Positions 1 through 64,000 are shown, counted from the first letter of the stretch. The stretch is DNA of 64,000 nt from Nitrosopumilus sp. (GCA_965197525.1 OZ240211.1:128001-192000); one strand, 5' to 3'. Made by a program: numbers and translations. The notes: generated by a model from the sequence alone, not told the origin.

Positions 1-1
1 A

Positions 2-370
2 AACCAACTCTTTGATGCAGTGCGCGATTTTATAGGCGATAGAGAACATGACCCAAAAGGTAGTGATTCTTCTACCAAAAATTCTCCAATAATCTTAAAG
101 ACATCTGTAAAAAAGAGTACAGGTATTGCAGCGTTTGCAAGGACTTTACATGATGCCATGATCGATATGGCATCTGATGCTTCTCGCAGGCATACCCAAA
201 AACTCGAAGCAGAGCTAAAAGATATCGTTTTAAATAACGTCAAGCAGAAAGTTGATGAGATGCTCATTTCTGATAAAACATTCTCAAGATATCTGACAAA
301 ATTACAATCAGGACGTATTGATCCGTTTGTAGCGGGAGATAAAATTACAAAGAAGCTTTTGGAGAGTTGA
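2..370 (+). CDS. meaB: C-terminal part of methylmalonyl-CoA mutase-associated GTPase (MeaB/ArgK-like), 5' truncated by window edge
   Basis: Frame is open from base 2. IILKTS..K.TGI motif and helical tail resemble the MeaB C-terminus. Lies directly upstream of the mutase. Confidence 0.65.
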   Translation, partial: NQLFDAVRDFIGDREHDPKGSDSSTKNSPIILKTSVKKSTGIAAFARTLHDAMIDMASDASRRHTQKLEAELKDIVLNNVKQKVDEMLISDKTFSRYLTKLQSGRIDPFVAGDKITKKLLES

Positions 371-374
371 TGAT

Positions 375-1970
375 ATGGCAAGTAGCAAAAAACCTGAAAA
401 TGACAAGGCCATCTACACTGACTCTAACTTTGCAGTAAAACGCATATATCAAAAGTCTAAAAAAACCGCACCAGCAAAAGAAGATGCAGGGCGATATCCG
501 TATACTCGGGGTATTCATCCCGGAATGTTCCGTGAACGGTTCTGGACTATGAGGCAGTACTCTGGATTCGGAGATGCAAAGCTAACCAATCAGCGATTCA
601 AGTTCATGCTAGAGAAGGGTCAGACGGGTCTTAGCATGGCATTTGACTTGCCTACTCAAATTGGATATGATTCTGACTCCCCTCAAGCAGAAGGCGAGGT
701 GGGAAAAGTTGGTGTCTCTATTACATCCATCAAAGATATGATGACTGCCTTTGATGGCATACCATTAGGCAAGGTGAGTTCATCGATGACTATCAACTCC
801 ACTGCGTCCACGCTGCTTGCATATTATATTGCAGTAGGTGAGTCACAAGGATTCAAAAGTGGAGAACTGCGCGGAACTACCCAGAACGATATTCTCAAAG
901 AGTATATTGCCAGAAATACATACATCTATCCTCCTCAACCATCCATGAGGTTAATTGGAGATATGATAGAATACTGTGCCCAAAACGTTCCATCATGGTA
1001 CCCTGTATCCATATCCGGCTATCATATGAGAGAAGCTGGTTGTACTGCTGTACAAGAGATTGCCTTTACACTTGCCAATGCTATTGCGTATATTCAGACA
1101 TGTCTTGATAAGGGTTTACATATAGATGATTTTGCCCCTCGTCTGTCATTCTTTTTTTGCTGTACGATAGAGTTTTTCGAAGAAGTTGCAAAGTTTAGAG
1201 TTGCAAGAAAAGTCTATGCTAAAATATTAAAAGAGATGTTTCATGCAAAGAATCCACGTTCCATGCAGCTCAAATTTCATACTCAGACCAGCGGTGAATC
1301 CCTAACTGCACAACAACCAAATAACAATATCGTTCGAGTTGCCATACAAACTATGGCAGCCGTAGCAGGCGGCACACAATCTCTGCATACTAATTCTAGA
1401 GATGAGGCTTTGGCACTACCAACCCAGGAATCTGCAAAGATTGCCCTTAGAACCCAGCAGATAGTGGCACACGAGAGCGGAATTACAAAGACTGCAGATC
1501 CATTGGCAGGCTCGTATTACCTCGAAGAATTGTGCGACAAGATTGAGGATGGCGTATGGAAGTATCTTAAAAAAATCCAAAAGATGGGAGGTTCAGTCAA
1601 GGCAATAGAGAAGGGGTTCTTTCAGTCTGAGATTCGAGCAAACGCGTATCGTCTTAAAAAGGAGACAGACGATGAACAGCGAATTATTGTAGGAGTCAAC
1701 AAGTACGCCGAACAAGAGGAGCAGCCTGATCTGCTACGAATTGATGACAGGATTGAGATCCAGCAAAATAAGGCGCTAAAAAAATTACGCAAGACGCGTG
1801 ATAATAAAAAATGCAGTGACGCATTGTCTGCATTATGCAGTGCAGCTGATACTGATGAGAATTTAATGCCTTTTATCGTCACTGCAGCTAAAGCGTACGC
1901 CACTACTGGTGAGATTAGCAATACTTTTAGAACGGTGTTCGGAGAGTATCGTCCAAAGGAGGTATTTTAG
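375..1970 (+). CDS. mcmA: Methylmalonyl-CoA mutase, large (substrate-binding) subunit
   Basis: YPYTRGIH, WTMRQYSGFG, LSMAFDLPTQ, GTTQNDILKEY, SISGYHMREAG and SLHTNSRDEAL motifs. Confidence 0.95.
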   Translation: MASSKKPENDKAIYTDSNFAVKRIYQKSKKTAPAKEDAGRYPYTRGIHPGMFRERFWTMRQYSGFGDAKLTNQRFKFMLEKGQTGLSMAFDLPTQIGYDSDSPQAEGEVGKVGVSITSIKDMMTAFDGIPLGKVSSSMTINSTASTLLAYYIAVGESQGFKSGELRGTTQNDILKEYIARNTYIYPPQPSMRLIGDMIEYCAQNVPSWYPVSISGYHMREAGCTAVQEIAFTLANAIAYIQTCLDKGLHIDDFAPRLSFFFCCTIEFFEEVAKFRVARKVYAKILKEMFHAKNPRSMQLKFHTQTSGESLTAQQPNNNIVRVAIQTMAAVAGGTQSLHTNSRDEALALPTQESAKIALRTQQIVAHESGITKTADPLAGSYYLEELCDKIEDGVWKYLKKIQKMGGSVKAIEKGFFQSEIRANAYRLKKETDDEQRIIVGVNKYAEQEEQPDLLRIDDRIEIQQNKALKKLRKTRDNKKCSDALSALCSAADTDENLMPFIVTAAKAYATTGEISNTFRTVFGEYRPKEVF

Positions 1971-2369
1971 ATGAAGATTGATCACGTTGCCATTGCAGTA
2001 CATGACCTTGATAGCTCAACTGCTACCTACAAAAAGGCTCTTAACGTTGATGACATCGAGTTTGAGACTGTTGAATCTGAAGGTGTACGAGTTGCCATAA
2101 TCCATTTGGAGAACTCTCGAGTGGAGTTAATGCAACCGACAAACGATTCTAGCCCGATTAAAAAATTTCTAGATAAAAGGGGTCAAGGATTACATCACAT
2201 AGCTTTTGAGACTGACGATATACACAGTGAAGTACAACGTATGAATGGTTGCGGAATACAATTTTTAGGTAAGGTTAGACCCGGTTCTGCCGGAACCATG
2301 GTTACCTTTATTCATCCTCGCTCTCTTGAGGGTGTTTTAGCAGAACTTTGTAGCCATCCTAAAACGTAA
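1971..2369 (+). CDS. mce: Methylmalonyl-CoA epimerase (VOC family)
   Basis: KIDHVAIAV, GQGLHHIAF and FIHPRSLEGVLAEL motifs; abuts the mutase gene. Confidence 0.92.
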   Translation: MKIDHVAIAVHDLDSSTATYKKALNVDDIEFETVESEGVRVAIIHLENSRVELMQPTNDSSPIKKFLDKRGQGLHHIAFETDDIHSEVQRMNGCGIQFLGKVRPGSAGTMVTFIHPRSLEGVLAELCSHPKT

Positions 2370-2936
2370 TTATGTCATCATCATCATCTTTAGCGTGTCA
2401 GATGCTGTAATGATTCCGATAACTTCTGATTTTTTTGAGACTAGAATGCACTTTGAATATCTAATTAACGGAACAAGGACGTTAGCTGGCGTATCTACAT
2501 CAACTATTGGTGGAGTAGGCTCCATGGTGTCTGCAAGTTTTGCTCGCTTTAGTTCTGCTTCTCCATAATCTGCCAAGTGTCTGACTATTCCGTCTTCTGA
2601 TATTATTCCTACAGCATCAGCACCATCAAAGATTGGAATTTGGCTGATTGACGACTGGTGCATCTTTTTGATTGCATCATCAAGCGTGTTTGTAGGTTCT
2701 AACTTTATGATCTTTTTACTACAAAAATCTCCTGCAGAGTGAGACGACGACGACTCGTTTTCTATCTTTGCAAGACTCTCAAATATTTTCTTGGCAGTCT
2801 CATAACTTGGTTTGCTTCTGCCCGATTCTATCTGGTTTATCATGGATGTACTTACCCCTGTTATTGAAGCTAGTCTTTTTTGGGTAATGCCAACCCTTTG
2901 TCTAATTTGTTTTATGGAATCTATCCGAGGTAACAT
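2370..2936 (-). CDS. XRE-type HTH plus CBS-domain transcriptional regulator
   Basis: N-terminal HTH (GITQKRLASITGVSTSMINQIESG) followed by a CBS pair (SQIPIFD, GIITASD). Confidence 0.88.
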   Translation of the reverse strand: MLPRIDSIKQIRQRVGITQKRLASITGVSTSMINQIESGRSKPSYETAKKIFESLAKIENESSSSHSAGDFCSKKIIKLEPTNTLDDAIKKMHQSSISQIPIFDGADAVGIISEDGIVRHLADYGEAELKRAKLADTMEPTPPIVDVDTPANVLVPLIRYSKCILVSKKSEVIGIITASDTLKMMMMT

Positions 2937-3273
2937 TGTATCCCTTGAATTCTTTGATATATCTTCATTTTCATTAATAAATTGGGTACCTAGTATTTTT
3001 ATTCATGTTTTATACAGGCAAGTATCGAACTTTAGATCTTTTTGACAAATATTGTGTAAAACGTTTTGTACAACTTTACCCCGTTGACGATGTTATGCCA
3101 CAAATCGGTATGGATATAACAGAAGTTCAAAAAAATTCAAGAGATGCGATGATGTCACAGCACCTTGTATACATTTAAAAAATTTCATATATGTCGTTCT
3201 CTGGGCCAAAGAGCGTTAGGTGATCTATCATACAATCACGTAAATTCTTTATGTGTCATTGAGTACTTGCGTG

Positions 3274-3573
3274 TCAAATGTTGATGTTGTTAATTTTATT
3301 CATTATATCTTGACCTTTCTTACTCGCATTGTATACGGTTCTTATAGGTCTGACGTCGACCATCACATGTCTTTCTAGCAATCCAAATGATACCATCCAG
3401 TTCAGCATAATGGTTACTGATGCCCGACTGTGTACAATTTTGTTTTTCCAAGCGTAGTTCTGTATTTCATTATAATATACTCCATCACTATTCATCACAT
3501 ATTCGAAAATATCATAAAATCCCTTTTTTGCCATACTATGCATAAATTCTATTAGTTTTTTTCTATTATTCAT
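3274..3573 (-). CDS. Small winged-helix (HxlR-like) DNA-binding protein
   Basis: 99 aa; helix VTIMLNWMVSFGLLER followed by wing RPIRTVYNASKKG. Confidence 0.55.
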   Translation of the reverse strand: MNNRKKLIEFMHSMAKKGFYDIFEYVMNSDGVYYNEIQNYAWKNKIVHSRASVTIMLNWMVSFGLLERHVMVDVRPIRTVYNASKKGQDIMNKINNINI

Positions 3574-3856
3574 TACACATATACATTATAATCACTACAA
3601 AAATCGTAAGCACGTAAATATTACTCTAAGACTATTCATACTAGTCTTTATACAACATACGGATTTTTTACACTATACGTGCATTATTTTTAAAATTTTG
3701 TTCAAATCCTATAAATCTAAGATAAAATTAAATATTTATTAGAATTATTCAATATGCTTATCTATACTATTTCAGAGAGTTATTTCACAACGATTTGGAA
3801 AAATAAAACAACATACAGATATTTTTCTAAAACTGTAAATTTTTTGTCAATTACAG

Positions 3857-6526
3857 TTATTTTCTTGGTTGTTTTATTGCCGCTTGAGCAGCTGCTACTA
3901 GTGCAATGGGAATTCTGTGTGGCGATGCACTCACATAATTTAATCCTGTCTCGTGGCAAAATCTTATCGAGTTTGGATCTCCTCCGTGTTCTCCGCAGAT
4001 TCCAACCTCTATGTCCGGTCTGACTCTGCGCCCGTTTGCAATGCCGATCTTTATTAGATTTCCGACGCCTTTTACATCAATTGTCTGGAATGGATTTCTC
4101 TCCAGCAGCTCTTTTTCAAGATATTCTGGGAGGAATTTTCCTTCTACATCTTCTCTGCTGAAACTAAATGTTCCTTGTGTCAAATCATTGGTGCCAAAAC
4201 TAAAGAATTCTGCTATGCTTGCTAGTTCATCAGCAGTCAAAGCTGCCCTTACTACCTCTATCATCGTTCCAAATTTTACTGGCAGCTCCATTTTGTATTT
4301 TGCCTCTTTCTCTTCTTTTATCCTGTCAAATATCTTTTTGATGTGGTTTAACTCTGCAATGCTGCTAATTTGTGGGATCATGATCTGCGGATATGCGTTG
4401 ATTCTTCTCTTATTTAGCATCGCTAGTGCCTCAAAGACTGCCTGAATCTGCATCTCGTATATCTCAGGATACGTTATACCTACTCTGACTCCTCTATGCC
4501 CCATCATGGGGTTTACCTCTGCTAACTCCCTTGCTCTCTTTAGAACTATATTTGCTTGGACTATCTCTTTTTTCGTCTTTAGTTTGTGAATCTTTTCTGC
4601 CATCTCTTCTGGATTTGGCAGAAATTCGTGCAGTGGAGGATCAAGCAGTCTTATGGTGACATCATACCCATTCATTGCCTTGAGAATCTCTACAAAGTCG
4701 CTTTTTTGTAATTTGCCTAATTTCTGTAAAATCTTATTACGATCATCAATGTTTTCTGCCATTATCATGTCTACAAACAGGTTTATTCTATCTGCTCCAT
4801 TGAACATTCTCTCTGTTCTGCATAGACCAATTCCTTGACCTCCAAACTTTCTGCCTAGTCTTGCTCCTTCTGGAGTATCTGCATTTGCTCTAATCCCAAT
4901 ATTTTTTGCTTCTTGAGCCCATTGCAAGATCTGCTTGAAATCTGCTGTGACTTTGGGTTCTATAGTTGGAATCTCTCCTAAATACACATTACCTGAACTA
5001 CCATCAATAGTTATTGCATCCCCCTCTTTGATTGTCTTGCTACCAACACTGCACTGTTTATTATTATTATTATCTATCTTTAGGTCAGAGCACCCTACAA
5101 TACATGGCTTTCCCATTCCTCTTGCGACCACTGCAGCATGTGATGTCTTTCCCCCTCTACTAGTCAGTATTCCTACCGATTCAAAGAACGCTGGAACGTC
5201 TTCAGGTTTTGTCTCTTCTCTAATTAAAATAACTTTCTTGCCTTTCTCTCCCATGACTACTGCTCTTTTAACATCAAATACTGCAATTCCGCTTGCAGCC
5301 CCCGGTGATGCTGCAATACCTTTTACTATCTGTGTATAGTTTGCGATCTCTTTTGGATCAATGGTTTTGTGTAATAACTGTTCTAACTGTTCAGGATTCA
5401 GTCTGGTTAACGATGCATCTTTGTCTATTAATCCTTCTTTGACCATATTTACTGATGTTTTTACCATTGCAGCAGCATTCATCTTTGCATTTCTTGTTTG
5501 CAATAAATAGAATCGTCCTTGTTCTATCGTAAACTCAATATCCTGTGCTTCTTTGTAATGCATTTCTAGTTTTTTACATGTGTTTACAAGCTGTTTGTAT
5601 GATCTAGGTAGATCCTTTTTCATTTGTTCCACTTGGTTTCCAGTTCTGACTCCTGCAACTACATCTTCTCCTTGTGCATTTATTAGATATTCACCATACA
5701 TTTTTCGTAGTCCGTTACCTGGATTTCTTGTAAATACAACACCGGTTGCAGAGTCATCTCCCATATTTCCAAATACCATTGCTACAATGTTCACTGCCGT
5801 ACCGTCTGCAATATCTCGCGTAATGTTGTTTCTCTCTCTGTATATTGTTGCTCTCTTGCCCATCCAACTACTAAAGACTGCTTTGATTGCAAGCTCTACT
5901 TGCTGTGTTGGGTCATCTGGAAATGTTGTGCCCGTATGCTTTTGACAGATTTGTTTGTACTGTTTTACGACTGATCTTAGTGACTCTTCATTTAGCTTAC
6001 TATCTAACTCTACATTCTGCGCTTTTTTTACTGCCTCTAAGACCGTATCAAACTCTTTATCATCTACACCAAACGCAACCTTTCCAAACAGCTGGATGAA
6101 TCTTCTGTACGAATCCCATGCAAATCTGGAATTTCCGCTCTTGTTTGCTAGTCCGACTACTGTTTTATCATTTAATCCTAAATTTAGGACAGTGTCCATC
6201 ATACCCGGCATGGATATTGCAGCTCCTGATCTGACTGATACCAGCAAAGGGTTCGAATCAGAGTTCCATATCTTGCCTGTCTTTTTTTCTATCTTTGCAA
6301 TATTTTTTTTCACATCTGCCATGAGAGTTTTTGGCAGCGTCCTGTTATTCTCATAGTATTTTTTACAAACCTGTGTGGTGATGGTAAATCCTGGAGGCAC
6401 TGGCAATTCTAATCTGGTCATCTCACACAGTCCTGCGCCCTTTCCTCCTAGTAGTTTTTTGTTTTTACCGTCCCCTTCATCATAAAAATAGATCTGTTTC
6501 ATTTTTTTTATGATAATCAAATTCAA
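3857..6526 (-). CDS. ppdK: Pyruvate, phosphate dikinase
   Basis: LLGGKGAGLCEM, PLLVSVRSGAAISMPGMMDT, GGKTSHAAVVARG (phospho-His), SFGTNDLTQ and GICGEHGGDP motifs. True start may be the later MKQIY codon. Confidence 0.96.
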   Translation of the reverse strand: MNLIIIKKMKQIYFYDEGDGKNKKLLGGKGAGLCEMTRLELPVPPGFTITTQVCKKYYENNRTLPKTLMADVKKNIAKIEKKTGKIWNSDSNPLLVSVRSGAAISMPGMMDTVLNLGLNDKTVVGLANKSGNSRFAWDSYRRFIQLFGKVAFGVDDKEFDTVLEAVKKAQNVELDSKLNEESLRSVVKQYKQICQKHTGTTFPDDPTQQVELAIKAVFSSWMGKRATIYRERNNITRDIADGTAVNIVAMVFGNMGDDSATGVVFTRNPGNGLRKMYGEYLINAQGEDVVAGVRTGNQVEQMKKDLPRSYKQLVNTCKKLEMHYKEAQDIEFTIEQGRFYLLQTRNAKMNAAAMVKTSVNMVKEGLIDKDASLTRLNPEQLEQLLHKTIDPKEIANYTQIVKGIAASPGAASGIAVFDVKRAVVMGEKGKKVILIREETKPEDVPAFFESVGILTSRGGKTSHAAVVARGMGKPCIVGCSDLKIDNNNNKQCSVGSKTIKEGDAITIDGSSGNVYLGEIPTIEPKVTADFKQILQWAQEAKNIGIRANADTPEGARLGRKFGGQGIGLCRTERMFNGADRINLFVDMIMAENIDDRNKILQKLGKLQKSDFVEILKAMNGYDVTIRLLDPPLHEFLPNPEEMAEKIHKLKTKKEIVQANIVLKRARELAEVNPMMGHRGVRVGITYPEIYEMQIQAVFEALAMLNKRRINAYPQIMIPQISSIAELNHIKKIFDRIKEEKEAKYKMELPVKFGTMIEVVRAALTADELASIAEFFSFGTNDLTQGTFSFSREDVEGKFLPEYLEKELLERNPFQTIDVKGVGNLIKIGIANGRRVRPDIEVGICGEHGGDPNSIRFCHETGLNYVSASPHRIPIALVAAAQAAIKQPRK

Positions 6527-6573
6527 AAAGGGGGTATTAAACCATTAACTCTAATATTGTATTCCTCTTGACT

Positions 6574-7240
6574 GGCATCGTCCAAATCTTAGTTTTTCAA
6601 GCCTATTGAACGTCATTTTATCTACACTTTATTGTTTTTGACTTCCTGCATGCTGCAGAATTTTCTTGTGGTAGGGTATGATGAGGTGTGTCTTGCACCA
6701 AGACGTTGCATGATTGTACAGCATGCGGTAGGCACACAACACGTGTTTTTTGTGTCTCTCCACTATGACAGCAGGTTGTATCCGATGCACCTGAGGAACA
6801 CTGCAGTCTTTGCGTTGTCTTCTTCTTCTTCTTCTTCTTTGCACGAACAATCGCAGTAAACCTGTACTTGAATGATGAGAACACTGATTCTACTATGCTG
6901 CACCGGCGGTACGTATCTTCAAACTCTTCGGGATTCTTTTCCAGTTACCTGAGTGTCTCCGCCATTGGATCGAATCCCTTTGCTATGCAGTCTTTGCGGG
7001 TGCAGATCACAGATCTTCTGCTCGTATCACGGATCATCTTGCAGTTCTTATGCGCGTCATATCCTGAATCAAACATCACACATCCTGCACCATCGGGAAC
7101 CTTTTTGATCATCTTCTGGAACGCCTGCGAATCGTGCGCCCGTCTCTAGGTAACTGCACAGGATACGATCTTTCTCCCCTTACGTCGGAATTCCAGACGC
7201 AATTGCAGACAAGTCAATACCGTAAAATCTGTCGCCGCAC
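6574..7240 (-). pseudogene. IS5-family DDE transposase remnant (3' part) with right-end inverted repeat
   Basis: Minus strand reads MFDSGYDA...YRRCSIVESVFSSFKYRF with an internal stop, frameshifts and an (AAG)n expansion. GGCATCGTCCAAATCTT at 6574-6590 matches 15/17 the reverse complement of the end of the related copy at 35988-36004. Confidence 0.7.
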
Positions 7241-7244
7241 CGCG

Positions 7245-8156
7245 TCATATCTGAGACGCGGACACATCTAAAAAATCATAAAATGATCTTACAGTCATTA
7301 TCATGTCATCAAAATCGAACCTTTCTGCAAACGCTGTCTCCTCCAAACTTGCTCGCTTTTTGACATTCCCGTGCATCGTGTCAAGATGTCGCCTGCACTC
7401 GGCGGCATAGGAGGATGGCATTGATTTACGCTTGGCACACAACGTCTTGAATATGCCACGTGTCTTCCTCATGTCCGGCTTGCTGTATTTGAGTATCCTG
7501 AACGAGTCATACGCGTCAAAGTGATTCCTCTGCCTTCCGCTAGAACCTATCACGAAGAGTTTCGTGGCTAGCTGCTCCTCCAAGGAAAGATGGACAATTT
7601 TAGGAGGCTCCAGCCCTAGCATATCCAGATCAATAATCGTCTTAACATGCCCTAGCACGGGTCCTTCCAAAACGCGGCAGGTCTTACACACTTCAATCTT
7701 GGGACGTTCTACTATTGCGTGATATTTCCCCAACGAATCCCTGTATCCAATATCAATAAAGCACAGCCTAGAGCTGTCTTTGGTGATGCGGACGGGCGTC
7801 TTGCATCTCTTCGTCGCACCGTACTGCACCATATCACTTTTCAGGTTGCTCACGTCCCTGTATGTGAATCCCTCCTGCGTGTTGGGATCAAAATCGGCGT
7901 CAAACGAGAACCGGTGGTCTGCTAGGGGCACGGTACTCCTTACAGACAGTCCTCCCTTTAGGCTTAGCCTTTCCACGTAATATCCGTCCCTCATGTCGGC
8001 AACCGCGTACAGCATATCTAGGGCACATATTTCAGAAAGTATGAACGGTGCGAACTCTTTCCTTGCAAAGCGTTCGTGGTACTCGTCTTTTAGCATTGCA
8101 GTTGGATCATCAAGATTGATCAGCCTGTCATCTATGAAGAAGAAGACGCCATCCAT
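7245..8156 (-). CDS. AbiEii-like nucleotidyltransferase (putative type IV TA toxin)
   Basis: LSLKGGLSVR and HRFSFDADFD motifs; LATKLFVI and RNHFDAYD in the C-terminal half. ATG at 8156 lies 1 nt after the upstream stop, so the start is shortened from the track's 8225. Confidence 0.72.
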   Translation of the reverse strand: MDGVFFFIDDRLINLDDPTAMLKDEYHERFARKEFAPFILSEICALDMLYAVADMRDGYYVERLSLKGGLSVRSTVPLADHRFSFDADFDPNTQEGFTYRDVSNLKSDMVQYGATKRCKTPVRITKDSSRLCFIDIGYRDSLGKYHAIVERPKIEVCKTCRVLEGPVLGHVKTIIDLDMLGLEPPKIVHLSLEEQLATKLFVIGSSGRQRNHFDAYDSFRILKYSKPDMRKTRGIFKTLCAKRKSMPSSYAAECRRHLDTMHGNVKKRASLEETAFAERFDFDDMIMTVRSFYDFLDVSASQI

Positions 8157-8157
8157 C

Positions 8158-8928
8158 TTAACTACCGATCCATTGGGCTTCATTCCCATACACACCATCT
8201 GCTTTTTGCATTTGCTCTCCGTCATCAGATCTGACGGATACGCACTTTGGATATCTCTTAAAATATCGACTCTTTTTCACCATGGTCTCCATCAAATCAA
8301 GCAACGGCTCATACGTGAAGATGTGCATCTTTGCAGGACCCACTGGAGCTCCTGACTCGTAATGCAACAGGCGGCGCACGTGGGGACCTCCCACGTGCGA
8401 GGGAATCATGTTAAACAGCACAAAAGTGTCATCACTGGCGTCGATCCACACACTGACTGCCTCCAGATACTCTGCTAGCCACGTTCGGGCTGAGCTGTCT
8501 TCTGCTGTCGTTCCAGAACCGTCCTTCCTCACTAGGCCCACTCTCTCCATCATACTCAGCGCATCATATACTGCTTTCCTGCTGAAATGGCACCCCTTTG
8601 CCAAGTATGACACATTTCTGGATGGACCCATGGCTAACACCAAGAACAGGACGTACGGAACCTTGTATCCAAGCACGCTGATCTGTGCTGCATCCACGCG
8701 CAACGGCATTGATGCCACATGTAGGTTGGGTGGGTTTTCCACAAACATCCCGCGGTTGCCGATTATTCCTTCTTTCTTAATCTTTGATTTGATCCTGTAG
8801 AACTGCTTGCTGTATTTTGGATATCCGAGCCTCGTGCCCATGTCCGGTGGTTTTTTCTGGGCCAATAGATGCCTCATCTTGTATATCCTTCGAATGGTGT
8901 TGGCATATCTTATCTGTTCGTATAACAT
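8158..8928 (-). CDS. Winged-helix protein, putative AbiEi-like antitoxin/autorepressor
   Basis: wHTH segment SYLAKGCHFSRKAVYDALSMMERVGLVRK; coupled to the downstream nucleotidyltransferase. ATG at 8928 lies 24 nt from a TATA box. Confidence 0.55.
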   Translation of the reverse strand: MLYEQIRYANTIRRIYKMRHLLAQKKPPDMGTRLGYPKYSKQFYRIKSKIKKEGIIGNRGMFVENPPNLHVASMPLRVDAAQISVLGYKVPYVLFLVLAMGPSRNVSYLAKGCHFSRKAVYDALSMMERVGLVRKDGSGTTAEDSSARTWLAEYLEAVSVWIDASDDTFVLFNMIPSHVGGPHVRRLLHYESGAPVGPAKMHIFTYEPLLDLMETMVKKSRYFKRYPKCVSVRSDDGEQMQKADGVYGNEAQWIGS

Positions 8929-8939
8929 TTGTATAGTAA

Positions 8940-8971
8940 TTGTACTGAAGTTATATAAATATTCAGTACAA
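8940..8971 (-). promoter_or_regulatory. TATA box flanked by a perfect 10-bp inverted repeat (candidate operator)
   Basis: TTGTACTGAA (8940-8949) - 12-nt spacer containing TTTATATA on the minus strand - TTCAGTACAA (8962-8971). Confidence 0.7.
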
Positions 8972-9099
8972 AAATGATTCATTCGTACACTGCCCAGACA
9001 TGTAGCCAATCGACAACGAGTCTGAACGTATACCTTTTACTGTGGCATATCGTCCAAACTCGTTCCAGGTTTTCAAATCCAGAGTTAATGAACTTGGCT

Positions 9100-9571
9100 T
9101 ATTCTCTGTGTTATATGGAGTTGGGGTGGTACTGGACCGCCGCCGGATCATGCTAAAATTAAGATCAAGGCATATGTAGGATACGACAGCAGGGAGAATT
9201 TTCAGATATGCAAAGAGTACGGCATTACACCTATCATCAAGATAAGACGTAATGCAGAATACAAGGCAAAGGGGGTCAGTCGGGAACGTGGCATTGCAGT
9301 GCTTTACAAGCTAGGCGGCGGCACTACAAGCATTGTCAAATTACACGAGATGGACATCAAGGAACGTACGGAAAATCAGAACGAGTGGAAAAAACGTGCG
9401 GAGTACGGTTTCCGATGGCAGGTGGAGATATTCTTCTATGCGTTCAAGAGGATATTTGGAAGTTCGGTAAGGGCAAAAACAATGGATAACATTATTCAAA
9501 CGATAGCGTTGAAGATCTGGCGCTACAACCAGTTCGTAGAAATAACTCAGAGGATGATCTCAATGGTATGA
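9100..9571 (+). pseudogene. IS5/IS4-like DDE transposase C-terminal remnant
   Basis: Frame reads VGYDSRENFQICKEYGITPIIKIRRNA...EWKKRAEYGFRWQVEIFFYAFKRIFGSSVRAK; N-terminus is missing. Confidence 0.65.
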
Positions 9572-9619
9572 TGAAAGTGTGGGCTAGATGCTATACAATC
9601 GAGTCAGAACTATGGCAGG

Positions 9620-10303
9620 TTACGAAACAAACTCCATCGCTTCTGCAAACTCTGAGATTATCTTGTTCCAGTTATCAGCTTTTATGATTCCGCTTGCAAC
9701 AAGAATCCCCACAGAGCCTAACTCTCTGGCTTTTGCCACGTCTGCTCCTGAAATGATTCCTGCCCCGCAAAGTAGTTTTGACTTGCTTTTTGTATCCTTT
9801 AATATGGATGCTGCCCTGGCAATCAGTTCTGGCTTCTCCTTTGAGATTGCCCTTCCTGAACCAATCAGTTCTGGCGGCTCTATTGCAATATAGTCTGCAT
9901 CCAACTTGGCATATCTCTTGACCTCGGCAACGTTTTTGGCACACAGTACTGATATCATCTTTAACTCTCGTAATTTTGTGACTAGTCTTGGTATTGCGTC
10001 TTTTGGTACTCTGTGCTCACTGTGGTTAATTATGGAACCGTCCACCTTTGATCTCTTCAGCAGTTCTGGAATCACAAACCCCGTCGTACTGCCAGATGTC
10101 TTGTCATCAACGTGTTGAGCTAGAATGGGTATGGTTCTATTCATGTCTGCAACTAGTCCGACTAGATGCTGTGGCGGTACCACTGCAATCTTTACATTGT
10201 GATACCTTTGAGATACCTTTTCTGCGACTTTGACTAGTTTCTTTATCTTGCTGCCTGAAATCTCCTCATAGTTTTTACAGTTAATAATAAACACATCTTG
10301 CAC
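9620..10303 (-). CDS. tpiA: Triosephosphate isomerase, archaeal type
   Basis: IINCKNY, ILAQHVD, INHSEHR, IAIEPPELIGSG and LLCGAGI motifs. Confidence 0.93.
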   Translation of the reverse strand: MQDVFIINCKNYEEISGSKIKKLVKVAEKVSQRYHNVKIAVVPPQHLVGLVADMNRTIPILAQHVDDKTSGSTTGFVIPELLKRSKVDGSIINHSEHRVPKDAIPRLVTKLRELKMISVLCAKNVAEVKRYAKLDADYIAIEPPELIGSGRAISKEKPELIARAASILKDTKSKSKLLCGAGIISGADVAKARELGSVGILVASGIIKADNWNKIISEFAEAMEFVS

Positions 10304-10327
10304 CAGCCATACATTATATTTAATTCT

Positions 10328-10615
10328 TCATGCAGTCTTTGACTGTCTGTCGTATTTCATCTTCATTCCAAATACTGTTATCATTAGAATGACTGCTGCA
10401 ATGTTCGTGACTATTACAAATACATCTAGTATCAAAACCCCGTATATTGCCCACAGTACTGCTCCTATGCCTATAAACACCATCAAATATTTGGATATAT
10501 CTTTTAGTTTCTTTGTCCTGTATCCTTTGTACACTTGTTCTACCCATCCTGACAGAATTAAAATTCCTGCAGCTATTCCAATTGCTGAGAGTATCGTTTG
10601 ATCAACTTCTACTAT
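10328..10615 (-). CDS. SemiSWEET/PQ-loop-like small membrane protein
   Basis: Three hydrophobic segments and GWVEQVYKGYRTKKLKDIS. The frame stays open about 27 codons upstream of the track's GTG start. Confidence 0.65.
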   Translation of the reverse strand: MVEVDQTILSAIGIAAGILILSGWVEQVYKGYRTKKLKDISKYLMVFIGIGAVLWAIYGVLILDVFVIVTNIAAVILMITVFGMKMKYDRQSKTA

Positions 10616-10621
10616 GCCTCA

Positions 10622-13201
10622 TCAACTCCAAAAATCATACAGGCCGGTCTGTTTTGGTTTACCTAGTATGGTATCAAAGTTCAAATCAAGTGATAGCGTT
10701 ATCTGTTCTAGCGTAGATTCCAAAAATTCCATGTATTTTTTAGCATCAATCTCATCTTTTCTTGCTAGCTCCAATGGCTTTACACCTGGTTTGTTTATGA
10801 CTTTGATGTATGATATTCTGTCTCCTTTCTTTAAATCGTTAAATGATTTGAGCTGTTTTGCAGCAGTTATGTGCTGAGGTATTGATTTTACATATTCTGA
10901 AGGCGACTTGCTGAGCATTACGTTGAATGTCAACTCTTCTAATGGTATCTCTCTTGCCTCTACTTTTTTACCAGTATCTGCAATCTTCTCTGATATACTC
11001 TGTTTTGCCTTGTCAAAATCTTCTACCGTCTTAACTTTTGAGAGTTCGTCTACTAGCTCGTAGAATAATTTTTTGATAAATGGAGGCGTATGTGATTTTT
11101 TCCCAGTTAATCCTTTGATGTCTACTTTGCCTGACTTTGTGACCCCGAAATAATTTTTTTTCCTATCACTTAACACACAGTATCTGTAGGTCTTGTCTAT
11201 CTCCAGCTCTACACCGTGGTCCTGTTTTGCCTGCTGTATTACTGTCTGAATCTGTCGCTGTGTCGGATTTTTAATAAACAACGAGTCAGTATCTCCGTAC
11301 AATACTGTAATACCTGCCTCTTCGCATTTCTTTATGGTCTCCATGATGGTATATCTTCCTATGGCAGTTGTCGCCTCTGCAACTGGCAAAAAGAATAGCG
11401 GAAATATCTCAGCACCCATGACACCATAGCTTGCATTTAGTATGACTTTGAGGGCTTGGCTGACTACTGTATACTGTTGTCTTTGATCTTCAGTCAATGT
11501 CTCTTTTTTTGAGAGACTCTTGTAATAGTTGACGCGCAAATCCCTCAGTGATCCTATGATCATTGCAGTAAGCCCGTTCTTTTGCGTGCATACCCAATGA
11601 TTTGTCCCGGGAATTGTGTTTGTCCTGCATGTATCATGGACGCATCTGACTGTCTCATATGACAAGTTCCTAACTTTGATGATACTAGGATACAGGCTAG
11701 CAAAGTCCATTACTACAACATCAAAGTGTATTCCTCTCTTTGGATCGATTACTAGACCGCCACGATATTTTTTATCTTTGATTACTGCATTAGACATTAC
11801 GCCCTCTGATCTTTTTTGGAGATCATCTCGTTTTGGAATTAGGTAGTTTCTTTTTCTGTGTTCATAGTACAGCAAACTGCGAATCCATTGAGAGACTCCC
11901 AATCGTGCAATATCATCGATGGGCATTCTTCCAATTCTTGCAATAATCACTAGTAGATTCATCAGTAAATTCTTGTTAAAACTAGTAAGCTCGTATGTTA
12001 ACAGTGCATCGTTATAACAGTACTTTGCAGTCTGATAAAGTGTCAGTTCGTTCAAATCTAATCCGTAGTCTATCTTCTCTTTTCCCAGTAGCGCCTTTGA
12101 GACTGAGTTTAGGGAAAAATCTGTATATTTTTGACTGAATGCATAAATCTGAAATGATCTGTTTGATAGCGTTCTATACAAATCAATATGTATTCCCTTT
12201 TTAAATAACGCATTATCTCTTGCCATGTAAAGTGGATTTTCTGTTTTTTTTAATTTTAACACTTCTGCTCTGTGGTACAAGTATGGCAAGTCAAAGTCAT
12301 CCCCATTATACGTCAAAATAACTGGGAATTCATTCATTATGTCAAATGCATCCTGTATCATGTCTCCCTCTTTATCTGAATCATAAAATGTAACCTTGAT
12401 GTTTGGTTCTAACTCATTTGTGCCCGTCTCGGTATCCTCTGTTTTAAGTACGAATATTCTGTCAAATCCGTCTGATCCCTTGAATCCTATGGCTGTGACT
12501 TTTTTTTCTGCGAGTCTTGGATCCGGAATTCGACCTATCTCTGCTTCGACTTCGATATCGACACTTAATCTCTTTATCTCTGGAATGGGCTGGTTTAGCA
12601 AATCTGCCCATTCTGAGATGTACGATTTGAACTCTTTTGCATCTGCCATACTCTCACTATCGACCTTGTCCCACAGCAGACTCTTTAGCGCAAGTTTGAC
12701 CTCGTCTGGAATATCTTGGTCTTGTTGTTGTATCTTTCCATTTGTAATGCTGTAATACTTTCCAACGATTAAATTTCTGTCATAAAGATAGTTCTCATAA
12801 TATTTAATGTCAGATTCCCATGTCTCAATCCTATTTCTAACACTTTTTTCACTTGCTGTACCTCCTATTGTCAGCGGATCTGCTGCTATGATCTTTGAGA
12901 TGTTAATTTGCTTGTCGCTTATCAATTCGTATTTTTGAGTGGTTTTTATATCCAACACGCCCTCATTTTCTCTTAAAAATTCTAGTTCTTCAGGTGTTAG
13001 TTTTGAGTAACAGTATGGCTTGTGGCCTATTTCATCATTCCACCGGATTAGTTTTTGCGATATCGGATCATAAAATTTTAAAACTGCTGATTTTAAAGTG
13101 CCATCGTATGTTGCTGACAGCAGTATTGCAGATTGCATGGATTCAATATTATTCTTATTGTCATTGCCATTTTTGTTAATATTGTATTGACTTTCTTGCA
13201 T
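10622..13201 (-). CDS. polB: Family B DNA polymerase
   Basis: Exonuclease motifs (SVDIEV, TYNGDDFDLPY) and polymerase motifs (DFASLYPSII, KVILNASYG, YGDTDS). Confidence 0.96.
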   Translation of the reverse strand: MQESQYNINKNGNDNKNNIESMQSAILLSATYDGTLKSAVLKFYDPISQKLIRWNDEIGHKPYCYSKLTPEELEFLRENEGVLDIKTTQKYELISDKQINISKIIAADPLTIGGTASEKSVRNRIETWESDIKYYENYLYDRNLIVGKYYSITNGKIQQQDQDIPDEVKLALKSLLWDKVDSESMADAKEFKSYISEWADLLNQPIPEIKRLSVDIEVEAEIGRIPDPRLAEKKVTAIGFKGSDGFDRIFVLKTEDTETGTNELEPNIKVTFYDSDKEGDMIQDAFDIMNEFPVILTYNGDDFDLPYLYHRAEVLKLKKTENPLYMARDNALFKKGIHIDLYRTLSNRSFQIYAFSQKYTDFSLNSVSKALLGKEKIDYGLDLNELTLYQTAKYCYNDALLTYELTSFNKNLLMNLLVIIARIGRMPIDDIARLGVSQWIRSLLYYEHRKRNYLIPKRDDLQKRSEGVMSNAVIKDKKYRGGLVIDPKRGIHFDVVVMDFASLYPSIIKVRNLSYETVRCVHDTCRTNTIPGTNHWVCTQKNGLTAMIIGSLRDLRVNYYKSLSKKETLTEDQRQQYTVVSQALKVILNASYGVMGAEIFPLFFLPVAEATTAIGRYTIMETIKKCEEAGITVLYGDTDSLFIKNPTQRQIQTVIQQAKQDHGVELEIDKTYRYCVLSDRKKNYFGVTKSGKVDIKGLTGKKSHTPPFIKKLFYELVDELSKVKTVEDFDKAKQSISEKIADTGKKVEAREIPLEELTFNVMLSKSPSEYVKSIPQHITAAKQLKSFNDLKKGDRISYIKVINKPGVKPLELARKDEIDAKKYMEFLESTLEQITLSLDLNFDTILGKPKQTGLYDFWS

Positions 13202-13204
13202 ATC

Positions 13205-13732
13205 TTACTCTGCACTCTCATCATATTGATCGATTAGTTTTTTTGCCCAATTTGTGATTTTTTCTTTATCTAGTGTAATTATCTCAACATTGGATTGTTG
13301 AATTAATTCATGATTTGTTTCAGGATACGCGTCAAGACACACAAATTTTTTAATTCCTACTGTGATTGCCATCTTTGTACATTCGATACACGGCACAAAC
13401 GTTGTGTACAGTATACTATTCTTTAATCCTACTTTGATCCCTAACACTGCACAGTGCATTATGGCATTGGCTTCTGCGTGATTACAAAGACATCTATCTA
13501 ATGCACTACCTGATTTTATCTTTCCTTCCATTCGTAATTTGCATCTAGTGCATCCTCCCTCAAAGCAGTTTTTGATTCCTGGAGGTGTACCATTATATCC
13601 TGTTGCCAACTGTCTATGTTCGCTGACTATGACTGCCCCCACTTGTCTTGTAATACAGTTTGACCGGAGTTTAGCTAGCTCTGCTTGAAGCATGAAATAT
13701 TCGTCCCAACTAGGCCTCTTAAAATCTGTCAT
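13205..13732 (-). CDS. Deoxycytidylate (dCMP) deaminase
   Basis: TGYNGTP, HAEANAI and PCIECTK zinc motifs. Confidence 0.88.
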   Translation of the reverse strand: MTDFKRPSWDEYFMLQAELAKLRSNCITRQVGAVIVSEHRQLATGYNGTPPGIKNCFEGGCTRCKLRMEGKIKSGSALDRCLCNHAEANAIMHCAVLGIKVGLKNSILYTTFVPCIECTKMAITVGIKKFVCLDAYPETNHELIQQSNVEIITLDKEKITNWAKKLIDQYDESAE

Positions 13733-13985
13733 ACGATTCTTGTACGCTTGTTCAATATATGGATCGCGTTAGCATGTGTTTGATCTGTGGCTATTCATAC
13801 TATTTTTGTGCTCATCTCTCTGTTTTTCACTGATTATGTTCTCGTTTGGCTTTATGTTTAGCCTGTCGGGTACTCTGTTTTTTATCTGTCTCTAGAATCT
13901 GCATTATCTTTTTTTTTGTAAAACATTTTAGCTTGGACGTAGCTTTGAATAAAATCAATGATTAAAACTACGAGATTTTACTGAT

Positions 13986-15503
13986 TTGTGGTACATGACT
14001 GAATTTGTAGTAAAAAAATATGTTACAAAAAATTCCATAGAGAGACGAGAGTACCAAGTGAATCTTGCAACTCAGGCAGTCAAAGAGAACTGTATTGTTG
14101 TACTGCCTACAGGTCTTGGCAAGACTGCAGTAGCATTACATGCAATTGCAGAATATCTATCAAAAGGAACAGGCGGGATCTTGTTTCTGGCACCTACTAG
14201 GGTTCTTGTAAACCAGCATTTTGAATTTTTAAAAAACAATCTGACACTAGATGACATATCCTTAATTACCGGTACAGATTCTGTTCAAAAGAGAGAAAAA
14301 CTCTGGAATAACAGCGTAATTTGTGCAACTCCTGAAATTGCTAGAAATGATCTGAATCGTGGCATCGTCTTCTCTGAGAATTTTAGTCTTGTGATATTCG
14401 ATGAGGTCCACCGAACTATAGGAGATTATGCATATTCTGAAATTGCTCAAAGATTTGAAAACACCTCTACTAGACTTGTTGGTATGACTGCTACTCTCCC
14501 AAGTGAAAAAGAAAAGGCAACTGAGATCTTGACAAGATTACGAATATCAAGTGTTGCACAGAGAACTGAGGACAGTCCTGATGTAAAGCCTTACACTCAT
14601 GAGACTGACACTGAGTGGATTACAGTCAATTTGCCACCAGATTTGAAAGCAATTCAGAAACTACTCAAATTGGCTCTTGATGCACGATATGATACATTAA
14701 AGAGTAATGGAATTGCCCTTGCACAACAGCAGTCGCTTTCTGCATTACTACGAATCAGACAATACGTATTAGGGAAGGATAGGAGATCTGCAAAACCGTT
14801 GTTTACTGCAATCAGAATTCACTATGCATTAAACATGTTAGAGGTTCACGGTATCACTCCGTTTCTGAAATACTGCAAACGTGCGCAGGCAAAAAAAGGT
14901 GTAGGAATCAAGGATCTCTTTGAGTTTGATCCAAACTTTACAAGGGCTATGAACCTGGCACGGGTTGCTCAATCCAAGGGGGTGGAACATCCAAAGATTC
15001 AAAAACTACAAGATATACTGCAGTCTGCTTCAGGCAAGACATTGATCTTTACTAGTTACAGGGATTCAGTAGAATTAATTCATAATCAACTCACCAATCT
15101 TGGAATTTCTGCTGGAATACTTATTGGTAAATCAGGTGAAACAGGACTAAAACAAGACAAGCAGATAGAAACTGTTCGGAACTTTAAAGACGGATTATTC
15201 AACGTGCTAGTTGCTACCCGTGTAGGTGAGGAAGGCTTGGATATTGCCGAGGTCAACCAAGTAGTCTTTTATGATAACGTGCCAAGCTCCATAAGATTTG
15301 TTCAAAGACGTGGCAGAACAGGTAGAAAGGATACGGGTAAATTAATTGTATTAATTGCAAAGGATACTATTGACGAGGCGTATTATTGGATTGGAAGACG
15401 AAAGATAACCAAGGCCAAATCCATGGGGGACAAGATGATCAAAGTATTGGAGGATAACCAAGAGCTTGAATCTCAAAGAGTGAGGTTGGATCTATATGTA
15501 TAG
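13986..15503 (+). CDS. Hef/ERCC4-like (Mph1/FANCM-type) SF2 helicase without nuclease domain
   Basis: LPTGLGKT, DEVH, GMTAT, EEGLDI and QRRGRTGR motifs. Confidence 0.88.
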   Translation: MWYMTEFVVKKYVTKNSIERREYQVNLATQAVKENCIVVLPTGLGKTAVALHAIAEYLSKGTGGILFLAPTRVLVNQHFEFLKNNLTLDDISLITGTDSVQKREKLWNNSVICATPEIARNDLNRGIVFSENFSLVIFDEVHRTIGDYAYSEIAQRFENTSTRLVGMTATLPSEKEKATEILTRLRISSVAQRTEDSPDVKPYTHETDTEWITVNLPPDLKAIQKLLKLALDARYDTLKSNGIALAQQQSLSALLRIRQYVLGKDRRSAKPLFTAIRIHYALNMLEVHGITPFLKYCKRAQAKKGVGIKDLFEFDPNFTRAMNLARVAQSKGVEHPKIQKLQDILQSASGKTLIFTSYRDSVELIHNQLTNLGISAGILIGKSGETGLKQDKQIETVRNFKDGLFNVLVATRVGEEGLDIAEVNQVVFYDNVPSSIRFVQRRGRTGRKDTGKLIVLIAKDTIDEAYYWIGRRKITKAKSMGDKMIKVLEDNQELESQRVRLDLYV

Positions 15504-15516
15504 GAACGCCATAATA

Positions 15517-15780
15517 TCACTTGCATACCTTATCTATAATTGACCGCTTTCTTTGAATCACCCTGTTCTTCATTGCAGATTCTAAATGATGGATACTAGT
15601 ATTTTTTGCTTCAAGCAAGTTTTCTAGCCTTATATCATATTGACTCTCAAGAAAGTTCTTTATTTGGTGTACATCTTGCATCTCTAGGCTTTCAAATGCA
15701 CCTTTTGCTAGATTTGTAATGGATGAATCTAGATACTGTAGAATTTCGTCCAGTATTTTTTCGCTAGTTAGTGGCATCAT
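15517..15780 (-). CDS. Hypothetical protein
   Basis: 87-aa ORF with plausible composition; no recognised motif. Confidence 0.6.
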   Translation of the reverse strand: MMPLTSEKILDEILQYLDSSITNLAKGAFESLEMQDVHQIKNFLESQYDIRLENLLEAKNTSIHHLESAMKNRVIQRKRSIIDKVCK

Positions 15781-15851
15781 TTTATTTTATATTGTATTTT
15801 AAAAAATGTTTTGAGATCATAACATGGCTGCTGTTCAAAATTATAATATAG

Positions 15852-16348
15852 GGTTCTGTCAAGTTATCGTGCGTTGGGATAGATACCTGACATATAAAAA
15901 AATAAATAATATTATACTATAATATGGTCATTGAAGGCATACAAGTCAATAACACAATTCTACGAACTACAACCCCGAATAGAATACAAAATCCAATTGG
16001 CAGGCCATCCAAAAAACACGAGCACGCAATGTCCCCAATGCGGAAAGAAATTCCAAGAGGCCATGCAACACAGACGTAAAATGTCGTGTAATAATTGCGG
16101 ATTATTTATGGATAGAGATGTAATCACTGCCATGAATATATCACGCAAGCTGTCCCCTAGGTTTAGGGATAGTAGAGGTGACATATATGAAGCAAAGTCT
16201 GACATTTTTGAGTCAGCGATGTCGGAACCCTGCAGACCGGTAATCTGGATAGTCGATATGTCAAAGTCAAGTGATAGGGAGAAGAAATTTTGTTAATACG
16301 TAATAAATTTCAGGTCTATAACCCGACACACGATAACTTGACAGAACC
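15852..16348 (+). mobile_element. Internally deleted TnpB element A with TIRs and 8-bp TSD (MITE-like)
   Basis: Perfect 20-bp TIR GGTTCTGTCAAGTTATCGTG (15852-15871 / 16329-16348), imperfect to about 45 bp. TSD TAATATAG at 15844-15851 and 16349-16356. Confidence 0.88.
15931..16296 (+). pseudogene. tnpB: Truncated tnpB: first 9 codons fused in frame to zinc finger, RuvC-III and tail
   Basis: MKAYKSITQ joined to FYELQ..IEYK..CPQCG..CNNCG..MDRDVITAMNI; RuvC-I and RuvC-II are deleted. Confidence 0.85.
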
Positions 16349-16353
16349 TAATA

Positions 16354-17752
16354 TAGCAATGCGCATAAGTTTCTGTACAGCCAGTTTCTGGACATCGTCG
16401 TCACTGTTACTAACTGTATAGGAAAAGTCAAAAATTTGTTTCATTAAATGTGCACATGTATGAACGTAAAATGCTAAAACAAGTGCAAAAAGTAGAACAC
16501 GTAGGCTGTATATCACGTAGGCTGTCCATGTTGTTGGCATTTATGATGATCCAAACATTTGTCAATACTGCCAAAATATCTTATTGTGATCGTCGTACTG
16601 TTGCCATGTGGTACTGCAGGTTTGCATGTGCTACAAAATCATTTCAGGGGGTACGACAGGCCCTCTCAGACAAACCACGGTCAGGACGTCCACCCAAGAT
16701 AGATAGAAAAATTCTAAACAAAGCAATGCAATGGTGCGAGAAACGCGCATTTACACCAGTAGAACTGCACTACAAGCTAGAAGAGATGTCTGGAAAAAGC
16801 CTTAGCATGTCGCAGATAAGGCGATATGCCAAACATTGGGGATACTCTAGAAAAAAGACACAACCAGTCATGGTTAATAGAACATCAATGGAAGAGGTGG
16901 ACAAATGGAGAGCCGGCCTGTATCAAAAGATTGCAAGATACACAAAGATTGGATATACAATTGTAACACAGGATGAATCACACTTCAAGGACGCTGCAAT
17001 GTCTGCAAAATATTGGGCAAAAACATGCCTACGCATATTCATGTTATGGAGCGGAGGATTTCATAGATTCTCAATGATATGTAGCATGACACAAGACGGC
17101 AGACAGTTTTTTAATCACTGTCAGACTGTCAACACCGTCTCCTTTCTAGAACATATCGACAAGGTGTACAGGGAGGTAGGCAAGATGGTTCTGATACTAG
17201 ACAAGGCACCGTGGCATACATCCCATGATGCAGAAGATTTCTTTGCAGAACGCGACATTATTGTCCTGTGGTATCCTGTAGGACATCCATATCTGAATCC
17301 CGTAGAGGAGGTATGGAGCGTACTCAAACGTGCAATGAATCATTCCATACGTTATGCAGATAAGAATTCACATCTGGCAGCAGTATACGAGTTTATACGG
17401 ATACACAAATTTGATTATAATTTTAAAAAGTTCTGGAAGAGAAGACCGTCCAAGGGAATCATGCGGCCATTCATAAAGATGGATGACGGCCTGCCAAATC
17501 CCGACATTGTATCGCACCAAGTATCGTCTAAACCTGCACAAAAGCAATGATTGTACGAATAGTTTGATTTTCTGTATGTGTCATGTTGGTGCTTGTATTT
17601 TTTTCTAATGTGATATGTATAGCCATACATGAATCTAAATTTTAATTTTCCATACATTTTGCTTTGTGTTTTTGGTATATTCCCCAGACAAGAAGCATTA
17701 TGCATATTGATGGTCCTAAAATACCATGTACAGAAACTTATGCACGCTGCTA
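16354..17752 (+). mobile_element. IS630-family insertion sequence, apparently complete
   Basis: 26-bp imperfect TIR (TAGCAATGCGCATAAGTTTCTGTACA vs reverse complement of TGTACAGAAACTTATGCACGCTGCTA) flanked by TA on both sides. Confidence 0.85.
16450..17550 (+). CDS. IS630-family transposase (HTH plus DDE)
   Basis: DKPRSGRPPK, GYSRKK, QDESHF, LILDKAPWH and PYLNPVEEVWSVLK motifs in one uninterrupted ORF. Confidence 0.9.
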   Translation: MHMYERKMLKQVQKVEHVGCISRRLSMLLAFMMIQTFVNTAKISYCDRRTVAMWYCRFACATKSFQGVRQALSDKPRSGRPPKIDRKILNKAMQWCEKRAFTPVELHYKLEEMSGKSLSMSQIRRYAKHWGYSRKKTQPVMVNRTSMEEVDKWRAGLYQKIARYTKIGYTIVTQDESHFKDAAMSAKYWAKTCLRIFMLWSGGFHRFSMICSMTQDGRQFFNHCQTVNTVSFLEHIDKVYREVGKMVLILDKAPWHTSHDAEDFFAERDIIVLWYPVGHPYLNPVEEVWSVLKRAMNHSIRYADKNSHLAAVYEFIRIHKFDYNFKKFWKRRPSKGIMRPFIKMDDGLPNPDIVSHQVSSKPAQKQ

Positions 17753-17870
17753 TATAGTATCTAGGTATATGCATGGGGTATCTATGCATGGTTAAACGTA
17801 TACAAGTATTTGCGTGTCCATACATCATTTCCTTGGAGTCTTGGCGCACTCTTGTGACCTAGCTCTCTTT

Positions 17871-18149
17871 TTACCCTGTTCTTTTGATTACGTGATATCC
17901 AAATTCACTTTTGACTGGTTCAGATATCTGCCCTACTCCCAACTTGAATGCTGTATTTTCAAATGGCTTTACCATCATGCCCTTTGTAAAATAGCCCAAG
18001 TTTCCATCTTTCTTTGCACTTCCGGTATCCGTCGAGCATTCTTTTGCCAGTTTACCAAACTTTTCACCTTTCTTGATTCTCTCTAAAATAGATAGAGCTT
18101 CACTGTGTTTTGCCACCAGAATATGCGAGCATTTTATCTTCGTTGACAT
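17871..18149 (-). CDS. pinA: Parvulin-type peptidyl-prolyl isomerase
   Basis: IKCSHILV, GNLGYFTKGMMVKPFE and SEFGYHVIKR motifs. Confidence 0.92.
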   Translation of the reverse strand: MSTKIKCSHILVAKHSEALSILERIKKGEKFGKLAKECSTDTGSAKKDGNLGYFTKGMMVKPFENTAFKLGVGQISEPVKSEFGYHVIKRTG

Positions 18150-18359
18150 ACCATTATGTGCTTGTTGCCCATCTTAATGTGTTGGGCTTCTACTATTGTA
18201 AGAGGTTAGATCCCCTGCCTACAAACTCAATAACTCGTGCTCAACCTAATCTTTTACATATCTTGGTGTATATGTAATCACAAGTATCATCTTTGTCACG
18301 TTATACGACCACTTGAATATATTGTGATTAGTATCGACATAAAATTTGCAGTAAGATGT

Positions 18360-18765
18360 CTAGTTTAGCCCCCAACTGACTTTGTTGCTTGGCACTATCT
18401 TTACAAACGGCGCTTCTCTCTATCTTTCCATGGATCTTCTCTTACCCATGCAAATCTCTTATAAAAAATATCATACCATCTATTAAATTCAGTACCATTC
18501 TCCACGATCTCGATTTTACCTTGGATGCATATTGCTTTGTGTTCTTTTGTCTTGTAAATATCAATTACAATACTTGCTTGAGGATTTGCTCTAATATTGT
18601 TAAATGAACGGGTGTCATAATCAGTGGCTATACCGATTACGCCGTTATCTTCAAATACAAACGACACTGGTTTTACGCGCGGTATATCATCATGAAAAGT
18701 GGCCAGTCGTGTCTCCTCCCTCATCTCTAAAAACTCTATATCTCTTTTTGGGTAAATTTTATCAA
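18360..18765 (-). pseudogene. Pyridoxamine 5'-phosphate oxidase-like protein with two frameshifts
   Basis: RLAT..D.PRVKPVSF core. Removing one TA near 18740 and one AG near 18418 restores MIKFTQKEIEFL...WKDREAPFVKIVPSNKVSWGLN. Confidence 0.65.
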
Positions 18766-19049
18766 CTAAATACTCGCTCTCTTATGTTGGGCATCTGTTT
18801 GTATATGATGTCCCTTATCTTCATCTGCTCTTCTACATTTGGCAATTCTTCTTGCTTACTTAGAATAGCGCCACTCATTCCTAGCGCCATTCCCATAATG
18901 ATGCCGTATACAAACTCTTGTGGATCCTTTACTTTGAGTATCTCGTTGTTCTGATTGACCTCTTCAAGATATGATGGAATTGTTGATACTGCACCATTGA
19001 TAACTTGGTTAATCAGCTCTTCTAGCTGTGCTTCTGTATCTTCATTCAC
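18762..19049 (-). CDS. Hypothetical protein
   Basis: 95-aa ORF whose stop overlaps (TTGA) the start of the next gene. Confidence 0.65.
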   Translation of the reverse strand: MNEDTEAQLEELINQVINGAVSTIPSYLEEVNQNNEILKVKDPQEFVYGIIMGMALGMSGAILSKQEELPNVEEQMKIRDIIYKQMPNIRERVFS

Positions 19050-19125
19050 AAGTTACCTCTAAATATTTTCCTAATAAACATGTGCCTACCTAAGACTTTT
19101 TACCTATATGTTTCACAGTTGTTAC

Positions 19126-19527
19126 ATGTTCACATATTTTACTATTAATCAAGCAAATGCAGCTCTTCCTGACGTGATAAAAAAATACGAATACTCTCTT
19201 GCAAAGAACAACAAAGTCAAAAGCATAGAAAAAGAGTTGCAGATAAGTCTCTCTACTACAAATACTTTGGAGTCTTTTGTCAATCTCAAGCAAAGATTGA
19301 ATACTGCAGTTACCGAATTTTATGAATCAGTTGAGATACTGGAGCGAACCGGTGTAGTTGTAAAAAGCATTGATGATGGTTTGCTTGACTTTCCCTCACA
19401 AAAGTTCGATGAAGAGGTGTGGCTTTGTTGGAAGTACGGCGAAACTGAGATACGCTTTTGGCACGAAAAAGATTCTGGTTTTATGGGCAGAAAACCTGTT
19501 GAGACAAACGACGACTTGTTGGTCTGA
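19126..19527 (+). CDS. DUF2203-like protein
   Basis: YFTINQANAALP and GLLDFPS..DEEVWLCWKYGETEIRFWH..GFMGRKP pattern; start adjusted to MFTYF. Confidence 0.75.
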   Translation: MFTYFTINQANAALPDVIKKYEYSLAKNNKVKSIEKELQISLSTTNTLESFVNLKQRLNTAVTEFYESVEILERTGVVVKSIDDGLLDFPSQKFDEEVWLCWKYGETEIRFWHEKDSGFMGRKPVETNDDLLV

Positions 19528-19607
19528 TTATTTTGCTTAATCCTACTTTCTTCTGGTGATATTTAGACTGATTATGGTTATAATCTGATCTCTTGCGCCA
19601 ACTATCA

Positions 19608-19835
19608 TCATTTGATCCTCTCTCTGACTCTCTCTTTGTCTCTGCATATCCCGCACAGGTATCTCTCCTCAAAAATCTTTAACTCGGTTTTGAATTGTTC
19701 TGTTTGATAATATTTTTTTGAGGTCTTCATTCCTCCAGGCACTCTTCTTTTGCAGTTTGTACATCTTAAATCCATGTCAAATTTCACAATCTCGTCGTCT
19801 TTATCTATCTGCCCTATTATCATACCATAATTCAT
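19608..19835 (-). CDS. Small zinc-binding hypothetical protein
   Basis: CTNC...CGIC in 75 aa. Confidence 0.65.
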   Translation of the reverse strand: MNYGMIIGQIDKDDEIVKFDMDLRCTNCKRRVPGGMKTSKKYYQTEQFKTELKIFEERYLCGICRDKERVRERIK

Positions 19836-19908
19836 TCTATTTTGTTATAAATCTGCTTAAAAAACTACAGCTCGTCAATATTATATTGTCCTGCTAGAAC
19901 TATTTATC

Positions 19909-20805
19909 ATGCTCTCTGTATGGTTTAGAGTTATTAGAGTACGTTTTCTTCTAGTATCAATAATTGCAGTATCCGTGGGTCTGTCGCTGAATTGGTGGCA
20001 ACATGGTTCATTTGATACCTTTGCTGCAATCTTTACTTTTGTTGGAGTTATGGCACTGCATGCCAGTGTAGATCTGTTAAATGATTTTTGGGATTTTAAA
20101 CGAGGTATTGATACCAAGACCCCTAAAACTAGAATGAGTGGTGGAACAGGCGTCTTGCCTGAAGGGTTGCTAAAGCCATCTTCTGTTTACCGTGCAGGCG
20201 TTATATCACTTGTTGCCGGTTCTGCCATTGGTGGATACTTTATCATCACTCACGGGTTGGTTGTTGCAGTCATCTTGGGGTTTGCAATAGTATCAATCTA
20301 CTTTTACTCTACAAAAATTGTAGATTCTGGTTTAGGTGAATTCTTTGTAGCAGTAAAAGGTTCCATGATAGTTATTGGTGCATACTTTATTCAGTCAGGT
20401 GTCATTACATCCGAGTCAATACTTGCAGGAATAGTAGTAGGTTCTCTGTCTTCGCTAGTACTGTTCATTACATCGTTTCCTGATCATGATGCAGATAAAT
20501 CCAAAGGCAGGAAGACACTGGTTATTCTAGTTGGTAAACCAAACGCCGTAAACCTATTCTGGCTCTTTCCGTCAATATCATATTTGGCAATAATAGCGGG
20601 CGTTGTGACGAATCTATTTCCCATACCATCGCTTATCAGTCTGTCTGCGCTGCCCCTAATGATAAAATCCGGTCTGGGTTTGAGGAAGAACTACGATTCT
20701 GTGGATGAATTGGTACCGTTTATGTCGTCTACTATGTTGTTTGGCCGAATTACTGGTGCGTTGTTTGTAGTAGGGTTCTTGATTGGGTTCTTGCTTGAAT
20801 TATAG
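19909..20805 (+). CDS. menA: UbiA-family prenyltransferase (MenA-like)
   Basis: DLLNDFWDFKRGID and FPDHDADKSKGRKTL aspartate-rich motifs; multiple TM segments. Confidence 0.8.
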   Translation: MLSVWFRVIRVRFLLVSIIAVSVGLSLNWWQHGSFDTFAAIFTFVGVMALHASVDLLNDFWDFKRGIDTKTPKTRMSGGTGVLPEGLLKPSSVYRAGVISLVAGSAIGGYFIITHGLVVAVILGFAIVSIYFYSTKIVDSGLGEFFVAVKGSMIVIGAYFIQSGVITSESILAGIVVGSLSSLVLFITSFPDHDADKSKGRKTLVILVGKPNAVNLFWLFPSISYLAIIAGVVTNLFPIPSLISLSALPLMIKSGLGLRKNYDSVDELVPFMSSTMLFGRITGALFVVGFLIGFLLEL

Positions 20806-20867
20806 TACGGTTACTCTGAACAATCTCACCATGTAGACATAAATTTAGCAACTGTAATAACATCATT

Positions 20868-21974
20868 ATGATTTCAGGACACGCAACCCATCATGGAACT
20901 CGTAGATTTGCTGATAATTCAGGCATAAACCCTTACAACTTTAACGAATTTTGTGATCTTGTCCTCTCAAATGTCGGCATTGGCACATATCTTGGCAATC
21001 CTGATGCGCAGACTGACAATGCCGTAAAGGATGCTGTAAAACAATCTATTCTGTCAGGAGTAAACGTTGTTGATACTGCAATAAATTATCGTTCTCAAAA
21101 GGCAGAGCGTTCCATTGGGAGGGCACTGTCTGAACTTGTTCAAGCAGGAAAAATTTCACGTGATCAAATATTTCTTAGCTCAAAGAATGGATACCTTACT
21201 AACGATGCTGACGTGAATCTTGGGTTATGGGAGTATGTCAAAGAAGAGTACACACAAAAAGGAGTTCTCAAAGAAGGTGATGTGACATCTGGGTATCATT
21301 GTATGACTCGAAATTTTCTCTCTGATCAACTAGAGCGCACGTTGAAAAATTTGGATATAGAATGCCTTGATTTATTATATCTTCATAATGCAGTTGAAGG
21401 ACAGATCAAAGACAGAACACAAGAAGAGTTTTTAGCAAATCTAGAATCTGTCTTTGCATTATACGAGGAGAAACGAGCTCAGGACAAGATTAGATTTTAC
21501 GGTATGGCAACTTGGGAATGTTTCAGAGTGCCTGATACAGATGTACAGTATCTGTCACTGGAGGACACAGTAAATATGGCCAAAAGGGTCGGAGGTCAGG
21601 ATCACGGGTTCAGATTCATTCAACTACCATTCAATTTACACTATGACCAAGCGTTACTTGCAAAGAATCAGTTGCTTGATTCTCAAAAAGTTTCTATTTT
21701 GGAGGCTGCTACAAAGCTGGGTATTGGTGTGTTTACCAGTGTTCCTTTCATGCAGGGCCGATTACTGCAACCGGATGCGATGCCTGACTTTCATAACGAG
21801 CTGTTGCCTTCTTTGCGTGCATTACAGTTTATACGTTCCACACCTGGCGTCTTAGCTCCACTAGTAGGCCAAAAGACAGCAGAACACGTTGGTGAAAATC
21901 TCAAAATTATGAATGTTCCACCTATTCCTCATGATGAGTTTGTAGCATTGGTTAAAAAACTGACGTCAGGATAA
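20868..21974 (+). CDS. Aldo/keto reductase
   Basis: VGIGTY, VVDTAINYR, LSSKNG, LDLLYLHN and IQLPFN motifs. Confidence 0.88.
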   Translation: MISGHATHHGTRRFADNSGINPYNFNEFCDLVLSNVGIGTYLGNPDAQTDNAVKDAVKQSILSGVNVVDTAINYRSQKAERSIGRALSELVQAGKISRDQIFLSSKNGYLTNDADVNLGLWEYVKEEYTQKGVLKEGDVTSGYHCMTRNFLSDQLERTLKNLDIECLDLLYLHNAVEGQIKDRTQEEFLANLESVFALYEEKRAQDKIRFYGMATWECFRVPDTDVQYLSLEDTVNMAKRVGGQDHGFRFIQLPFNLHYDQALLAKNQLLDSQKVSILEAATKLGIGVFTSVPFMQGRLLQPDAMPDFHNELLPSLRALQFIRSTPGVLAPLVGQKTAEHVGENLKIMNVPPIPHDEFVALVKKLTSG

Positions 21975-22067
21975 TAACCGTACAAAAAAAGATGACAACG
22001 TTATTATCATTTTCTGACACAAATAATATAACTATAATAATTAGTTCTTTTTATCTGATGTGGAAAC

Positions 22068-22430
22068 TTGATTAAAACATCTGATTATACGAAAATTTGT
22101 AATGCTATACTAGAAGTTGATCCTAAAATTCGGTTTGCAGGAATAATTAATGAACGAGGGCATCTTGATGCAGGTGGAATGCGGCCAAATGTGAAACCTC
22201 TGGAAAACGAAAAAGATGACGAGATGATGTTCTTGGAGCTAGCATTGCGTGTAAAGATGAGAAAAGAATTTGATGCACAGTTAGGTCCTGTAAAATTTGC
22301 TATGGCTTCTCGTCAACGTGCACTGGCAATTAGTATACTGATTAATGATGACATACTGTACGTTGTAGCTGAGCCTGATGCTGACTTTGGCACCCTTCCA
22401 ACAAAAATTTTTTCAATCCTTAATGCATAA
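22068..22430 (+). CDS. Thaumarchaeal roadblock/PAS-like protein (DUF6659-like)
   Basis: KIRFAGIINERG and RKEFDAQLGPV pattern; paralogue of 52887-53264. Confidence 0.6.
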   Translation: MIKTSDYTKICNAILEVDPKIRFAGIINERGHLDAGGMRPNVKPLENEKDDEMMFLELALRVKMRKEFDAQLGPVKFAMASRQRALAISILINDDILYVVAEPDADFGTLPTKIFSILNA

Positions 22431-22623
22431 CTGTATGTATATTTCTCATGTTTCTACTGTTATAGTATCTTGCCGTATATAGCGAATGTTTTTTGTTCTA
22501 GTCTATAATCTTGTATCACGTTTACTTGGATTTTTAATCGACTTGCTTATTTTTATGTATATATGGTTCTGTGTTTTAAAACCAAGGATGCTGTTCTTAC
22601 TATTCTGATATCCCTATGATGGA

Positions 22624-22968
22624 TTATTCTTCAGTACCACCTAATGCAATTATTGCACGCAGAACCAAGCTTGATATTCCCAAATTCGATACTATGAACT
22701 GCTTTGTTCTCTCCAGCGGTTTATCTCCGCGAAACCCTTCATCGTAAATCATCTCAACTGAACCCTTGTCAGTCTCTACAAACGACGTAATCAACGAATA
22801 ATTCCCTAGCTTTCTGTCATGCCTTTCTATGTATAGCCGTAGTTCCACTCTTAGTATCTTAAACTTATCTTGCGTAAAATTTCCAGTATCTTGTAGTAAC
22901 ACCTCTAGGCCGTCAGGTGTCCTGTCCACTCTTTTCGGATCATGCAGATCAACTATTCTCTTCTTCAT
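22624..22968 (-). CDS. Hypothetical protein
   Basis: Start adjusted to MKKRIVDLHDP to avoid overlapping the divergent promoter region. Confidence 0.6.
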   Translation of the reverse strand: MKKRIVDLHDPKRVDRTPDGLEVLLQDTGNFTQDKFKILRVELRLYIERHDRKLGNYSLITSFVETDKGSVEMIYDEGFRGDKPLERTKQFIVSNLGISSLVLRAIIALGGTEE

Positions 22969-23085
22969 CAACTGTCGTTTTACTGCATTGCTAATAAAGC
23001 AATAATTTTGAAGACGAAGAATCTGATACCTAAAACTAAACGGTGTTGCGATAGTGTTATTTAGTAAAAAAATATCGTTTACATT

Positions 23086-24201
23086 ATGAATCCACACCAC
23101 TTTCACGGCAAAGACATTTCTCACATCAAACTTGACCCTCAGATGACCATTGAAGATCTAGTTGATGTCTTTGCAGGCTCAGGATACAACGGTCGTCAAC
23201 TAGGGGAGGCTGCCAAACTTTATGCCAAGATGATAAAAGAGGACACAACTATCTGCTTGACTGTATCTGGTGCCATGACTCCTGTGGGATTTGGAGGAAT
23301 AATTAAGACACTAATTGAGAGAGGGTTTATTGACTGGATAATCGCAACCGGTGCTAACGTGTATCATGAGGATCACTTTGCATGGGGTCTGCCAGTCAAA
23401 CAGGGAAGTTTTGATGTTGATGATATGAAGTTATATGAAAACGAGATAGTTCGAATTAGGGATGTATACATTAAATTTCAGGAAACTCTGCAAGTTCAAG
23501 ATGATCTGATTCAAGATATGTTCGAGAATGATTTTACTGATAAACCATTTACCACAGCAGAGTTCACTAATCTGATGGGAAAGCTGAGCAAAGAAAGATC
23601 CAAATATCCTGAAAAAAGTTTTGTCACTACTGCATACGATTATGATGTTCCTGTGTATATATCCACAATAAAAGACTCATCTTTGGCATTGAACTTGGCA
23701 GTTCACAGATTACAAAACAAGATATACAATCTTGACTTTGTCAGAGAAATTCTGGAACAAGCGGCAATAGTGTATTCATCAAAAAAGTCAGGAATTTTGG
23801 AATTGGGAGGTGGCGTTCCTAAAAATACTGCACAACAGACAGGACCACTGCTGGATCAAATTTTAGAAAGAAAAGATGGAGGACAAGATTATATCATTCA
23901 GATAACTGACGCACGTCCTGATACCGGCGGTTTGTCAGGAGCTACATTACAAGAAGGAAAGAGCTGGGGGAAAATTCAAGATGCACATCATGGAATGGTT
24001 ACAGTCTATGCCGATTCTACGATAGCATTTCCAATTCTTGCATTATATGTTCTCTCTAATCAAAAGAGTCGTACGCCAAAAAGACTCTACAAGAAACTAA
24101 CCACATTTTACAACAAGCTATGTACGGATTATTACAATAATCCAAACACTACCCAGACATCTGTTGTTGATAGTAAGGTAAAAAAGAGTAATAGTGGCTA
24201 A
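23086..24201 (+). CDS. dys: Deoxyhypusine synthase family protein
   Basis: LTVSGAMTP, IIATGAN, LGGGVPKN and GGLSGATLQEGKSWGKI motifs. Confidence 0.9.
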   Translation: MNPHHFHGKDISHIKLDPQMTIEDLVDVFAGSGYNGRQLGEAAKLYAKMIKEDTTICLTVSGAMTPVGFGGIIKTLIERGFIDWIIATGANVYHEDHFAWGLPVKQGSFDVDDMKLYENEIVRIRDVYIKFQETLQVQDDLIQDMFENDFTDKPFTTAEFTNLMGKLSKERSKYPEKSFVTTAYDYDVPVYISTIKDSSLALNLAVHRLQNKIYNLDFVREILEQAAIVYSSKKSGILELGGGVPKNTAQQTGPLLDQILERKDGGQDYIIQITDARPDTGGLSGATLQEGKSWGKIQDAHHGMVTVYADSTIAFPILALYVLSNQKSRTPKRLYKKLTTFYNKLCTDYYNNPNTTQTSVVDSKVKKSNSG

Positions 24202-24416
24202 AACCTGTCAAATCTGGCACGTTCTAGATCTCTGTCTTCTTTGGATTCTTTTTTATATTCCTTGTAGTGCTCTTTGCACAGGATTGATTTCTTGTTGTTT
24301 GTATTTACGCGTAGTCCTGCATTCTCAACTTTGTTGGTGTTAAGTGAGCGTGCACCGTCTTTGTCACAACCATCCACATTGCATTTTGCACCTTTTGCCA
24401 CTAAGCCCATATACAA
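24198..24416 (-). CDS. Small hypothetical protein, possible metal-binding
   Basis: C-x4-C...LCKEH in a basic/acidic 72-aa ORF. Confidence 0.6.
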   Translation of the reverse strand: MYMGLVAKGAKCNVDGCDKDGARSLNTNKVENAGLRVNTNNKKSILCKEHYKEYKKESKEDRDLERARFDRF

Positions 24417-24647
24417 TAGTAATTATGATGCTATTTATATTTGCAAATAGCACAGAAGCAGTCAAACTAAACATATCTTTTATTGGTGCATATCTTGTAG
24501 TCTGATTATACTGTATTATCTCTCTCTCTGACACACCTGGATCTTCCAGCCATTCTTGTAAATCTACTCACAAGGGCATCGGTCATACTTGATTTAATTC
24601 ACTTGTGTTTGTTTATCGTTTATAAGAGGAATATTCTTTCAAGTGGC

Positions 24648-25085
24648 ATGGGTGGAGCTAAAAAGCCAACGGCTGCAAGTAAGGATAAAGCATCTAGCTC
24701 AAGGGATGCAAAAAAGAAGAAGGACAAAGGTGAAGGTGGCAGTGGCCCAAAAAAGGCAGAGATCACTGTACTGGTAAATTCAAAACAGGCGATGAAAATT
24801 ATTGAACACTCCAAAGTTATCACGGTCCAAGACCTTGCAAGACAGATTGGTGTGAAAATTTCTGCAGCAAACGCATTTTTAAGAGAATCTGCTAATAATG
24901 GCATCATAAAGCGTGTAGGAGGTTACTCTGGTCATTATTTGTACCAGATGGCAACTAGTGAAGAAAGTGATCCTTCATTAGAGTCCAAATCTAACTCTCA
25001 GTCAGAGTTAACAGAAGAGGAAGGCGGAGAAAAAGAGGAAGAATCTGTAGTAGTGGCACCTGCAACAGCTGCAGAACCTTCTTGA
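24648..25085 (+). CDS. rps25e: Ribosomal protein S25e with acidic C-terminal extension
   Basis: MGGAKK basic N-terminus; KVITVQDLARQIGVKISAANAFL..GIIKRVGGYSGHYLY. Confidence 0.8.
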   Translation: MGGAKKPTAASKDKASSSRDAKKKKDKGEGGSGPKKAEITVLVNSKQAMKIIEHSKVITVQDLARQIGVKISAANAFLRESANNGIIKRVGGYSGHYLYQMATSEESDPSLESKSNSQSELTEEEGGEKEEESVVVAPATAAEPS

Positions 25086-25447
25086 TACATACAAAGTACG
25101 TCACCTGATTTGGTATCTTTTAATATATCAAAATTCCCTGTCAATCTTCCTATCGGAGTCATTGTTTTCTTAAATATGACATCATTTAGAAAAAAGCAGA
25201 CACTTCTAGACGACGGTAAAAATGCAACATCGCCCCTTTTAAATTCAGTTCTAGCTCTTTCCGTACCTGAATCAAGATCTGTTTCAAAGTACAGTATACT
25301 ACTCCCTAACATATGCGCATGACCTTCTAATGGAAGCCTTCTCATAATGACCCCTACTGTTCTTGGTGATAAATGACGTTTGAGATCACATGATATCTTT
25401 GCTCTTCCTTTTACCTCTAAAATTAGCTGTCTCTTTGATACCGACAA
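24998..25447 (-). CDS. Cyclophilin-like fold protein
   Basis: LSPRTV..I.R.LPLEG, LYFET, GDVAFLPS..VCFF and TPIGRL pattern. Confidence 0.7.
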   Translation of the reverse strand: MSVSKRQLILEVKGRAKISCDLKRHLSPRTVGVIMRRLPLEGHAHMLGSSILYFETDLDSGTERARTEFKRGDVAFLPSSRSVCFFLNDVIFKKTMTPIGRLTGNFDILKDTKSGDVLCMYQEGSAAVAGATTTDSSSFSPPSSSVNSD

Positions 25448-25507
25448 AATCCCTAATTGTTGGTTAAAATGATTAGAATATATAACGTTTTAACAAAGTT
25501 TTATTAC

Positions 25508-26056
25508 TTGTCTGATGTTAATGACCCTGAGTCTTTAGAATCTGCTTCTGCCTCTACTACCGCGACCACTGTTGCTACAACAGCAGCAACAACTACTACA
25601 CAAACTGACGATACCTTGGATCTAGAAGCTGAAGAAAATGCAGGATTAAACAAAGCACTAGATACCTATCGAAAATTAATCGAAAAGAAGGGTGGGTTGG
25701 ATACATTAACTGAGAAAGAACAAGACGATCTTGAAAAACGCATCAAAGAGATAGAGGACAGACAAGTTGTTGAAAAAATTGTAGAACATGATCCTGTTGA
25801 AATTCCTTGTGAAAAAAACAAAGTAACGATAGGGCCCACTACATTGACACGATTTGAAAAAGCAAGAATCATGGGTGCAAGAGCATTGCAATTATCGCTA
25901 GGAGCCCCGCCATTTATCGCCATTCCGCAGACTGCAAGAATATCCCTAGATATCTCAATGGAGGAGTTAGATCAACGAGCCATTCCCATCACAATTAGAC
26001 GTGTTCTTCCAAACGGCGATTATCAAAACATACCCATTGATTTCTTTGAAAAATAA
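25508..26056 (+). CDS. rpoK: DNA-directed RNA polymerase subunit K (Rpo6) with long N-terminal extension
   Basis: LTRFEKARIMGARALQLSLGAP and IPITIRRVLP motifs; start adjusted to TTG 25508. Confidence 0.88.
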   Translation: MSDVNDPESLESASASTTATTVATTAATTTTQTDDTLDLEAEENAGLNKALDTYRKLIEKKGGLDTLTEKEQDDLEKRIKEIEDRQVVEKIVEHDPVEIPCEKNKVTIGPTTLTRFEKARIMGARALQLSLGAPPFIAIPQTARISLDISMEELDQRAIPITIRRVLPNGDYQNIPIDFFEK

Positions 26057-26112
26057 AATGAATCAATCATCGATAAAACTTAAAAGATCACAAAATTGTT
26101 GTTAGTTGTCTG

Positions 26113-26451
26113 ATGCTCATGGAAGATATAAAGGAACAGTATGGGCAAGAACATATTGTAAAATCAAATGACAGTGACGGTCGTAATGATCATGAGACTA
26201 TAATTCATATTGATGATGCGCCTGTCATGGAGTCTGTTTCTAATGTGCTCAATGTACTACGGAATCAAGATCAAGTTATTTTAAAATCAAGCGGCAACTC
26301 TATTCCCAATGCAGTTGCTGTAGCAAATATAATTACCGAAGATGTGCTAAGAGATAGGTCTAAGGTTCAAAAAGTACTTTTAGATACATTAGCTGCTGCC
26401 GGTATTGGCAAGATGACCTCAACAGTTGAGATTATTTTAGATAAAACCTAG
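26113..26451 (+). CDS. Alba-like DNA/RNA-binding protein
   Basis: VILKSSGNSIPNAVAVANI and STVEIIL pattern. Confidence 0.65.
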   Translation: MLMEDIKEQYGQEHIVKSNDSDGRNDHETIIHIDDAPVMESVSNVLNVLRNQDQVILKSSGNSIPNAVAVANIITEDVLRDRSKVQKVLLDTLAAAGIGKMTSTVEIILDKT

Positions 26452-26864
26452 TATACGCTTCCTGGACCTTTCAAAAGCATGTTTTCACATTCTTTGCATA
26501 CCTGTTCGTCAATGTCTGACTCTAAATTATGATGTATTTCACATATCAATAAACTGGATTTGATGTAATTGCATAGCCCTATGAATTTGGCCAGACTAGA
26601 TGGAGTGTATGCCATATCAGAGGATAGATTATCGCATAATTCATCAATTAATGTTGCAACTTGTTCTTCTGATAACAGTTTAGCAATTAGAGACGGGTCA
26701 CCACGTGTTCCGCGAATGTAATTACTAATCGCTGCCTGTGTGACCCCTAGCATCTTTGATATCTCTTCTTCTCTGATGCTGTGATCTTTTGCAAGTTTTT
26801 TTGCAATTATTGCTCGTAGTGCAGGAATCAAGGTCTTGGATTCTATCTCAGCTGGAAGGAGCAT
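26448..26864 (-). CDS. HTH transcriptional regulator
   Basis: LPAEIE...EEISKMLGVTQAAISNYIRGTRG; C-terminal CEIHH...CKEC. Confidence 0.8.
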   Translation of the reverse strand: MLLPAEIESKTLIPALRAIIAKKLAKDHSIREEEISKMLGVTQAAISNYIRGTRGDPSLIAKLLSEEQVATLIDELCDNLSSDMAYTPSSLAKFIGLCNYIKSSLLICEIHHNLESDIDEQVCKECENMLLKGPGSVY

Positions 26865-27063
26865 TACTCCTCAAATGTTTGTTTGTAAATTTAAAGTTTA
26901 CAATATGCTCTGATTTGGAATGTTGATGGTTTTTTTGTTATCGGCGTTGCTAGTGATAATCTTTTGTTTGGTATTGTTAGTGTTTACGGCATGTACTACT
27001 CTTTGTTACTGCTGTACTCGTCGTTAGGCACATTTTAAAATCATCAAAATTATACCTTATACC

Positions 27064-28011
27064 GTGGATGATTTTTCTAAAAGACTCTATGATGCCTTGG
27101 AGGAATCCTGTAATTCATGCACTTCGAATCTATTATCGCTTTCTGGAGGGCTTGATAGTTCGATTCTGGCTTTTCTTTTAAAGCATAAGAGACCTCAGGC
27201 AGTCGCAATTATTGCAGAAGATTTCATTTCAAACGACCTGACGTACTGTCAGATGGCTGCAAAAGCGATGCATATGCCATTGACAATCTACTATACTACT
27301 ACTACTGCAATTCTCCAGGGTATAGAAGAGACTATAAAAATTCTGAAAAATTTTAACGACATTGAAATTCGCAATAATGTTGTAATGTATCTGGCAATAA
27401 AATGGGGGAAGGAAAACGGAATGAATTCTATGATAACTGGAGACGGAGCAGACGAATTGTTTGCAGGGTATAATTTTCTTATAAACACACCTCCTGACAA
27501 ATTAGATGCTGAGATAAAACGTGTTTGTAATGTAATGCATTTTCCAACGCAAGACATTGGCAAAGCATTAGGAGTTCGTGTAGAGTCTCCTTTTCTAAAC
27601 GATAATGTCATAGAGCTAGCTAAAGAAATTCCATCTGATTTAAAAGTCAAGATAGAAGATACCAAAGTACATGGAAAATGGATATTGCGTAAAACATTTG
27701 AACCTCATCTCCCACAACATATAGCGTGGAGGACAAAATCCCCGATGCAAGATGGCGCAGGCACAGTAGGCCTAACTGAACTGTTCAATTCAATAATTGA
27801 TGAAAGGCAGTTTGTTGAAAAAAAGTTAACAGTTCAAAACAATGATGGTATTAGAATTCGTAGCAGGGAATCTATGTACTATTATGAGATATTTCAGAAA
27901 CATTTTGGCTCACCTGCAGTTGATACCGGCGCTAAACATCTTTGTCCGTACTGTAAGCACAGTATTGGAGAATCTAAATTTTGCAGGATGTGTGGTGCGT
28001 TTCCAATCTAG
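27064..28011 (+). CDS. Asparagine synthase C-terminal-domain protein
   Basis: SLSGGLDSS PP-loop, ITGDGADELFAGY, ESPFL and GKWILRK motifs; C-terminal zinc ribbon. Confidence 0.82.
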   Translation: MDDFSKRLYDALEESCNSCTSNLLSLSGGLDSSILAFLLKHKRPQAVAIIAEDFISNDLTYCQMAAKAMHMPLTIYYTTTTAILQGIEETIKILKNFNDIEIRNNVVMYLAIKWGKENGMNSMITGDGADELFAGYNFLINTPPDKLDAEIKRVCNVMHFPTQDIGKALGVRVESPFLNDNVIELAKEIPSDLKVKIEDTKVHGKWILRKTFEPHLPQHIAWRTKSPMQDGAGTVGLTELFNSIIDERQFVEKKLTVQNNDGIRIRSRESMYYYEIFQKHFGSPAVDTGAKHLCPYCKHSIGESKFCRMCGAFPI

Positions 28012-28154
28012 ACATTGTTTTTGTATTTGCGTGGTTTTTTAATAAATATGCGTCTACACCCATTGCAACAGAAATAGAATTTCTTACCACCGTGATCATG
28101 AATTAATGCCAATTCTTGATCTAGTTCAATTCCGCATACAGGGTCAACTGGCAC
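28008..28154 (-). CDS. YHS/TRASH-domain metal-binding small protein (not in ORF track)
   Basis: Translates as MPVDPVCGIELDQELALIHDHGGKKFYFCCNGCRRIFIKKPRKYKNNV. Confidence 0.82.
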   Translation of the reverse strand: MPVDPVCGIELDQELALIHDHGGKKFYFCCNGCRRIFIKKPRKYKNNV

Positions 28155-28223
28155 AACTTACTTGCTCTATAATTTCTATTTATATATTCAGTAGGGAGTA
28201 TCTTTTTTGGCATCACGAAGATG

Positions 28224-28379
28224 CTATCTCTTATATAATTCCAATTCTTGCAGTATCTTGCCCATGGTGTGTTTCCAGCGTCTCATCTCTTCAATATCAC
28301 TTGGTCTGTTATCATCTAACTCTCTTCTCTTTTTAAGTAGCTCTTGATATCTGTCCTCGTTGATATCGTTAGAAGTCAT
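28224..28379 (-). CDS. Small hypothetical protein, 51 aa (not in ORF track)
   Basis: Uninterrupted ATG ORF MTSNDINEDRYQELLKKRRELDDNRPSDIEEMRRWKHTMGKILQELELYKR. Confidence 0.55.
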   Translation of the reverse strand: MTSNDINEDRYQELLKKRRELDDNRPSDIEEMRRWKHTMGKILQELELYKR

Positions 28380-28624
28380 ATCTCATCTAAGACAAGTTTA
28401 CATAAAATTCTTTGAGATTGATTATATAATTATCAATACGTAGTTTTGAGAGTGCCGTTTTGTAGAATACTGGAAATGTATGCTATTAGTGGTTTTTTGT
28501 GTGACTAGTATATGCGAGTACAATACAAGAATAACGTATCAATGCGTGTAAAATCCCGCTTGCTACTGATCTTTAAATATTTCTTTGAGAATCGTATATT
28601 TATACCACTTTTACAGATTTAGGT

Positions 28625-30538
28625 ATGCGCATACTGCAACTACATTGTGACAGTCTAGAGTATACCCCTACTAAAAAAGAGATCAAGGCAGCCGAGCTCA
28701 TAACGGATCTTAGCACTAGACAGTTTCAAGAACTAGTAGTTGTGTTTGTTGCAATAGAGGACGGCGACAACACAAGCGTAGCCAAGAATGCCGTATCTCA
28801 GATAAAAGATTCTATGGGAAAGATTGGCTGCAAAAAGTTGTTGTTATACCCTTATGCTCATCTGAGCTCTAACCTTGCTTTACCATCCATTGCATTAAAA
28901 TTACTTGAAGAGATGAAGAGTCATGCAGTGGAGTTAGACCTTGATGTATCTCATTCTCCATTTGGTTGGACTAAATCCTACAAGCTCAAAGTAAAAGGAC
29001 ACCCACTTGCTGAAAGTTCCAAAGTTATCACAAAAGATTCTATACATCCAAGCAGTAACAAAAGCGATGGTGGTGATAACGATGACGACGACGATGACAC
29101 TGAGATAACCTCCGATGCTCTAAAAGGCGAATCAAAAATACGATCCTTTTGGAAGATTCTGTCCCCTGATGGTATCGTGTCCAACATCGGTGATTTTGAC
29201 TTTACTAATCATAAAAAATTAGAGGTACTTGCAAAATACGAATCTGCCAAACAACGAAGCTCAGACCAGCCGCCACCTCACGTTGGACTGATGAAAAAGT
29301 TAGGCATATCTGATTATGAGCCAGCATCTGATTCAGGCAATATGCGTTTTTATCCTAATGGCCGTCTTATCAAATCCCTAATTGAGAGATATGTTACTGA
29401 TAGAGTAAAAGAGTATGGTGGGTATGAGGTTGAGACTCCCATAATGTATGATTCAGAACATCCAAGCATGGTGAGTTATTTCAACCGATTTCCTGCAAGA
29501 CAGTACAACATTGATTCAGAGGGCAAGAGATTGTTTCTAAGATTTGCTGCATGTTTTGGGCAGTTCCTTATGGCAAATCAATACCAGCTATCCTACAAGA
29601 GTCTGCCGTTCAAACTTTACGAGCTTACACGATACAGCTTTCGACGTGAACAGTCAGGCGAACTAGTTGGTTTAAGACGGTTAAGAGCATTTACTATGCC
29701 TGATTGCCATGCCTTCTGTAAGGATATTGATCAGGCAGTAGATGAGATTAAAACTCGATTTGATCTATCCCAAAGCGTTCTCAAAGAACTTGGAGTCGAA
29801 CAGTCAGACTACGAGATGGCAATCAGGTTTACTGAGGATTTTTACCACGAGAACAAATCTGCAATTCATGACTTGGTTAACAGACACGGCAGGCCTGTTC
29901 TAGTTGAGATGTGGAAAGAAAAATTCTTTTACTTTGTGCTAAAGTGGGAGTTTAACTTTATTGACAGTCTTGGAAAGGCATCTGCACTGTCCACCGATCA
30001 GATTGACGTTGAGAATGGTAAGCGATACGATATAGATTTCGTAGATGAGCATAACATAAAACAGCATCCTATAATCTTACACAACTCGCCTAGTGGTGCA
30101 ATTGAGAGAATCATCTATGTATTGCTTGAAAAAGCAGCACAGGATTCAAGGCAAGGACGCAAACCCCAACTTCCTTTGTGGCTTACACCTGTCCAGGTGC
30201 GCATTATACCGATCACTGAAGAGTTTGACGGGTTCTCGGAGAGACTGTGCGAGAAGATATCTGCAGAAAACGTACGTGTTGATATTGATGATAGAAACGA
30301 CAGCATTGCAAAGAGAATACGTTATGCGGAAAAGGAGTGGATACGATACATACTAGTAATTGGGAAAAAAGAGACCGAGTCGCAGAACCTTAACATTCGT
30401 GATAGGCAGACAGGCAACTTGCATGAGATGTCCTTTGATGATTTTATTGCTAGCATTCATGACCAGACTGCCCAAAAACCGTTTACCGGCCTGAACCTTC
30501 CAAAACATCTATCAAAGAGACCAAACCTGATGGTGTGA
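28625..30538 (+). CDS. thrS: Threonyl-tRNA synthetase, archaeal type
   Basis: MRILQLHCD editing domain; LRFAACFGQF, FRREQSGEL, FTMPDCH and HNSPSGAIER motifs. Confidence 0.96.
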   Translation: MRILQLHCDSLEYTPTKKEIKAAELITDLSTRQFQELVVVFVAIEDGDNTSVAKNAVSQIKDSMGKIGCKKLLLYPYAHLSSNLALPSIALKLLEEMKSHAVELDLDVSHSPFGWTKSYKLKVKGHPLAESSKVITKDSIHPSSNKSDGGDNDDDDDDTEITSDALKGESKIRSFWKILSPDGIVSNIGDFDFTNHKKLEVLAKYESAKQRSSDQPPPHVGLMKKLGISDYEPASDSGNMRFYPNGRLIKSLIERYVTDRVKEYGGYEVETPIMYDSEHPSMVSYFNRFPARQYNIDSEGKRLFLRFAACFGQFLMANQYQLSYKSLPFKLYELTRYSFRREQSGELVGLRRLRAFTMPDCHAFCKDIDQAVDEIKTRFDLSQSVLKELGVEQSDYEMAIRFTEDFYHENKSAIHDLVNRHGRPVLVEMWKEKFFYFVLKWEFNFIDSLGKASALSTDQIDVENGKRYDIDFVDEHNIKQHPIILHNSPSGAIERIIYVLLEKAAQDSRQGRKPQLPLWLTPVQVRIIPITEEFDGFSERLCEKISAENVRVDIDDRNDSIAKRIRYAEKEWIRYILVIGKKETESQNLNIRDRQTGNLHEMSFDDFIASIHDQTAQKPFTGLNLPKHLSKRPNLMV

Positions 30539-31446
30539 GTGTATTGAGTTTCGTTGATTTGTACATGAGTAACAATCCGCTAATTACTACATCAGGTAGT
30601 AACAATGATGATGGTGCCTCCCAATCATCATCATCACCTGCCGCTACAGTATTTGGTGTTCCTTTTGATTCCACCCATTCCTTTAGGCCTGGATGCAGAT
30701 TTGGACCTGACTCGATTCGTGAATCATTTAACAATATAGAGATCTTTCACCCTGATCTTCATGTGGATTTGGATGATGGCAATGTGTACATTGAAGATCT
30801 AGGAAATACTAGACATACTGTTGTTGCATCTGAGATGGTAAAGATGGTAAAGAACATAACAACAGAGCTTGTGGCAAAACAAAGGCAGTTGTTTATCTTA
30901 GGCGGCGAACACTCTATTACGTATCCTGCATATACCAGCTTTCCAAAAGAGACTGGATACATAGTCTTTGACGCACACTATGACCTAAGAGACGAGTTTG
31001 CAGACAGCAGGCTGAGTCATGCATCCTACTTGAGAAGAGTCATTGAAGAGCGAGGTTCTGATAATATTCTACATGTTGGCGCACGGGCGTTTGATAGTAG
31101 TGAATATCAGTTTCTTGCAGAGCATCATATCAAAACAATCACTGACAAGGAGATACGCGACGGCTTGGGACCGAATCTTTTGGAGGACTATGTGTCTGTT
31201 TTTGATAGTGTCTATTCAAGTTTTGATCTTGATGTTTTGGATCCTGCATATGCCCCAGGTGTTGGCAATCCAGAGGCAGTGGGCATAACCTCTAGAGAGT
31301 TATTTGATATGATATACTCATTCTCTGATACCAAGGTGATGGGTGTTGATGTTGTAGAGTTGAATCCATACTGCGATAACGGTTCTACTGCATCAATTGC
31401 TGCAAAAATCATCTCAACTTTGATTGCATTAAATCTCTCCAAGTAA
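30535..31446 (+). CDS. speB: Agmatinase (ureohydrolase family)
   Basis: GVPFDST, GGEHSIT, FDAHYDL, DLDVLDP and DVVELNP motifs. Confidence 0.92.
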   Translation: MSVLSFVDLYMSNNPLITTSGSNNDDGASQSSSSPAATVFGVPFDSTHSFRPGCRFGPDSIRESFNNIEIFHPDLHVDLDDGNVYIEDLGNTRHTVVASEMVKMVKNITTELVAKQRQLFILGGEHSITYPAYTSFPKETGYIVFDAHYDLRDEFADSRLSHASYLRRVIEERGSDNILHVGARAFDSSEYQFLAEHHIKTITDKEIRDGLGPNLLEDYVSVFDSVYSSFDLDVLDPAYAPGVGNPEAVGITSRELFDMIYSFSDTKVMGVDVVELNPYCDNGSTASIAAKIISTLIALNLSK

Positions 31447-31482
31447 CGTAGTTATTTATTCAGGTATATCTGCTAGTAGTTA

Positions 31483-31725
31483 ATGGGATTGTTATACACC
31501 AAATTTTATATTGATTTTGAGACCGATCAATGGAAACAGATATCTAATGATCCAATTGTCTTTGAGACTATCAAAGACGATGTAAATCTTGAGATAACTG
31601 ATACATCTCACAAGTCATATACGTTACACTTTAAGAAAGGTGGAAGACTTGGAATGTTCAGGGTCACAGGAAAGTTTCGTCTTACTTGGAACAATGATGA
31701 CATTTTATCTAATCGGTTAGGTTAA
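31483..31725 (+). CDS. Hypothetical protein
   Basis: 80-aa ATG ORF downstream of agmatinase. Confidence 0.6.
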   Translation: MGLLYTKFYIDFETDQWKQISNDPIVFETIKDDVNLEITDTSHKSYTLHFKKGGRLGMFRVTGKFRLTWNNDDILSNRLG

Positions 31726-32095
31726 ACCCAAAGCCAACTTTCCTCTACCACATCAAGCTACATTCTACCACATCAAGTCATTTCATTTTTTACCGTTTTT
31801 CCATTTTCTCATATTAGACCACCTCGCTTTCTTTAAAAAAATATTTTAAAATCAAACCTAATTTCATACTCACACGTCTCTATGCGGTTTTGACACGTAA
31901 TACACCATGTTATGCCCAGTAGCCATAAAATTCCGTCATACAAATGAAATCAAAAGCCATAAAATACGCGTAAAGGTATGTCAAACAGGCTTAGAAAATT
32001 AAGATTAGGACAACGCCACTGATTTGAATATACTTAAGTATGTAGCCCATGAACTGTTAATTGAAACTTTTATACATTAGAAATGCGTATGGTAT

Positions 32096-32175
32096 CTGTA
32101 GACAAGTAAGTCCCGACAAATACCGTGCCATCTGGCGTAGGATTTATCTGAAGGTTCTAAGGGGTTTGTCTACAG
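32096..32175 (-). ncRNA. Candidate structured RNA or long hairpin directly 3' of the DUF3800-like ORF
   Basis: 10-bp perfect closing stem CTGTAGACAA/TTGTCTACAG with nested GATAAAT/ATTTGTC and GCC-AGAT-GGC pairings. Could alternatively be a terminator or DNA hairpin. Confidence 0.4.
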
Positions 32176-32178
32176 TCA

Positions 32179-32616
32179 TCAAAACCATAATCTTCTTACG
32201 CCGTTTCCGATGAATTTAGGCTTTAGAATATCCACATAGGTACGATCATCATAAAGGTATGCGTGTCTGAATGATCCTGCAATAAAATCTGCCGCCCAAA
32301 TTCCAGAATCAGAGTATGAATCAATGTCTTGAAATCGATCTATTGTTCCCGAATATTTTTTTGATCCTGTAAACGCTCGATAAGATTCCGTGTCTGCCAT
32401 ATATTGGTTAAAATTTTGAGTTCTTTTTGAGTCAAGCCTGCCTTTGTCATAGATCACTGTGAGATTGTTAAAATCTTCGATGTTCGGCACAATGTTATCA
32501 TACAGTGATCTGTTGAATAGAAAATTTCCTATTTCCTCAGAACTCCACGTCTGTCTTTTTATTGTGCGTTTATCAAGAACGCCGGCAAAGACGCCATCGG
32601 CAGCACTTACTATCAA
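32179..32616 (-). pseudogene. DUF3800-like protein, apparently 5'-truncated
   Basis: VIYDK and IDSYSDSGIWAADFIAGS resemble the DUF3800 C-terminal DS...AD..AG motif. An in-frame stop lies shortly upstream and the N-terminal DES motif is not seen. Confidence 0.5.
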
Positions 32617-32832
32617 TGAATTGACCTGCTTGCGTATAAAGTCGAAATGAGGCTGATCTGTTTACATATCTGTACAGATCTCCTTCGAAGATCCTAACGA
32701 ACTTTATCTCGTAGCTATAGCATTGCATAGTATTCTATACATAATTTTTCTATTATTATGAATATAATACCTAAAATAACGTAAACGGTTACAAATTGTA
32801 TACAGTCAAAAGTGGGATCAAGGAATACTAAA

Positions 32833-33279
32833 TTAACCAGTACTTTCTATTTTTTCAATATTGGTTATTGCTTGGAGAGTTAGACTGTATGCAGGTTCTC
32901 CATAATTATTGTATTTGTTATACTTGAACATTTTTGTGACAATGGGTTTTACAGTAATCTTAAATCCATCAGGAGTCATGTATTCTTGAATTTCAATTTT
33001 CTGTTCTTCAAACTTTATTTCTTCGCCCTTATCTTTTTGCGGATTCATTTGTTCTTTTGAAGGTTTACGTTTTAGAGAAAGAGGCACTATGGCAGATATG
33101 GCATTTAATGTGTCTACAGCTATTCCTGCAGGATATCCTTCAGGGGTCTTTTGAGGATTGAAGAAAATTTTCTTGACTACAATTTTTGCTTTGATACAGG
33201 TTCCATCATGTACTAAAAACCTACTATAATCTTCTTTTAAAACTACAAAATCAACTTCTTTTGAATCTATAACTGACAT
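32833..33279 (-). CDS. Hypothetical protein with an internal domain duplication, third gene of the hicBA operon
   Basis: EVDFVVLKEDYSRFLVHDGTCIKAKIVVKKI is echoed by EIKFEEQKIEIQEYMTPDGFKITVKPIVTKM. Confidence 0.65.
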   Translation of the reverse strand: MSVIDSKEVDFVVLKEDYSRFLVHDGTCIKAKIVVKKIFFNPQKTPEGYPAGIAVDTLNAISAIVPLSLKRKPSKEQMNPQKDKGEEIKFEEQKIEIQEYMTPDGFKITVKPIVTKMFKYNKYNNYGEPAYSLTLQAITNIEKIESTG

Positions 33280-33292
33280 GTTACTTTATGTC

Positions 33293-33505
33293 TCATATCT
33301 GTTCTATAAAGTGTTCTAATTCGTTTACCTGAATTAATATACCTCTCAAAGTACCGCGATCTAACTCATTGTGAAGCGGAACACTTGTTATTCTTTTGTC
33401 TAAATGTTTTAAAATTACATGACTTCCCTTTCGGCGTTTAATTACAAATCCTTGCTTAACAAGGAATCGTACTAGTTTACCACCAAAAGTTACAGGAAGA
33501 GACAC
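33293..33505 (-). CDS. hicA: HicA-family toxin (type II TA)
   Basis: FLVKQGFVIKRRKGSHVILKH..ITSVPLHNELDRGTLRGIL. Confidence 0.9.
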   Translation of the reverse strand: MSLPVTFGGKLVRFLVKQGFVIKRRKGSHVILKHLDKRITSVPLHNELDRGTLRGILIQVNELEHFIEQI

Positions 33506-33786
33506 TAAAGGATTCTTCTTAATGAGATGCTAAATTCTTTGTCTTTTCCTAACTCTTCTCTCATGAGACTAACTGCTTCTACAACATTTTTTTCTGTATC
33601 ATCCATGGACTTGCCTTGTGTGATAACATTAATTTCTGCACATTTTGCAATAATCATTCCATCCTCACCCTCTTCCAAGGTAACTATATGATGATCTCTA
33701 AGATTATGTTTCTCTTCAGTGCTTCTCTGAGACTTAAAAATATTTTCCAAGGAACGATGATCTAGATAATCTAATTGAGTTTTCAT
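33505..33786 (-). CDS. hicB: HicB-family antitoxin
   Basis: IVTLEEGEDGMIIAKCAEINVITQGKSMDDTEKNVVEAV. Its stop overlaps the hicA GTG; start adjusted to MKTQL. Confidence 0.85.
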   Translation of the reverse strand: MKTQLDYLDHRSLENIFKSQRSTEEKHNLRDHHIVTLEEGEDGMIIAKCAEINVITQGKSMDDTEKNVVEAVSLMREELGKDKEFSISLRRIL

Positions 33787-34016
33787 GTTAGTTTTACTAC
33801 TCGATATTATTATAACTTTTCGAGTTTTAACGTTGAATGCGTGTAAAAACATCCTCGTCGTAGTTCAGATGATGGATCGACCCCTACGCAAATCTGTGCT
33901 TAGCACACTTTATCCTGAATGGATCAACCCGATCTACTGTGTTCTCGTGCCGCTCATACTGAAAGACAATTACATCTTACGATTCGTCAAAAGCAATTAG
34001 CAGAGGTAGTAAAAGG

Positions 34017-34181
34017 ATGAGAGATATTGGAATAGACATCAGCAGGAAGAAGTGTACAGTATGCGTAATGGACAACGTGATGCCACAGAACAAATTCCAT
34101 GATTTGATACGTTCTTTCCTGTCTACTGATAGACCGCACTATAAAATTAACTGTTGCTTAACAGCGTGGAACGTTTTATGA
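34017..34181 (+). pseudogene. IS110-family recombinase N-terminal remnant
   Basis: MRDIGIDISRKKCTVCVMD resembles the first DEDD strand (GID.SK....C..D); the frame degenerates afterwards. Confidence 0.4.
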
Positions 34182-34466
34182 GACGGTTTGCCAGACACCT
34201 GCTATCCTAGAAAGGATTGAAGCTGACTTGCGCAGCAATACACAACCTCATTTTTTATTTCTATAATAATGAAATTTGTAAAAAATAACAAGCCGTTTTA
34301 TGCGCCAAAATCTACGCAAGAGTAATAAGGTGTATGATTTTACATACATCCAGTATGAAACCCAGTCCAGAATTTCCCCTTAAACTAATAAAACAGCATG
34401 AAAAAGTAGTGTTAAATCATTTTATGACTCAATCAAATAATAATGGCTATCTTTTTGAATAATTGT

Positions 34467-34706
34467 ATGACTCTACTAAAAGTACGAATTCAAGGCATTT
34501 TAGACGATTTTGAACATGCATCAGTTGATGAGGTTGTTGGTGTTTTGAATCAGATAAAACCTCACTTTAAAAATACGTCAATCTCTGAATATCTTCAAGG
34601 AAAGATTCAAAAAATTAGTGACGTGACTGACGCCCAAGAAAAAAGAACCCAATGTAAGGTATTGATGCCTTATCTGGATTGGTATCTGCAGGGTCTTGAT
34701 GACTAG
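34467..34706 (+). CDS. Hypothetical protein
   Basis: 79-aa ORF from MTLLK ending YLDWYLQG. Confidence 0.55.
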   Translation: MTLLKVRIQGILDDFEHASVDEVVGVLNQIKPHFKNTSISEYLQGKIQKISDVTDAQEKRTQCKVLMPYLDWYLQGLDD

Positions 34707-34713
34707 ATAATAA

Positions 34714-35136
34714 CTAACAGTACTGGTTTATCTTCTCTAATGCCGTCTTTATCTCTTCTAGATCTTCTCTTGCCTGTATTCCGTCCCCGACTAGTTCTAC
34801 AAAATACTCATGTCCCGTATCTTCAGCTTTGTGAATGTCTGACTGATAACACATGAGGGCTTTTTCCAAAAATTGTATATCTTCTTGAGTTTTGTTCATT
34901 GATTTGGTATCTGCTAGGTTATCTTGGATCTTTTTAATCATTACATCAATCTGAGGGACAACCTTTCTTGCCTGTTGATTTAGCACAGACGCAAACATTG
35001 CAGCAGAATCTTCAAGCTCCGGACTTTTATGAAGTTTTTTTAATCTGTCTTTATAGTGGTTCAATGATTTTAGAACTATCTTGTATCCTCCTTCATCCTT
35101 TAGATAGATTCCACCTAACCAAATTTTATCAGTCAT
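34714..35136 (-). CDS. Hypothetical protein
   Basis: 140-aa helical ORF; no recognised motif. Confidence 0.65.
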   Translation of the reverse strand: MTDKIWLGGIYLKDEGGYKIVLKSLNHYKDRLKKLHKSPELEDSAAMFASVLNQQARKVVPQIDVMIKKIQDNLADTKSMNKTQEDIQFLEKALMCYQSDIHKAEDTGHEYFVELVGDGIQAREDLEEIKTALEKINQYC

Positions 35137-35189
35137 ATTTTATGTGGTTTGCATGTGTCATTATAATTTGTATGGATTAAAAACCGTTC

Positions 35190-36004
35190 CATCAAAATCC
35201 TGCCTGTACCACGTAGTCACCGTAATCGCAGATTTGGGTGACTGCACAAAATAATGGAATGGCAGACAGGATCCCACGCGCGCGGTTCCCTCCTGGGCGA
35301 CTCCACAGGGGTTGCCATAAACCAATACGCGGACTGGGAAGACACCAAGAGAGAGAGAGGGGACTTGTCTCCAGGTGCGAATTCGTCAAATTACACGTGA
35401 TCGTCGATGCCAAGGGAAGAAAGATCGTCTTCTGTGCAGTCATCAAAGGATGCGCGCACGACTCTCCAATATTCCGGGAAATGTTCGAGAATGTTCCAGA
35501 CGGCCTTGGGTGCGTGATGCTTGATGCCGGGTATGACGCAGTCAAGAACTACAAGATGATCCAAGACTCGGGCAGAAGACCTGTCATCTGCACCCTCAAG
35601 AACCACGTCGTAAGGGGATTTGGTCCGGAGGCGAGATGATCAGATGGTGGGAGAAGAACCCCAAAGAGTTTGAAGAGACGTACCATCCATGCAGCATAGT
35701 AGAGTCCGTGTTCTCGTAGTTCAAGTGTAGGTTCACTGCCGTGGTTCGCGCAAATACACTGCCGGCCCAAAGGTTGCAGCTGCTACTCAGGTGCATCTGC
35801 TACAACATGCTGTCGTGATGGAATGATGCAAAAATGCATGCCATGCACCTAGTATGTGTTGTGCGTCTTTGCGCGATTCTGGTACATGATGCATGATCTC
35901 ATGCTCCGATCACAGGAAATTCAGTCAGATGGATGGAATCAAAACCAATAAAACGCGTGTAAAAGAACATCATAGGTCTGTAGAACCAAGATTTGGACAA
36001 CGCC
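35190..36004 (+). pseudogene. IS5-family transposase remnant with right-end inverted repeat
   Basis: FVKLHVIVDAKGRKI, HDSPIF and MLDAGYDA motifs, then frameshifts and stops. End AAGATTTGGACAACGCC at 35988-36004; homologous to 6574-7240. Confidence 0.72.
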
Positions 36005-36080
36005 CTCGTTGTGTAATACATGATCCGTAATTTCTCAATTCTATCCATTTCAAGTTACAAATTTAAACAATATTCCGACA

Positions 36081-37368
36081 GGTTCTGTGAAGTTATCGGG
36101 GGTTATCTGTTAATCCCTAAATTGTATAAACCTCTAAACCGTAAGATATTCGTTGAAAGCGATAAAGTCAATATCACAGAAATATACGCCGAACTCTGAT
36201 CTAATGGATATGATGGCTATATTCACAAAGATGGTCAATCATTGCATCAAGACAGGATTGAAAGAAGACACTCACAATATGAAGAGGTTGTCCATGTTAT
36301 GTTATCATGAATTACGTAATTATGACATCCTGTCTTCATACAAACTAAATGCAATATCACGAGCTGCAGGCATGTTATCAAACAGAAAACAATCAATCAA
36401 ACGAGGTGTCAGAATAAGAGACCCAATAGTCAAAAATCCCTTTATGACAAACTGTTACGGTATACAACACAACGGTGCACTATTAACAATCCCATACAAG
36501 AAACATAACCCAATCAACATTTTACTCAACGATCACACCCAAAAAATCCTATCTGATCCCGCCTTGACGATGCGTTCGTTTTCATTGACTGCTCTGAACA
36601 TCAGTCTTTGTGTTTCAAAAACAGTACAAGAGATAGAGTGCACCAATCAAGTGGGAATAGACAGAAACCTAAGAAATGTGACGTGTGGGAACGAGAAAGA
36701 GGTGACAGTCTACAAGACAAACAAACTGTTATCCATAAAGGAGAACACAATACACGCTAGGGCAGGATTCCACAGAAATGATCGCAGAAAGAAAGGTCAA
36801 TTCTGGAAACAAAGACAGAGACGAATGAGCAATAGAACAAAGCAGTACATCCACAGAATCTCAAAGGATATAGTAGACAACGCAGTCAAAAACAAGACTG
36901 CAATCGTCATGGAAAACCTGAAAGGAATAAGAAAATTGTACCGAAAAGGAAACAGTCAAGGTAACAAGTACAGGCGTAGATTGAACGGGTGGCAATTCTA
37001 CGAGTTACAACGCCAAATAGAATACAAAGCCCAATGGGTCGGGTTGCCTCCAGTCGAGACAGTAGACCCAAGAAACACGAGCACGCAGTGTCCGAAATGC
37101 GGAAAGAGACTCCAAGAGGACATGCAACAACATCGTAAAATGTCGTGTAATAATTGCGGTTTGTTTATGGACAGGGATATTATCGCTGCCATGAACATAT
37201 CACGCAAGCTGCCCCCTAGGTTTAGGGGTAGTAGAGATGACATAGATGAAGCGCAGTCCGGCACTTTTGAGCAGGCGATGACGGAACCCGGCACACCATT
37301 GGTAATCCGAATAGTCGATATGTCAAAGTCAAGTTATAGGGGTTAACCCTCGATAACTTCACAGAACC
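36081..37368 (+). mobile_element. TnpB element B with TIRs and 8-bp TSD
   Basis: 25-bp TIR with 1 mismatch (36081-36105 / 37344-37368). TSD TTCCGACA at 36073-36080 and 37369-37376. Confidence 0.92.
36153..37346 (+). CDS. tnpB: TnpB RNA-guided endonuclease family protein
   Basis: RuvC-I GIDRN, RuvC-II VMENLKGIR, WQFYELQRQIEYKA, CPKC/CNNC zinc finger and RuvC-III DRDIIAAMNI. Confidence 0.92.
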   Translation: MKAIKSISQKYTPNSDLMDMMAIFTKMVNHCIKTGLKEDTHNMKRLSMLCYHELRNYDILSSYKLNAISRAAGMLSNRKQSIKRGVRIRDPIVKNPFMTNCYGIQHNGALLTIPYKKHNPINILLNDHTQKILSDPALTMRSFSLTALNISLCVSKTVQEIECTNQVGIDRNLRNVTCGNEKEVTVYKTNKLLSIKENTIHARAGFHRNDRRKKGQFWKQRQRRMSNRTKQYIHRISKDIVDNAVKNKTAIVMENLKGIRKLYRKGNSQGNKYRRRLNGWQFYELQRQIEYKAQWVGLPPVETVDPRNTSTQCPKCGKRLQEDMQQHRKMSCNNCGLFMDRDIIAAMNISRKLPPRFRGSRDDIDEAQSGTFEQAMTEPGTPLVIRIVDMSKSSYRG

Positions 37369-37415
37369 TTCCGACACGATTATATTCATATGGGTAGTCA
37401 GTTATTCCGACCCCT

Positions 37416-40400
37416 ATGACGATCCCGGCGAAAAACACTCTTTTCATATCCGCCCTAGTTATAGCATTGCCCATTCTCATAGTGGCGTGCACTGCACCGC
37501 ATGCCTACGGGCAGGCAGACGAGCGACCTTTTGTTATGACATGGGCCGTGAGGCAGGGGGGGTTAGTTACGATTCCCGTCGACGATGAGAACGGCACCTA
37601 CGGGGCGACCGGAGAATACACTGTAGACTGGGGGGATGGGACTGTGGAGACCATCAGCGGAACCGCGGAGCACAGATACGCCCATGCAGGCAACTACGCC
37701 ATAAGCATAACAGGGAACTATGCGAAGATCTATCTTTACGGTAGCATACCCAACGGATCCATGTCGGTAGAAGAATATATGGGGTCTACCAGCACGGCCA
37801 TTGCAAGAGTCGGGAGCTCACCCAACGGACTCCTGTCGATAGATCAATGGGGCGACGTCAAATGGACCTCTATGGCGTACGCATTCTCGGGCGCAAGGAA
37901 TCTGGTGTACAATGCAACCGACGTTCCGGATCTTTCCTTGGTGACTGACATGAACCACATGTTCTATTTTGCCAAAAAGTTTAACGGCAATCTCTCCGCG
38001 TGGGACGTCTCGGGTGTGACTGATATGAGCTACATGTTCTATGAAGCCACGGCGTTTAACGGCGACGTCTCAGAGTGGGACGTCTCTGGCGTGACTGACA
38101 TGAGTCGCATGTTTTACGAGTCTGACACCTTTAATCAGGACGTCTCAGAGTGGGACGTCTCTGGCGTGACTGACATAAGCTGGATGTTCAGCAGGGCATT
38201 TAATTTCAATCAAGACATATCATCATGGAATGTGTCGGGCGTGACTGACATGAGACGCATGTTTGCCAACGCCATATCTTTCAATCAGGACATCTCCTCG
38301 TGGGACGTCTCGAACGTAACTGACATGAGCTACATGTTCTACGGTTCTTACTCCTTTAACCACGACATCTCCTCGTGGGATGTCTCAAACGTGACTGACA
38401 TGAGCCACATGTTCCAGTTTGCCTACAAGTTTAACCGTGACATCCACGAGTGGAACGTCTCAAACGTGACTGACATGAACCACATGTTCAAGTATGCCGA
38501 GACGTTTAACGGTAACATCTCCTCGTGGAACGTCTCAAACGTGACTGACATGAACCACATGTTCGAATTTGCCTATGAGTTTAACGGTAACATCTCCGGA
38601 TGGGATGTCTCGGGCGTGGCAGACATGCGCGATATGTTCGATTCTGCCACCTCTTTCAACCAAAACCTTGGAAGATGGTACGTCGTGCCGGAAGATACGT
38701 CTATCGTTGACGGCGACTCTTCCCTTGTAGTTACTACCATATCGGCACAGAACGCCCACTTGGACAAACAGAATCCAACGTACGCCATCATTGTGGGGCA
38801 TGACTCTTCTGCCTTTGAAATGGATCACAACGTGCTCAAACTCAAAGCCACACCTGTACAATCTGTCAAATCCACATACATGGTAGGTGTGACTGCCACA
38901 GGTACGTTCGGTTCAAATAATCAACGACTCGTTAACATTACGGTGGTAGAATATGTGCCTGACACCACCCCTCCCAGTGTCAGTACGATCTGGAGGGACA
39001 GTCCAAGCAATGCGATTACCCATGACACCACCCTGCAATTTGGCATCATGTTCAGTGAGGACGTGCAAAACGTGAACGCTACGGACTTTGTGCTAACAGG
39101 TACCGGCAATGCCTCCGTAACCCACGTGTCAGGCTCCAGCGACGAGTACGGCGTTACAGTCTCGGTCACCGCTGATGGTACTGTGACGTTGGGATTGGCC
39201 GCGGATAACGACATCAAAGATGTGAGCGACAACGAACTGACTGACACCGTTCTCACAGCCGGAACCGACCGCACCTACACTGTTGACACGACTGCCCCCA
39301 CAGTCACGTCAATCGAAAGATACAGTCCCACAGACCAGAACACGGACAACCAGACGCTGGTGTACCAGGTGACGTTCAGCGAGAACGTCACCGGTGTGGA
39401 TACAGGCGACTTTGCCCTCTCGCAAGACAGCACCGGGGCAGGCAGCATAACCGGTCTGACAGGCTCCGGCTACATATACAACATGACAGTCTCTGCTGTA
39501 CAGGACGGCACGTACAACCTTGATCTGGCGTCATCAGGGCACGGTATAACAGATGAGGCAAGCAATCCCCTTACTAACATTGCACCTACAGGAGTGGATC
39601 ACACCTACACAGTCAGTACTGTACCTGCTGACACCACTGCACCAACACTATCATCAATTGAGCGGTACAGTCCCGTTACAGAAAGCACCGACAGCCAGAC
39701 GCTAATCTACGAGGTAACCTTCAGTGAGGATGTGACAGGGGTGGATGCGGCAGACTTTGTTATCTCTCAGGACAGCACTGGGACAGGCAGTACAACCTTG
39801 ACTGGTTCTGATAGCGTGTATTACGTAACAGTTTCTGCAACTCAGGACGGCACATACAACCTTGATCTTGTACAAAACCACGGCATTGAGGATTCGGCAG
39901 ATAATCCTTTAACTGATACTGCCACCACCGGAGTAGACCAGACATATACTGTCAACACCGTACCTGCTGATACCACGGCACCGACACTCACATCAATTGA
40001 GAGATACAATCCTGCTGCCGCAACTACTGACACCCAGACGCTAATCTACGAGGTAACCTTTAGCGAGGATGTAACCGGTGTGACACAGTCTGACTTTGTT
40101 CTGTCTTCTGATAGCACGGGTACTGCTGCTAATGCTGTAACCTCCATATCCGGTTCTGGCAGCCAGTACTTTGTAACGGTCTCTGCATCAAGTGACGGGA
40201 CATACAACCTTGATCTTGTACAAAACCACGGCATCGAGGATTCGGCAGATAACCCTCTAACTGATACTGTCACCACCGGAGTAGACCAGACATATACTGT
40301 CAACACCGTACCTGCTGATACCACGGCACCGACACTCACATCAATTAAGAGATACAATCCTGCTGCCGCAACTACTGACACCCAGACACTAGTCTACGAG

Positions 40401-43400
40401 GTAACCTTTAGCGAGGATGTAACCGGTGTAACCCAGTCCGACTTTGTTCTGTCTTCTGATAGCACGGGCGGTTCCGACCCAGGTACTGGTACCGGCCAGT
40501 TCACTCAGACCGAATCGCCATCAACTGCCATAACAGGTGATCAAGACGTTACTGATACTATAACAGTGTCTAGTCTTGGAAATGCTACATCAGTTTCAGT
40601 TAACCTAAACATTACTCATACATACATTGGTGATCTAAAGGTAGATTTGGTTGCCCCCGACGATACAGCCAAAACGTTACACAACTATTCAGGCAGTAGT
40701 TCAGACGATATAGTAGCTACATACACACCAAACTTTAACGGCGCCTCAATATCGGGAACATGGACGCTGAAGATCAACGACAACTTTCCGTCTGCAGATG
40801 ACGGCGTTCTGAACAGCTGGACACTCACAATTAATTATGGTGATACCCCCGATGTCCCCAATCCTGTAACCTCCATATCCGGTTCTGGCAGCCAGTACTT
40901 TGTAACGGTCTCTGCATCAAGTGACGGGACATACAACCTTGATCTTGTACAAAACCACGGCATTGAGGATTCGGCAGATAACCCTCTAACTGATACTGCC
41001 ACCACCGGAGTAGACCAGACATATACTGTCAACACGGTACCTGCTGATACCACTGCACCGACACTCACATCAATTAAGAGATACAATCCTGCTGTTGCAA
41101 CTACTGACACCCAGACACTAGTATACAAGGTAACCTTTAGCGAGGATGTAACCGGTGTGACACAGTCTGACTTTGTTCTGTCTTCTGATAGCACGGGTAC
41201 TGCTGCTAATGCTGTAACCTCCATATCCGGTTCCGGCAGCCAGTACTTTGTAACGGTCTCTGCATCAAGTGACGGGACATACAACCTTGATCTTGTACAA
41301 AACCACGGCATCGAGGATTCGGCAGATAACCCTCTAACTGATACTGCCACCACCGGAGTAGACCAGACATATACTGTCAACACGGTACCTGCTGATACCA
41401 CTGCACCGACACTCACATCAATTAAGAGATACAATCCTGCTGCCGCAACTACTGACACCCAGACGCTAATCTACGAGGTAACCTTTAGCGAGGATGTAAC
41501 CGGTGTGACACAGTCCGACTTTGTTCTGTCTTCTGATAGCACGGGTACTGCTGCTAATGCTGTAACCTCCATATCCGGTTCCGGCAGCCAGTACTTTGTA
41601 ACGGTCTCTGCATCAAGTGACGGGACATACAACCTTGATCTTGTACAAAACCACGGCATTGAGGATTCGGCAGATAACCCTCTAACTGATACTGCCACCA
41701 CCGGAGTAGACCAGACATATACTGTCAACACGGTACCTGCCGACAACATGGCACCGACACTCACGTCAATTGAGAGATACAATCCTGCTGCCGCAACTAC
41801 TGACACCCAGACACTAGTCTACGAGGTAACCTTTAGCGAGGATGTGACTGAGGTGGATGCAACTGACTTTGCCCTGTCTTCTGATAGCACGGGCGGAGTC
41901 AGTTCCAGTCAGTTCACGCAGACACGTTCTCCTGCCATTGCCATAACTGCAGCTAACACCATAACAGATACCATTACAGTCCCAGGCTCTGGTACTGTTA
42001 CGTCAGTCTCTGTCGCAATAGATGTATCCCACACATACAAAGGCGACCTCAAGATAGATCTCATCGCCCCAGACGGCACGACCAAGACCGTCCACAACCG
42101 CTCTGGAGGCAGCGCAGATGACATAGACCAGACATACACACCAGACTTTGCAGGCGTTCCAATTGCAGGTATCTGGACGCTACAGATAAACGACAACTAT
42201 GCCACCGCAGACGACGGTACCCTGAACAGCTGGACGCTTACGATCAATTCTGGTAGCAGTAGTAGTATTGATACGTCAAACCCTGTAACATCAGTCTCAG
42301 GTTCTGGCGACACGTACCAAGTGACGGTTTTGGCCACACAGGACGGCACATACAACCTTGATCTGATATCGTCAGGACACGACATCGAAGACGAATCAAA
42401 CAATCCACTAACAGACGTGACTCCAACTACAGGTACTGACGAGACGTATACCGTCAATACCGTACCTGATGACACCACTGCACCAACACTATCATCAATT
42501 GAGCGGTCCAGTCCCGTTACAGAAAACACCGACAGCCAGACGCTGACCTACAAGGTGACCTTTAGCGAGGACGTCACCGGAGTGGACACGACTGACTTTG
42601 CCCTGTCTTCTGATAGCACGGGCGGATCAAGCTCTGCCCAGTTCACACAGACACGTTCTCCTGCCATTGCCATAACTGCAGCTAACACCATAACAGATAC
42701 CATTACAGTCCCAGGCTCTGGTACTGTTACGTCAGTCTCTGTCGCAATAGATGTATCCCACACATACAAAGGCGACCTCAAGATAGATCTCATCGCCCCA
42801 GACGGCACGACCAAGACCGTCCACAACCGCTCTGGAGGCAGCGCAGATGACATAGACCAGACATACACACCAGACTTTGCAGGCGTTCCAATTGCAGGTA
42901 TCTGGACGCTACAGATAAACGACAACTATGCCACCGCAGACGACGGTACCCTGAACAGCTGGACGCTTACGATCAATTCTGGTAGCAGTAGTAGTATTGA
43001 TACGTCAAACCCTGTAACATCAGTCTCAGGTTCTGGCGACACGTACCAAGTGACGGTTTTGGCCACACAGGACGGCACATACAACCTTGATCTGATATCG
43101 TCAGGACACGACATCGAAGACGAATCAAACAATCCACTAACAGACGTGACTCCAACTACAGGTACTGACGAGACGTATACCGTCAATACCGTACCTGATG
43201 ACACCACTGCACCAACACTATCATCAATTGAGCGGTCCAGTCCCGTTACAGAAAACACCGACAGCCGGACGCTGACCTACAAGGTGACCTTTAGCGAGGA
43301 CGTCACCGGAGTGGACACGACTGACTTTGCCCTGTCTTCTGATAGCACGGGCGGATCAAGCTCTGCCCAGTTCACACAGACACGTTCTCCTGCCATTGCC

Positions 43401-46400
43401 ATAACTGCAGCTAACACCATAACAGATACCATTACAGTCCCAGGCTCTGGTACTGTTACGTCAGTCTCTGTCGCAATAGATGTATCCCACACATACAAAG
43501 GCGACCTCAAGATAGATCTCATCGCCCCAGACGGCACGACCAAGACCGTCCACAACCGCTCTGGAGGCAGCGCAGATGACATAGACCAGACATACACACC
43601 AGACTTTGCAGGCGTTCCAATTGCAGGTATCTGGACGCTACAGATAAACGACAACTATGCCACCGCAGACGACGGTACCCTGAACAGCTGGACGCTTACG
43701 ATCAATTCTGGTAGCAGTAGTAGTATTGATACGTCAAACCCTGTAACATCAGTCTCAGGTTCTGGCGACACGTACCAAGTGACGGTTTTGGCCACACAGG
43801 ACGGCACATACAACCTTGATCTGATATCGTCAGGACACGACATCGAAGACGAATCAAACAATCCACTAACAGACGTGACTCCAACTACAGGTACTGACGA
43901 GACGTATACCGTCAATACCGTACCTGATGACACCACTGCACCAACACTATCATCAATTGAGCGGTCCAGTCCCGTTACAGAAAACACCGACAGCCAGACG
44001 CTGACCTACAAGGTGACCTTTAGCGAGGACGTCACCGGAGTGGACACGACTGACTTTGCCCTGTCTTCTGATAGCACGGGCGGATCAAGCTCTGCCCAGT
44101 TCACACAGACACGTTCTCCTGCCATTGCCATAACTGCAGCTAACACCATAACAGATACCATTACAGTCCCAGGCTCTGGTACTGTTACGTCAGTCTCTGT
44201 CGCAATAGATGTATCCCACACATACAAAGGCGACCTCAAGATAGATCTCATCGCCCCAGACGGCACGACCAAGACCGTCCACAACCGCTCTGGAGGCAGC
44301 GCAGATGACATAGACCAGACATACACACCAGACTTTGCAGGCGTTCCAATTGCAGGTATCTGGACGCTACAGATAAACGACAACTATGCCACCGCAGACG
44401 ACGGTACCCTGAACAGCTGGACGCTTACGATCAATTCTGGTAGCAGTAGTAGTATTGATACGTCAAACCCTGTAACATCAGTCTCAGGTTCTGGCGACAC
44501 GTACCAAGTGACGGTTTTGGCCACACAGGACGGCACATACAACCTTGATCTGATATCGTCAGGACACGACATCGAAGACGAATCAAACAATCCACTAACA
44601 GACGTGACTCCAACTACAGGTACTGACGAGACGTATACCGTCAATACCGTACCTGATGACACCACTGCACCAACACTATCATCAATTGAGCGGTCCAGTC
44701 CCGTTACAGAAAACACCGACAGCCGGACGCTGACCTACAAGGTGACCTTTAGCGAGGACGTCACCGGAGTGGACACGACTGACTTTGCCCTGTCTTCTGA
44801 TAGCACGGGCGGATCAAGCTCTGCCCAGTTCACACAGACACGTTCTCCTGCCATTGCCATAACTGCAGCTAACACCATAACAGATACCATTACAGTCCCA
44901 GGCTCTGGTACTGTTACGTCAGTCTCTGTCGCAATAGATGTATCCCACACATACAAAGGCGACCTCAAGATAGATCTCATCGCCCCAGACGGCACGACCA
45001 AGACCGTCCACAACCGCTCTGGAGGCAGCGCAGATGACATAGACCAGACATACACACCAGACTTTGCAGGCGTTCCAATTGCAGGTATCTGGACGCTACA
45101 GATAAACGACAACTATGCCACCGCAGACGACGGTACCCTGAACAGCTGGACGCTTACGATCAATTCTGGTAGCAGTAGTAGTATTGATACGTCAAACCCT
45201 GTAACATCAGTCTCAGGTTCTGGCGACACGTACCAAGTGACGGTTTTGGCCACACAGGACGGCACATACAACCTTGATCTGATATCGTCAGGACACGACA
45301 TCGAAGACGAATCAAACAATCCACTAACAGACGTGACTCCAACTACAGGTACTGACGAGACGTATACCGTCAATACCGTACCTGATGACACCACTGCACC
45401 AACACTATCATCAATTGAGCGGTCCAGTCCCGTTACAGAAAACACCGACAGCCAGACGCTGACCTACAAGGTGACCTTTAGCGAGGACGTCACCGGAGTG
45501 GACACGACTGACTTTGCCCTGTCTTCTGATAGCACGGGCGGTTCTGACACAGGTACTGGTACTGGTACTGGCCAGTTCACTCAGACCAACTCACCATCAA
45601 CTGCCATAACAGGTGCTCAAGATGTTACTGATACTATAGCAGTGTCTAGTTCTGGAAATGTTGCATCAGTTTCAGTTGACCTAAACATTACTCATACATA
45701 CATTAGTGATCTAAAGGTAGATTTGGTTGCCCCTGACGGTACAACCCAAACGTTACACAATCGTTCAGGCGGTAGTTCAGACGACATAGTAGCTACATAC
45801 ACACCAAGCTTTAATGGCACCTCAATATCAGGAACATGGACGCTGAAGATCAACGACGACTATCCGTCTGCTGATGACGGCATTCTGAACAGCTGGACAC
45901 TCACAATTAATTATGGCGATACTGCCGATGTCCCCAATCCTATAACCTCCATATCCGGTTCTGGCAGCCAGTACTTTGTGACAGTCTCTGCATCAAGTGA
46001 TGGGACATACAACCTTGATCTTGTACAAAACCACGGCATCGAGGATTCGGCAGATAATCCTCTAACTGATACTGCCACCACCGGAGTAGACCACACCTAC
46101 ACGGTCAACACAGTACCTGCTGATACCACAGCACCAACACTCACATCAATTGAGAGATACAATCCTGTTGCTGCAACTACTGACAGCCAGATACTAGTCT
46201 ACGAGGTAACCTTTAGCGAAGATATAACCGGTGTGACACAGTCTGACTTTACCCTGTCTTCTGATAGTACGGGCGGTCCTGACCCAGGTACTGGTACTGG
46301 TACTGGCCAGTTCACTCAGACCAACTCACCATCGACTGCCATAACAGGTGCTCAAGATGTTACTGATACTATAGCAGTGTCTAGTTCTGGAAATGTTGCA

Positions 46401-49313
46401 TCAGTTTCAGTTGACCTAAACATTACTCATACATACATTAGTGATCTAAAGGTAGATTTGGTTGCCCCCGACGGTACAACCCAAACGTTACACAATCGTT
46501 CAGGCGGTAGTTCAGACGACATAGTAGATACATACACACCGAACTTTAACGGCACCTCAATATCAGGAACATGGACGCTGAAGATCAACGACGACTATCC
46601 GTCTGCTGATGACGGCATTCTGAACAGCTGGACACTCACAATTAATCATGGTGATCCCACTGACATCCACAATCCTATAACCTCCATATCCGGTTCTGGC
46701 AGCCAGTACTTTGTGACAGTCTCTGCATCAAGTGATGGGACATACAACCTTGATCTTGTACAAAACCACGGCATCGAGGATTCGGCAGATAATCCTCTAA
46801 CTGATACTGCCACCACCGGAGTAGACCACACCTACACGGTCAGCACCACACCAGCAGACACGACATCCCCGACAGTCTCGTCAATCGAGCGGCACGATCC
46901 GACATCAGAAAACACGGACAGCCAGACGCTGGTGTACCGGGTGACGTTCAGCGAGAACGTGACCGGCGTGGATGTATCCGACTTTGCGCTCTCCACTGGC
47001 AGTACCGGGATCGGCAATGTGACAGGCCTGGCAGGCTCCGGTAGCGCATACAACGTCACCGTCGCAGTTACCACCGACGGGACGTTCAACCTAGACATTG
47101 CAGCCGGCCACGGCATCATAGACTCGTCCGGCACGGGACTTGTCGATACGGCACCCTTGACTGACCACACCTACACAGTGAACCGCACCGCCTCAACATT
47201 CACGCCGATCGAGATGATCTACCAGGCAAACGAGATCAACTACAGCAATGACTGTAGCACTGGGCTTAACGGTACACATACCATCACCCTCTCCGAATCA
47301 GATGACACTATCAACTCGACAGTAGCCGTGTATCCACGGACAGTGATCCGTATAGATGACAGCACCGTCAATGGGCCCTCGCTGTCAAACGGTGACGGTT
47401 TCGGCTCATCTGTTGCAAACATCGGAGACCTGGACGGCGACGGCACCGTCGACATCGCAGTCGGCGCTTGGACGAGTAATGGTCCAGAAGTCCAGAGCGG
47501 CGCCTTGCATGTCATATTCATGAACGCCGACGGCACCCTCAAGGGCACGGCTGAGATAAACAGCACTGCTACCTACGCGCCCTACCTGTCAAACGGTGAC
47601 ACTTTCGGAACCTCCGTAGCGGGCATCGGAGACTTGGACGGCGACGGCACCGTCGACATCGTAGTCGGAGCCCATAATGACGACACAAGCGGCACCGACA
47701 ACGGCACCGTTTACGTCATCTTTTTGAACGCCGACGGCATCCCCAAGAGCGGGACTACTGCGATAGACGGCGATACTGCCAACGGGCCCGATCTGTCAAG
47801 GGGTGACAATTTCGGACGTTCTGTCGCAAACATCGGAGACCTGGACGGCGACGGCACCGTAGACATCGCAGTAGGCGCCCATCATGTTGACGATCCAAGT
47901 GGCACTGGCAGCGGCGCCTTGCATGTCATATTCATGAATGCCGACGGTACCCCCAAGGGCACGATCGAGATAAACGGCGATACAGCCAACGGGCCCTCGC
48001 TATCAGCCGGCGACCGTTTCGGAGCCTCTGTCGCAAACATCGGAGACCTGGACGGCGACGGCACCGTCGACATCGCAGTCGGTGCTACTCGTGATGACGC
48101 AGACAACGACGTTGACAGCGGCGCCTTGCATGTCATATTCATGAATGCCGACGGCACCCCAAAGGGCACGATCGAGATAGACGGCGATACTGCCAACGGG
48201 CCCTCGCTATCAGGTGGTGACCATTTCGGGCGTTCCGTCGCAAACATCGGAGACCTGGACGGCGACGGCACCGTCGACATCGCAGTCGGCGCTTATCGTG
48301 ACGACGAAAACGGTACTGACAGCGGCGCCTTGCATGTCATATTCATGAATGCCGACGGCACCCCAAAGGGCACGATCGAGATAAACGGCAATACTGCCAA
48401 CGGGCCCTCACTGTCAGCCGGCGACTTGTTCGGATCCTCAATTGCAAACATCGGAGACCTGGACGGCGACGGCACCGTCGACATCGCAGTCGGTGCCCAT
48501 AGAGACGACACAGACGATAGCACCGACAGCGGCGCCTTGCATGTGATATTCCTTGATGCGATCGCTACAAACGGTAACTGTTTCATGGGCCCCCTCGACC
48601 AGGACATCGCTGCCCCGACAGTCATGTCGATTACGAGAAGCGACCCTGCAGTCGAGGTTACTAACAGCACATCTCTGATCTTCCAAGTCATATTCAGCGA
48701 GGACGTGACCGGTGTGGACGCCGGCGACTTTGTGCTCTCTCCTGACAGCGCCGGGGCAGACGACGCCGCCGGACAGTTCGCGCATACCAGCGAGCCTTCA
48801 ATCCCCATAACCGACAGCAATACCATACAGGATACCATCGCAGTCGACCAGTCCGGGACGGCCACGTCAGTCTCAGTCACCGTGGACATCACCCATTCCT
48901 ACATAGGTGATCTTAAGATCGATCTCATCGCCCCCGACGGCACAACCAAGACACTGCACGACCGCACAGGTTATGATACAGACGACATCGACAAGACGTA
49001 CGCGCCTGACTTTGGTGGCGTTGGGATCGCAGAAGACTGGACGCTGCGCGTACGCGACGGTGCGGGGGGAGACACCGGCACCCTGAACGGCTGGATGCTT
49101 ACGATCAACCACGACAGTGCCACCAGTCCCGTCACGTCAGTCTCAGGCTCCGGCTCCACGTACTACACGACAGTCTCTGCAACTCAGGACGGCACGTACA
49201 ACCTTGATCTAGTGTCATCAGGGCACGATATCGCAGATGAATCAGGCAACCCCTTGACCTATGCTGTCTCCACCGGAGCAGACGAGACTTACACCGTCAG
49301 CACCAACGACTGA
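37416..49313 (+). CDS. Giant repetitive surface/adhesin-like protein (3965 aa)
   Basis: N-terminal hydrophobic signal/TM segment, PKD-like domain, about 10 DUF285/BspA-like repeats, a cadherin-like unit, many Ig-like PTLTSI units, nine proprotein-convertase P-like domains (HTY.GDL...L.APDG) and six FG-GAP repeats (FG.SVANIGDLDGDG). Confidence 0.88.
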   Translation: MTIPAKNTLFISALVIALPILIVACTAPHAYGQADERPFVMTWAVRQGGLVTIPVDDENGTYGATGEYTVDWGDGTVETISGTAEHRYAHAGNYAISITGNYAKIYLYGSIPNGSMSVEEYMGSTSTAIARVGSSPNGLLSIDQWGDVKWTSMAYAFSGARNLVYNATDVPDLSLVTDMNHMFYFAKKFNGNLSAWDVSGVTDMSYMFYEATAFNGDVSEWDVSGVTDMSRMFYESDTFNQDVSEWDVSGVTDISWMFSRAFNFNQDISSWNVSGVTDMRRMFANAISFNQDISSWDVSNVTDMSYMFYGSYSFNHDISSWDVSNVTDMSHMFQFAYKFNRDIHEWNVSNVTDMNHMFKYAETFNGNISSWNVSNVTDMNHMFEFAYEFNGNISGWDVSGVADMRDMFDSATSFNQNLGRWYVVPEDTSIVDGDSSLVVTTISAQNAHLDKQNPTYAIIVGHDSSAFEMDHNVLKLKATPVQSVKSTYMVGVTATGTFGSNNQRLVNITVVEYVPDTTPPSVSTIWRDSPSNAITHDTTLQFGIMFSEDVQNVNATDFVLTGTGNASVTHVSGSSDEYGVTVSVTADGTVTLGLAADNDIKDVSDNELTDTVLTAGTDRTYTVDTTAPTVTSIERYSPTDQNTDNQTLVYQVTFSENVTGVDTGDFALSQDSTGAGSITGLTGSGYIYNMTVSAVQDGTYNLDLASSGHGITDEASNPLTNIAPTGVDHTYTVSTVPADTTAPTLSSIERYSPVTESTDSQTLIYEVTFSEDVTGVDAADFVISQDSTGTGSTTLTGSDSVYYVTVSATQDGTYNLDLVQNHGIEDSADNPLTDTATTGVDQTYTVNTVPADTTAPTLTSIERYNPAAATTDTQTLIYEVTFSEDVTGVTQSDFVLSSDSTGTAANAVTSISGSGSQYFVTVSASSDGTYNLDLVQNHGIEDSADNPLTDTVTTGVDQTYTVNTVPADTTAPTLTSIKRYNPAAATTDTQTLVYEVTFSEDVTGVTQSDFVLSSDSTGGSDPGTGTGQFTQTESPSTAITGDQDVTDTITVSSLGNATSVSVNLNITHTYIGDLKVDLVAPDDTAKTLHNYSGSSSDDIVATYTPNFNGASISGTWTLKINDNFPSADDGVLNSWTLTINYGDTPDVPNPVTSISGSGSQYFVTVSASSDGTYNLDLVQNHGIEDSADNPLTDTATTGVDQTYTVNTVPADTTAPTLTSIKRYNPAVATTDTQTLVYKVTFSEDVTGVTQSDFVLSSDSTGTAANAVTSISGSGSQYFVTVSASSDGTYNLDLVQNHGIEDSADNPLTDTATTGVDQTYTVNTVPADTTAPTLTSIKRYNPAAATTDTQTLIYEVTFSEDVTGVTQSDFVLSSDSTGTAANAVTSISGSGSQYFVTVSASSDGTYNLDLVQNHGIEDSADNPLTDTATTGVDQTYTVNTVPADNMAPTLTSIERYNPAAATTDTQTLVYEVTFSEDVTEVDATDFALSSDSTGGVSSSQFTQTRSPAIAITAANTITDTITVPGSGTVTSVSVAIDVSHTYKGDLKIDLIAPDGTTKTVHNRSGGSADDIDQTYTPDFAGVPIAGIWTLQINDNYATADDGTLNSWTLTINSGSSSSIDTSNPVTSVSGSGDTYQVTVLATQDGTYNLDLISSGHDIEDESNNPLTDVTPTTGTDETYTVNTVPDDTTAPTLSSIERSSPVTENTDSQTLTYKVTFSEDVTGVDTTDFALSSDSTGGSSSAQFTQTRSPAIAITAANTITDTITVPGSGTVTSVSVAIDVSHTYKGDLKIDLIAPDGTTKTVHNRSGGSADDIDQTYTPDFAGVPIAGIWTLQINDNYATADDGTLNSWTLTINSGSSSSIDTSNPVTSVSGSGDTYQVTVLATQDGTYNLDLISSGHDIEDESNNPLTDVTPTTGTDETYTVNTVPDDTTAPTLSSIERSSPVTENTDSRTLTYKVTFSEDVTGVDTTDFALSSDSTGGSSSAQFTQTRSPAIAITAANTITDTITVPGSGTVTSVSVAIDVSHTYKGDLKIDLIAPDGTTKTVHNRSGGSADDIDQTYTPDFAGVPIAGIWTLQINDNYATADDGTLNSWTLTINSGSSSSIDTSNPVTSVSGSGDTYQVTVLATQDGTYNLDLISSGHDIEDESNNPLTDVTPTTGTDETYTVNTVPDDTTAPTLSSIERSSPVTENTDSQTLTYKVTFSEDVTGVDTTDFALSSDSTGGSSSAQFTQTRSPAIAITAANTITDTITVPGSGTVTSVSVAIDVSHTYKGDLKIDLIAPDGTTKTVHNRSGGSADDIDQTYTPDFAGVPIAGIWTLQINDNYATADDGTLNSWTLTINSGSSSSIDTSNPVTSVSGSGDTYQVTVLATQDGTYNLDLISSGHDIEDESNNPLTDVTPTTGTDETYTVNTVPDDTTAPTLSSIERSSPVTENTDSRTLTYKVTFSEDVTGVDTTDFALSSDSTGGSSSAQFTQTRSPAIAITAANTITDTITVPGSGTVTSVSVAIDVSHTYKGDLKIDLIAPDGTTKTVHNRSGGSADDIDQTYTPDFAGVPIAGIWTLQINDNYATADDGTLNSWTLTINSGSSSSIDTSNPVTSVSGSGDTYQVTVLATQDGTYNLDLISSGHDIEDESNNPLTDVTPTTGTDETYTVNTVPDDTTAPTLSSIERSSPVTENTDSQTLTYKVTFSEDVTGVDTTDFALSSDSTGGSDTGTGTGTGQFTQTNSPSTAITGAQDVTDTIAVSSSGNVASVSVDLNITHTYISDLKVDLVAPDGTTQTLHNRSGGSSDDIVATYTPSFNGTSISGTWTLKINDDYPSADDGILNSWTLTINYGDTADVPNPITSISGSGSQYFVTVSASSDGTYNLDLVQNHGIEDSADNPLTDTATTGVDHTYTVNTVPADTTAPTLTSIERYNPVAATTDSQILVYEVTFSEDITGVTQSDFTLSSDSTGGPDPGTGTGTGQFTQTNSPSTAITGAQDVTDTIAVSSSGNVASVSVDLNITHTYISDLKVDLVAPDGTTQTLHNRSGGSSDDIVDTYTPNFNGTSISGTWTLKINDDYPSADDGILNSWTLTINHGDPTDIHNPITSISGSGSQYFVTVSASSDGTYNLDLVQNHGIEDSADNPLTDTATTGVDHTYTVSTTPADTTSPTVSSIERHDPTSENTDSQTLVYRVTFSENVTGVDVSDFALSTGSTGIGNVTGLAGSGSAYNVTVAVTTDGTFNLDIAAGHGIIDSSGTGLVDTAPLTDHTYTVNRTASTFTPIEMIYQANEINYSNDCSTGLNGTHTITLSESDDTINSTVAVYPRTVIRIDDSTVNGPSLSNGDGFGSSVANIGDLDGDGTVDIAVGAWTSNGPEVQSGALHVIFMNADGTLKGTAEINSTATYAPYLSNGDTFGTSVAGIGDLDGDGTVDIVVGAHNDDTSGTDNGTVYVIFLNADGIPKSGTTAIDGDTANGPDLSRGDNFGRSVANIGDLDGDGTVDIAVGAHHVDDPSGTGSGALHVIFMNADGTPKGTIEINGDTANGPSLSAGDRFGASVANIGDLDGDGTVDIAVGATRDDADNDVDSGALHVIFMNADGTPKGTIEIDGDTANGPSLSGGDHFGRSVANIGDLDGDGTVDIAVGAYRDDENGTDSGALHVIFMNADGTPKGTIEINGNTANGPSLSAGDLFGSSIANIGDLDGDGTVDIAVGAHRDDTDDSTDSGALHVIFLDAIATNGNCFMGPLDQDIAAPTVMSITRSDPAVEVTNSTSLIFQVIFSEDVTGVDAGDFVLSPDSAGADDAAGQFAHTSEPSIPITDSNTIQDTIAVDQSGTATSVSVTVDITHSYIGDLKIDLIAPDGTTKTLHDRTGYDTDDIDKTYAPDFGGVGIAEDWTLRVRDGAGGDTGTLNGWMLTINHDSATSPVTSVSGSGSTYYTTVSATQDGTYNLDLVSSGHDIADESGNPLTYAVSTGADETYTVSTND
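37920..38680 (+). repeat. DUF285-like tandem repeats (about 60-bp period)
   Basis: Recurring WDVS.VTDM..MF....FN unit. Confidence 0.85.
39840..41870 (+). repeat. 288-bp Ig-like unit repeats, interrupted once by a P-domain
   Basis: Recurring RYNPAAATTDTQTL.YEVTFSEDVTGVTQSDF unit with near-identical DNA. Confidence 0.8.
41870..45545 (+). repeat. Five near-identical 729-bp tandem repeats (P-domain plus Ig-like)
   Basis: Identical antisense ORFs recur at 42197, 42926, 43655, 44384 and 45113 (729-bp spacing). Confidence 0.92.
47380..48560 (+). repeat. Six FG-GAP/integrin-alpha-like repeats (about 180-bp period)
   Basis: GD.FG.S.A.IGDLDGDGTVDI.VGA six times. Confidence 0.88.
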
Positions 49314-49383
49314 AACTAGGCGCGCCGGTCCGGATTCTTTTTCAAATTCGAGACAACCGGTATTGCCACACTTTATCTTGATA

Positions 49384-49620
49384 TTATATGTCGAATCTAT
49401 CTTGTATGGGTGGTTCATTTCTGTTAAACAAATACAGCATAATTCCTGCTAGTGTGACTCCTATTCCCACAAGACCAATAAATGTACCACTATTTTTAAC
49501 AGAACGTAATAATGAATCCGTCTCGCCTAATTCTATGGAATAGTACATGACTAGTCCTGTTACAAACATGACTATTCCAACAATTATTATGGCTACTCCC
49601 ATTCTCATACATAAAATCAT
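49384..49620 (-). CDS. Small two-TM membrane protein
   Basis: Two hydrophobic helices; true start probably MRMGVAII. Confidence 0.65.
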   Translation of the reverse strand: MILCMRMGVAIIIVGIVMFVTGLVMYYSIELGETDSLLRSVKNSGTFIGLVGIGVTLAGIMLYLFNRNEPPIQDRFDI

Positions 49621-49701
49621 TCTTTATGGTTAATAAATAACCGTCATTTATCAGTTGACTATGTTAGGTAGACTCATTAGCCGTATTGTCTTGGAATTGG
49701 C

Positions 49702-50613
49702 GTGAACAACTTATTCTTTTTTTTGACTGTTGTTATTTTGTTTACTATTACTGCGTCAACTAGTAGTACAATCGCCGTTGCTCAATCTAGCTATAACGTG
49801 ATCATTCCTGATGGTGCTGCAAATTCTTACGCTCCATTTTTTTGGCAAAATGAGTTTGACGGTTCAACTACGGGTATAGTTGAGATCTTACCCGGTGATA
49901 CGATTACTTGGAAGAACGTTGACTCTGCAGTACACACAGTCACGTCTGGTACTGATTCTGACGGGTATGATGGTATGTTTGATAGTGGATTATTTGGTCC
50001 CGGGAAATCTTTTTCGCATATCTTTGAGCAGCCTGGGGTTTATCCTTACTACTGCTTGCCTCATCCTTGGATGGAAGGTACAGTTTTTGTTGTTGCAGCA
50101 GTTGATGATGGTGACGCTACTGATATATTTAACAACTATTCTGTCATCCCGGATGTTGGCAAACAAGTGGGCGATGGTTCTGCATTCTTTGATGTAGAGT
50201 ATGATTTTGATCGTATCATTATTCTATCTGCAATCCGTGAAGAAGAAAAATCGATAACTTTTGAGATAACAGATAACTACAGCAACAATAGTAATAGTGA
50301 TAATAACGATAACAACAACAACCGTATCAAACCTCTAAACCATGATTTAACACTACGTTTTCCTTCTGCATTAATTGACGGCGACTTTGTAATCTTTGTT
50401 GACGGTGACAAACTCTTGGACTATGATCAAAAATATGACGGCACTCACCACACTTTACATATTGTATTATCTGCAGACTCTGAATTCCTTACAATTATGG
50501 GCACATCCATTGTTCCAGAATTTGGCAGTAGTGCTATATTGATATTATTTGGTGTATCGATTGTCACTATGACTATTTTGTGTCAGCGTCTAAAATTAAG
50601 ATTACAATATTGA
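49702..50613 (+). CDS. Cupredoxin (plastocyanin-like) surface protein with PEFG-CTERM anchor
   Basis: Signal peptide; HTVTSG and YYCLPHPWMEG type-1 copper ligands; C-terminal VPEFG followed by a TM helix and basic tail. Confidence 0.88.
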   Translation: MNNLFFFLTVVILFTITASTSSTIAVAQSSYNVIIPDGAANSYAPFFWQNEFDGSTTGIVEILPGDTITWKNVDSAVHTVTSGTDSDGYDGMFDSGLFGPGKSFSHIFEQPGVYPYYCLPHPWMEGTVFVVAAVDDGDATDIFNNYSVIPDVGKQVGDGSAFFDVEYDFDRIIILSAIREEEKSITFEITDNYSNNSNSDNNDNNNNRIKPLNHDLTLRFPSALIDGDFVIFVDGDKLLDYDQKYDGTHHTLHIVLSADSEFLTIMGTSIVPEFGSSAILILFGVSIVTMTILCQRLKLRLQY

Positions 50614-50850
50614 AATTTTTGCAGCTACACACTTTACATGTTGCTCACTCTGTGGCATGATCATACGTCAAAACAATTTTATGGTATATTTGATTATAAT
50701 ATACATCTATATCATGTAGCTGTTTATCTACAAACAGCACGACCTATTTTTTTTAAAGTTGATCAAACACAAAAACAAAAAAAAAAAAATACTTTGTTAT
50801 CAATGAAATTGATATTTGATTCTCAGAGCTCTTAAATGACATCTTTGATA

Positions 50851-51471
50851 TTATTTCTTTATCTTTGTTGTAATCTCTATTCCATTACCTATAGGCACTG
50901 TTACTGTTCTGAGTTTGCAGTTCTTGTTCAGATGTGTTGAGAGTTTCTCCATATCCTGTCTGTATTTCTGAGGGTACAACATGTTATCGGTGACCACTAT
51001 TCCGCCTACTGATACCATTGGCAAAACCAAGTCAAAATACTTTATGACATTCTCTTTATCTGCATCAATTAAAACGAAATCAAAAAACTCTCTATTCTCT
51101 TTTTCTGCGTTTAACTGTGATAGTATATCCATTGCTAGGCCTCTCTTAATTATGATGTTGTTTTTTATACCTGCCTTGCGAAAATTCTTCTCTGCACGCC
51201 TGATCTTCTCTGCATCTTGCTCTATTGCGATGACCTTGCCTGACTGCTTCAAGACGGCTTCTGCACACCATATTGTTGAATATCCAACTGACATTCCAAT
51301 CTCCAGCGCATTCTTGGCATGTATAAGATGCATCATCATGTTTATCAGTCTTCCAGTGTCTTCAGTTATTGCAAGCATTCTCTCTTTTGGGGCCACATCT
51401 ACCTTTCTTGTTTTCTCAAGGTTTGATCGTTCTTCTAATGCTTCTAGTATGTCTAAGATAGATTTTTTCAT
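50851..51471 (-). CDS. O-methyltransferase (family 3-like, SAM-dependent)
   Basis: ALEIGMSVGYSTIW, FDFVLIDADK and GGIVVTDNML motifs. Confidence 0.85.
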   Translation of the reverse strand: MKKSILDILEALEERSNLEKTRKVDVAPKERMLAITEDTGRLINMMMHLIHAKNALEIGMSVGYSTIWCAEAVLKQSGKVIAIEQDAEKIRRAEKNFRKAGIKNNIIIKRGLAMDILSQLNAEKENREFFDFVLIDADKENVIKYFDLVLPMVSVGGIVVTDNMLYPQKYRQDMEKLSTHLNKNCKLRTVTVPIGNGIEITTKIKK

Positions 51472-51538
51472 TCTACTTGGATTGGTTTAGTTTTTAGAGA
51501 AATTTAAAGCGTTGTCTAAAAAATTTAATAGATTATAT

Positions 51539-52854
51539 GGCTCTGTCGCATTCACGAGTGGTAAAATAAAACCAAATAAATAAAAAAACACCTTTATTAA
51601 AAACAAGCCTTGTAATTTATAATAACATGCAAGCCATAAAATCAATAACACAAAAGCATACGCCAAACTCTGAACTAAAAGAGTTGATGGATACATTCAT
51701 AGAAATGGTAAACCTTTCCATTAGAATAGGACTAAAAGAAGATGTATACAATATGAAACGGTTGTCTTATCTATGTTATCATGAGTTAAATCAATATGAT
51801 ATCTTATCATCATACAAGCTCAATGCAATATCAAGGGCTGCTGGCATACTATCAAACAGAAGGCAATCAATAAAACGTGGCGTCAAAGTTAAATATCCAA
51901 AAATAAAAAAGCCATTTATCACTAATTGTTACGGTATAAAACACAATGGTGCACTACTAACAATACCATTCAAGAACAGGCAACCTATCAATATACTGTT
52001 AAATGATCACACTCAAAATATTCTGTCTGACCCTGAATTAACTATACGTTCATTTTCATTAAATGATGGCACCATTAGTATTTGTGTCTCAAAACAAATA
52101 GAAGAGATAGAGTGCTCCAATGTAGTAGGTATAGACAGAAACCTTAGAAATATCACATGTGGGAATGATGAAAAAGTAATGTTCTATAAAACTAACAAAC
52201 TGTTATCTATCAAAGAGAACACAATACATGCAAGAGCTGGTTTTCACAGAAATGATCGAAGAAAGAAAGGTCGATTCTGGAAGGTAAAACAGCAAAGAAT
52301 GGCCAATAGAACAAAACAATACATACACAAAATATCAAAAGATATTGTGGATAATGCCGTTAGTAAAAAGGCTGTAATTGTGTTAGAAAACTTGAAAGGA
52401 ATAAGAAAATTGTACAAGAAAGGAAATGGTCAAGGAAACAAGTATAGACGTAGATTGAATGGCTGGCAATTCTACGAGTTACAACGCCAAATAGAATACA
52501 AAGCCCAATGGGCTGGACTCCCAGTCAAATTTGTAGACCCAAAACGCACGAGCACGCAATGTCCAAGATGCGGAAAGAAACTCCAAGAGGACATGCAACA
52601 ACATCGTAAAATGTCGTGTAATAATTGTGGATTATTCATGGACAGAGACATCATAGCTGCCATGAACATATCACGCAAACTGTCCCCTAGGTTTAGGGAT
52701 AGTAGAGATGGCATAAGTGAAGCGCAGTCTGACGTTTTTGAATCAGCGATGATGGAACCCTGCAGACAGGTAATCCAGATAGTCGATATGTCAAAGTCCA
52801 GTGTTCTGAGTAATTGTTATTGTTAATAACACCACTCGTGAATGCAACAGAACC
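51539..52854 (+). mobile_element. TnpB element C with TIRs and 8-bp TSD
   Basis: 24-bp TIR with 2 mismatches: GGCTCTGTCGCATTCACGAGTGGT (51539-51562) vs 52831-52854. TSD GATTATAT at 51531-51538 and 52855-52862. Confidence 0.9.
51627..52826 (+). CDS. tnpB: TnpB family protein
   Basis: GIDRN, VLENLKGIR, CPRC/CNNC and DRDIIAAMNI motifs. Confidence 0.92.
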   Translation: MQAIKSITQKHTPNSELKELMDTFIEMVNLSIRIGLKEDVYNMKRLSYLCYHELNQYDILSSYKLNAISRAAGILSNRRQSIKRGVKVKYPKIKKPFITNCYGIKHNGALLTIPFKNRQPINILLNDHTQNILSDPELTIRSFSLNDGTISICVSKQIEEIECSNVVGIDRNLRNITCGNDEKVMFYKTNKLLSIKENTIHARAGFHRNDRRKKGRFWKVKQQRMANRTKQYIHKISKDIVDNAVSKKAVIVLENLKGIRKLYKKGNGQGNKYRRRLNGWQFYELQRQIEYKAQWAGLPVKFVDPKRTSTQCPRCGKKLQEDMQQHRKMSCNNCGLFMDRDIIAAMNISRKLSPRFRDSRDGISEAQSDVFESAMMEPCRQVIQIVDMSKSSVLSNCYC

Positions 52855-52886
52855 GATTATATTTAGCAAATAAATTTTCAAATCAT

Positions 52887-53264
52887 ATGGCAAGTCCAAA
52901 AATGGATCTCAAAGACATTATCTGCCAAATTCTGGAATTGGATTCTAAGATGAGATTTGCGGCAATAATTAACAAGAAAGGCGTGATCAGAGAGGCCATA
53001 ATAAAGGTTGACAAAACTGTGCTGAAAACTCAGCAAGAAGAGGAACATTTCTGTTATCAGGTTGCACAGAGACGAACTATGAGACATGAGTTTGATAAAT
53101 CTCTTGGAAAGGTACGATATGTTCATGTTGAACGCGAAAAGGTCTCTCAGATGGTCATATATACAAAAAAGAACACCATCTACTTTACCATGGAACCTGA
53201 GATGCCAATTAACACAAAAATCCAGATTGTCAACAAAGTTAAAAACATCACTACCAACATTTAA
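52887..53264 (+). CDS. Thaumarchaeal roadblock/PAS-like protein (DUF6659-like)
   Basis: KMRFAAIINKKG, RHEFDKSLGKVRYVHVEREKV; start adjusted to lie outside element C. Confidence 0.6.
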   Translation: MASPKMDLKDIICQILELDSKMRFAAIINKKGVIREAIIKVDKTVLKTQQEEEHFCYQVAQRRTMRHEFDKSLGKVRYVHVEREKVSQMVIYTKKNTIYFTMEPEMPINTKIQIVNKVKNITTNI

Positions 53265-53297
53265 GATCTTTAAATCACTGTTTAGTTTTAGACTGTT

Positions 53298-53654
53298 ATG
53301 TCATCTCTCAAGTATATCGGTGACTCAAAGATGTTCGAGTATGACAAGTATTATCATATGTGTAAAGAACAGATGAAGCCGTTTATCAAGGCAAAGAAGA
53401 GTTCAATACATGGAAATTATTTTGTTCAAATTGATCTGATGACTTGTGGGTACACTATGTCAAAACTAGAGCAGCGTCTTGTACAGGAATTGATCGAAGA
53501 TGAGATACAGTATGTAGAGTCTGAGTCACGGTATGCATTTCGTGGATTTAATATTGACAAAGAGCTTGCATGGTTTGATGGTGTGTCAGTTGAGCACGTT
53601 GATAGTTTTTGTAACAGTCTTTATGATATAGCTCAAAAACATCACAGCAACTAG
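53298..53654 (+). CDS. Hypothetical protein
   Basis: 118-aa ORF; no recognised motif. Confidence 0.55.
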   Translation: MSSLKYIGDSKMFEYDKYYHMCKEQMKPFIKAKKSSIHGNYFVQIDLMTCGYTMSKLEQRLVQELIEDEIQYVESESRYAFRGFNIDKELAWFDGVSVEHVDSFCNSLYDIAQKHHSN

Positions 53655-53938
53655 TGACTATCTGGCAGAATTTGGTGTTTATCTGATTGTTTGATTTTCA
53701 AACGGACAATCTGCTTTTTTAATCTGTCCTCATCATCCTCATCCTCATCCTCATCATCAATCCAAAAACTTATCTCTAGCTGAATTCATATCATGTTGTT
53801 AATTGGCTAGATTGAGAAATATGTTGAATACTCTACATTCTGTCTCAAATAATTAAACGGTTTGATGTTTGAGCCAGTATTGCTGGATGCCAATTAACAA
53901 TCAAAACTCTTTTGTGGAAGACTCTGTTTCATGCTTTT

Positions 53939-54202
53939 ATGACACGAACGATATTCATCAAAGAGATAATTACCATACTAAAAGAGCCTAAACTCTGTCC
54001 GACTTGTCAACGTGGTGATAGATTGGAGGCTAGTATCATAAAAGAAGAGAGGTCAAATGGCAAAACCATCTTGTGTTCTAGATGTGAGGCATTGATCGTA
54101 ATCACAAACTATAAGCTATCTTGCGTGGAACTATCCTCAATTAGAGATGACCATACCATTATGCTCAAAGAACCACATCTGATTAGGATGGTAAGATACT
54201 AG
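53939..54202 (+). CDS. Small zinc-finger hypothetical protein
   Basis: CPTC...CSRC; start adjusted to MTRTIFIKE. Confidence 0.65.
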   Translation: MTRTIFIKEIITILKEPKLCPTCQRGDRLEASIIKEERSNGKTILCSRCEALIVITNYKLSCVELSSIRDDHTIMLKEPHLIRMVRY

Positions 54203-54310
54203 CTAGATTTTTTACAATCTGTCTCTAGTTTGTTCACTAGTAATCCTGCATATGTCTTGTCATCTTGAATTGTGATTTTTTTAGTTTGTTTGGGTATAAT
54301 TATACGATAA

Positions 54311-55642
54311 GGTTCTGTTGGGTTAACGGGTGTTGATCAGAAATTATACTCATAACACTAAATATAGATAACCTTAAACCGTACAATACTTGTTGAGAGC
54401 AATAAAGTCAATAGCACAAAAACATACACCAAACTCTGACCTAATGGACATGATGATCACGTTCACAGACATGGTTAACCGTTGTATCAAGATAGGGCTA
54501 AAGGAAGATACCCACAACATGAAACGGTTGTCTATGTTATGCTATCCCGAATTACGTCACTACGACATCCTATCTTCATACAAGCTCAATGCAATATCAC
54601 GAGCTGCTGGCATCCTGGCAAACAGAGATCAGTCAGTCAAACGTGGCCTCAAAGTAAAAGATCCAATTATCAAAAATCCGTTTATCACTAATTGTTACCG
54701 TATAAAACACAACGGCGCCTTACTCACAATTCCATACAAGCCAAGAAATCCAATTAACATCCTACTCGACGAACATACTCAAAAAATACTGTCTGATCCC
54801 GCCTTGGCAGTGCGCTCGTTTTCATTGACTGCTCTCAACATCAGTCTTTGTATTTCAAAAAAAGTACAGGAGATAGAGTGCACCAAGACAGTGGGAGTAG
54901 ACAGAAACCTTAGAAACGTCACATGCGGAAATGAAGAAGAGGTAACATTCTACAAAACCAACAAGTTACTCTCAATCAAAGAGAACACAATACATGCCAG
55001 ATCTGGTTTCCGTAGAAACGACAAAAGAAAGAAAGGTCAATTCTACAAAGAAAAACAGAGAAGAATGTCAAACAGGACAAAACAGTACATACACAGAATC
55101 TCAAAAAACATAGTAGACAATGCAGTCAAGAAAAAGGCTGTCATTGTTCTAGAAAATCTAAAGGGAATTAGAAAACTGTACAGAAAAGGAAACAATCAAG
55201 GCAACAAATACAGACGTAGATTGAACGGATGGCAATTCTTTGAACTACAAAGACAAATAGAATACAAAGCCCAATGGGTCGGGCTACCTGTAAAAACAGT
55301 AGACCCAAAAAACACGAGCACGCAGTGTCCGCAATGCGGAAAGAGACTCCAAGAGGACATGCAACAACATCGTAAATCATCGTGTAATAATTGCGGTTTG
55401 TTTATGGACAGGGATATCATCGCTGCCATGAACATATCACGCAAACTGTCTCCTAGGTTTAGAGATAGTAGAGATGGCATACATGAAGCGCAGTCCGGTG
55501 TTTTTGAACCGGCGATGGCGGAACCCTGCAGACCGGTAATCCGAATAGTCGATATGTCAAAGTCGAGTAGTCAATGTGTTGTTGATGGTTGTGGAATCTG
55601 ACATGATCCTCAGCAGTCAACACCCGTTAACCCAACAGAACC
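54311..55642 (+). mobile_element. TnpB element D with perfect 26-bp TIRs, no matching TSD
   Basis: GGTTCTGTTGGGTTAACGGGTGTTGA at 54311-54336 with its reverse complement at 55617-55642. Flanks TACGATAA and ATAATATA differ. Confidence 0.88.
54390..55601 (+). CDS. tnpB: TnpB family protein
   Basis: GVDRN, VLENLKGIR, CPQC/CNNC and DRDIIAAMNI motifs. Confidence 0.92.
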   Translation: MLRAIKSIAQKHTPNSDLMDMMITFTDMVNRCIKIGLKEDTHNMKRLSMLCYPELRHYDILSSYKLNAISRAAGILANRDQSVKRGLKVKDPIIKNPFITNCYRIKHNGALLTIPYKPRNPINILLDEHTQKILSDPALAVRSFSLTALNISLCISKKVQEIECTKTVGVDRNLRNVTCGNEEEVTFYKTNKLLSIKENTIHARSGFRRNDKRKKGQFYKEKQRRMSNRTKQYIHRISKNIVDNAVKKKAVIVLENLKGIRKLYRKGNNQGNKYRRRLNGWQFFELQRQIEYKAQWVGLPVKTVDPKNTSTQCPQCGKRLQEDMQQHRKSSCNNCGLFMDRDIIAAMNISRKLSPRFRDSRDGIHEAQSGVFEPAMAEPCRPVIRIVDMSKSSSQCVVDGCGI

Positions 55643-55996
55643 ATAATATAGTCATAGTTTGTAATACAAACAGCTGCTGATGATTAATCCACCTTCTAAG
55701 CTATGCTGAACTATGATGAGTTTGCCGAATTATGAAGCGCGTTTTCTAAAATATACGTTTATACATTTTTAAAAATTTATCCGGACATTAAATGTAAATA
55801 GCTGTACCATATATGTCAAAATAACACTGACAGTTTCGTACGTGTTGTAAACTGGAATAATTTTTATCTTACATGATAAAATTTTGTATGTATTTTAATT
55901 CAGTTTTCTGATTTACTGTTTGGTTATCTCCATTTAGAATTTGTAATAATATACACTTTAACGCATATTTTCATTATAACATATTGCAGATATTAA

Positions 55997-56437
55997 CTAA
56001 ATATCCTGATTCTCCTTTAGTAGATTCTTTCTGACAAGTATTGGAATGTTATAAAACACTCCTAGCGCTATGGCATCTGATGCGCGATAGTTCTTTAATA
56101 CTAGATCTTTTTTGCCTGTAAAATACAAGTTTGCGCGTAACACTTGACCGCTCTCGTAAACTTTTACTTTGACTAGAACCATCTCATTTTCTTCGCATAT
56201 CTCTTCGAGCATCTGGTATATTGATGGCGGTGCATCCATGTCATCATTTTGCTGTTTTGTTTGACTAAAACCTATGATCTGCCGCGCTACCTCGCCTGAA
56301 AACGCTCTCATGTGGAACTCTTTATGGTTGCCATTCTTCAGTATGACCATTCCTTCAATCCCGTATGGGTCAACAAACCCAATATAGCCAATATGAACAG
56401 AATCATAATCAATCTCTTGGGCTTGATCAATTTTCAT
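55997..56437 (-). CDS. Bifunctional nuclease (DUF151/BFN) family protein
   Basis: PSIYQML and YRASDAIALG..YNIPILV pattern. Confidence 0.75.
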   Translation of the reverse strand: MKIDQAQEIDYDSVHIGYIGFVDPYGIEGMVILKNGNHKEFHMRAFSGEVARQIIGFSQTKQQNDDMDAPPSIYQMLEEICEENEMVLVKVKVYESGQVLRANLYFTGKKDLVLKNYRASDAIALGVFYNIPILVRKNLLKENQDI

Positions 56438-56568
56438 AGTATCTAAAAATTTGATTTACTATTTATAAAGATACTAAAACAGTAAAGGATTCAAAGAAAG
56501 AAATATCACTAAACAGTCAAACATACGCAGTCAATAATTATTTAAAATCAATAATAAAGTATACCGTA

Positions 56569-58389
56569 ATGTCAGAGAATCCTCGCAAGTCTACATCTTA
56601 TGCTCTAAATAAATCTGTGACAAACTACATGAACAAAGATGTATTGACACTCAATCTTAATACCAAAACTAGAGTAGCTGCTAGGATGCTCCATCGCAAT
56701 GAAGCAGACGACATTGTGGTAGTCGATGAGAATAAACTTCCTGTGGGAATAGTCACTGATGAGGACATTCTAAGTAAGGTAAGTGACGTTACTGTTTATG
56801 CAGAGACCACTCTATTAAAGGACATTATGAGCACTCCCTTAATTACAATAGGTGAGAAATCAACCCTCAAAGAAGCTTTACGTGTAATGAAAGACCATAA
56901 GATTAGAAAGCTTCCGGTAATAACAAAGAAGAATGAGCTAGTTGGTATCATACTTCAATCAGTCATCGCAAATGTTATCAGGAATGCCACGTATACCACG
57001 CCTCGTCTCTTGAGTCCACCTGTAAAGGCCATATTGGGTAATCTGGGGTTTGTATTACAGTTTGCAGGGGTGTTACTACTGGTACCTGCAATACTTGCCA
57101 CGGTACTCGAAGATACTACCACGGCTACCGGCATATATCTTACCACTGTACTGTTACTGGTTACGGGATTCTTTCTGAACTCGTATGGTGAAAAGTCCAA
57201 CCTCAACTTGCAGCAGGCATCCATACTTGTCTTTTCAAGCTTGTTTTTACTGTCGCTGTTTGGCACCATACCTTATCTGTATGTATTTCCAAACGATGCA
57301 ACTGACATTGACGTGTTTAGTAACGCATTCTTTTCAAGTGCTGCCGGATTTACGACAGGAGGCATATCACTGTTTGACCAACCCGAGGAACTCTCTCAGA
57401 GTTTTACATTCTTTCGTAGCTATACCCAGCTTGTAGGAGGAATGAGTTTCATCTACCTTGTGATTACGGCATTTTATCCTGAATCCAAACTTCAAGCCAT
57501 GCGTAGTTTTATCTCTGGGCGAACGCTTCACATGAAAGAGCTTTTCATAACCATTACAGTAATCTTTGCAATCTATATTGCGATTGTAGCTGTTTTGCTG
57601 TATCTTTTTGGTGAGCGAAATATTATTGATAACTTTTCGCTTGCTATGAGTACACTTGCCACAGGCGGATTTACACCTACATCTACCATTTTTGACGGGT
57701 TTGTATGGCAGGAATATGTTATACTGATGGGTGCAATGATACTCGGAGCTCTTCCGTTTACATTTCATTACGGATTTGTGAGAAAAAAGTTCCTCTCACC
57801 AAAACTTGGCAAAGAGGTGCTAACATATTTTGCAATACTGGGTGGTGCAATCGTATTGTTTATGGGAGTTAGTGGATTGGATCCTTTACAAAGCGCGTTT
57901 TATTCTGTATCAGCTAGTACCACTGCCGGACTCCAACAAGAGAGTCTTGCAGGGTTGAGTGGTAGTGCGCATACCATCTTGATAATATTGATGTTTGTTG
58001 GGGGATGTGGATTCTCGACTGCTGGCGGTTTGAAGATCTTCCGCCTGTTTCATTTAAAGGATCTTCGTGCATTTCTAACAAAAGCCAAAAGATCGCAACT
58101 CTCTGATCAGACAAAAAAAGAGTTGATATCGACCCTCGTTATTATTATGCTGTTTCCGATTATAGCTTCAATTGCAGGACTACATCTTGCAGTAATTGAG
58201 GATGTCTCATATCAGGATGCATTTTTTGAGGCAGTGGGAGTTATTACTACTGGTGGACTGTCTGCAGGGGTAATTGATGTGGATACAGATTCTGCTACAA
58301 AGATAGTCTTGGGATTTTTGATGATATTTGGAAGATTGGAGATAATTGCAATAATTTACATCTTTGTTCCCAAGCTTAGTTCTACATGA
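56569..58389 (+). CDS. trkH: TrkH-family potassium uptake membrane protein with N-terminal CBS pair
   Basis: CBS motifs (GIVTDEDIL, KIRKLPV) and pore loops SAAGFTTGG, LATGGFT, STTAG, TTGGLS; FGRLE near the C-terminus. Confidence 0.88.
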   Translation: MSENPRKSTSYALNKSVTNYMNKDVLTLNLNTKTRVAARMLHRNEADDIVVVDENKLPVGIVTDEDILSKVSDVTVYAETTLLKDIMSTPLITIGEKSTLKEALRVMKDHKIRKLPVITKKNELVGIILQSVIANVIRNATYTTPRLLSPPVKAILGNLGFVLQFAGVLLLVPAILATVLEDTTTATGIYLTTVLLLVTGFFLNSYGEKSNLNLQQASILVFSSLFLLSLFGTIPYLYVFPNDATDIDVFSNAFFSSAAGFTTGGISLFDQPEELSQSFTFFRSYTQLVGGMSFIYLVITAFYPESKLQAMRSFISGRTLHMKELFITITVIFAIYIAIVAVLLYLFGERNIIDNFSLAMSTLATGGFTPTSTIFDGFVWQEYVILMGAMILGALPFTFHYGFVRKKFLSPKLGKEVLTYFAILGGAIVLFMGVSGLDPLQSAFYSVSASTTAGLQQESLAGLSGSAHTILIILMFVGGCGFSTAGGLKIFRLFHLKDLRAFLTKAKRSQLSDQTKKELISTLVIIMLFPIIASIAGLHLAVIEDVSYQDAFFEAVGVITTGGLSAGVIDVDTDSATKIVLGFLMIFGRLEIIAIIYIFVPKLSST

Positions 58390-58458
58390 GGCGTTATATC
58401 CGTACTTGATATAGTAGTTTGAGATAAAATTTAATTTGACAAGGTGGCACATCAAATT

Positions 58459-59304
58459 ATGAGTAATGAACGCGTCAATACAAACAAAGGAAAGCGACTC
58501 ATTATTCTGGGATTTGTAACTATTGCAATCTTGTTCATAGTTTATGGAAGGTATCAAAACTCTGAGCTTTTAACGCCTAGTGCAATTGATTCTATACAGA
58601 GAATCGCATACGGATTTTATATCACACTGATAGCATCGTTTGGCGCTATTGCATTTGGAATGTATACATATCACAAAGAAAAAATAAAAGAGCAGCAAGG
58701 CAAACTAGCACTAGTAAATACATTTGGCATCATTGCACTGGTAACGCAAACCAGTCGTGCCCGCAACGTGTTTGTTCTAACCTTTATCATATATGGGGCA
58801 TTCTTCTCCCTAGCATCAGGAACACTTGTGTATCAACCAGAGGTTAATTTTGTCACTCATTACGGGGCTACAATTCCGTCTGGATTTGTTGCACCGTGCT
58901 GTGATGAACCAGGATACATGCCAAAGATTATTCTATATGTAACTGAGCATGTAGGGCTGCAGATCATTCCAATTAATCTGGTACTGCAACTTGTTGTATC
59001 ATATTTAGTTGGGTTAAATGCGGCAGTTGCTGTAACTGCATACAGGATATCAAAGAGAGATAGTGGCGCAAGTACGATAGGGGCTGCTGCTGGTCTGTTT
59101 ATTGCATGTCCTACATGTGCTGGTACGTTCTTGTCTGTATTTGTAGGTACGGCAAGTGGTATTGCATTCTCTGTTGCAATAGCTCAACTACAGACATTGT
59201 TTATCGCAATATCTATTCCTGTACTAGTAGTCATACCTTATATCATGGCAAAAAAGTTGCAAAATCCTGATGATGGCAGCTGTAAGATAGATTTTACAAA
59301 ATAG
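58459..59304 (+). CDS. Multi-pass membrane protein with CC and CxxC motifs
   Basis: About six TM segments; APCCDEP and ACPTCAG. Confidence 0.7.
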
Positions 59305-59335
59305 ACTTTGTGCATCAAACCAGATTATAGTACAT

Positions 59336-59343
59336 TTAAATAA
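59336..59343 (+). promoter_or_regulatory. TATA box of atpA
   Basis: TTTAAATA ending about 22 nt before the ATG at 59366, the spacing expected for a leaderless archaeal transcript. Confidence 0.45.
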
Positions 59344-59365
59344 AACAATTTTTGACTCGTATTAT

Positions 59366-61141
59366 ATGACAGCAGCAGGTAGAATTATTTGGGTGAGTGG
59401 CCCTGCTGTTAAAGCAGATGGCATGTCTTCTGCAAAGATGTACGAGACCGTTACTGTCGGTGACTCGAAGCTTATAGGTGAGGTCATCAGATTAACTGGC
59501 GATGTAGCATTTATCCAAGTTTACGAATCAACAAGCGGACTAAAACCAGGTGAGCCTGTAATCGGTACTGGAAATCCTCTTAGCGTTTTGTTAGGGCCTG
59601 GAATTATAGGGCAGATTTATGACGGTATTCAAAGACCGCTTCGAGATTTATCAAAGGTCTCAGGCTCATTTATCGGAAGAGGTATTACAACTAGTGCAGT
59701 TGATATGACAAAAAAACATCATTTTGTCCCAACTGTAAGTAATGGAGACAAAGTCTCTGCAGGCAATATAGTCGGAACTGTTCAAGAGACTGATCTTCTA
59801 GACCACTCCATTATGCTTCCACCGGATCACAAGGGTGGAAAGATTGCTAATCTGGTATCTGAGGGCGATTATGATTTAGAGACAGTTATTGCTACCATTG
59901 AGCGAGACGGTCATGAACCCACTCCACTTAAAATGTATCATAAATGGCCTGTTAGAAAACCACGTCCATATCAAAATAGATACGATCCTACAGTTCCGCT
60001 GTTAACTGGACAGCGTATTATAGATACATTCTTCCCAATAGCAAAAGGTGGTACTGGTTCAATTCCTGGAGCATTTGGAACAGGAAAGACTGTGACACTA
60101 CATCAGATTGCTAAATGGGCTGACTCCCAAGTTGTTGTTTACATTGGTTGCGGTGAGAGAGGAAACGAGATGACTGAAGTGCTAGTAGAGTTTCCACACT
60201 TAAAGGATCCACGTAGTGGAAAACCATTAATGGATAGGACTGTTCTTGTTGCAAATACCAGTAATATGCCGGTAGCTGCAAGAGAAGCAAGTATCTATAC
60301 CGGTGTAACTATTGCAGAATATTATCGAGATATGGGCAAAGATGTTGTTCTAGTAGCAGATTCCACTAGCCGATGGGCTGAATCATTAAGAGAGATGAGT
60401 GGAAGATTAGAGGAGATGCCTGCAGAAGAAGGCTATCCGTCGTATCTTGCATCACGATTAGCAGAATTTTATGAGAGAGCAGGACGTGTTAAAGCAGTAG
60501 GAAGTCCTGACAGAGACGGTTCAGTCACCCTTGTTGGTGCTGTATCCCCATCAGGTGGTGATTTTACGGAACCAGTAACTACACACACCATGAGATTTAT
60601 CAAGACTTTTTGGGCATTAGATGCAAAACTTGCATATTCTAGGCATTATCCATCCATTAACTGGATGGGTAGTTATTCAGGATATCTTAATGATGTATCA
60701 GAATGGTGGCACAAAAACGTCAACGAATCATGGTATAACATCCGACAGGAAATATATGTTATCCTGCAAAAAGAGGATACATTAAAAGAGATAGTCAAAC
60801 TTTTAGGACCTGATTCACTACCTGATGAAGAAAAACTCATACTTGAAGTTGCTAGAATGATCAAACTTGGAGTGCTACAACAAAACTCTTTTGATGACAT
60901 TGACACATATTGTAGCCCAGAAAAACAATTCAAACTTTTGGAGGTGTTAATGTCATTTTATAACCATGGGTTACAAGCGCTAAAACAAGGCGCACAACTC
61001 AAAGATATCACATCATTAGATATCGTTCCAACAATAACAAAGGCAAAAATGAGTATACCAGACAATGATTTGGACCAATTTGAAAAAATAAAATCCGACA
61101 TAGACAAACAATTTGGAACTTTAAAGTGTGTTGCCAAATAA
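59366..61141 (+). CDS. atpA: A/V-type ATP synthase subunit A
   Basis: GAFGTGKT Walker [21 protein letters not shown] and [10 protein letters not shown] motifs. Confidence 0.95.
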
Positions 61142-61296
61142 TTTTAAGCACATAACAAACCATACCAGATAATCCAAAGCAATCTAGTTTATCATTTGGG
61201 AATCGATACCTATATTTGAAATTCAGTATATTTGCCCAAACTTCTCTGAAAATAACTGATTAAATCCTTTTAAATGAATTCTTAATTGTTAGCCCT

Positions 61297-61542
61297 ATGG
61301 CAATAAGTTCAGCAGCAGAATATGTGGATTTTTTTGTTAATCTGAATATGCCTGATGTCAGTTTGCTCAGTTTTGCTAATAATGAGAGAATGACTCTAAA
61401 ACATAGGCTAAAGTACAAGAATCAAGATGTCGAATCAATCAAGCTAGGAATATCTATTCTTGAAGGATTAATAAAGGATATTTCTATCATAGGTGAAAGG
61501 CAGATTATAGAGAGGTATGTAAATAAGGGTCTGTTGGATTAA
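61297..61542 (+). CDS. Hypothetical protein; last codons supplied by the left end of element E
   Basis: 81-aa ORF runs through the TSD into the TIR (…YVNK|GLLD stop). Confidence 0.6.
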   Translation: MAISSAAEYVDFFVNLNMPDVSLLSFANNERMTLKHRLKYKNQDVESIKLGISILEGLIKDISIIGERQIIERYVNKGLLD

Positions 61543-62855
61543 CGGGTGTTGATCAGAAATTACACCCATAACACTAAATATAGAAACCTTAAACCGTAAT
61601 ACTTATTGAGAGCAATAAAGTCAATAGCACAAAAACATGCACCAAACTCTGACCTAATGGATATGATGATCACGTTCACAGACATGGTTAACCGTTGTAT
61701 CAAGATAGGGCTAAAGGAAGATACCCACAACATGAAACGGTTGTCTATGTTATGTTATCACGAATTACGTCACTACGACATCCTATCTTCATACAAACTC
61801 AATGCAATATCACGAGCGGCTGGCATCCTGGCAAACAGAGATCAGTCAGTCAAACGCGGTGTCAAAGTAAAAGATCCAATTATCAAAAATCCGTTTATCA
61901 CTAATTGTTACCGTATAAAACACAACGGCGCCTTACTCACAATTCCATACAAGCCAAGAAATCCAATTAACATCCTACTCAACGAACATACTCAAAAAAT
62001 ACTGTCGGATCCAGCCTTGAGAGTTCGCTCGTTTTCATTGACTGCTCTTAACATCAGTCTTTGTATTTCAAAAGAAGTACAGGAGATAGAGTGCACCAAA
62101 ACAGTAGGAGTAGACAGAAACCTTCGAAACGTCACATGCGGAAATGAAGAAGAGGTAACAGTCTACAAAACCAACAAGTTACTATCAATCAAAGAGAACA
62201 CAATACATGCCAGATCTGGTTTCCGTAGAAACGACAAAAGAAAGAAAGGTCAATTCTACAAAGAAAAACAGAGAAGAATGTCAAACAGAACAAAACAGTA
62301 CATACACAGAATCTCAAAAAACATAGTAGACAATGCAGTTAAGAAAAAAGCTGTCATTGTTCTAGAAAATCTAAAGGGAATTAGAAAACTGTACAGAAAA
62401 GGAAACGGTCAAGGCGACAAATACAGACGTAGATTGAACGGATGGCAATTCTTTGAACTACAAAGACAAATAGAGTACAAAGCCCAATGGGTCGGGCTAC
62501 CTGTAAAAACAGTAGACCCAAAAAACACGAGCACGCAGTGTCCAAGATGCGGAAAGAGACTCCAAGAGGACATGCAACAACATCGTAAATCATCGTGTAA
62601 TAATTGCGGTTTATTTATGGACAGGGATATCATCGCTGCCATGAACATATCACGCAAACTGTCTCCTAGGTTTAGAGATAGTAGAGATGGCATACATGAA
62701 GCGCAGTCCGGTGTTTTTGAACCGGCGATGGCGGAATCCTGCAGACCGGTAATCCGAATAGTCGATATGTCAAAGTCGAGTAGTCAATGTGTTGTTGATG
62801 GTTGTGGAATCTGACATGATCCTCAGCAGTCAACACCCGTTAACCCAACAGAACC
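61528..62855 (+). mobile_element. TnpB element E, close relative of D
   Basis: Right TIR identical to D (62830-62855); left TIR has a 1-nt deletion and 1 substitution. Flanks TAAATAAG (61520-61527) and TACATAAG (62856-62863) match 7/8. Confidence 0.86.
61606..62814 (+). CDS. tnpB: TnpB family protein
   Basis: GVDRN, VLENLKGIR, CPRC/CNNC and DRDIIAAMNI motifs. Confidence 0.92.
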   Translation: MRAIKSIAQKHAPNSDLMDMMITFTDMVNRCIKIGLKEDTHNMKRLSMLCYHELRHYDILSSYKLNAISRAAGILANRDQSVKRGVKVKDPIIKNPFITNCYRIKHNGALLTIPYKPRNPINILLNEHTQKILSDPALRVRSFSLTALNISLCISKEVQEIECTKTVGVDRNLRNVTCGNEEEVTVYKTNKLLSIKENTIHARSGFRRNDKRKKGQFYKEKQRRMSNRTKQYIHRISKNIVDNAVKKKAVIVLENLKGIRKLYRKGNGQGDKYRRRLNGWQFFELQRQIEYKAQWVGLPVKTVDPKNTSTQCPRCGKRLQEDMQQHRKSSCNNCGLFMDRDIIAAMNISRKLSPRFRDSRDGIHEAQSGVFEPAMAESCRPVIRIVDMSKSSSQCVVDGCGI

Positions 62856-62865
62856 TACATAAGAA

Positions 62866-63432
62866 ATGAATAACAATTCTGACGTAATCAAAACTGAGAT
62901 AATCAGAATACTCAATGAGAATGGAACTCTACGTGATATTGATCTTGTCAGACAAGTGGTCAAAAGAGTAGGCAATGAAAAAACTGTGTACAAAGAGATC
63001 GGTGCACTAGTTCAAGCAGGTGAGATCGAACGACGCGTTAACAGCAAAACATACATTGAATACGAGCTAGTTAATTTGTCCAAGGTAATAAGTAGCCAAT
63101 TAAAGGATCTATATCAAGATATTGAGATGATTTATACTAAGATCGATAATTTTCTAACCATATCTGATGAAGAGAGCTTTACCTTTTATGAGCGATTACG
63201 ATCTGTTATTCATCAAATACATATCGTACAGTCCACTGACGGAATTATGAGATTGCTTTCTTATTATCCTGCATTTAAAAAAGATCAAATGTATTCTCAG
63301 ATTACTAGAAAAATTACTGACTGTTGGGAGGCAATTATGGATAATATTGACCGCCAACCCGAAGACCGTTTTCTAAATGACGTTCTTGTAAATCTGAGAG
63401 TATCTCGACTTGACTCTAGAAATGAAAACTAG
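62866..63432 (+). CDS. Hypothetical protein with N-terminal winged helix
   Basis: IIRILNENGTLRDIDLVRQV..EKTVYKEIGALVQAGEIERR. Confidence 0.62.
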   Translation: MNNNSDVIKTEIIRILNENGTLRDIDLVRQVVKRVGNEKTVYKEIGALVQAGEIERRVNSKTYIEYELVNLSKVISSQLKDLYQDIEMIYTKIDNFLTISDEESFTFYERLRSVIHQIHIVQSTDGIMRLLSYYPAFKKDQMYSQITRKITDCWEAIMDNIDRQPEDRFLNDVLVNLRVSRLDSRNEN

Positions 63433-63460
63433 ATGATGCTGATATGATTTTTAAGTATAG

Positions 63461-63715
63461 GTGACTGCGGTTAGTCATATGGATGTCAAAGACGGTGATA
63501 CCTCAGACGAATCAAAAAAGAACCATATTTTGTATTATCGCTCTCTTGTGAAAATAATCTCTGATATTGAATTTGAGATGAGTCAGGAAGGTGAACCTGC
63601 CATCAAAAGCCATCTAGGTGATAGGATAGACGCTATGGAGAAAGACAAAAAACGAATAAGGGAGATGTTCCCAGACGTTACTGAGGAACAGTGGGAGGAT
63701 GGCAACATCAGCTGA
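63461..63715 (+). CDS. Hypothetical protein
   Basis: 84-aa coiled-coil-like ORF overlapping the start of the next ORF. Confidence 0.6.
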   Translation: MTAVSHMDVKDGDTSDESKKNHILYYRSLVKIISDIEFEMSQEGEPAIKSHLGDRIDAMEKDKKRIREMFPDVTEEQWEDGNIS

Positions 63716-63908
63716 AAAAAAGCACAACAAATACTTGGATCTACTTCATGACTACAAAATTCACCTAATAAAGTATATCGAGCACTTGGAGAAGCTCGAT
63801 AGAGAGTCACAGTTTGCAAAGGAGTGGAATAAATCAATTATTCAAGAGAGGCGAGATGAGGTACGAATTATAGACAGGATTTTAAAGAATCTTATACGTT
63901 TTTCCTAA
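63699..63908 (+). CDS. Hypothetical protein
   Basis: 69-aa helical ORF. Confidence 0.55.
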   Translation: MATSAEKKHNKYLDLLHDYKIHLIKYIEHLEKLDRESQFAKEWNKSIIQERRDEVRIIDRILKNLIRFS

Positions 63909-64000
63909 TACGTTTTTGGTTATTATTGTATCATCATCATCATCATCATTATCATTATCAGTTGTTGTCTAGATGCAGTAAAGAAAAATATAATGATCGT

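Follow-up and report, generated by a model that had tools for sequence, protein, structure and literature searches.

A family of TIR-bounded elements carrying TnpB in Nitrosopumilus, its probable IS6-like partner and a candidate TAM beside the target-site duplication

The IS200/IS605 and IS607 elements, which carry TnpB, have no terminal inverted repeats (TIRs) and produce no target-site duplication (TSD), according to a 2026 review (PMC13565253), which also takes the view that DDE transposons gain little from TnpB. The main text of Altae-Tran et al. (2023, PNAS, PMC10691335) describes six DDE-associated TnpB branches (DDE-1 to DDE-6) with inverted terminal repeats, together with solo TnpBs that have matching ends and were inferred to have moved in trans. 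As to the DDE families named for such branches, that main text gives IS630, and the review gives ISL2, IS630 and IS1031 (PMC13565253). The IS6 family is defined by 8-bp direct target repeats and short TIRs (Varani et al., 2021, PMC7986276), and in its literature a single member is listed as carrying a passenger, along with two MITEs (PMC7986276). Membership of archaeal 'IS6' elements in the IS6/IS26 family is disputed (Harmer & Hall, 2019, PMC6807381).

Here we describe element B, found in a 64,000-nucleotide stretch of a Nitrosopumilus genome (referred to below as the window), in which tnpB lies between TIRs and 8-bp duplications. We consider it likely that element B is one of a large family of DDE-type transposons that are non-autonomous and whose only cargo is a TnpB predicted to be functional and its guide-RNA gene.

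Element B, its family and the boundaries of the mobile unit

The window is positions 128001-192000 of a single-contig genome of 2.21 Mb, estimated to be 99% complete. The host of the TnpB elements is a sponge-associated ammonia-oxidising archaeon. Element B occupies 36081-37368 of the window. It was originally predicted that a tnpB is bounded here by 25-bp TIRs and an exact 8-bp repeat, and this is confirmed: the two TIRs are identical at 24 of 25 positions, and the duplication is exact on both sides. The 18-nt pattern of the ends matches at four places in the window, against a chance expectation of 0.07. To the left of the element is a degenerate IS, and to the right a repetitive giant gene.

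The sole long ORF of element B is tnpB, which is intact. Its product is matched by the Pfam profile Cas12f1-like_TNB (4.8e-21) and the NCBIfam profile guided_TnpB (129 bits, cut-off 100). The RuvC motifs GIDRN, VMENL and MDRD and a CxxC...CxxC zinc ribbon are all intact; VMENL and MDRD are covered by alignments to solved Cas12f and TnpB chains, while GIDRN was read from the sequence. The features of the element, and the other copies in the window, are collected in Table 1.

Table 1. Features of element B and of related copies, in window coordinates
Feature	Position	Strand	Remarks
Candidate TAM, ATA in element B (family consensus T/A-T-R)	36070..36072	+	Abuts the left duplication on its 5' side
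Left 8-bp target-site duplication, TTCCGACA	36073..36080		
Left TIR, beginning GGTTCTGT	36081..36105	+	
tnpB, 397 aa, TTG start	36153..37346	+	Stop codon inside right TIR
Predicted omega-RNA scaffold, overlapping the tnpB 3' end	37208..37327	+	Nucleotide conservation, compensatory changes
Terminal hairpin, post-scaffold segment paired with inner right TIR	37328..37362	+	Predicted fold; last 6 nt, AGAACC, single-stranded
Right TIR	37344..37368	-	
Right copy of 8-bp duplication, TTCCGACA; predicted guide nt 1-8, guide continuing to ~37388	37369..37376		Inferred from TAM geometry
Miniature derivative, 497 bp, both TIRs, tnpB 3' remnant with scaffold	15852..16348	+	TSD TAATATAG, 8/8; TTA 5' of left TSD
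Subfamily B6 copy, tnpB 51627-52826	51539..52854	+	TSD GATTATAT, 8/8; ATA 5' of TSD
Subfamily B2 copy, tnpB 54390-55601	54311..55642	+	25/25 TIR; no TSD; TTA at TAM position
Subfamily B2-like copy, tnpB 61606-62814	61528..62855	+	TSD TAAATAAG/TACATAAG, 7/8; ATG at TAM position

The four further copies that had been predicted in the window are all real, and the presence or absence of their TSDs is as claimed. The smallest of them does not carry a full tnpB: it is an internal deletion that keeps only the last ~116 tnpB codons. The left end of the B2-like copy is short by one T.

Extending the search for matching ends to the whole genome and its relatives, as the original prediction suggested, recovers ~50 related segments by BLAST in the genome, which holds ~45 copies of the family, and the same layout of TIRs and TSDs in other genera. 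Subfamily B1, which includes element B, is the most abundant TnpB subfamily. It has ~17 full-length copies that are 94-100% identical from tip to tip and sit in unrelated flanks, each with a different 8-bp duplication. There are at least eight further subfamilies, which share a core of ~80% identity but each have their own variant of the GGTTCTGT... end, the outer 40-110 nt being unalignable between subfamilies, and there are ~10 miniature derivatives of 208-655 bp. In the 42 TIR-bounded elements of TnpB type with mapped ends, a TSD matching at 7/8 positions or better is present in 28, and all 28 sequences are different. For the 14 copies that have no TSD, a search for exchanged flanks, as left by inversion or replicative intramolecular events, gave one trivial A-rich match; these copies count against the reading preferred here. 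Between subfamilies, dS is 0.6-1.2 and the dN/dS of TnpB is 0.10-0.15, so TnpB is under strong purifying selection. It is worth adding that the genome holds a second, longer family of TnpBs, with 8-bp TSDs and GGGAATTAC... ends, which has no TTR pattern in its four copies (n = 4 only).

The mobile unit is the segment from TIR to TIR. This follows from the tip-to-tip colinearity of the copies, from the breakpoints of contigs, from an empty site and from the absence of a Y1/HUH TnpA. Contigs from other samples (the data from public runs being assembled contigs) lose homology to element B precisely at 36081 and 37368. In a metagenomic relative, a B1-type copy lies between the genes for FBPase and DNA ligase; the orthologous site in the present genome is uninterrupted, with a single, diverged 8-mer and no remnant of a TIR. 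Retention of both 8-mers or of one TIR at empty sites had been named as evidence against the original prediction, and this one cross-species site shows neither. Empty sites reconstructed for all 46 elements gave no junction-spanning match within the genome itself, and that of element B had no contiguous junction match among 40 genomes of the same genus.

The predicted partner transposase

The claim that element B is not accompanied by a tnpA can be widened, in that the Y1/HUH domain (PF01797) is absent from the entire single-contig, 99%-complete genome. There are instead 7-8 matches to DDE_Tnp_IS240 (PF13610), and a transposase of this IS6 type with matching ends was what the original prediction had proposed to look for. 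Such an element is found at 746475-748444 of the genome. It is 1970 bp long, with TIRs identical at 25/25 positions and an 8-bp TSD matching at 8/8, and it agrees in all of the outer 18 nt with TnpB subfamilies B5 and B8, the similarity ending there. It encodes, at 746963-748096 of the genome, a 378-aa DDE_Tnp_IS240 transposase that has two zinc modules at its N-terminus in addition to an HTH and the DDE domain. This protein scores 42.1 bits against PF13610 (cut-off 27); its best NCBIfam match is IS6 at 2e-29, with a score of 102.8 that falls below the cut-off of 125. Homologues (60-75% identity) occur widely in Nitrosopumilaceae, and in Nitrosopumilus some of them are annotated as IS6 family transposase. 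The second candidate that had been put forward, a partner of IS5/ISH1 type, was dropped as not needed, as every DDE gene that lies between GGTTCTGT ends is of IS240 type.

The ends of subfamily B1 differ at 3-4 of the 18 outer positions from those of every resident transposase-carrying element, which counts against the proposed partnership; relatives in other genomes have ends that are closer. For the resident transposase copies D2 to D5, a simple finder gave no clean pairs of TIRs and TSDs. A related element at 699962-703151 carries a DNA methylase and an HNH nuclease together with the transposase, and therefore the IS6-like group does carry passengers. No tnpB is found inside the resident transposase elements, nor, across many genomes, within ~1.5 kb of any of 30 genes for IS6-like transposases. 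Searches by adjacency, in which tnpB is sought beside a transposase gene, would miss partnerships that operate solely in trans. The transposase-carrying elements have 1-3 copies each, compared to ~45 that carry TnpB. Together, the TIRs and TSDs, the partner elements and the lack of a TnpA support the view, already contained in the original prediction, of a non-autonomous DDE family with TnpB as its sole cargo, which would be mobilised in trans.

The flank motif, the guide RNA and a possible mechanism

Each element was oriented by its tnpB, and the motif was read as the three bases directly 5' of the left duplication. At positions -11, -10 and -9 there is a T in 31, a T in 40 and a purine in 41 of the 42 copies. 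The dinucleotide TR is present in 39/42, whereas its frequency in the genome is 14.5% (binomial p 1.5e-29). The motif accompanies every one of the 28 copies whose TSD is intact, and none of the three copies without it has a duplication. On the right, the mirror position does not rise above background (8/42), and the information content has a sharp peak at -11 to -9 only, with a weak A/T enrichment at -20 to -15. In other genomes, whose TnpBs are 35-60% identical, the motif occurs in 9/10 and 2/2 cases (11/12 overall), including Nitrosopumilus ureiphilus. The latter is a cultured host with a clean copy, at ~1.411 Mb of CP026995.1. As a control, the flanks of transposase-carrying relatives with clean 8-bp duplications were taken from 12 genomes, and the motif is present in only 1/24 of these, which ties it to TnpB and not to the transposase. 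On these insertion-site statistics, the T-T-purine motif looks like a TnpB targeting signal (TAM).

Over its last ~130 nt, tnpB shows nucleotide-level conservation across subfamilies, and the same stretch is conserved in miniatures that have no ORF. A consensus fold of this scaffold, from 20 sequences of several genera, has helices with compensatory changes, among them a long-range stem (columns 45-51/138-144) that uses up to five types of pair and is paired in 20/20 sequences. The covariation thus shows that the 3' end of tnpB encodes a predicted RNA structure, and that miniature derivatives retain it. Scanned against Rfam at E<=1, the element matches no family. The scaffold is separated from the right TIR by a spacer of 9-85 nt that is specific to the subfamily. 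When sequences are folded singly, most subfamilies and genera show a hairpin whose loop holds the variable part of the spacer, the 5' arm following a conserved GTC/GTT and the 3' arm being the inner TIR, with AGAACC unpaired at the tip. A crude permutation test of arm partners gave weak support for the hairpin (p=0.02, with three mis-anchored sequences). Miniature derivatives keep both scaffold and hairpin. Such a hairpin makes it plausible, as far as geometry goes, that the guide is read from the flank even though the spacer varies. In contigs from RNA libraries, depth is highest over 37140-37293, and one such contig runs past 37368 into another flank; contigs cannot show the ends of an RNA and carry-over of DNA is possible, so that these observations amount to a weak hint.

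From the position of the TAM, we infer that the guide would consist of the right duplication and the flank beyond it. Joined together, TAM, duplication and right flank reproduce the empty site, and at the left junction of an occupied site the match extends over 8 nt only, so that a guide taken from the flank would recognise the empty site. The mechanism that we favour is then as follows. The IS6-like transposase would move the TnpB element in trans. Transcription of the omega-RNA would run on past the terminal hairpin and the right TIR and continue in the flank, so that its guide would be the 8-bp duplication and the ~8-12 nt that follow. Guided in this way, TnpB would recognise the TAM, duplication and right flank, which occur together only in the empty copy of the site, and would cut there, after which recombination with the occupied copy would restore or spread the insertion. 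TAM-adjacent insertions would in this way persist and multiply, and this would explain why there are ~45 TnpB copies against 1-3 for each transposase element. Classical IS6/IS26 elements form cointegrates and do not excise, so the usefulness of restorative homing is less obvious for this type of transposon.

The presence of the TAM in 28/28 copies with an intact duplication is a very strong association for survivorship alone, which counts against the mechanism as just given; it may reflect survivorship, a drive at the level of the population, or a choice of target assisted by TnpB. We raise, tentatively and as something that we would at present sooner doubt than believe, the idea that the role of TnpB goes beyond the rescue of excised copies, and that its recognition of the TAM sets where IS6-like elements insert, or else which of their insertions spread in the population. 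In the insertion form, TnpB bound to TTR would position the DDE transposase, whose 8-bp staggered cut would fall on protospacer positions 1-8; in the spread form, cleavage of empty alleles would drive only TAM-adjacent insertions to fixation. Either form, if true, would mean that an RNA-guided nuclease gives target-site structure to a transposase that by itself has none. The motif could alternatively be nothing to do with a TAM: the transposition machinery may prefer such targets in one orientation, or the motif may simply follow from insertion into AT-rich intergenic DNA. The insertions do lie in AT-rich DNA, and the A/T enrichment at -20 to -15 is in keeping with this. However, the information peak is confined to -11 to -9, the right-hand mirror is at background, transposase-carrying relatives with the same type of end and length of TSD have the motif in just 1/24 flanks, and the motif abuts the exact first base that a flank-derived guide would read, and we regard this explanation as unlikely. 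The position of the motif, 8 bp outside the TIR and not at an internal boundary, also speaks against the idea that an IS200/IS605 element (of IS1341 type) has repeatedly inserted its tnpB into pre-existing MITEs, to which the TIRs and duplications would belong. What suggests such an origin is the contrast between the ~80% identity of the tnpB-scaffold core and the unalignable outer 40-110 nt, and the existence of two TIR elements without TnpB sequence, at 572469-573303 and 883991-884841. The dS between subfamilies is, however, enough alone to erase similarity in non-coding DNA, and within subfamilies the identity extends from tip to tip. Moreover, every miniature that matches the family holds a remnant of the tnpB 3' end and has thus arisen by deletion, rather than being an empty MITE that could have served as host; the genome has no Y1 TnpA; and the same layout recurs in other genera with TnpBs of 35-60% identity. 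This origin is largely refuted, and we give it hardly any probability.

The two remaining alternatives concern what TnpB does. The conserved scaffold stops 34-110 nt before the end of the element, which counts against a flank-derived guide and, for this reason, leaves a small chance that each subfamily has a fixed guide inside the element (16-20 nt after a conserved GTCAAAGTC), its target being rival elements or the element's own ends. Conservation does stop after GTCAAAGTC, and the next segment is specific to the subfamily. Against this, in the majority of subfamilies and genera that segment forms base pairs with the right TIR, its variable part being the loop, and an internal guide would not account for a motif that stands in the flank at exactly 8 bp from the left end and that relatives without TnpB do not have. 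TnpB might, on the other hand, have ceased to be a homing nuclease and be kept as a regulator or accessory of transposition, binding the ends or repressing the transposase, with the motif marking where it helps insertion. RNA-guided regulators have been described among exapted relatives of TnpB, and the TnpB described here is never in cis with the transposase. We nevertheless think it improbable, in view of the conservation of all three acidic RuvC motifs and the zinc ribbon under strong purifying selection; the regulator-type derivatives of TnpB that have been described have, to our knowledge, lost catalytic residues. The reading that we prefer is still that of a TnpB acting on empty sites through a guide read from the flank.

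Comparison with known systems

The family bears on what TnpB can contribute to transposons that lack scarless excision. It provides a natural contrast within the same genomes, between transposase elements that lie at arbitrary sites in 1-3 copies and TnpB derivatives that number ~45 and are TTR-adjacent in essentially every intact case, and the contrast leads to a testable prediction of TAM, guide and empty site. The added value is thus evidence, in the form of a natural experiment, on the role of TnpB for a DDE transposon. The family is also a source of compact archaeal TnpBs (~400 aa) with a simple predicted TAM.

The elements closest to those described here are in the main text of Altae-Tran et al. 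(PMC10691335). They similarly have TnpB within inverted terminal repeats, with its 3' end near the end of the transposon, and the description there of solo TnpBs with matching ends fits the Nitrosopumilus elements. In the branches as that text presents them, tnpB stands beside a DDE gene within one pair of repeats, an arrangement never seen here at 30 transposase loci. The literature search found no paper in which TnpB is connected with Nitrosopumilus or with IS6-like elements, the comparison with PMC10691335 being with its main text. TnpB in TIR elements of DDE type is already published, and it is the IS6-like partner and the placement of the TAM that appear to be new. What is added here are the statistics of the TAM, controlled with elements that carry only the transposase, along with the empty site and the model of the hairpin.

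With the IS200/IS605 and IS607 elements (ISDra2, IS608 and the restorative homing model), the family has in common the same TnpB family with an intact RuvC triad, an omega-RNA over the 3' end of the gene, and, as proposed here, a TAM on the 5' side of the site with a guide that lies beyond the right end, 3' to it. It differs in that in those elements the transposase itself selects a TAM-bearing target, whereas the DDE partner here has no visible target motif. The element B family also has 25-bp TIRs and 8-bp TSDs, in a genome that has no PF01797, which sets it apart from IS200/IS605 elements of the IS1341 group.

The likeness to IS6/IS26 lies in the 8-bp duplications, the ends starting with GG and the DDE_Tnp_IS240 domain. 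Classical members are 700-890 bp long with a transposase of 213-254 aa, and at 1970 bp and 378 aa the partner element is outside this compact size; its N-terminal zinc modules and its length resemble the long clostridial IS6 clades h and i (PMC7986276). Unlike in the IS6 literature, non-autonomous derivatives that carry cargo number in the dozens here. In the insertion form considered above, the system would, if true, be a minimal, nuclease-competent counterpart of the CRISPR-associated transposons.

The original prediction saw here a prokaryotic parallel to Fanzor. This holds in so far as TnpB does lie in TIR transposons, although the parallel is already published in kind, as judged from the main text of PMC10691335. 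Fanzor1, in Tc1/mariner and other TIR transposons of eukaryotes or giant viruses, is likewise the cargo of an element with TIRs and a TSD, with the guide lying beyond the right TIR (PMC13565253). The TnpB of element B is of prokaryotic size (397 aa) and has none of the Fanzor extensions. A further difference is in the target site: in Fanzor a fixed TSD (for example TA) is part of the TAM, whereas here the 8-bp TSD is variable, the candidate TAM lies outside it, and the TSD itself would form nucleotides 1-8 of the predicted guide.

Miniature derivatives and a mosaic element

Approximately ten deletion derivatives of the TnpB element, ranging from 208 to 655 bp, are found across the genome, and several of these have multiplied. 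All of them retain both TIRs together with the scaffold region, this being the predicted omega-RNA structure that overlaps the 3' end of tnpB. The TTR flank motif (T/A-T-R directly 5' of the left 8-bp duplication, a candidate TAM) is also present at the miniature derivatives. They would require both the transposase and TnpB to be supplied in trans.

Within the mosaic element are a B1-like solo left TIR, the non-coding 5' region found in the autonomous IS6-like element, an N-terminal fragment that is IS1595-like, and the TnpB scaffold region.

Coordinates and structure of the features described
Feature	Position	Structure
Miniature derivatives (examples)	window 15852-16348; genome 1385894-1386101	
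Mosaic	genome 1394563-1396016	1454 bp; B6-type TIRs; 8-bp TSD
Second TnpB family (outside window)	genome 51692, 546736, 875842, 880668, 1029469, 1330305	longer ORFs, 526-582 aa
DDE insertion sequence remnant	window 35169-36007	
Large ORF	window 37416-49313	3965 aa
IS6-like element, L041	genome 1956395-1960520	
N. ureiphilus TnpB element	L117:1142-2409	
IS6-like element, L039	genome 699962-703151	perfect 22-nt TIRs; transposase, N6/N4 DNA methylase, HNH endonuclease

A second TnpB family and the surroundings of element B

The elements of a second TnpB family are about 1.64 kb long, with ends GGGAATTACATAC.../...GGTATATAATTCCC and 8-bp duplications. The TTR flank motif was not seen at the four copies looked at.

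Directly to the left of element B, an unrelated insertion sequence of the DDE type survives as a remnant of higher GC, with a DAGYD-type motif and a broken frame; multi-copy repeats of about 835 bp in two same-genus genomes (G110 and G122) are 80-82% identical to this remnant. The large ORF starts 40 nt past element B and contains internal repeats; many tandem copies that match them are present in this genome and in related ones.

IS6-like elements

At one and the same orthologous intergenic position, Nitrosopumilus ureiphilus has a TnpB element and this genome a transposase-carrying IS6-like element (L041), with the right junctions of the two insertions falling on the same nucleotide. The L041 element is frameshifted, with an IS5-like fragment nested inside it. 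This double occupancy could possibly reflect a hotspot, a change of content within an old insertion, or end-targeted replacement.

The L039 element lacks a TSD. It is a passenger-carrying IS whose cargo is restriction-modification-like.
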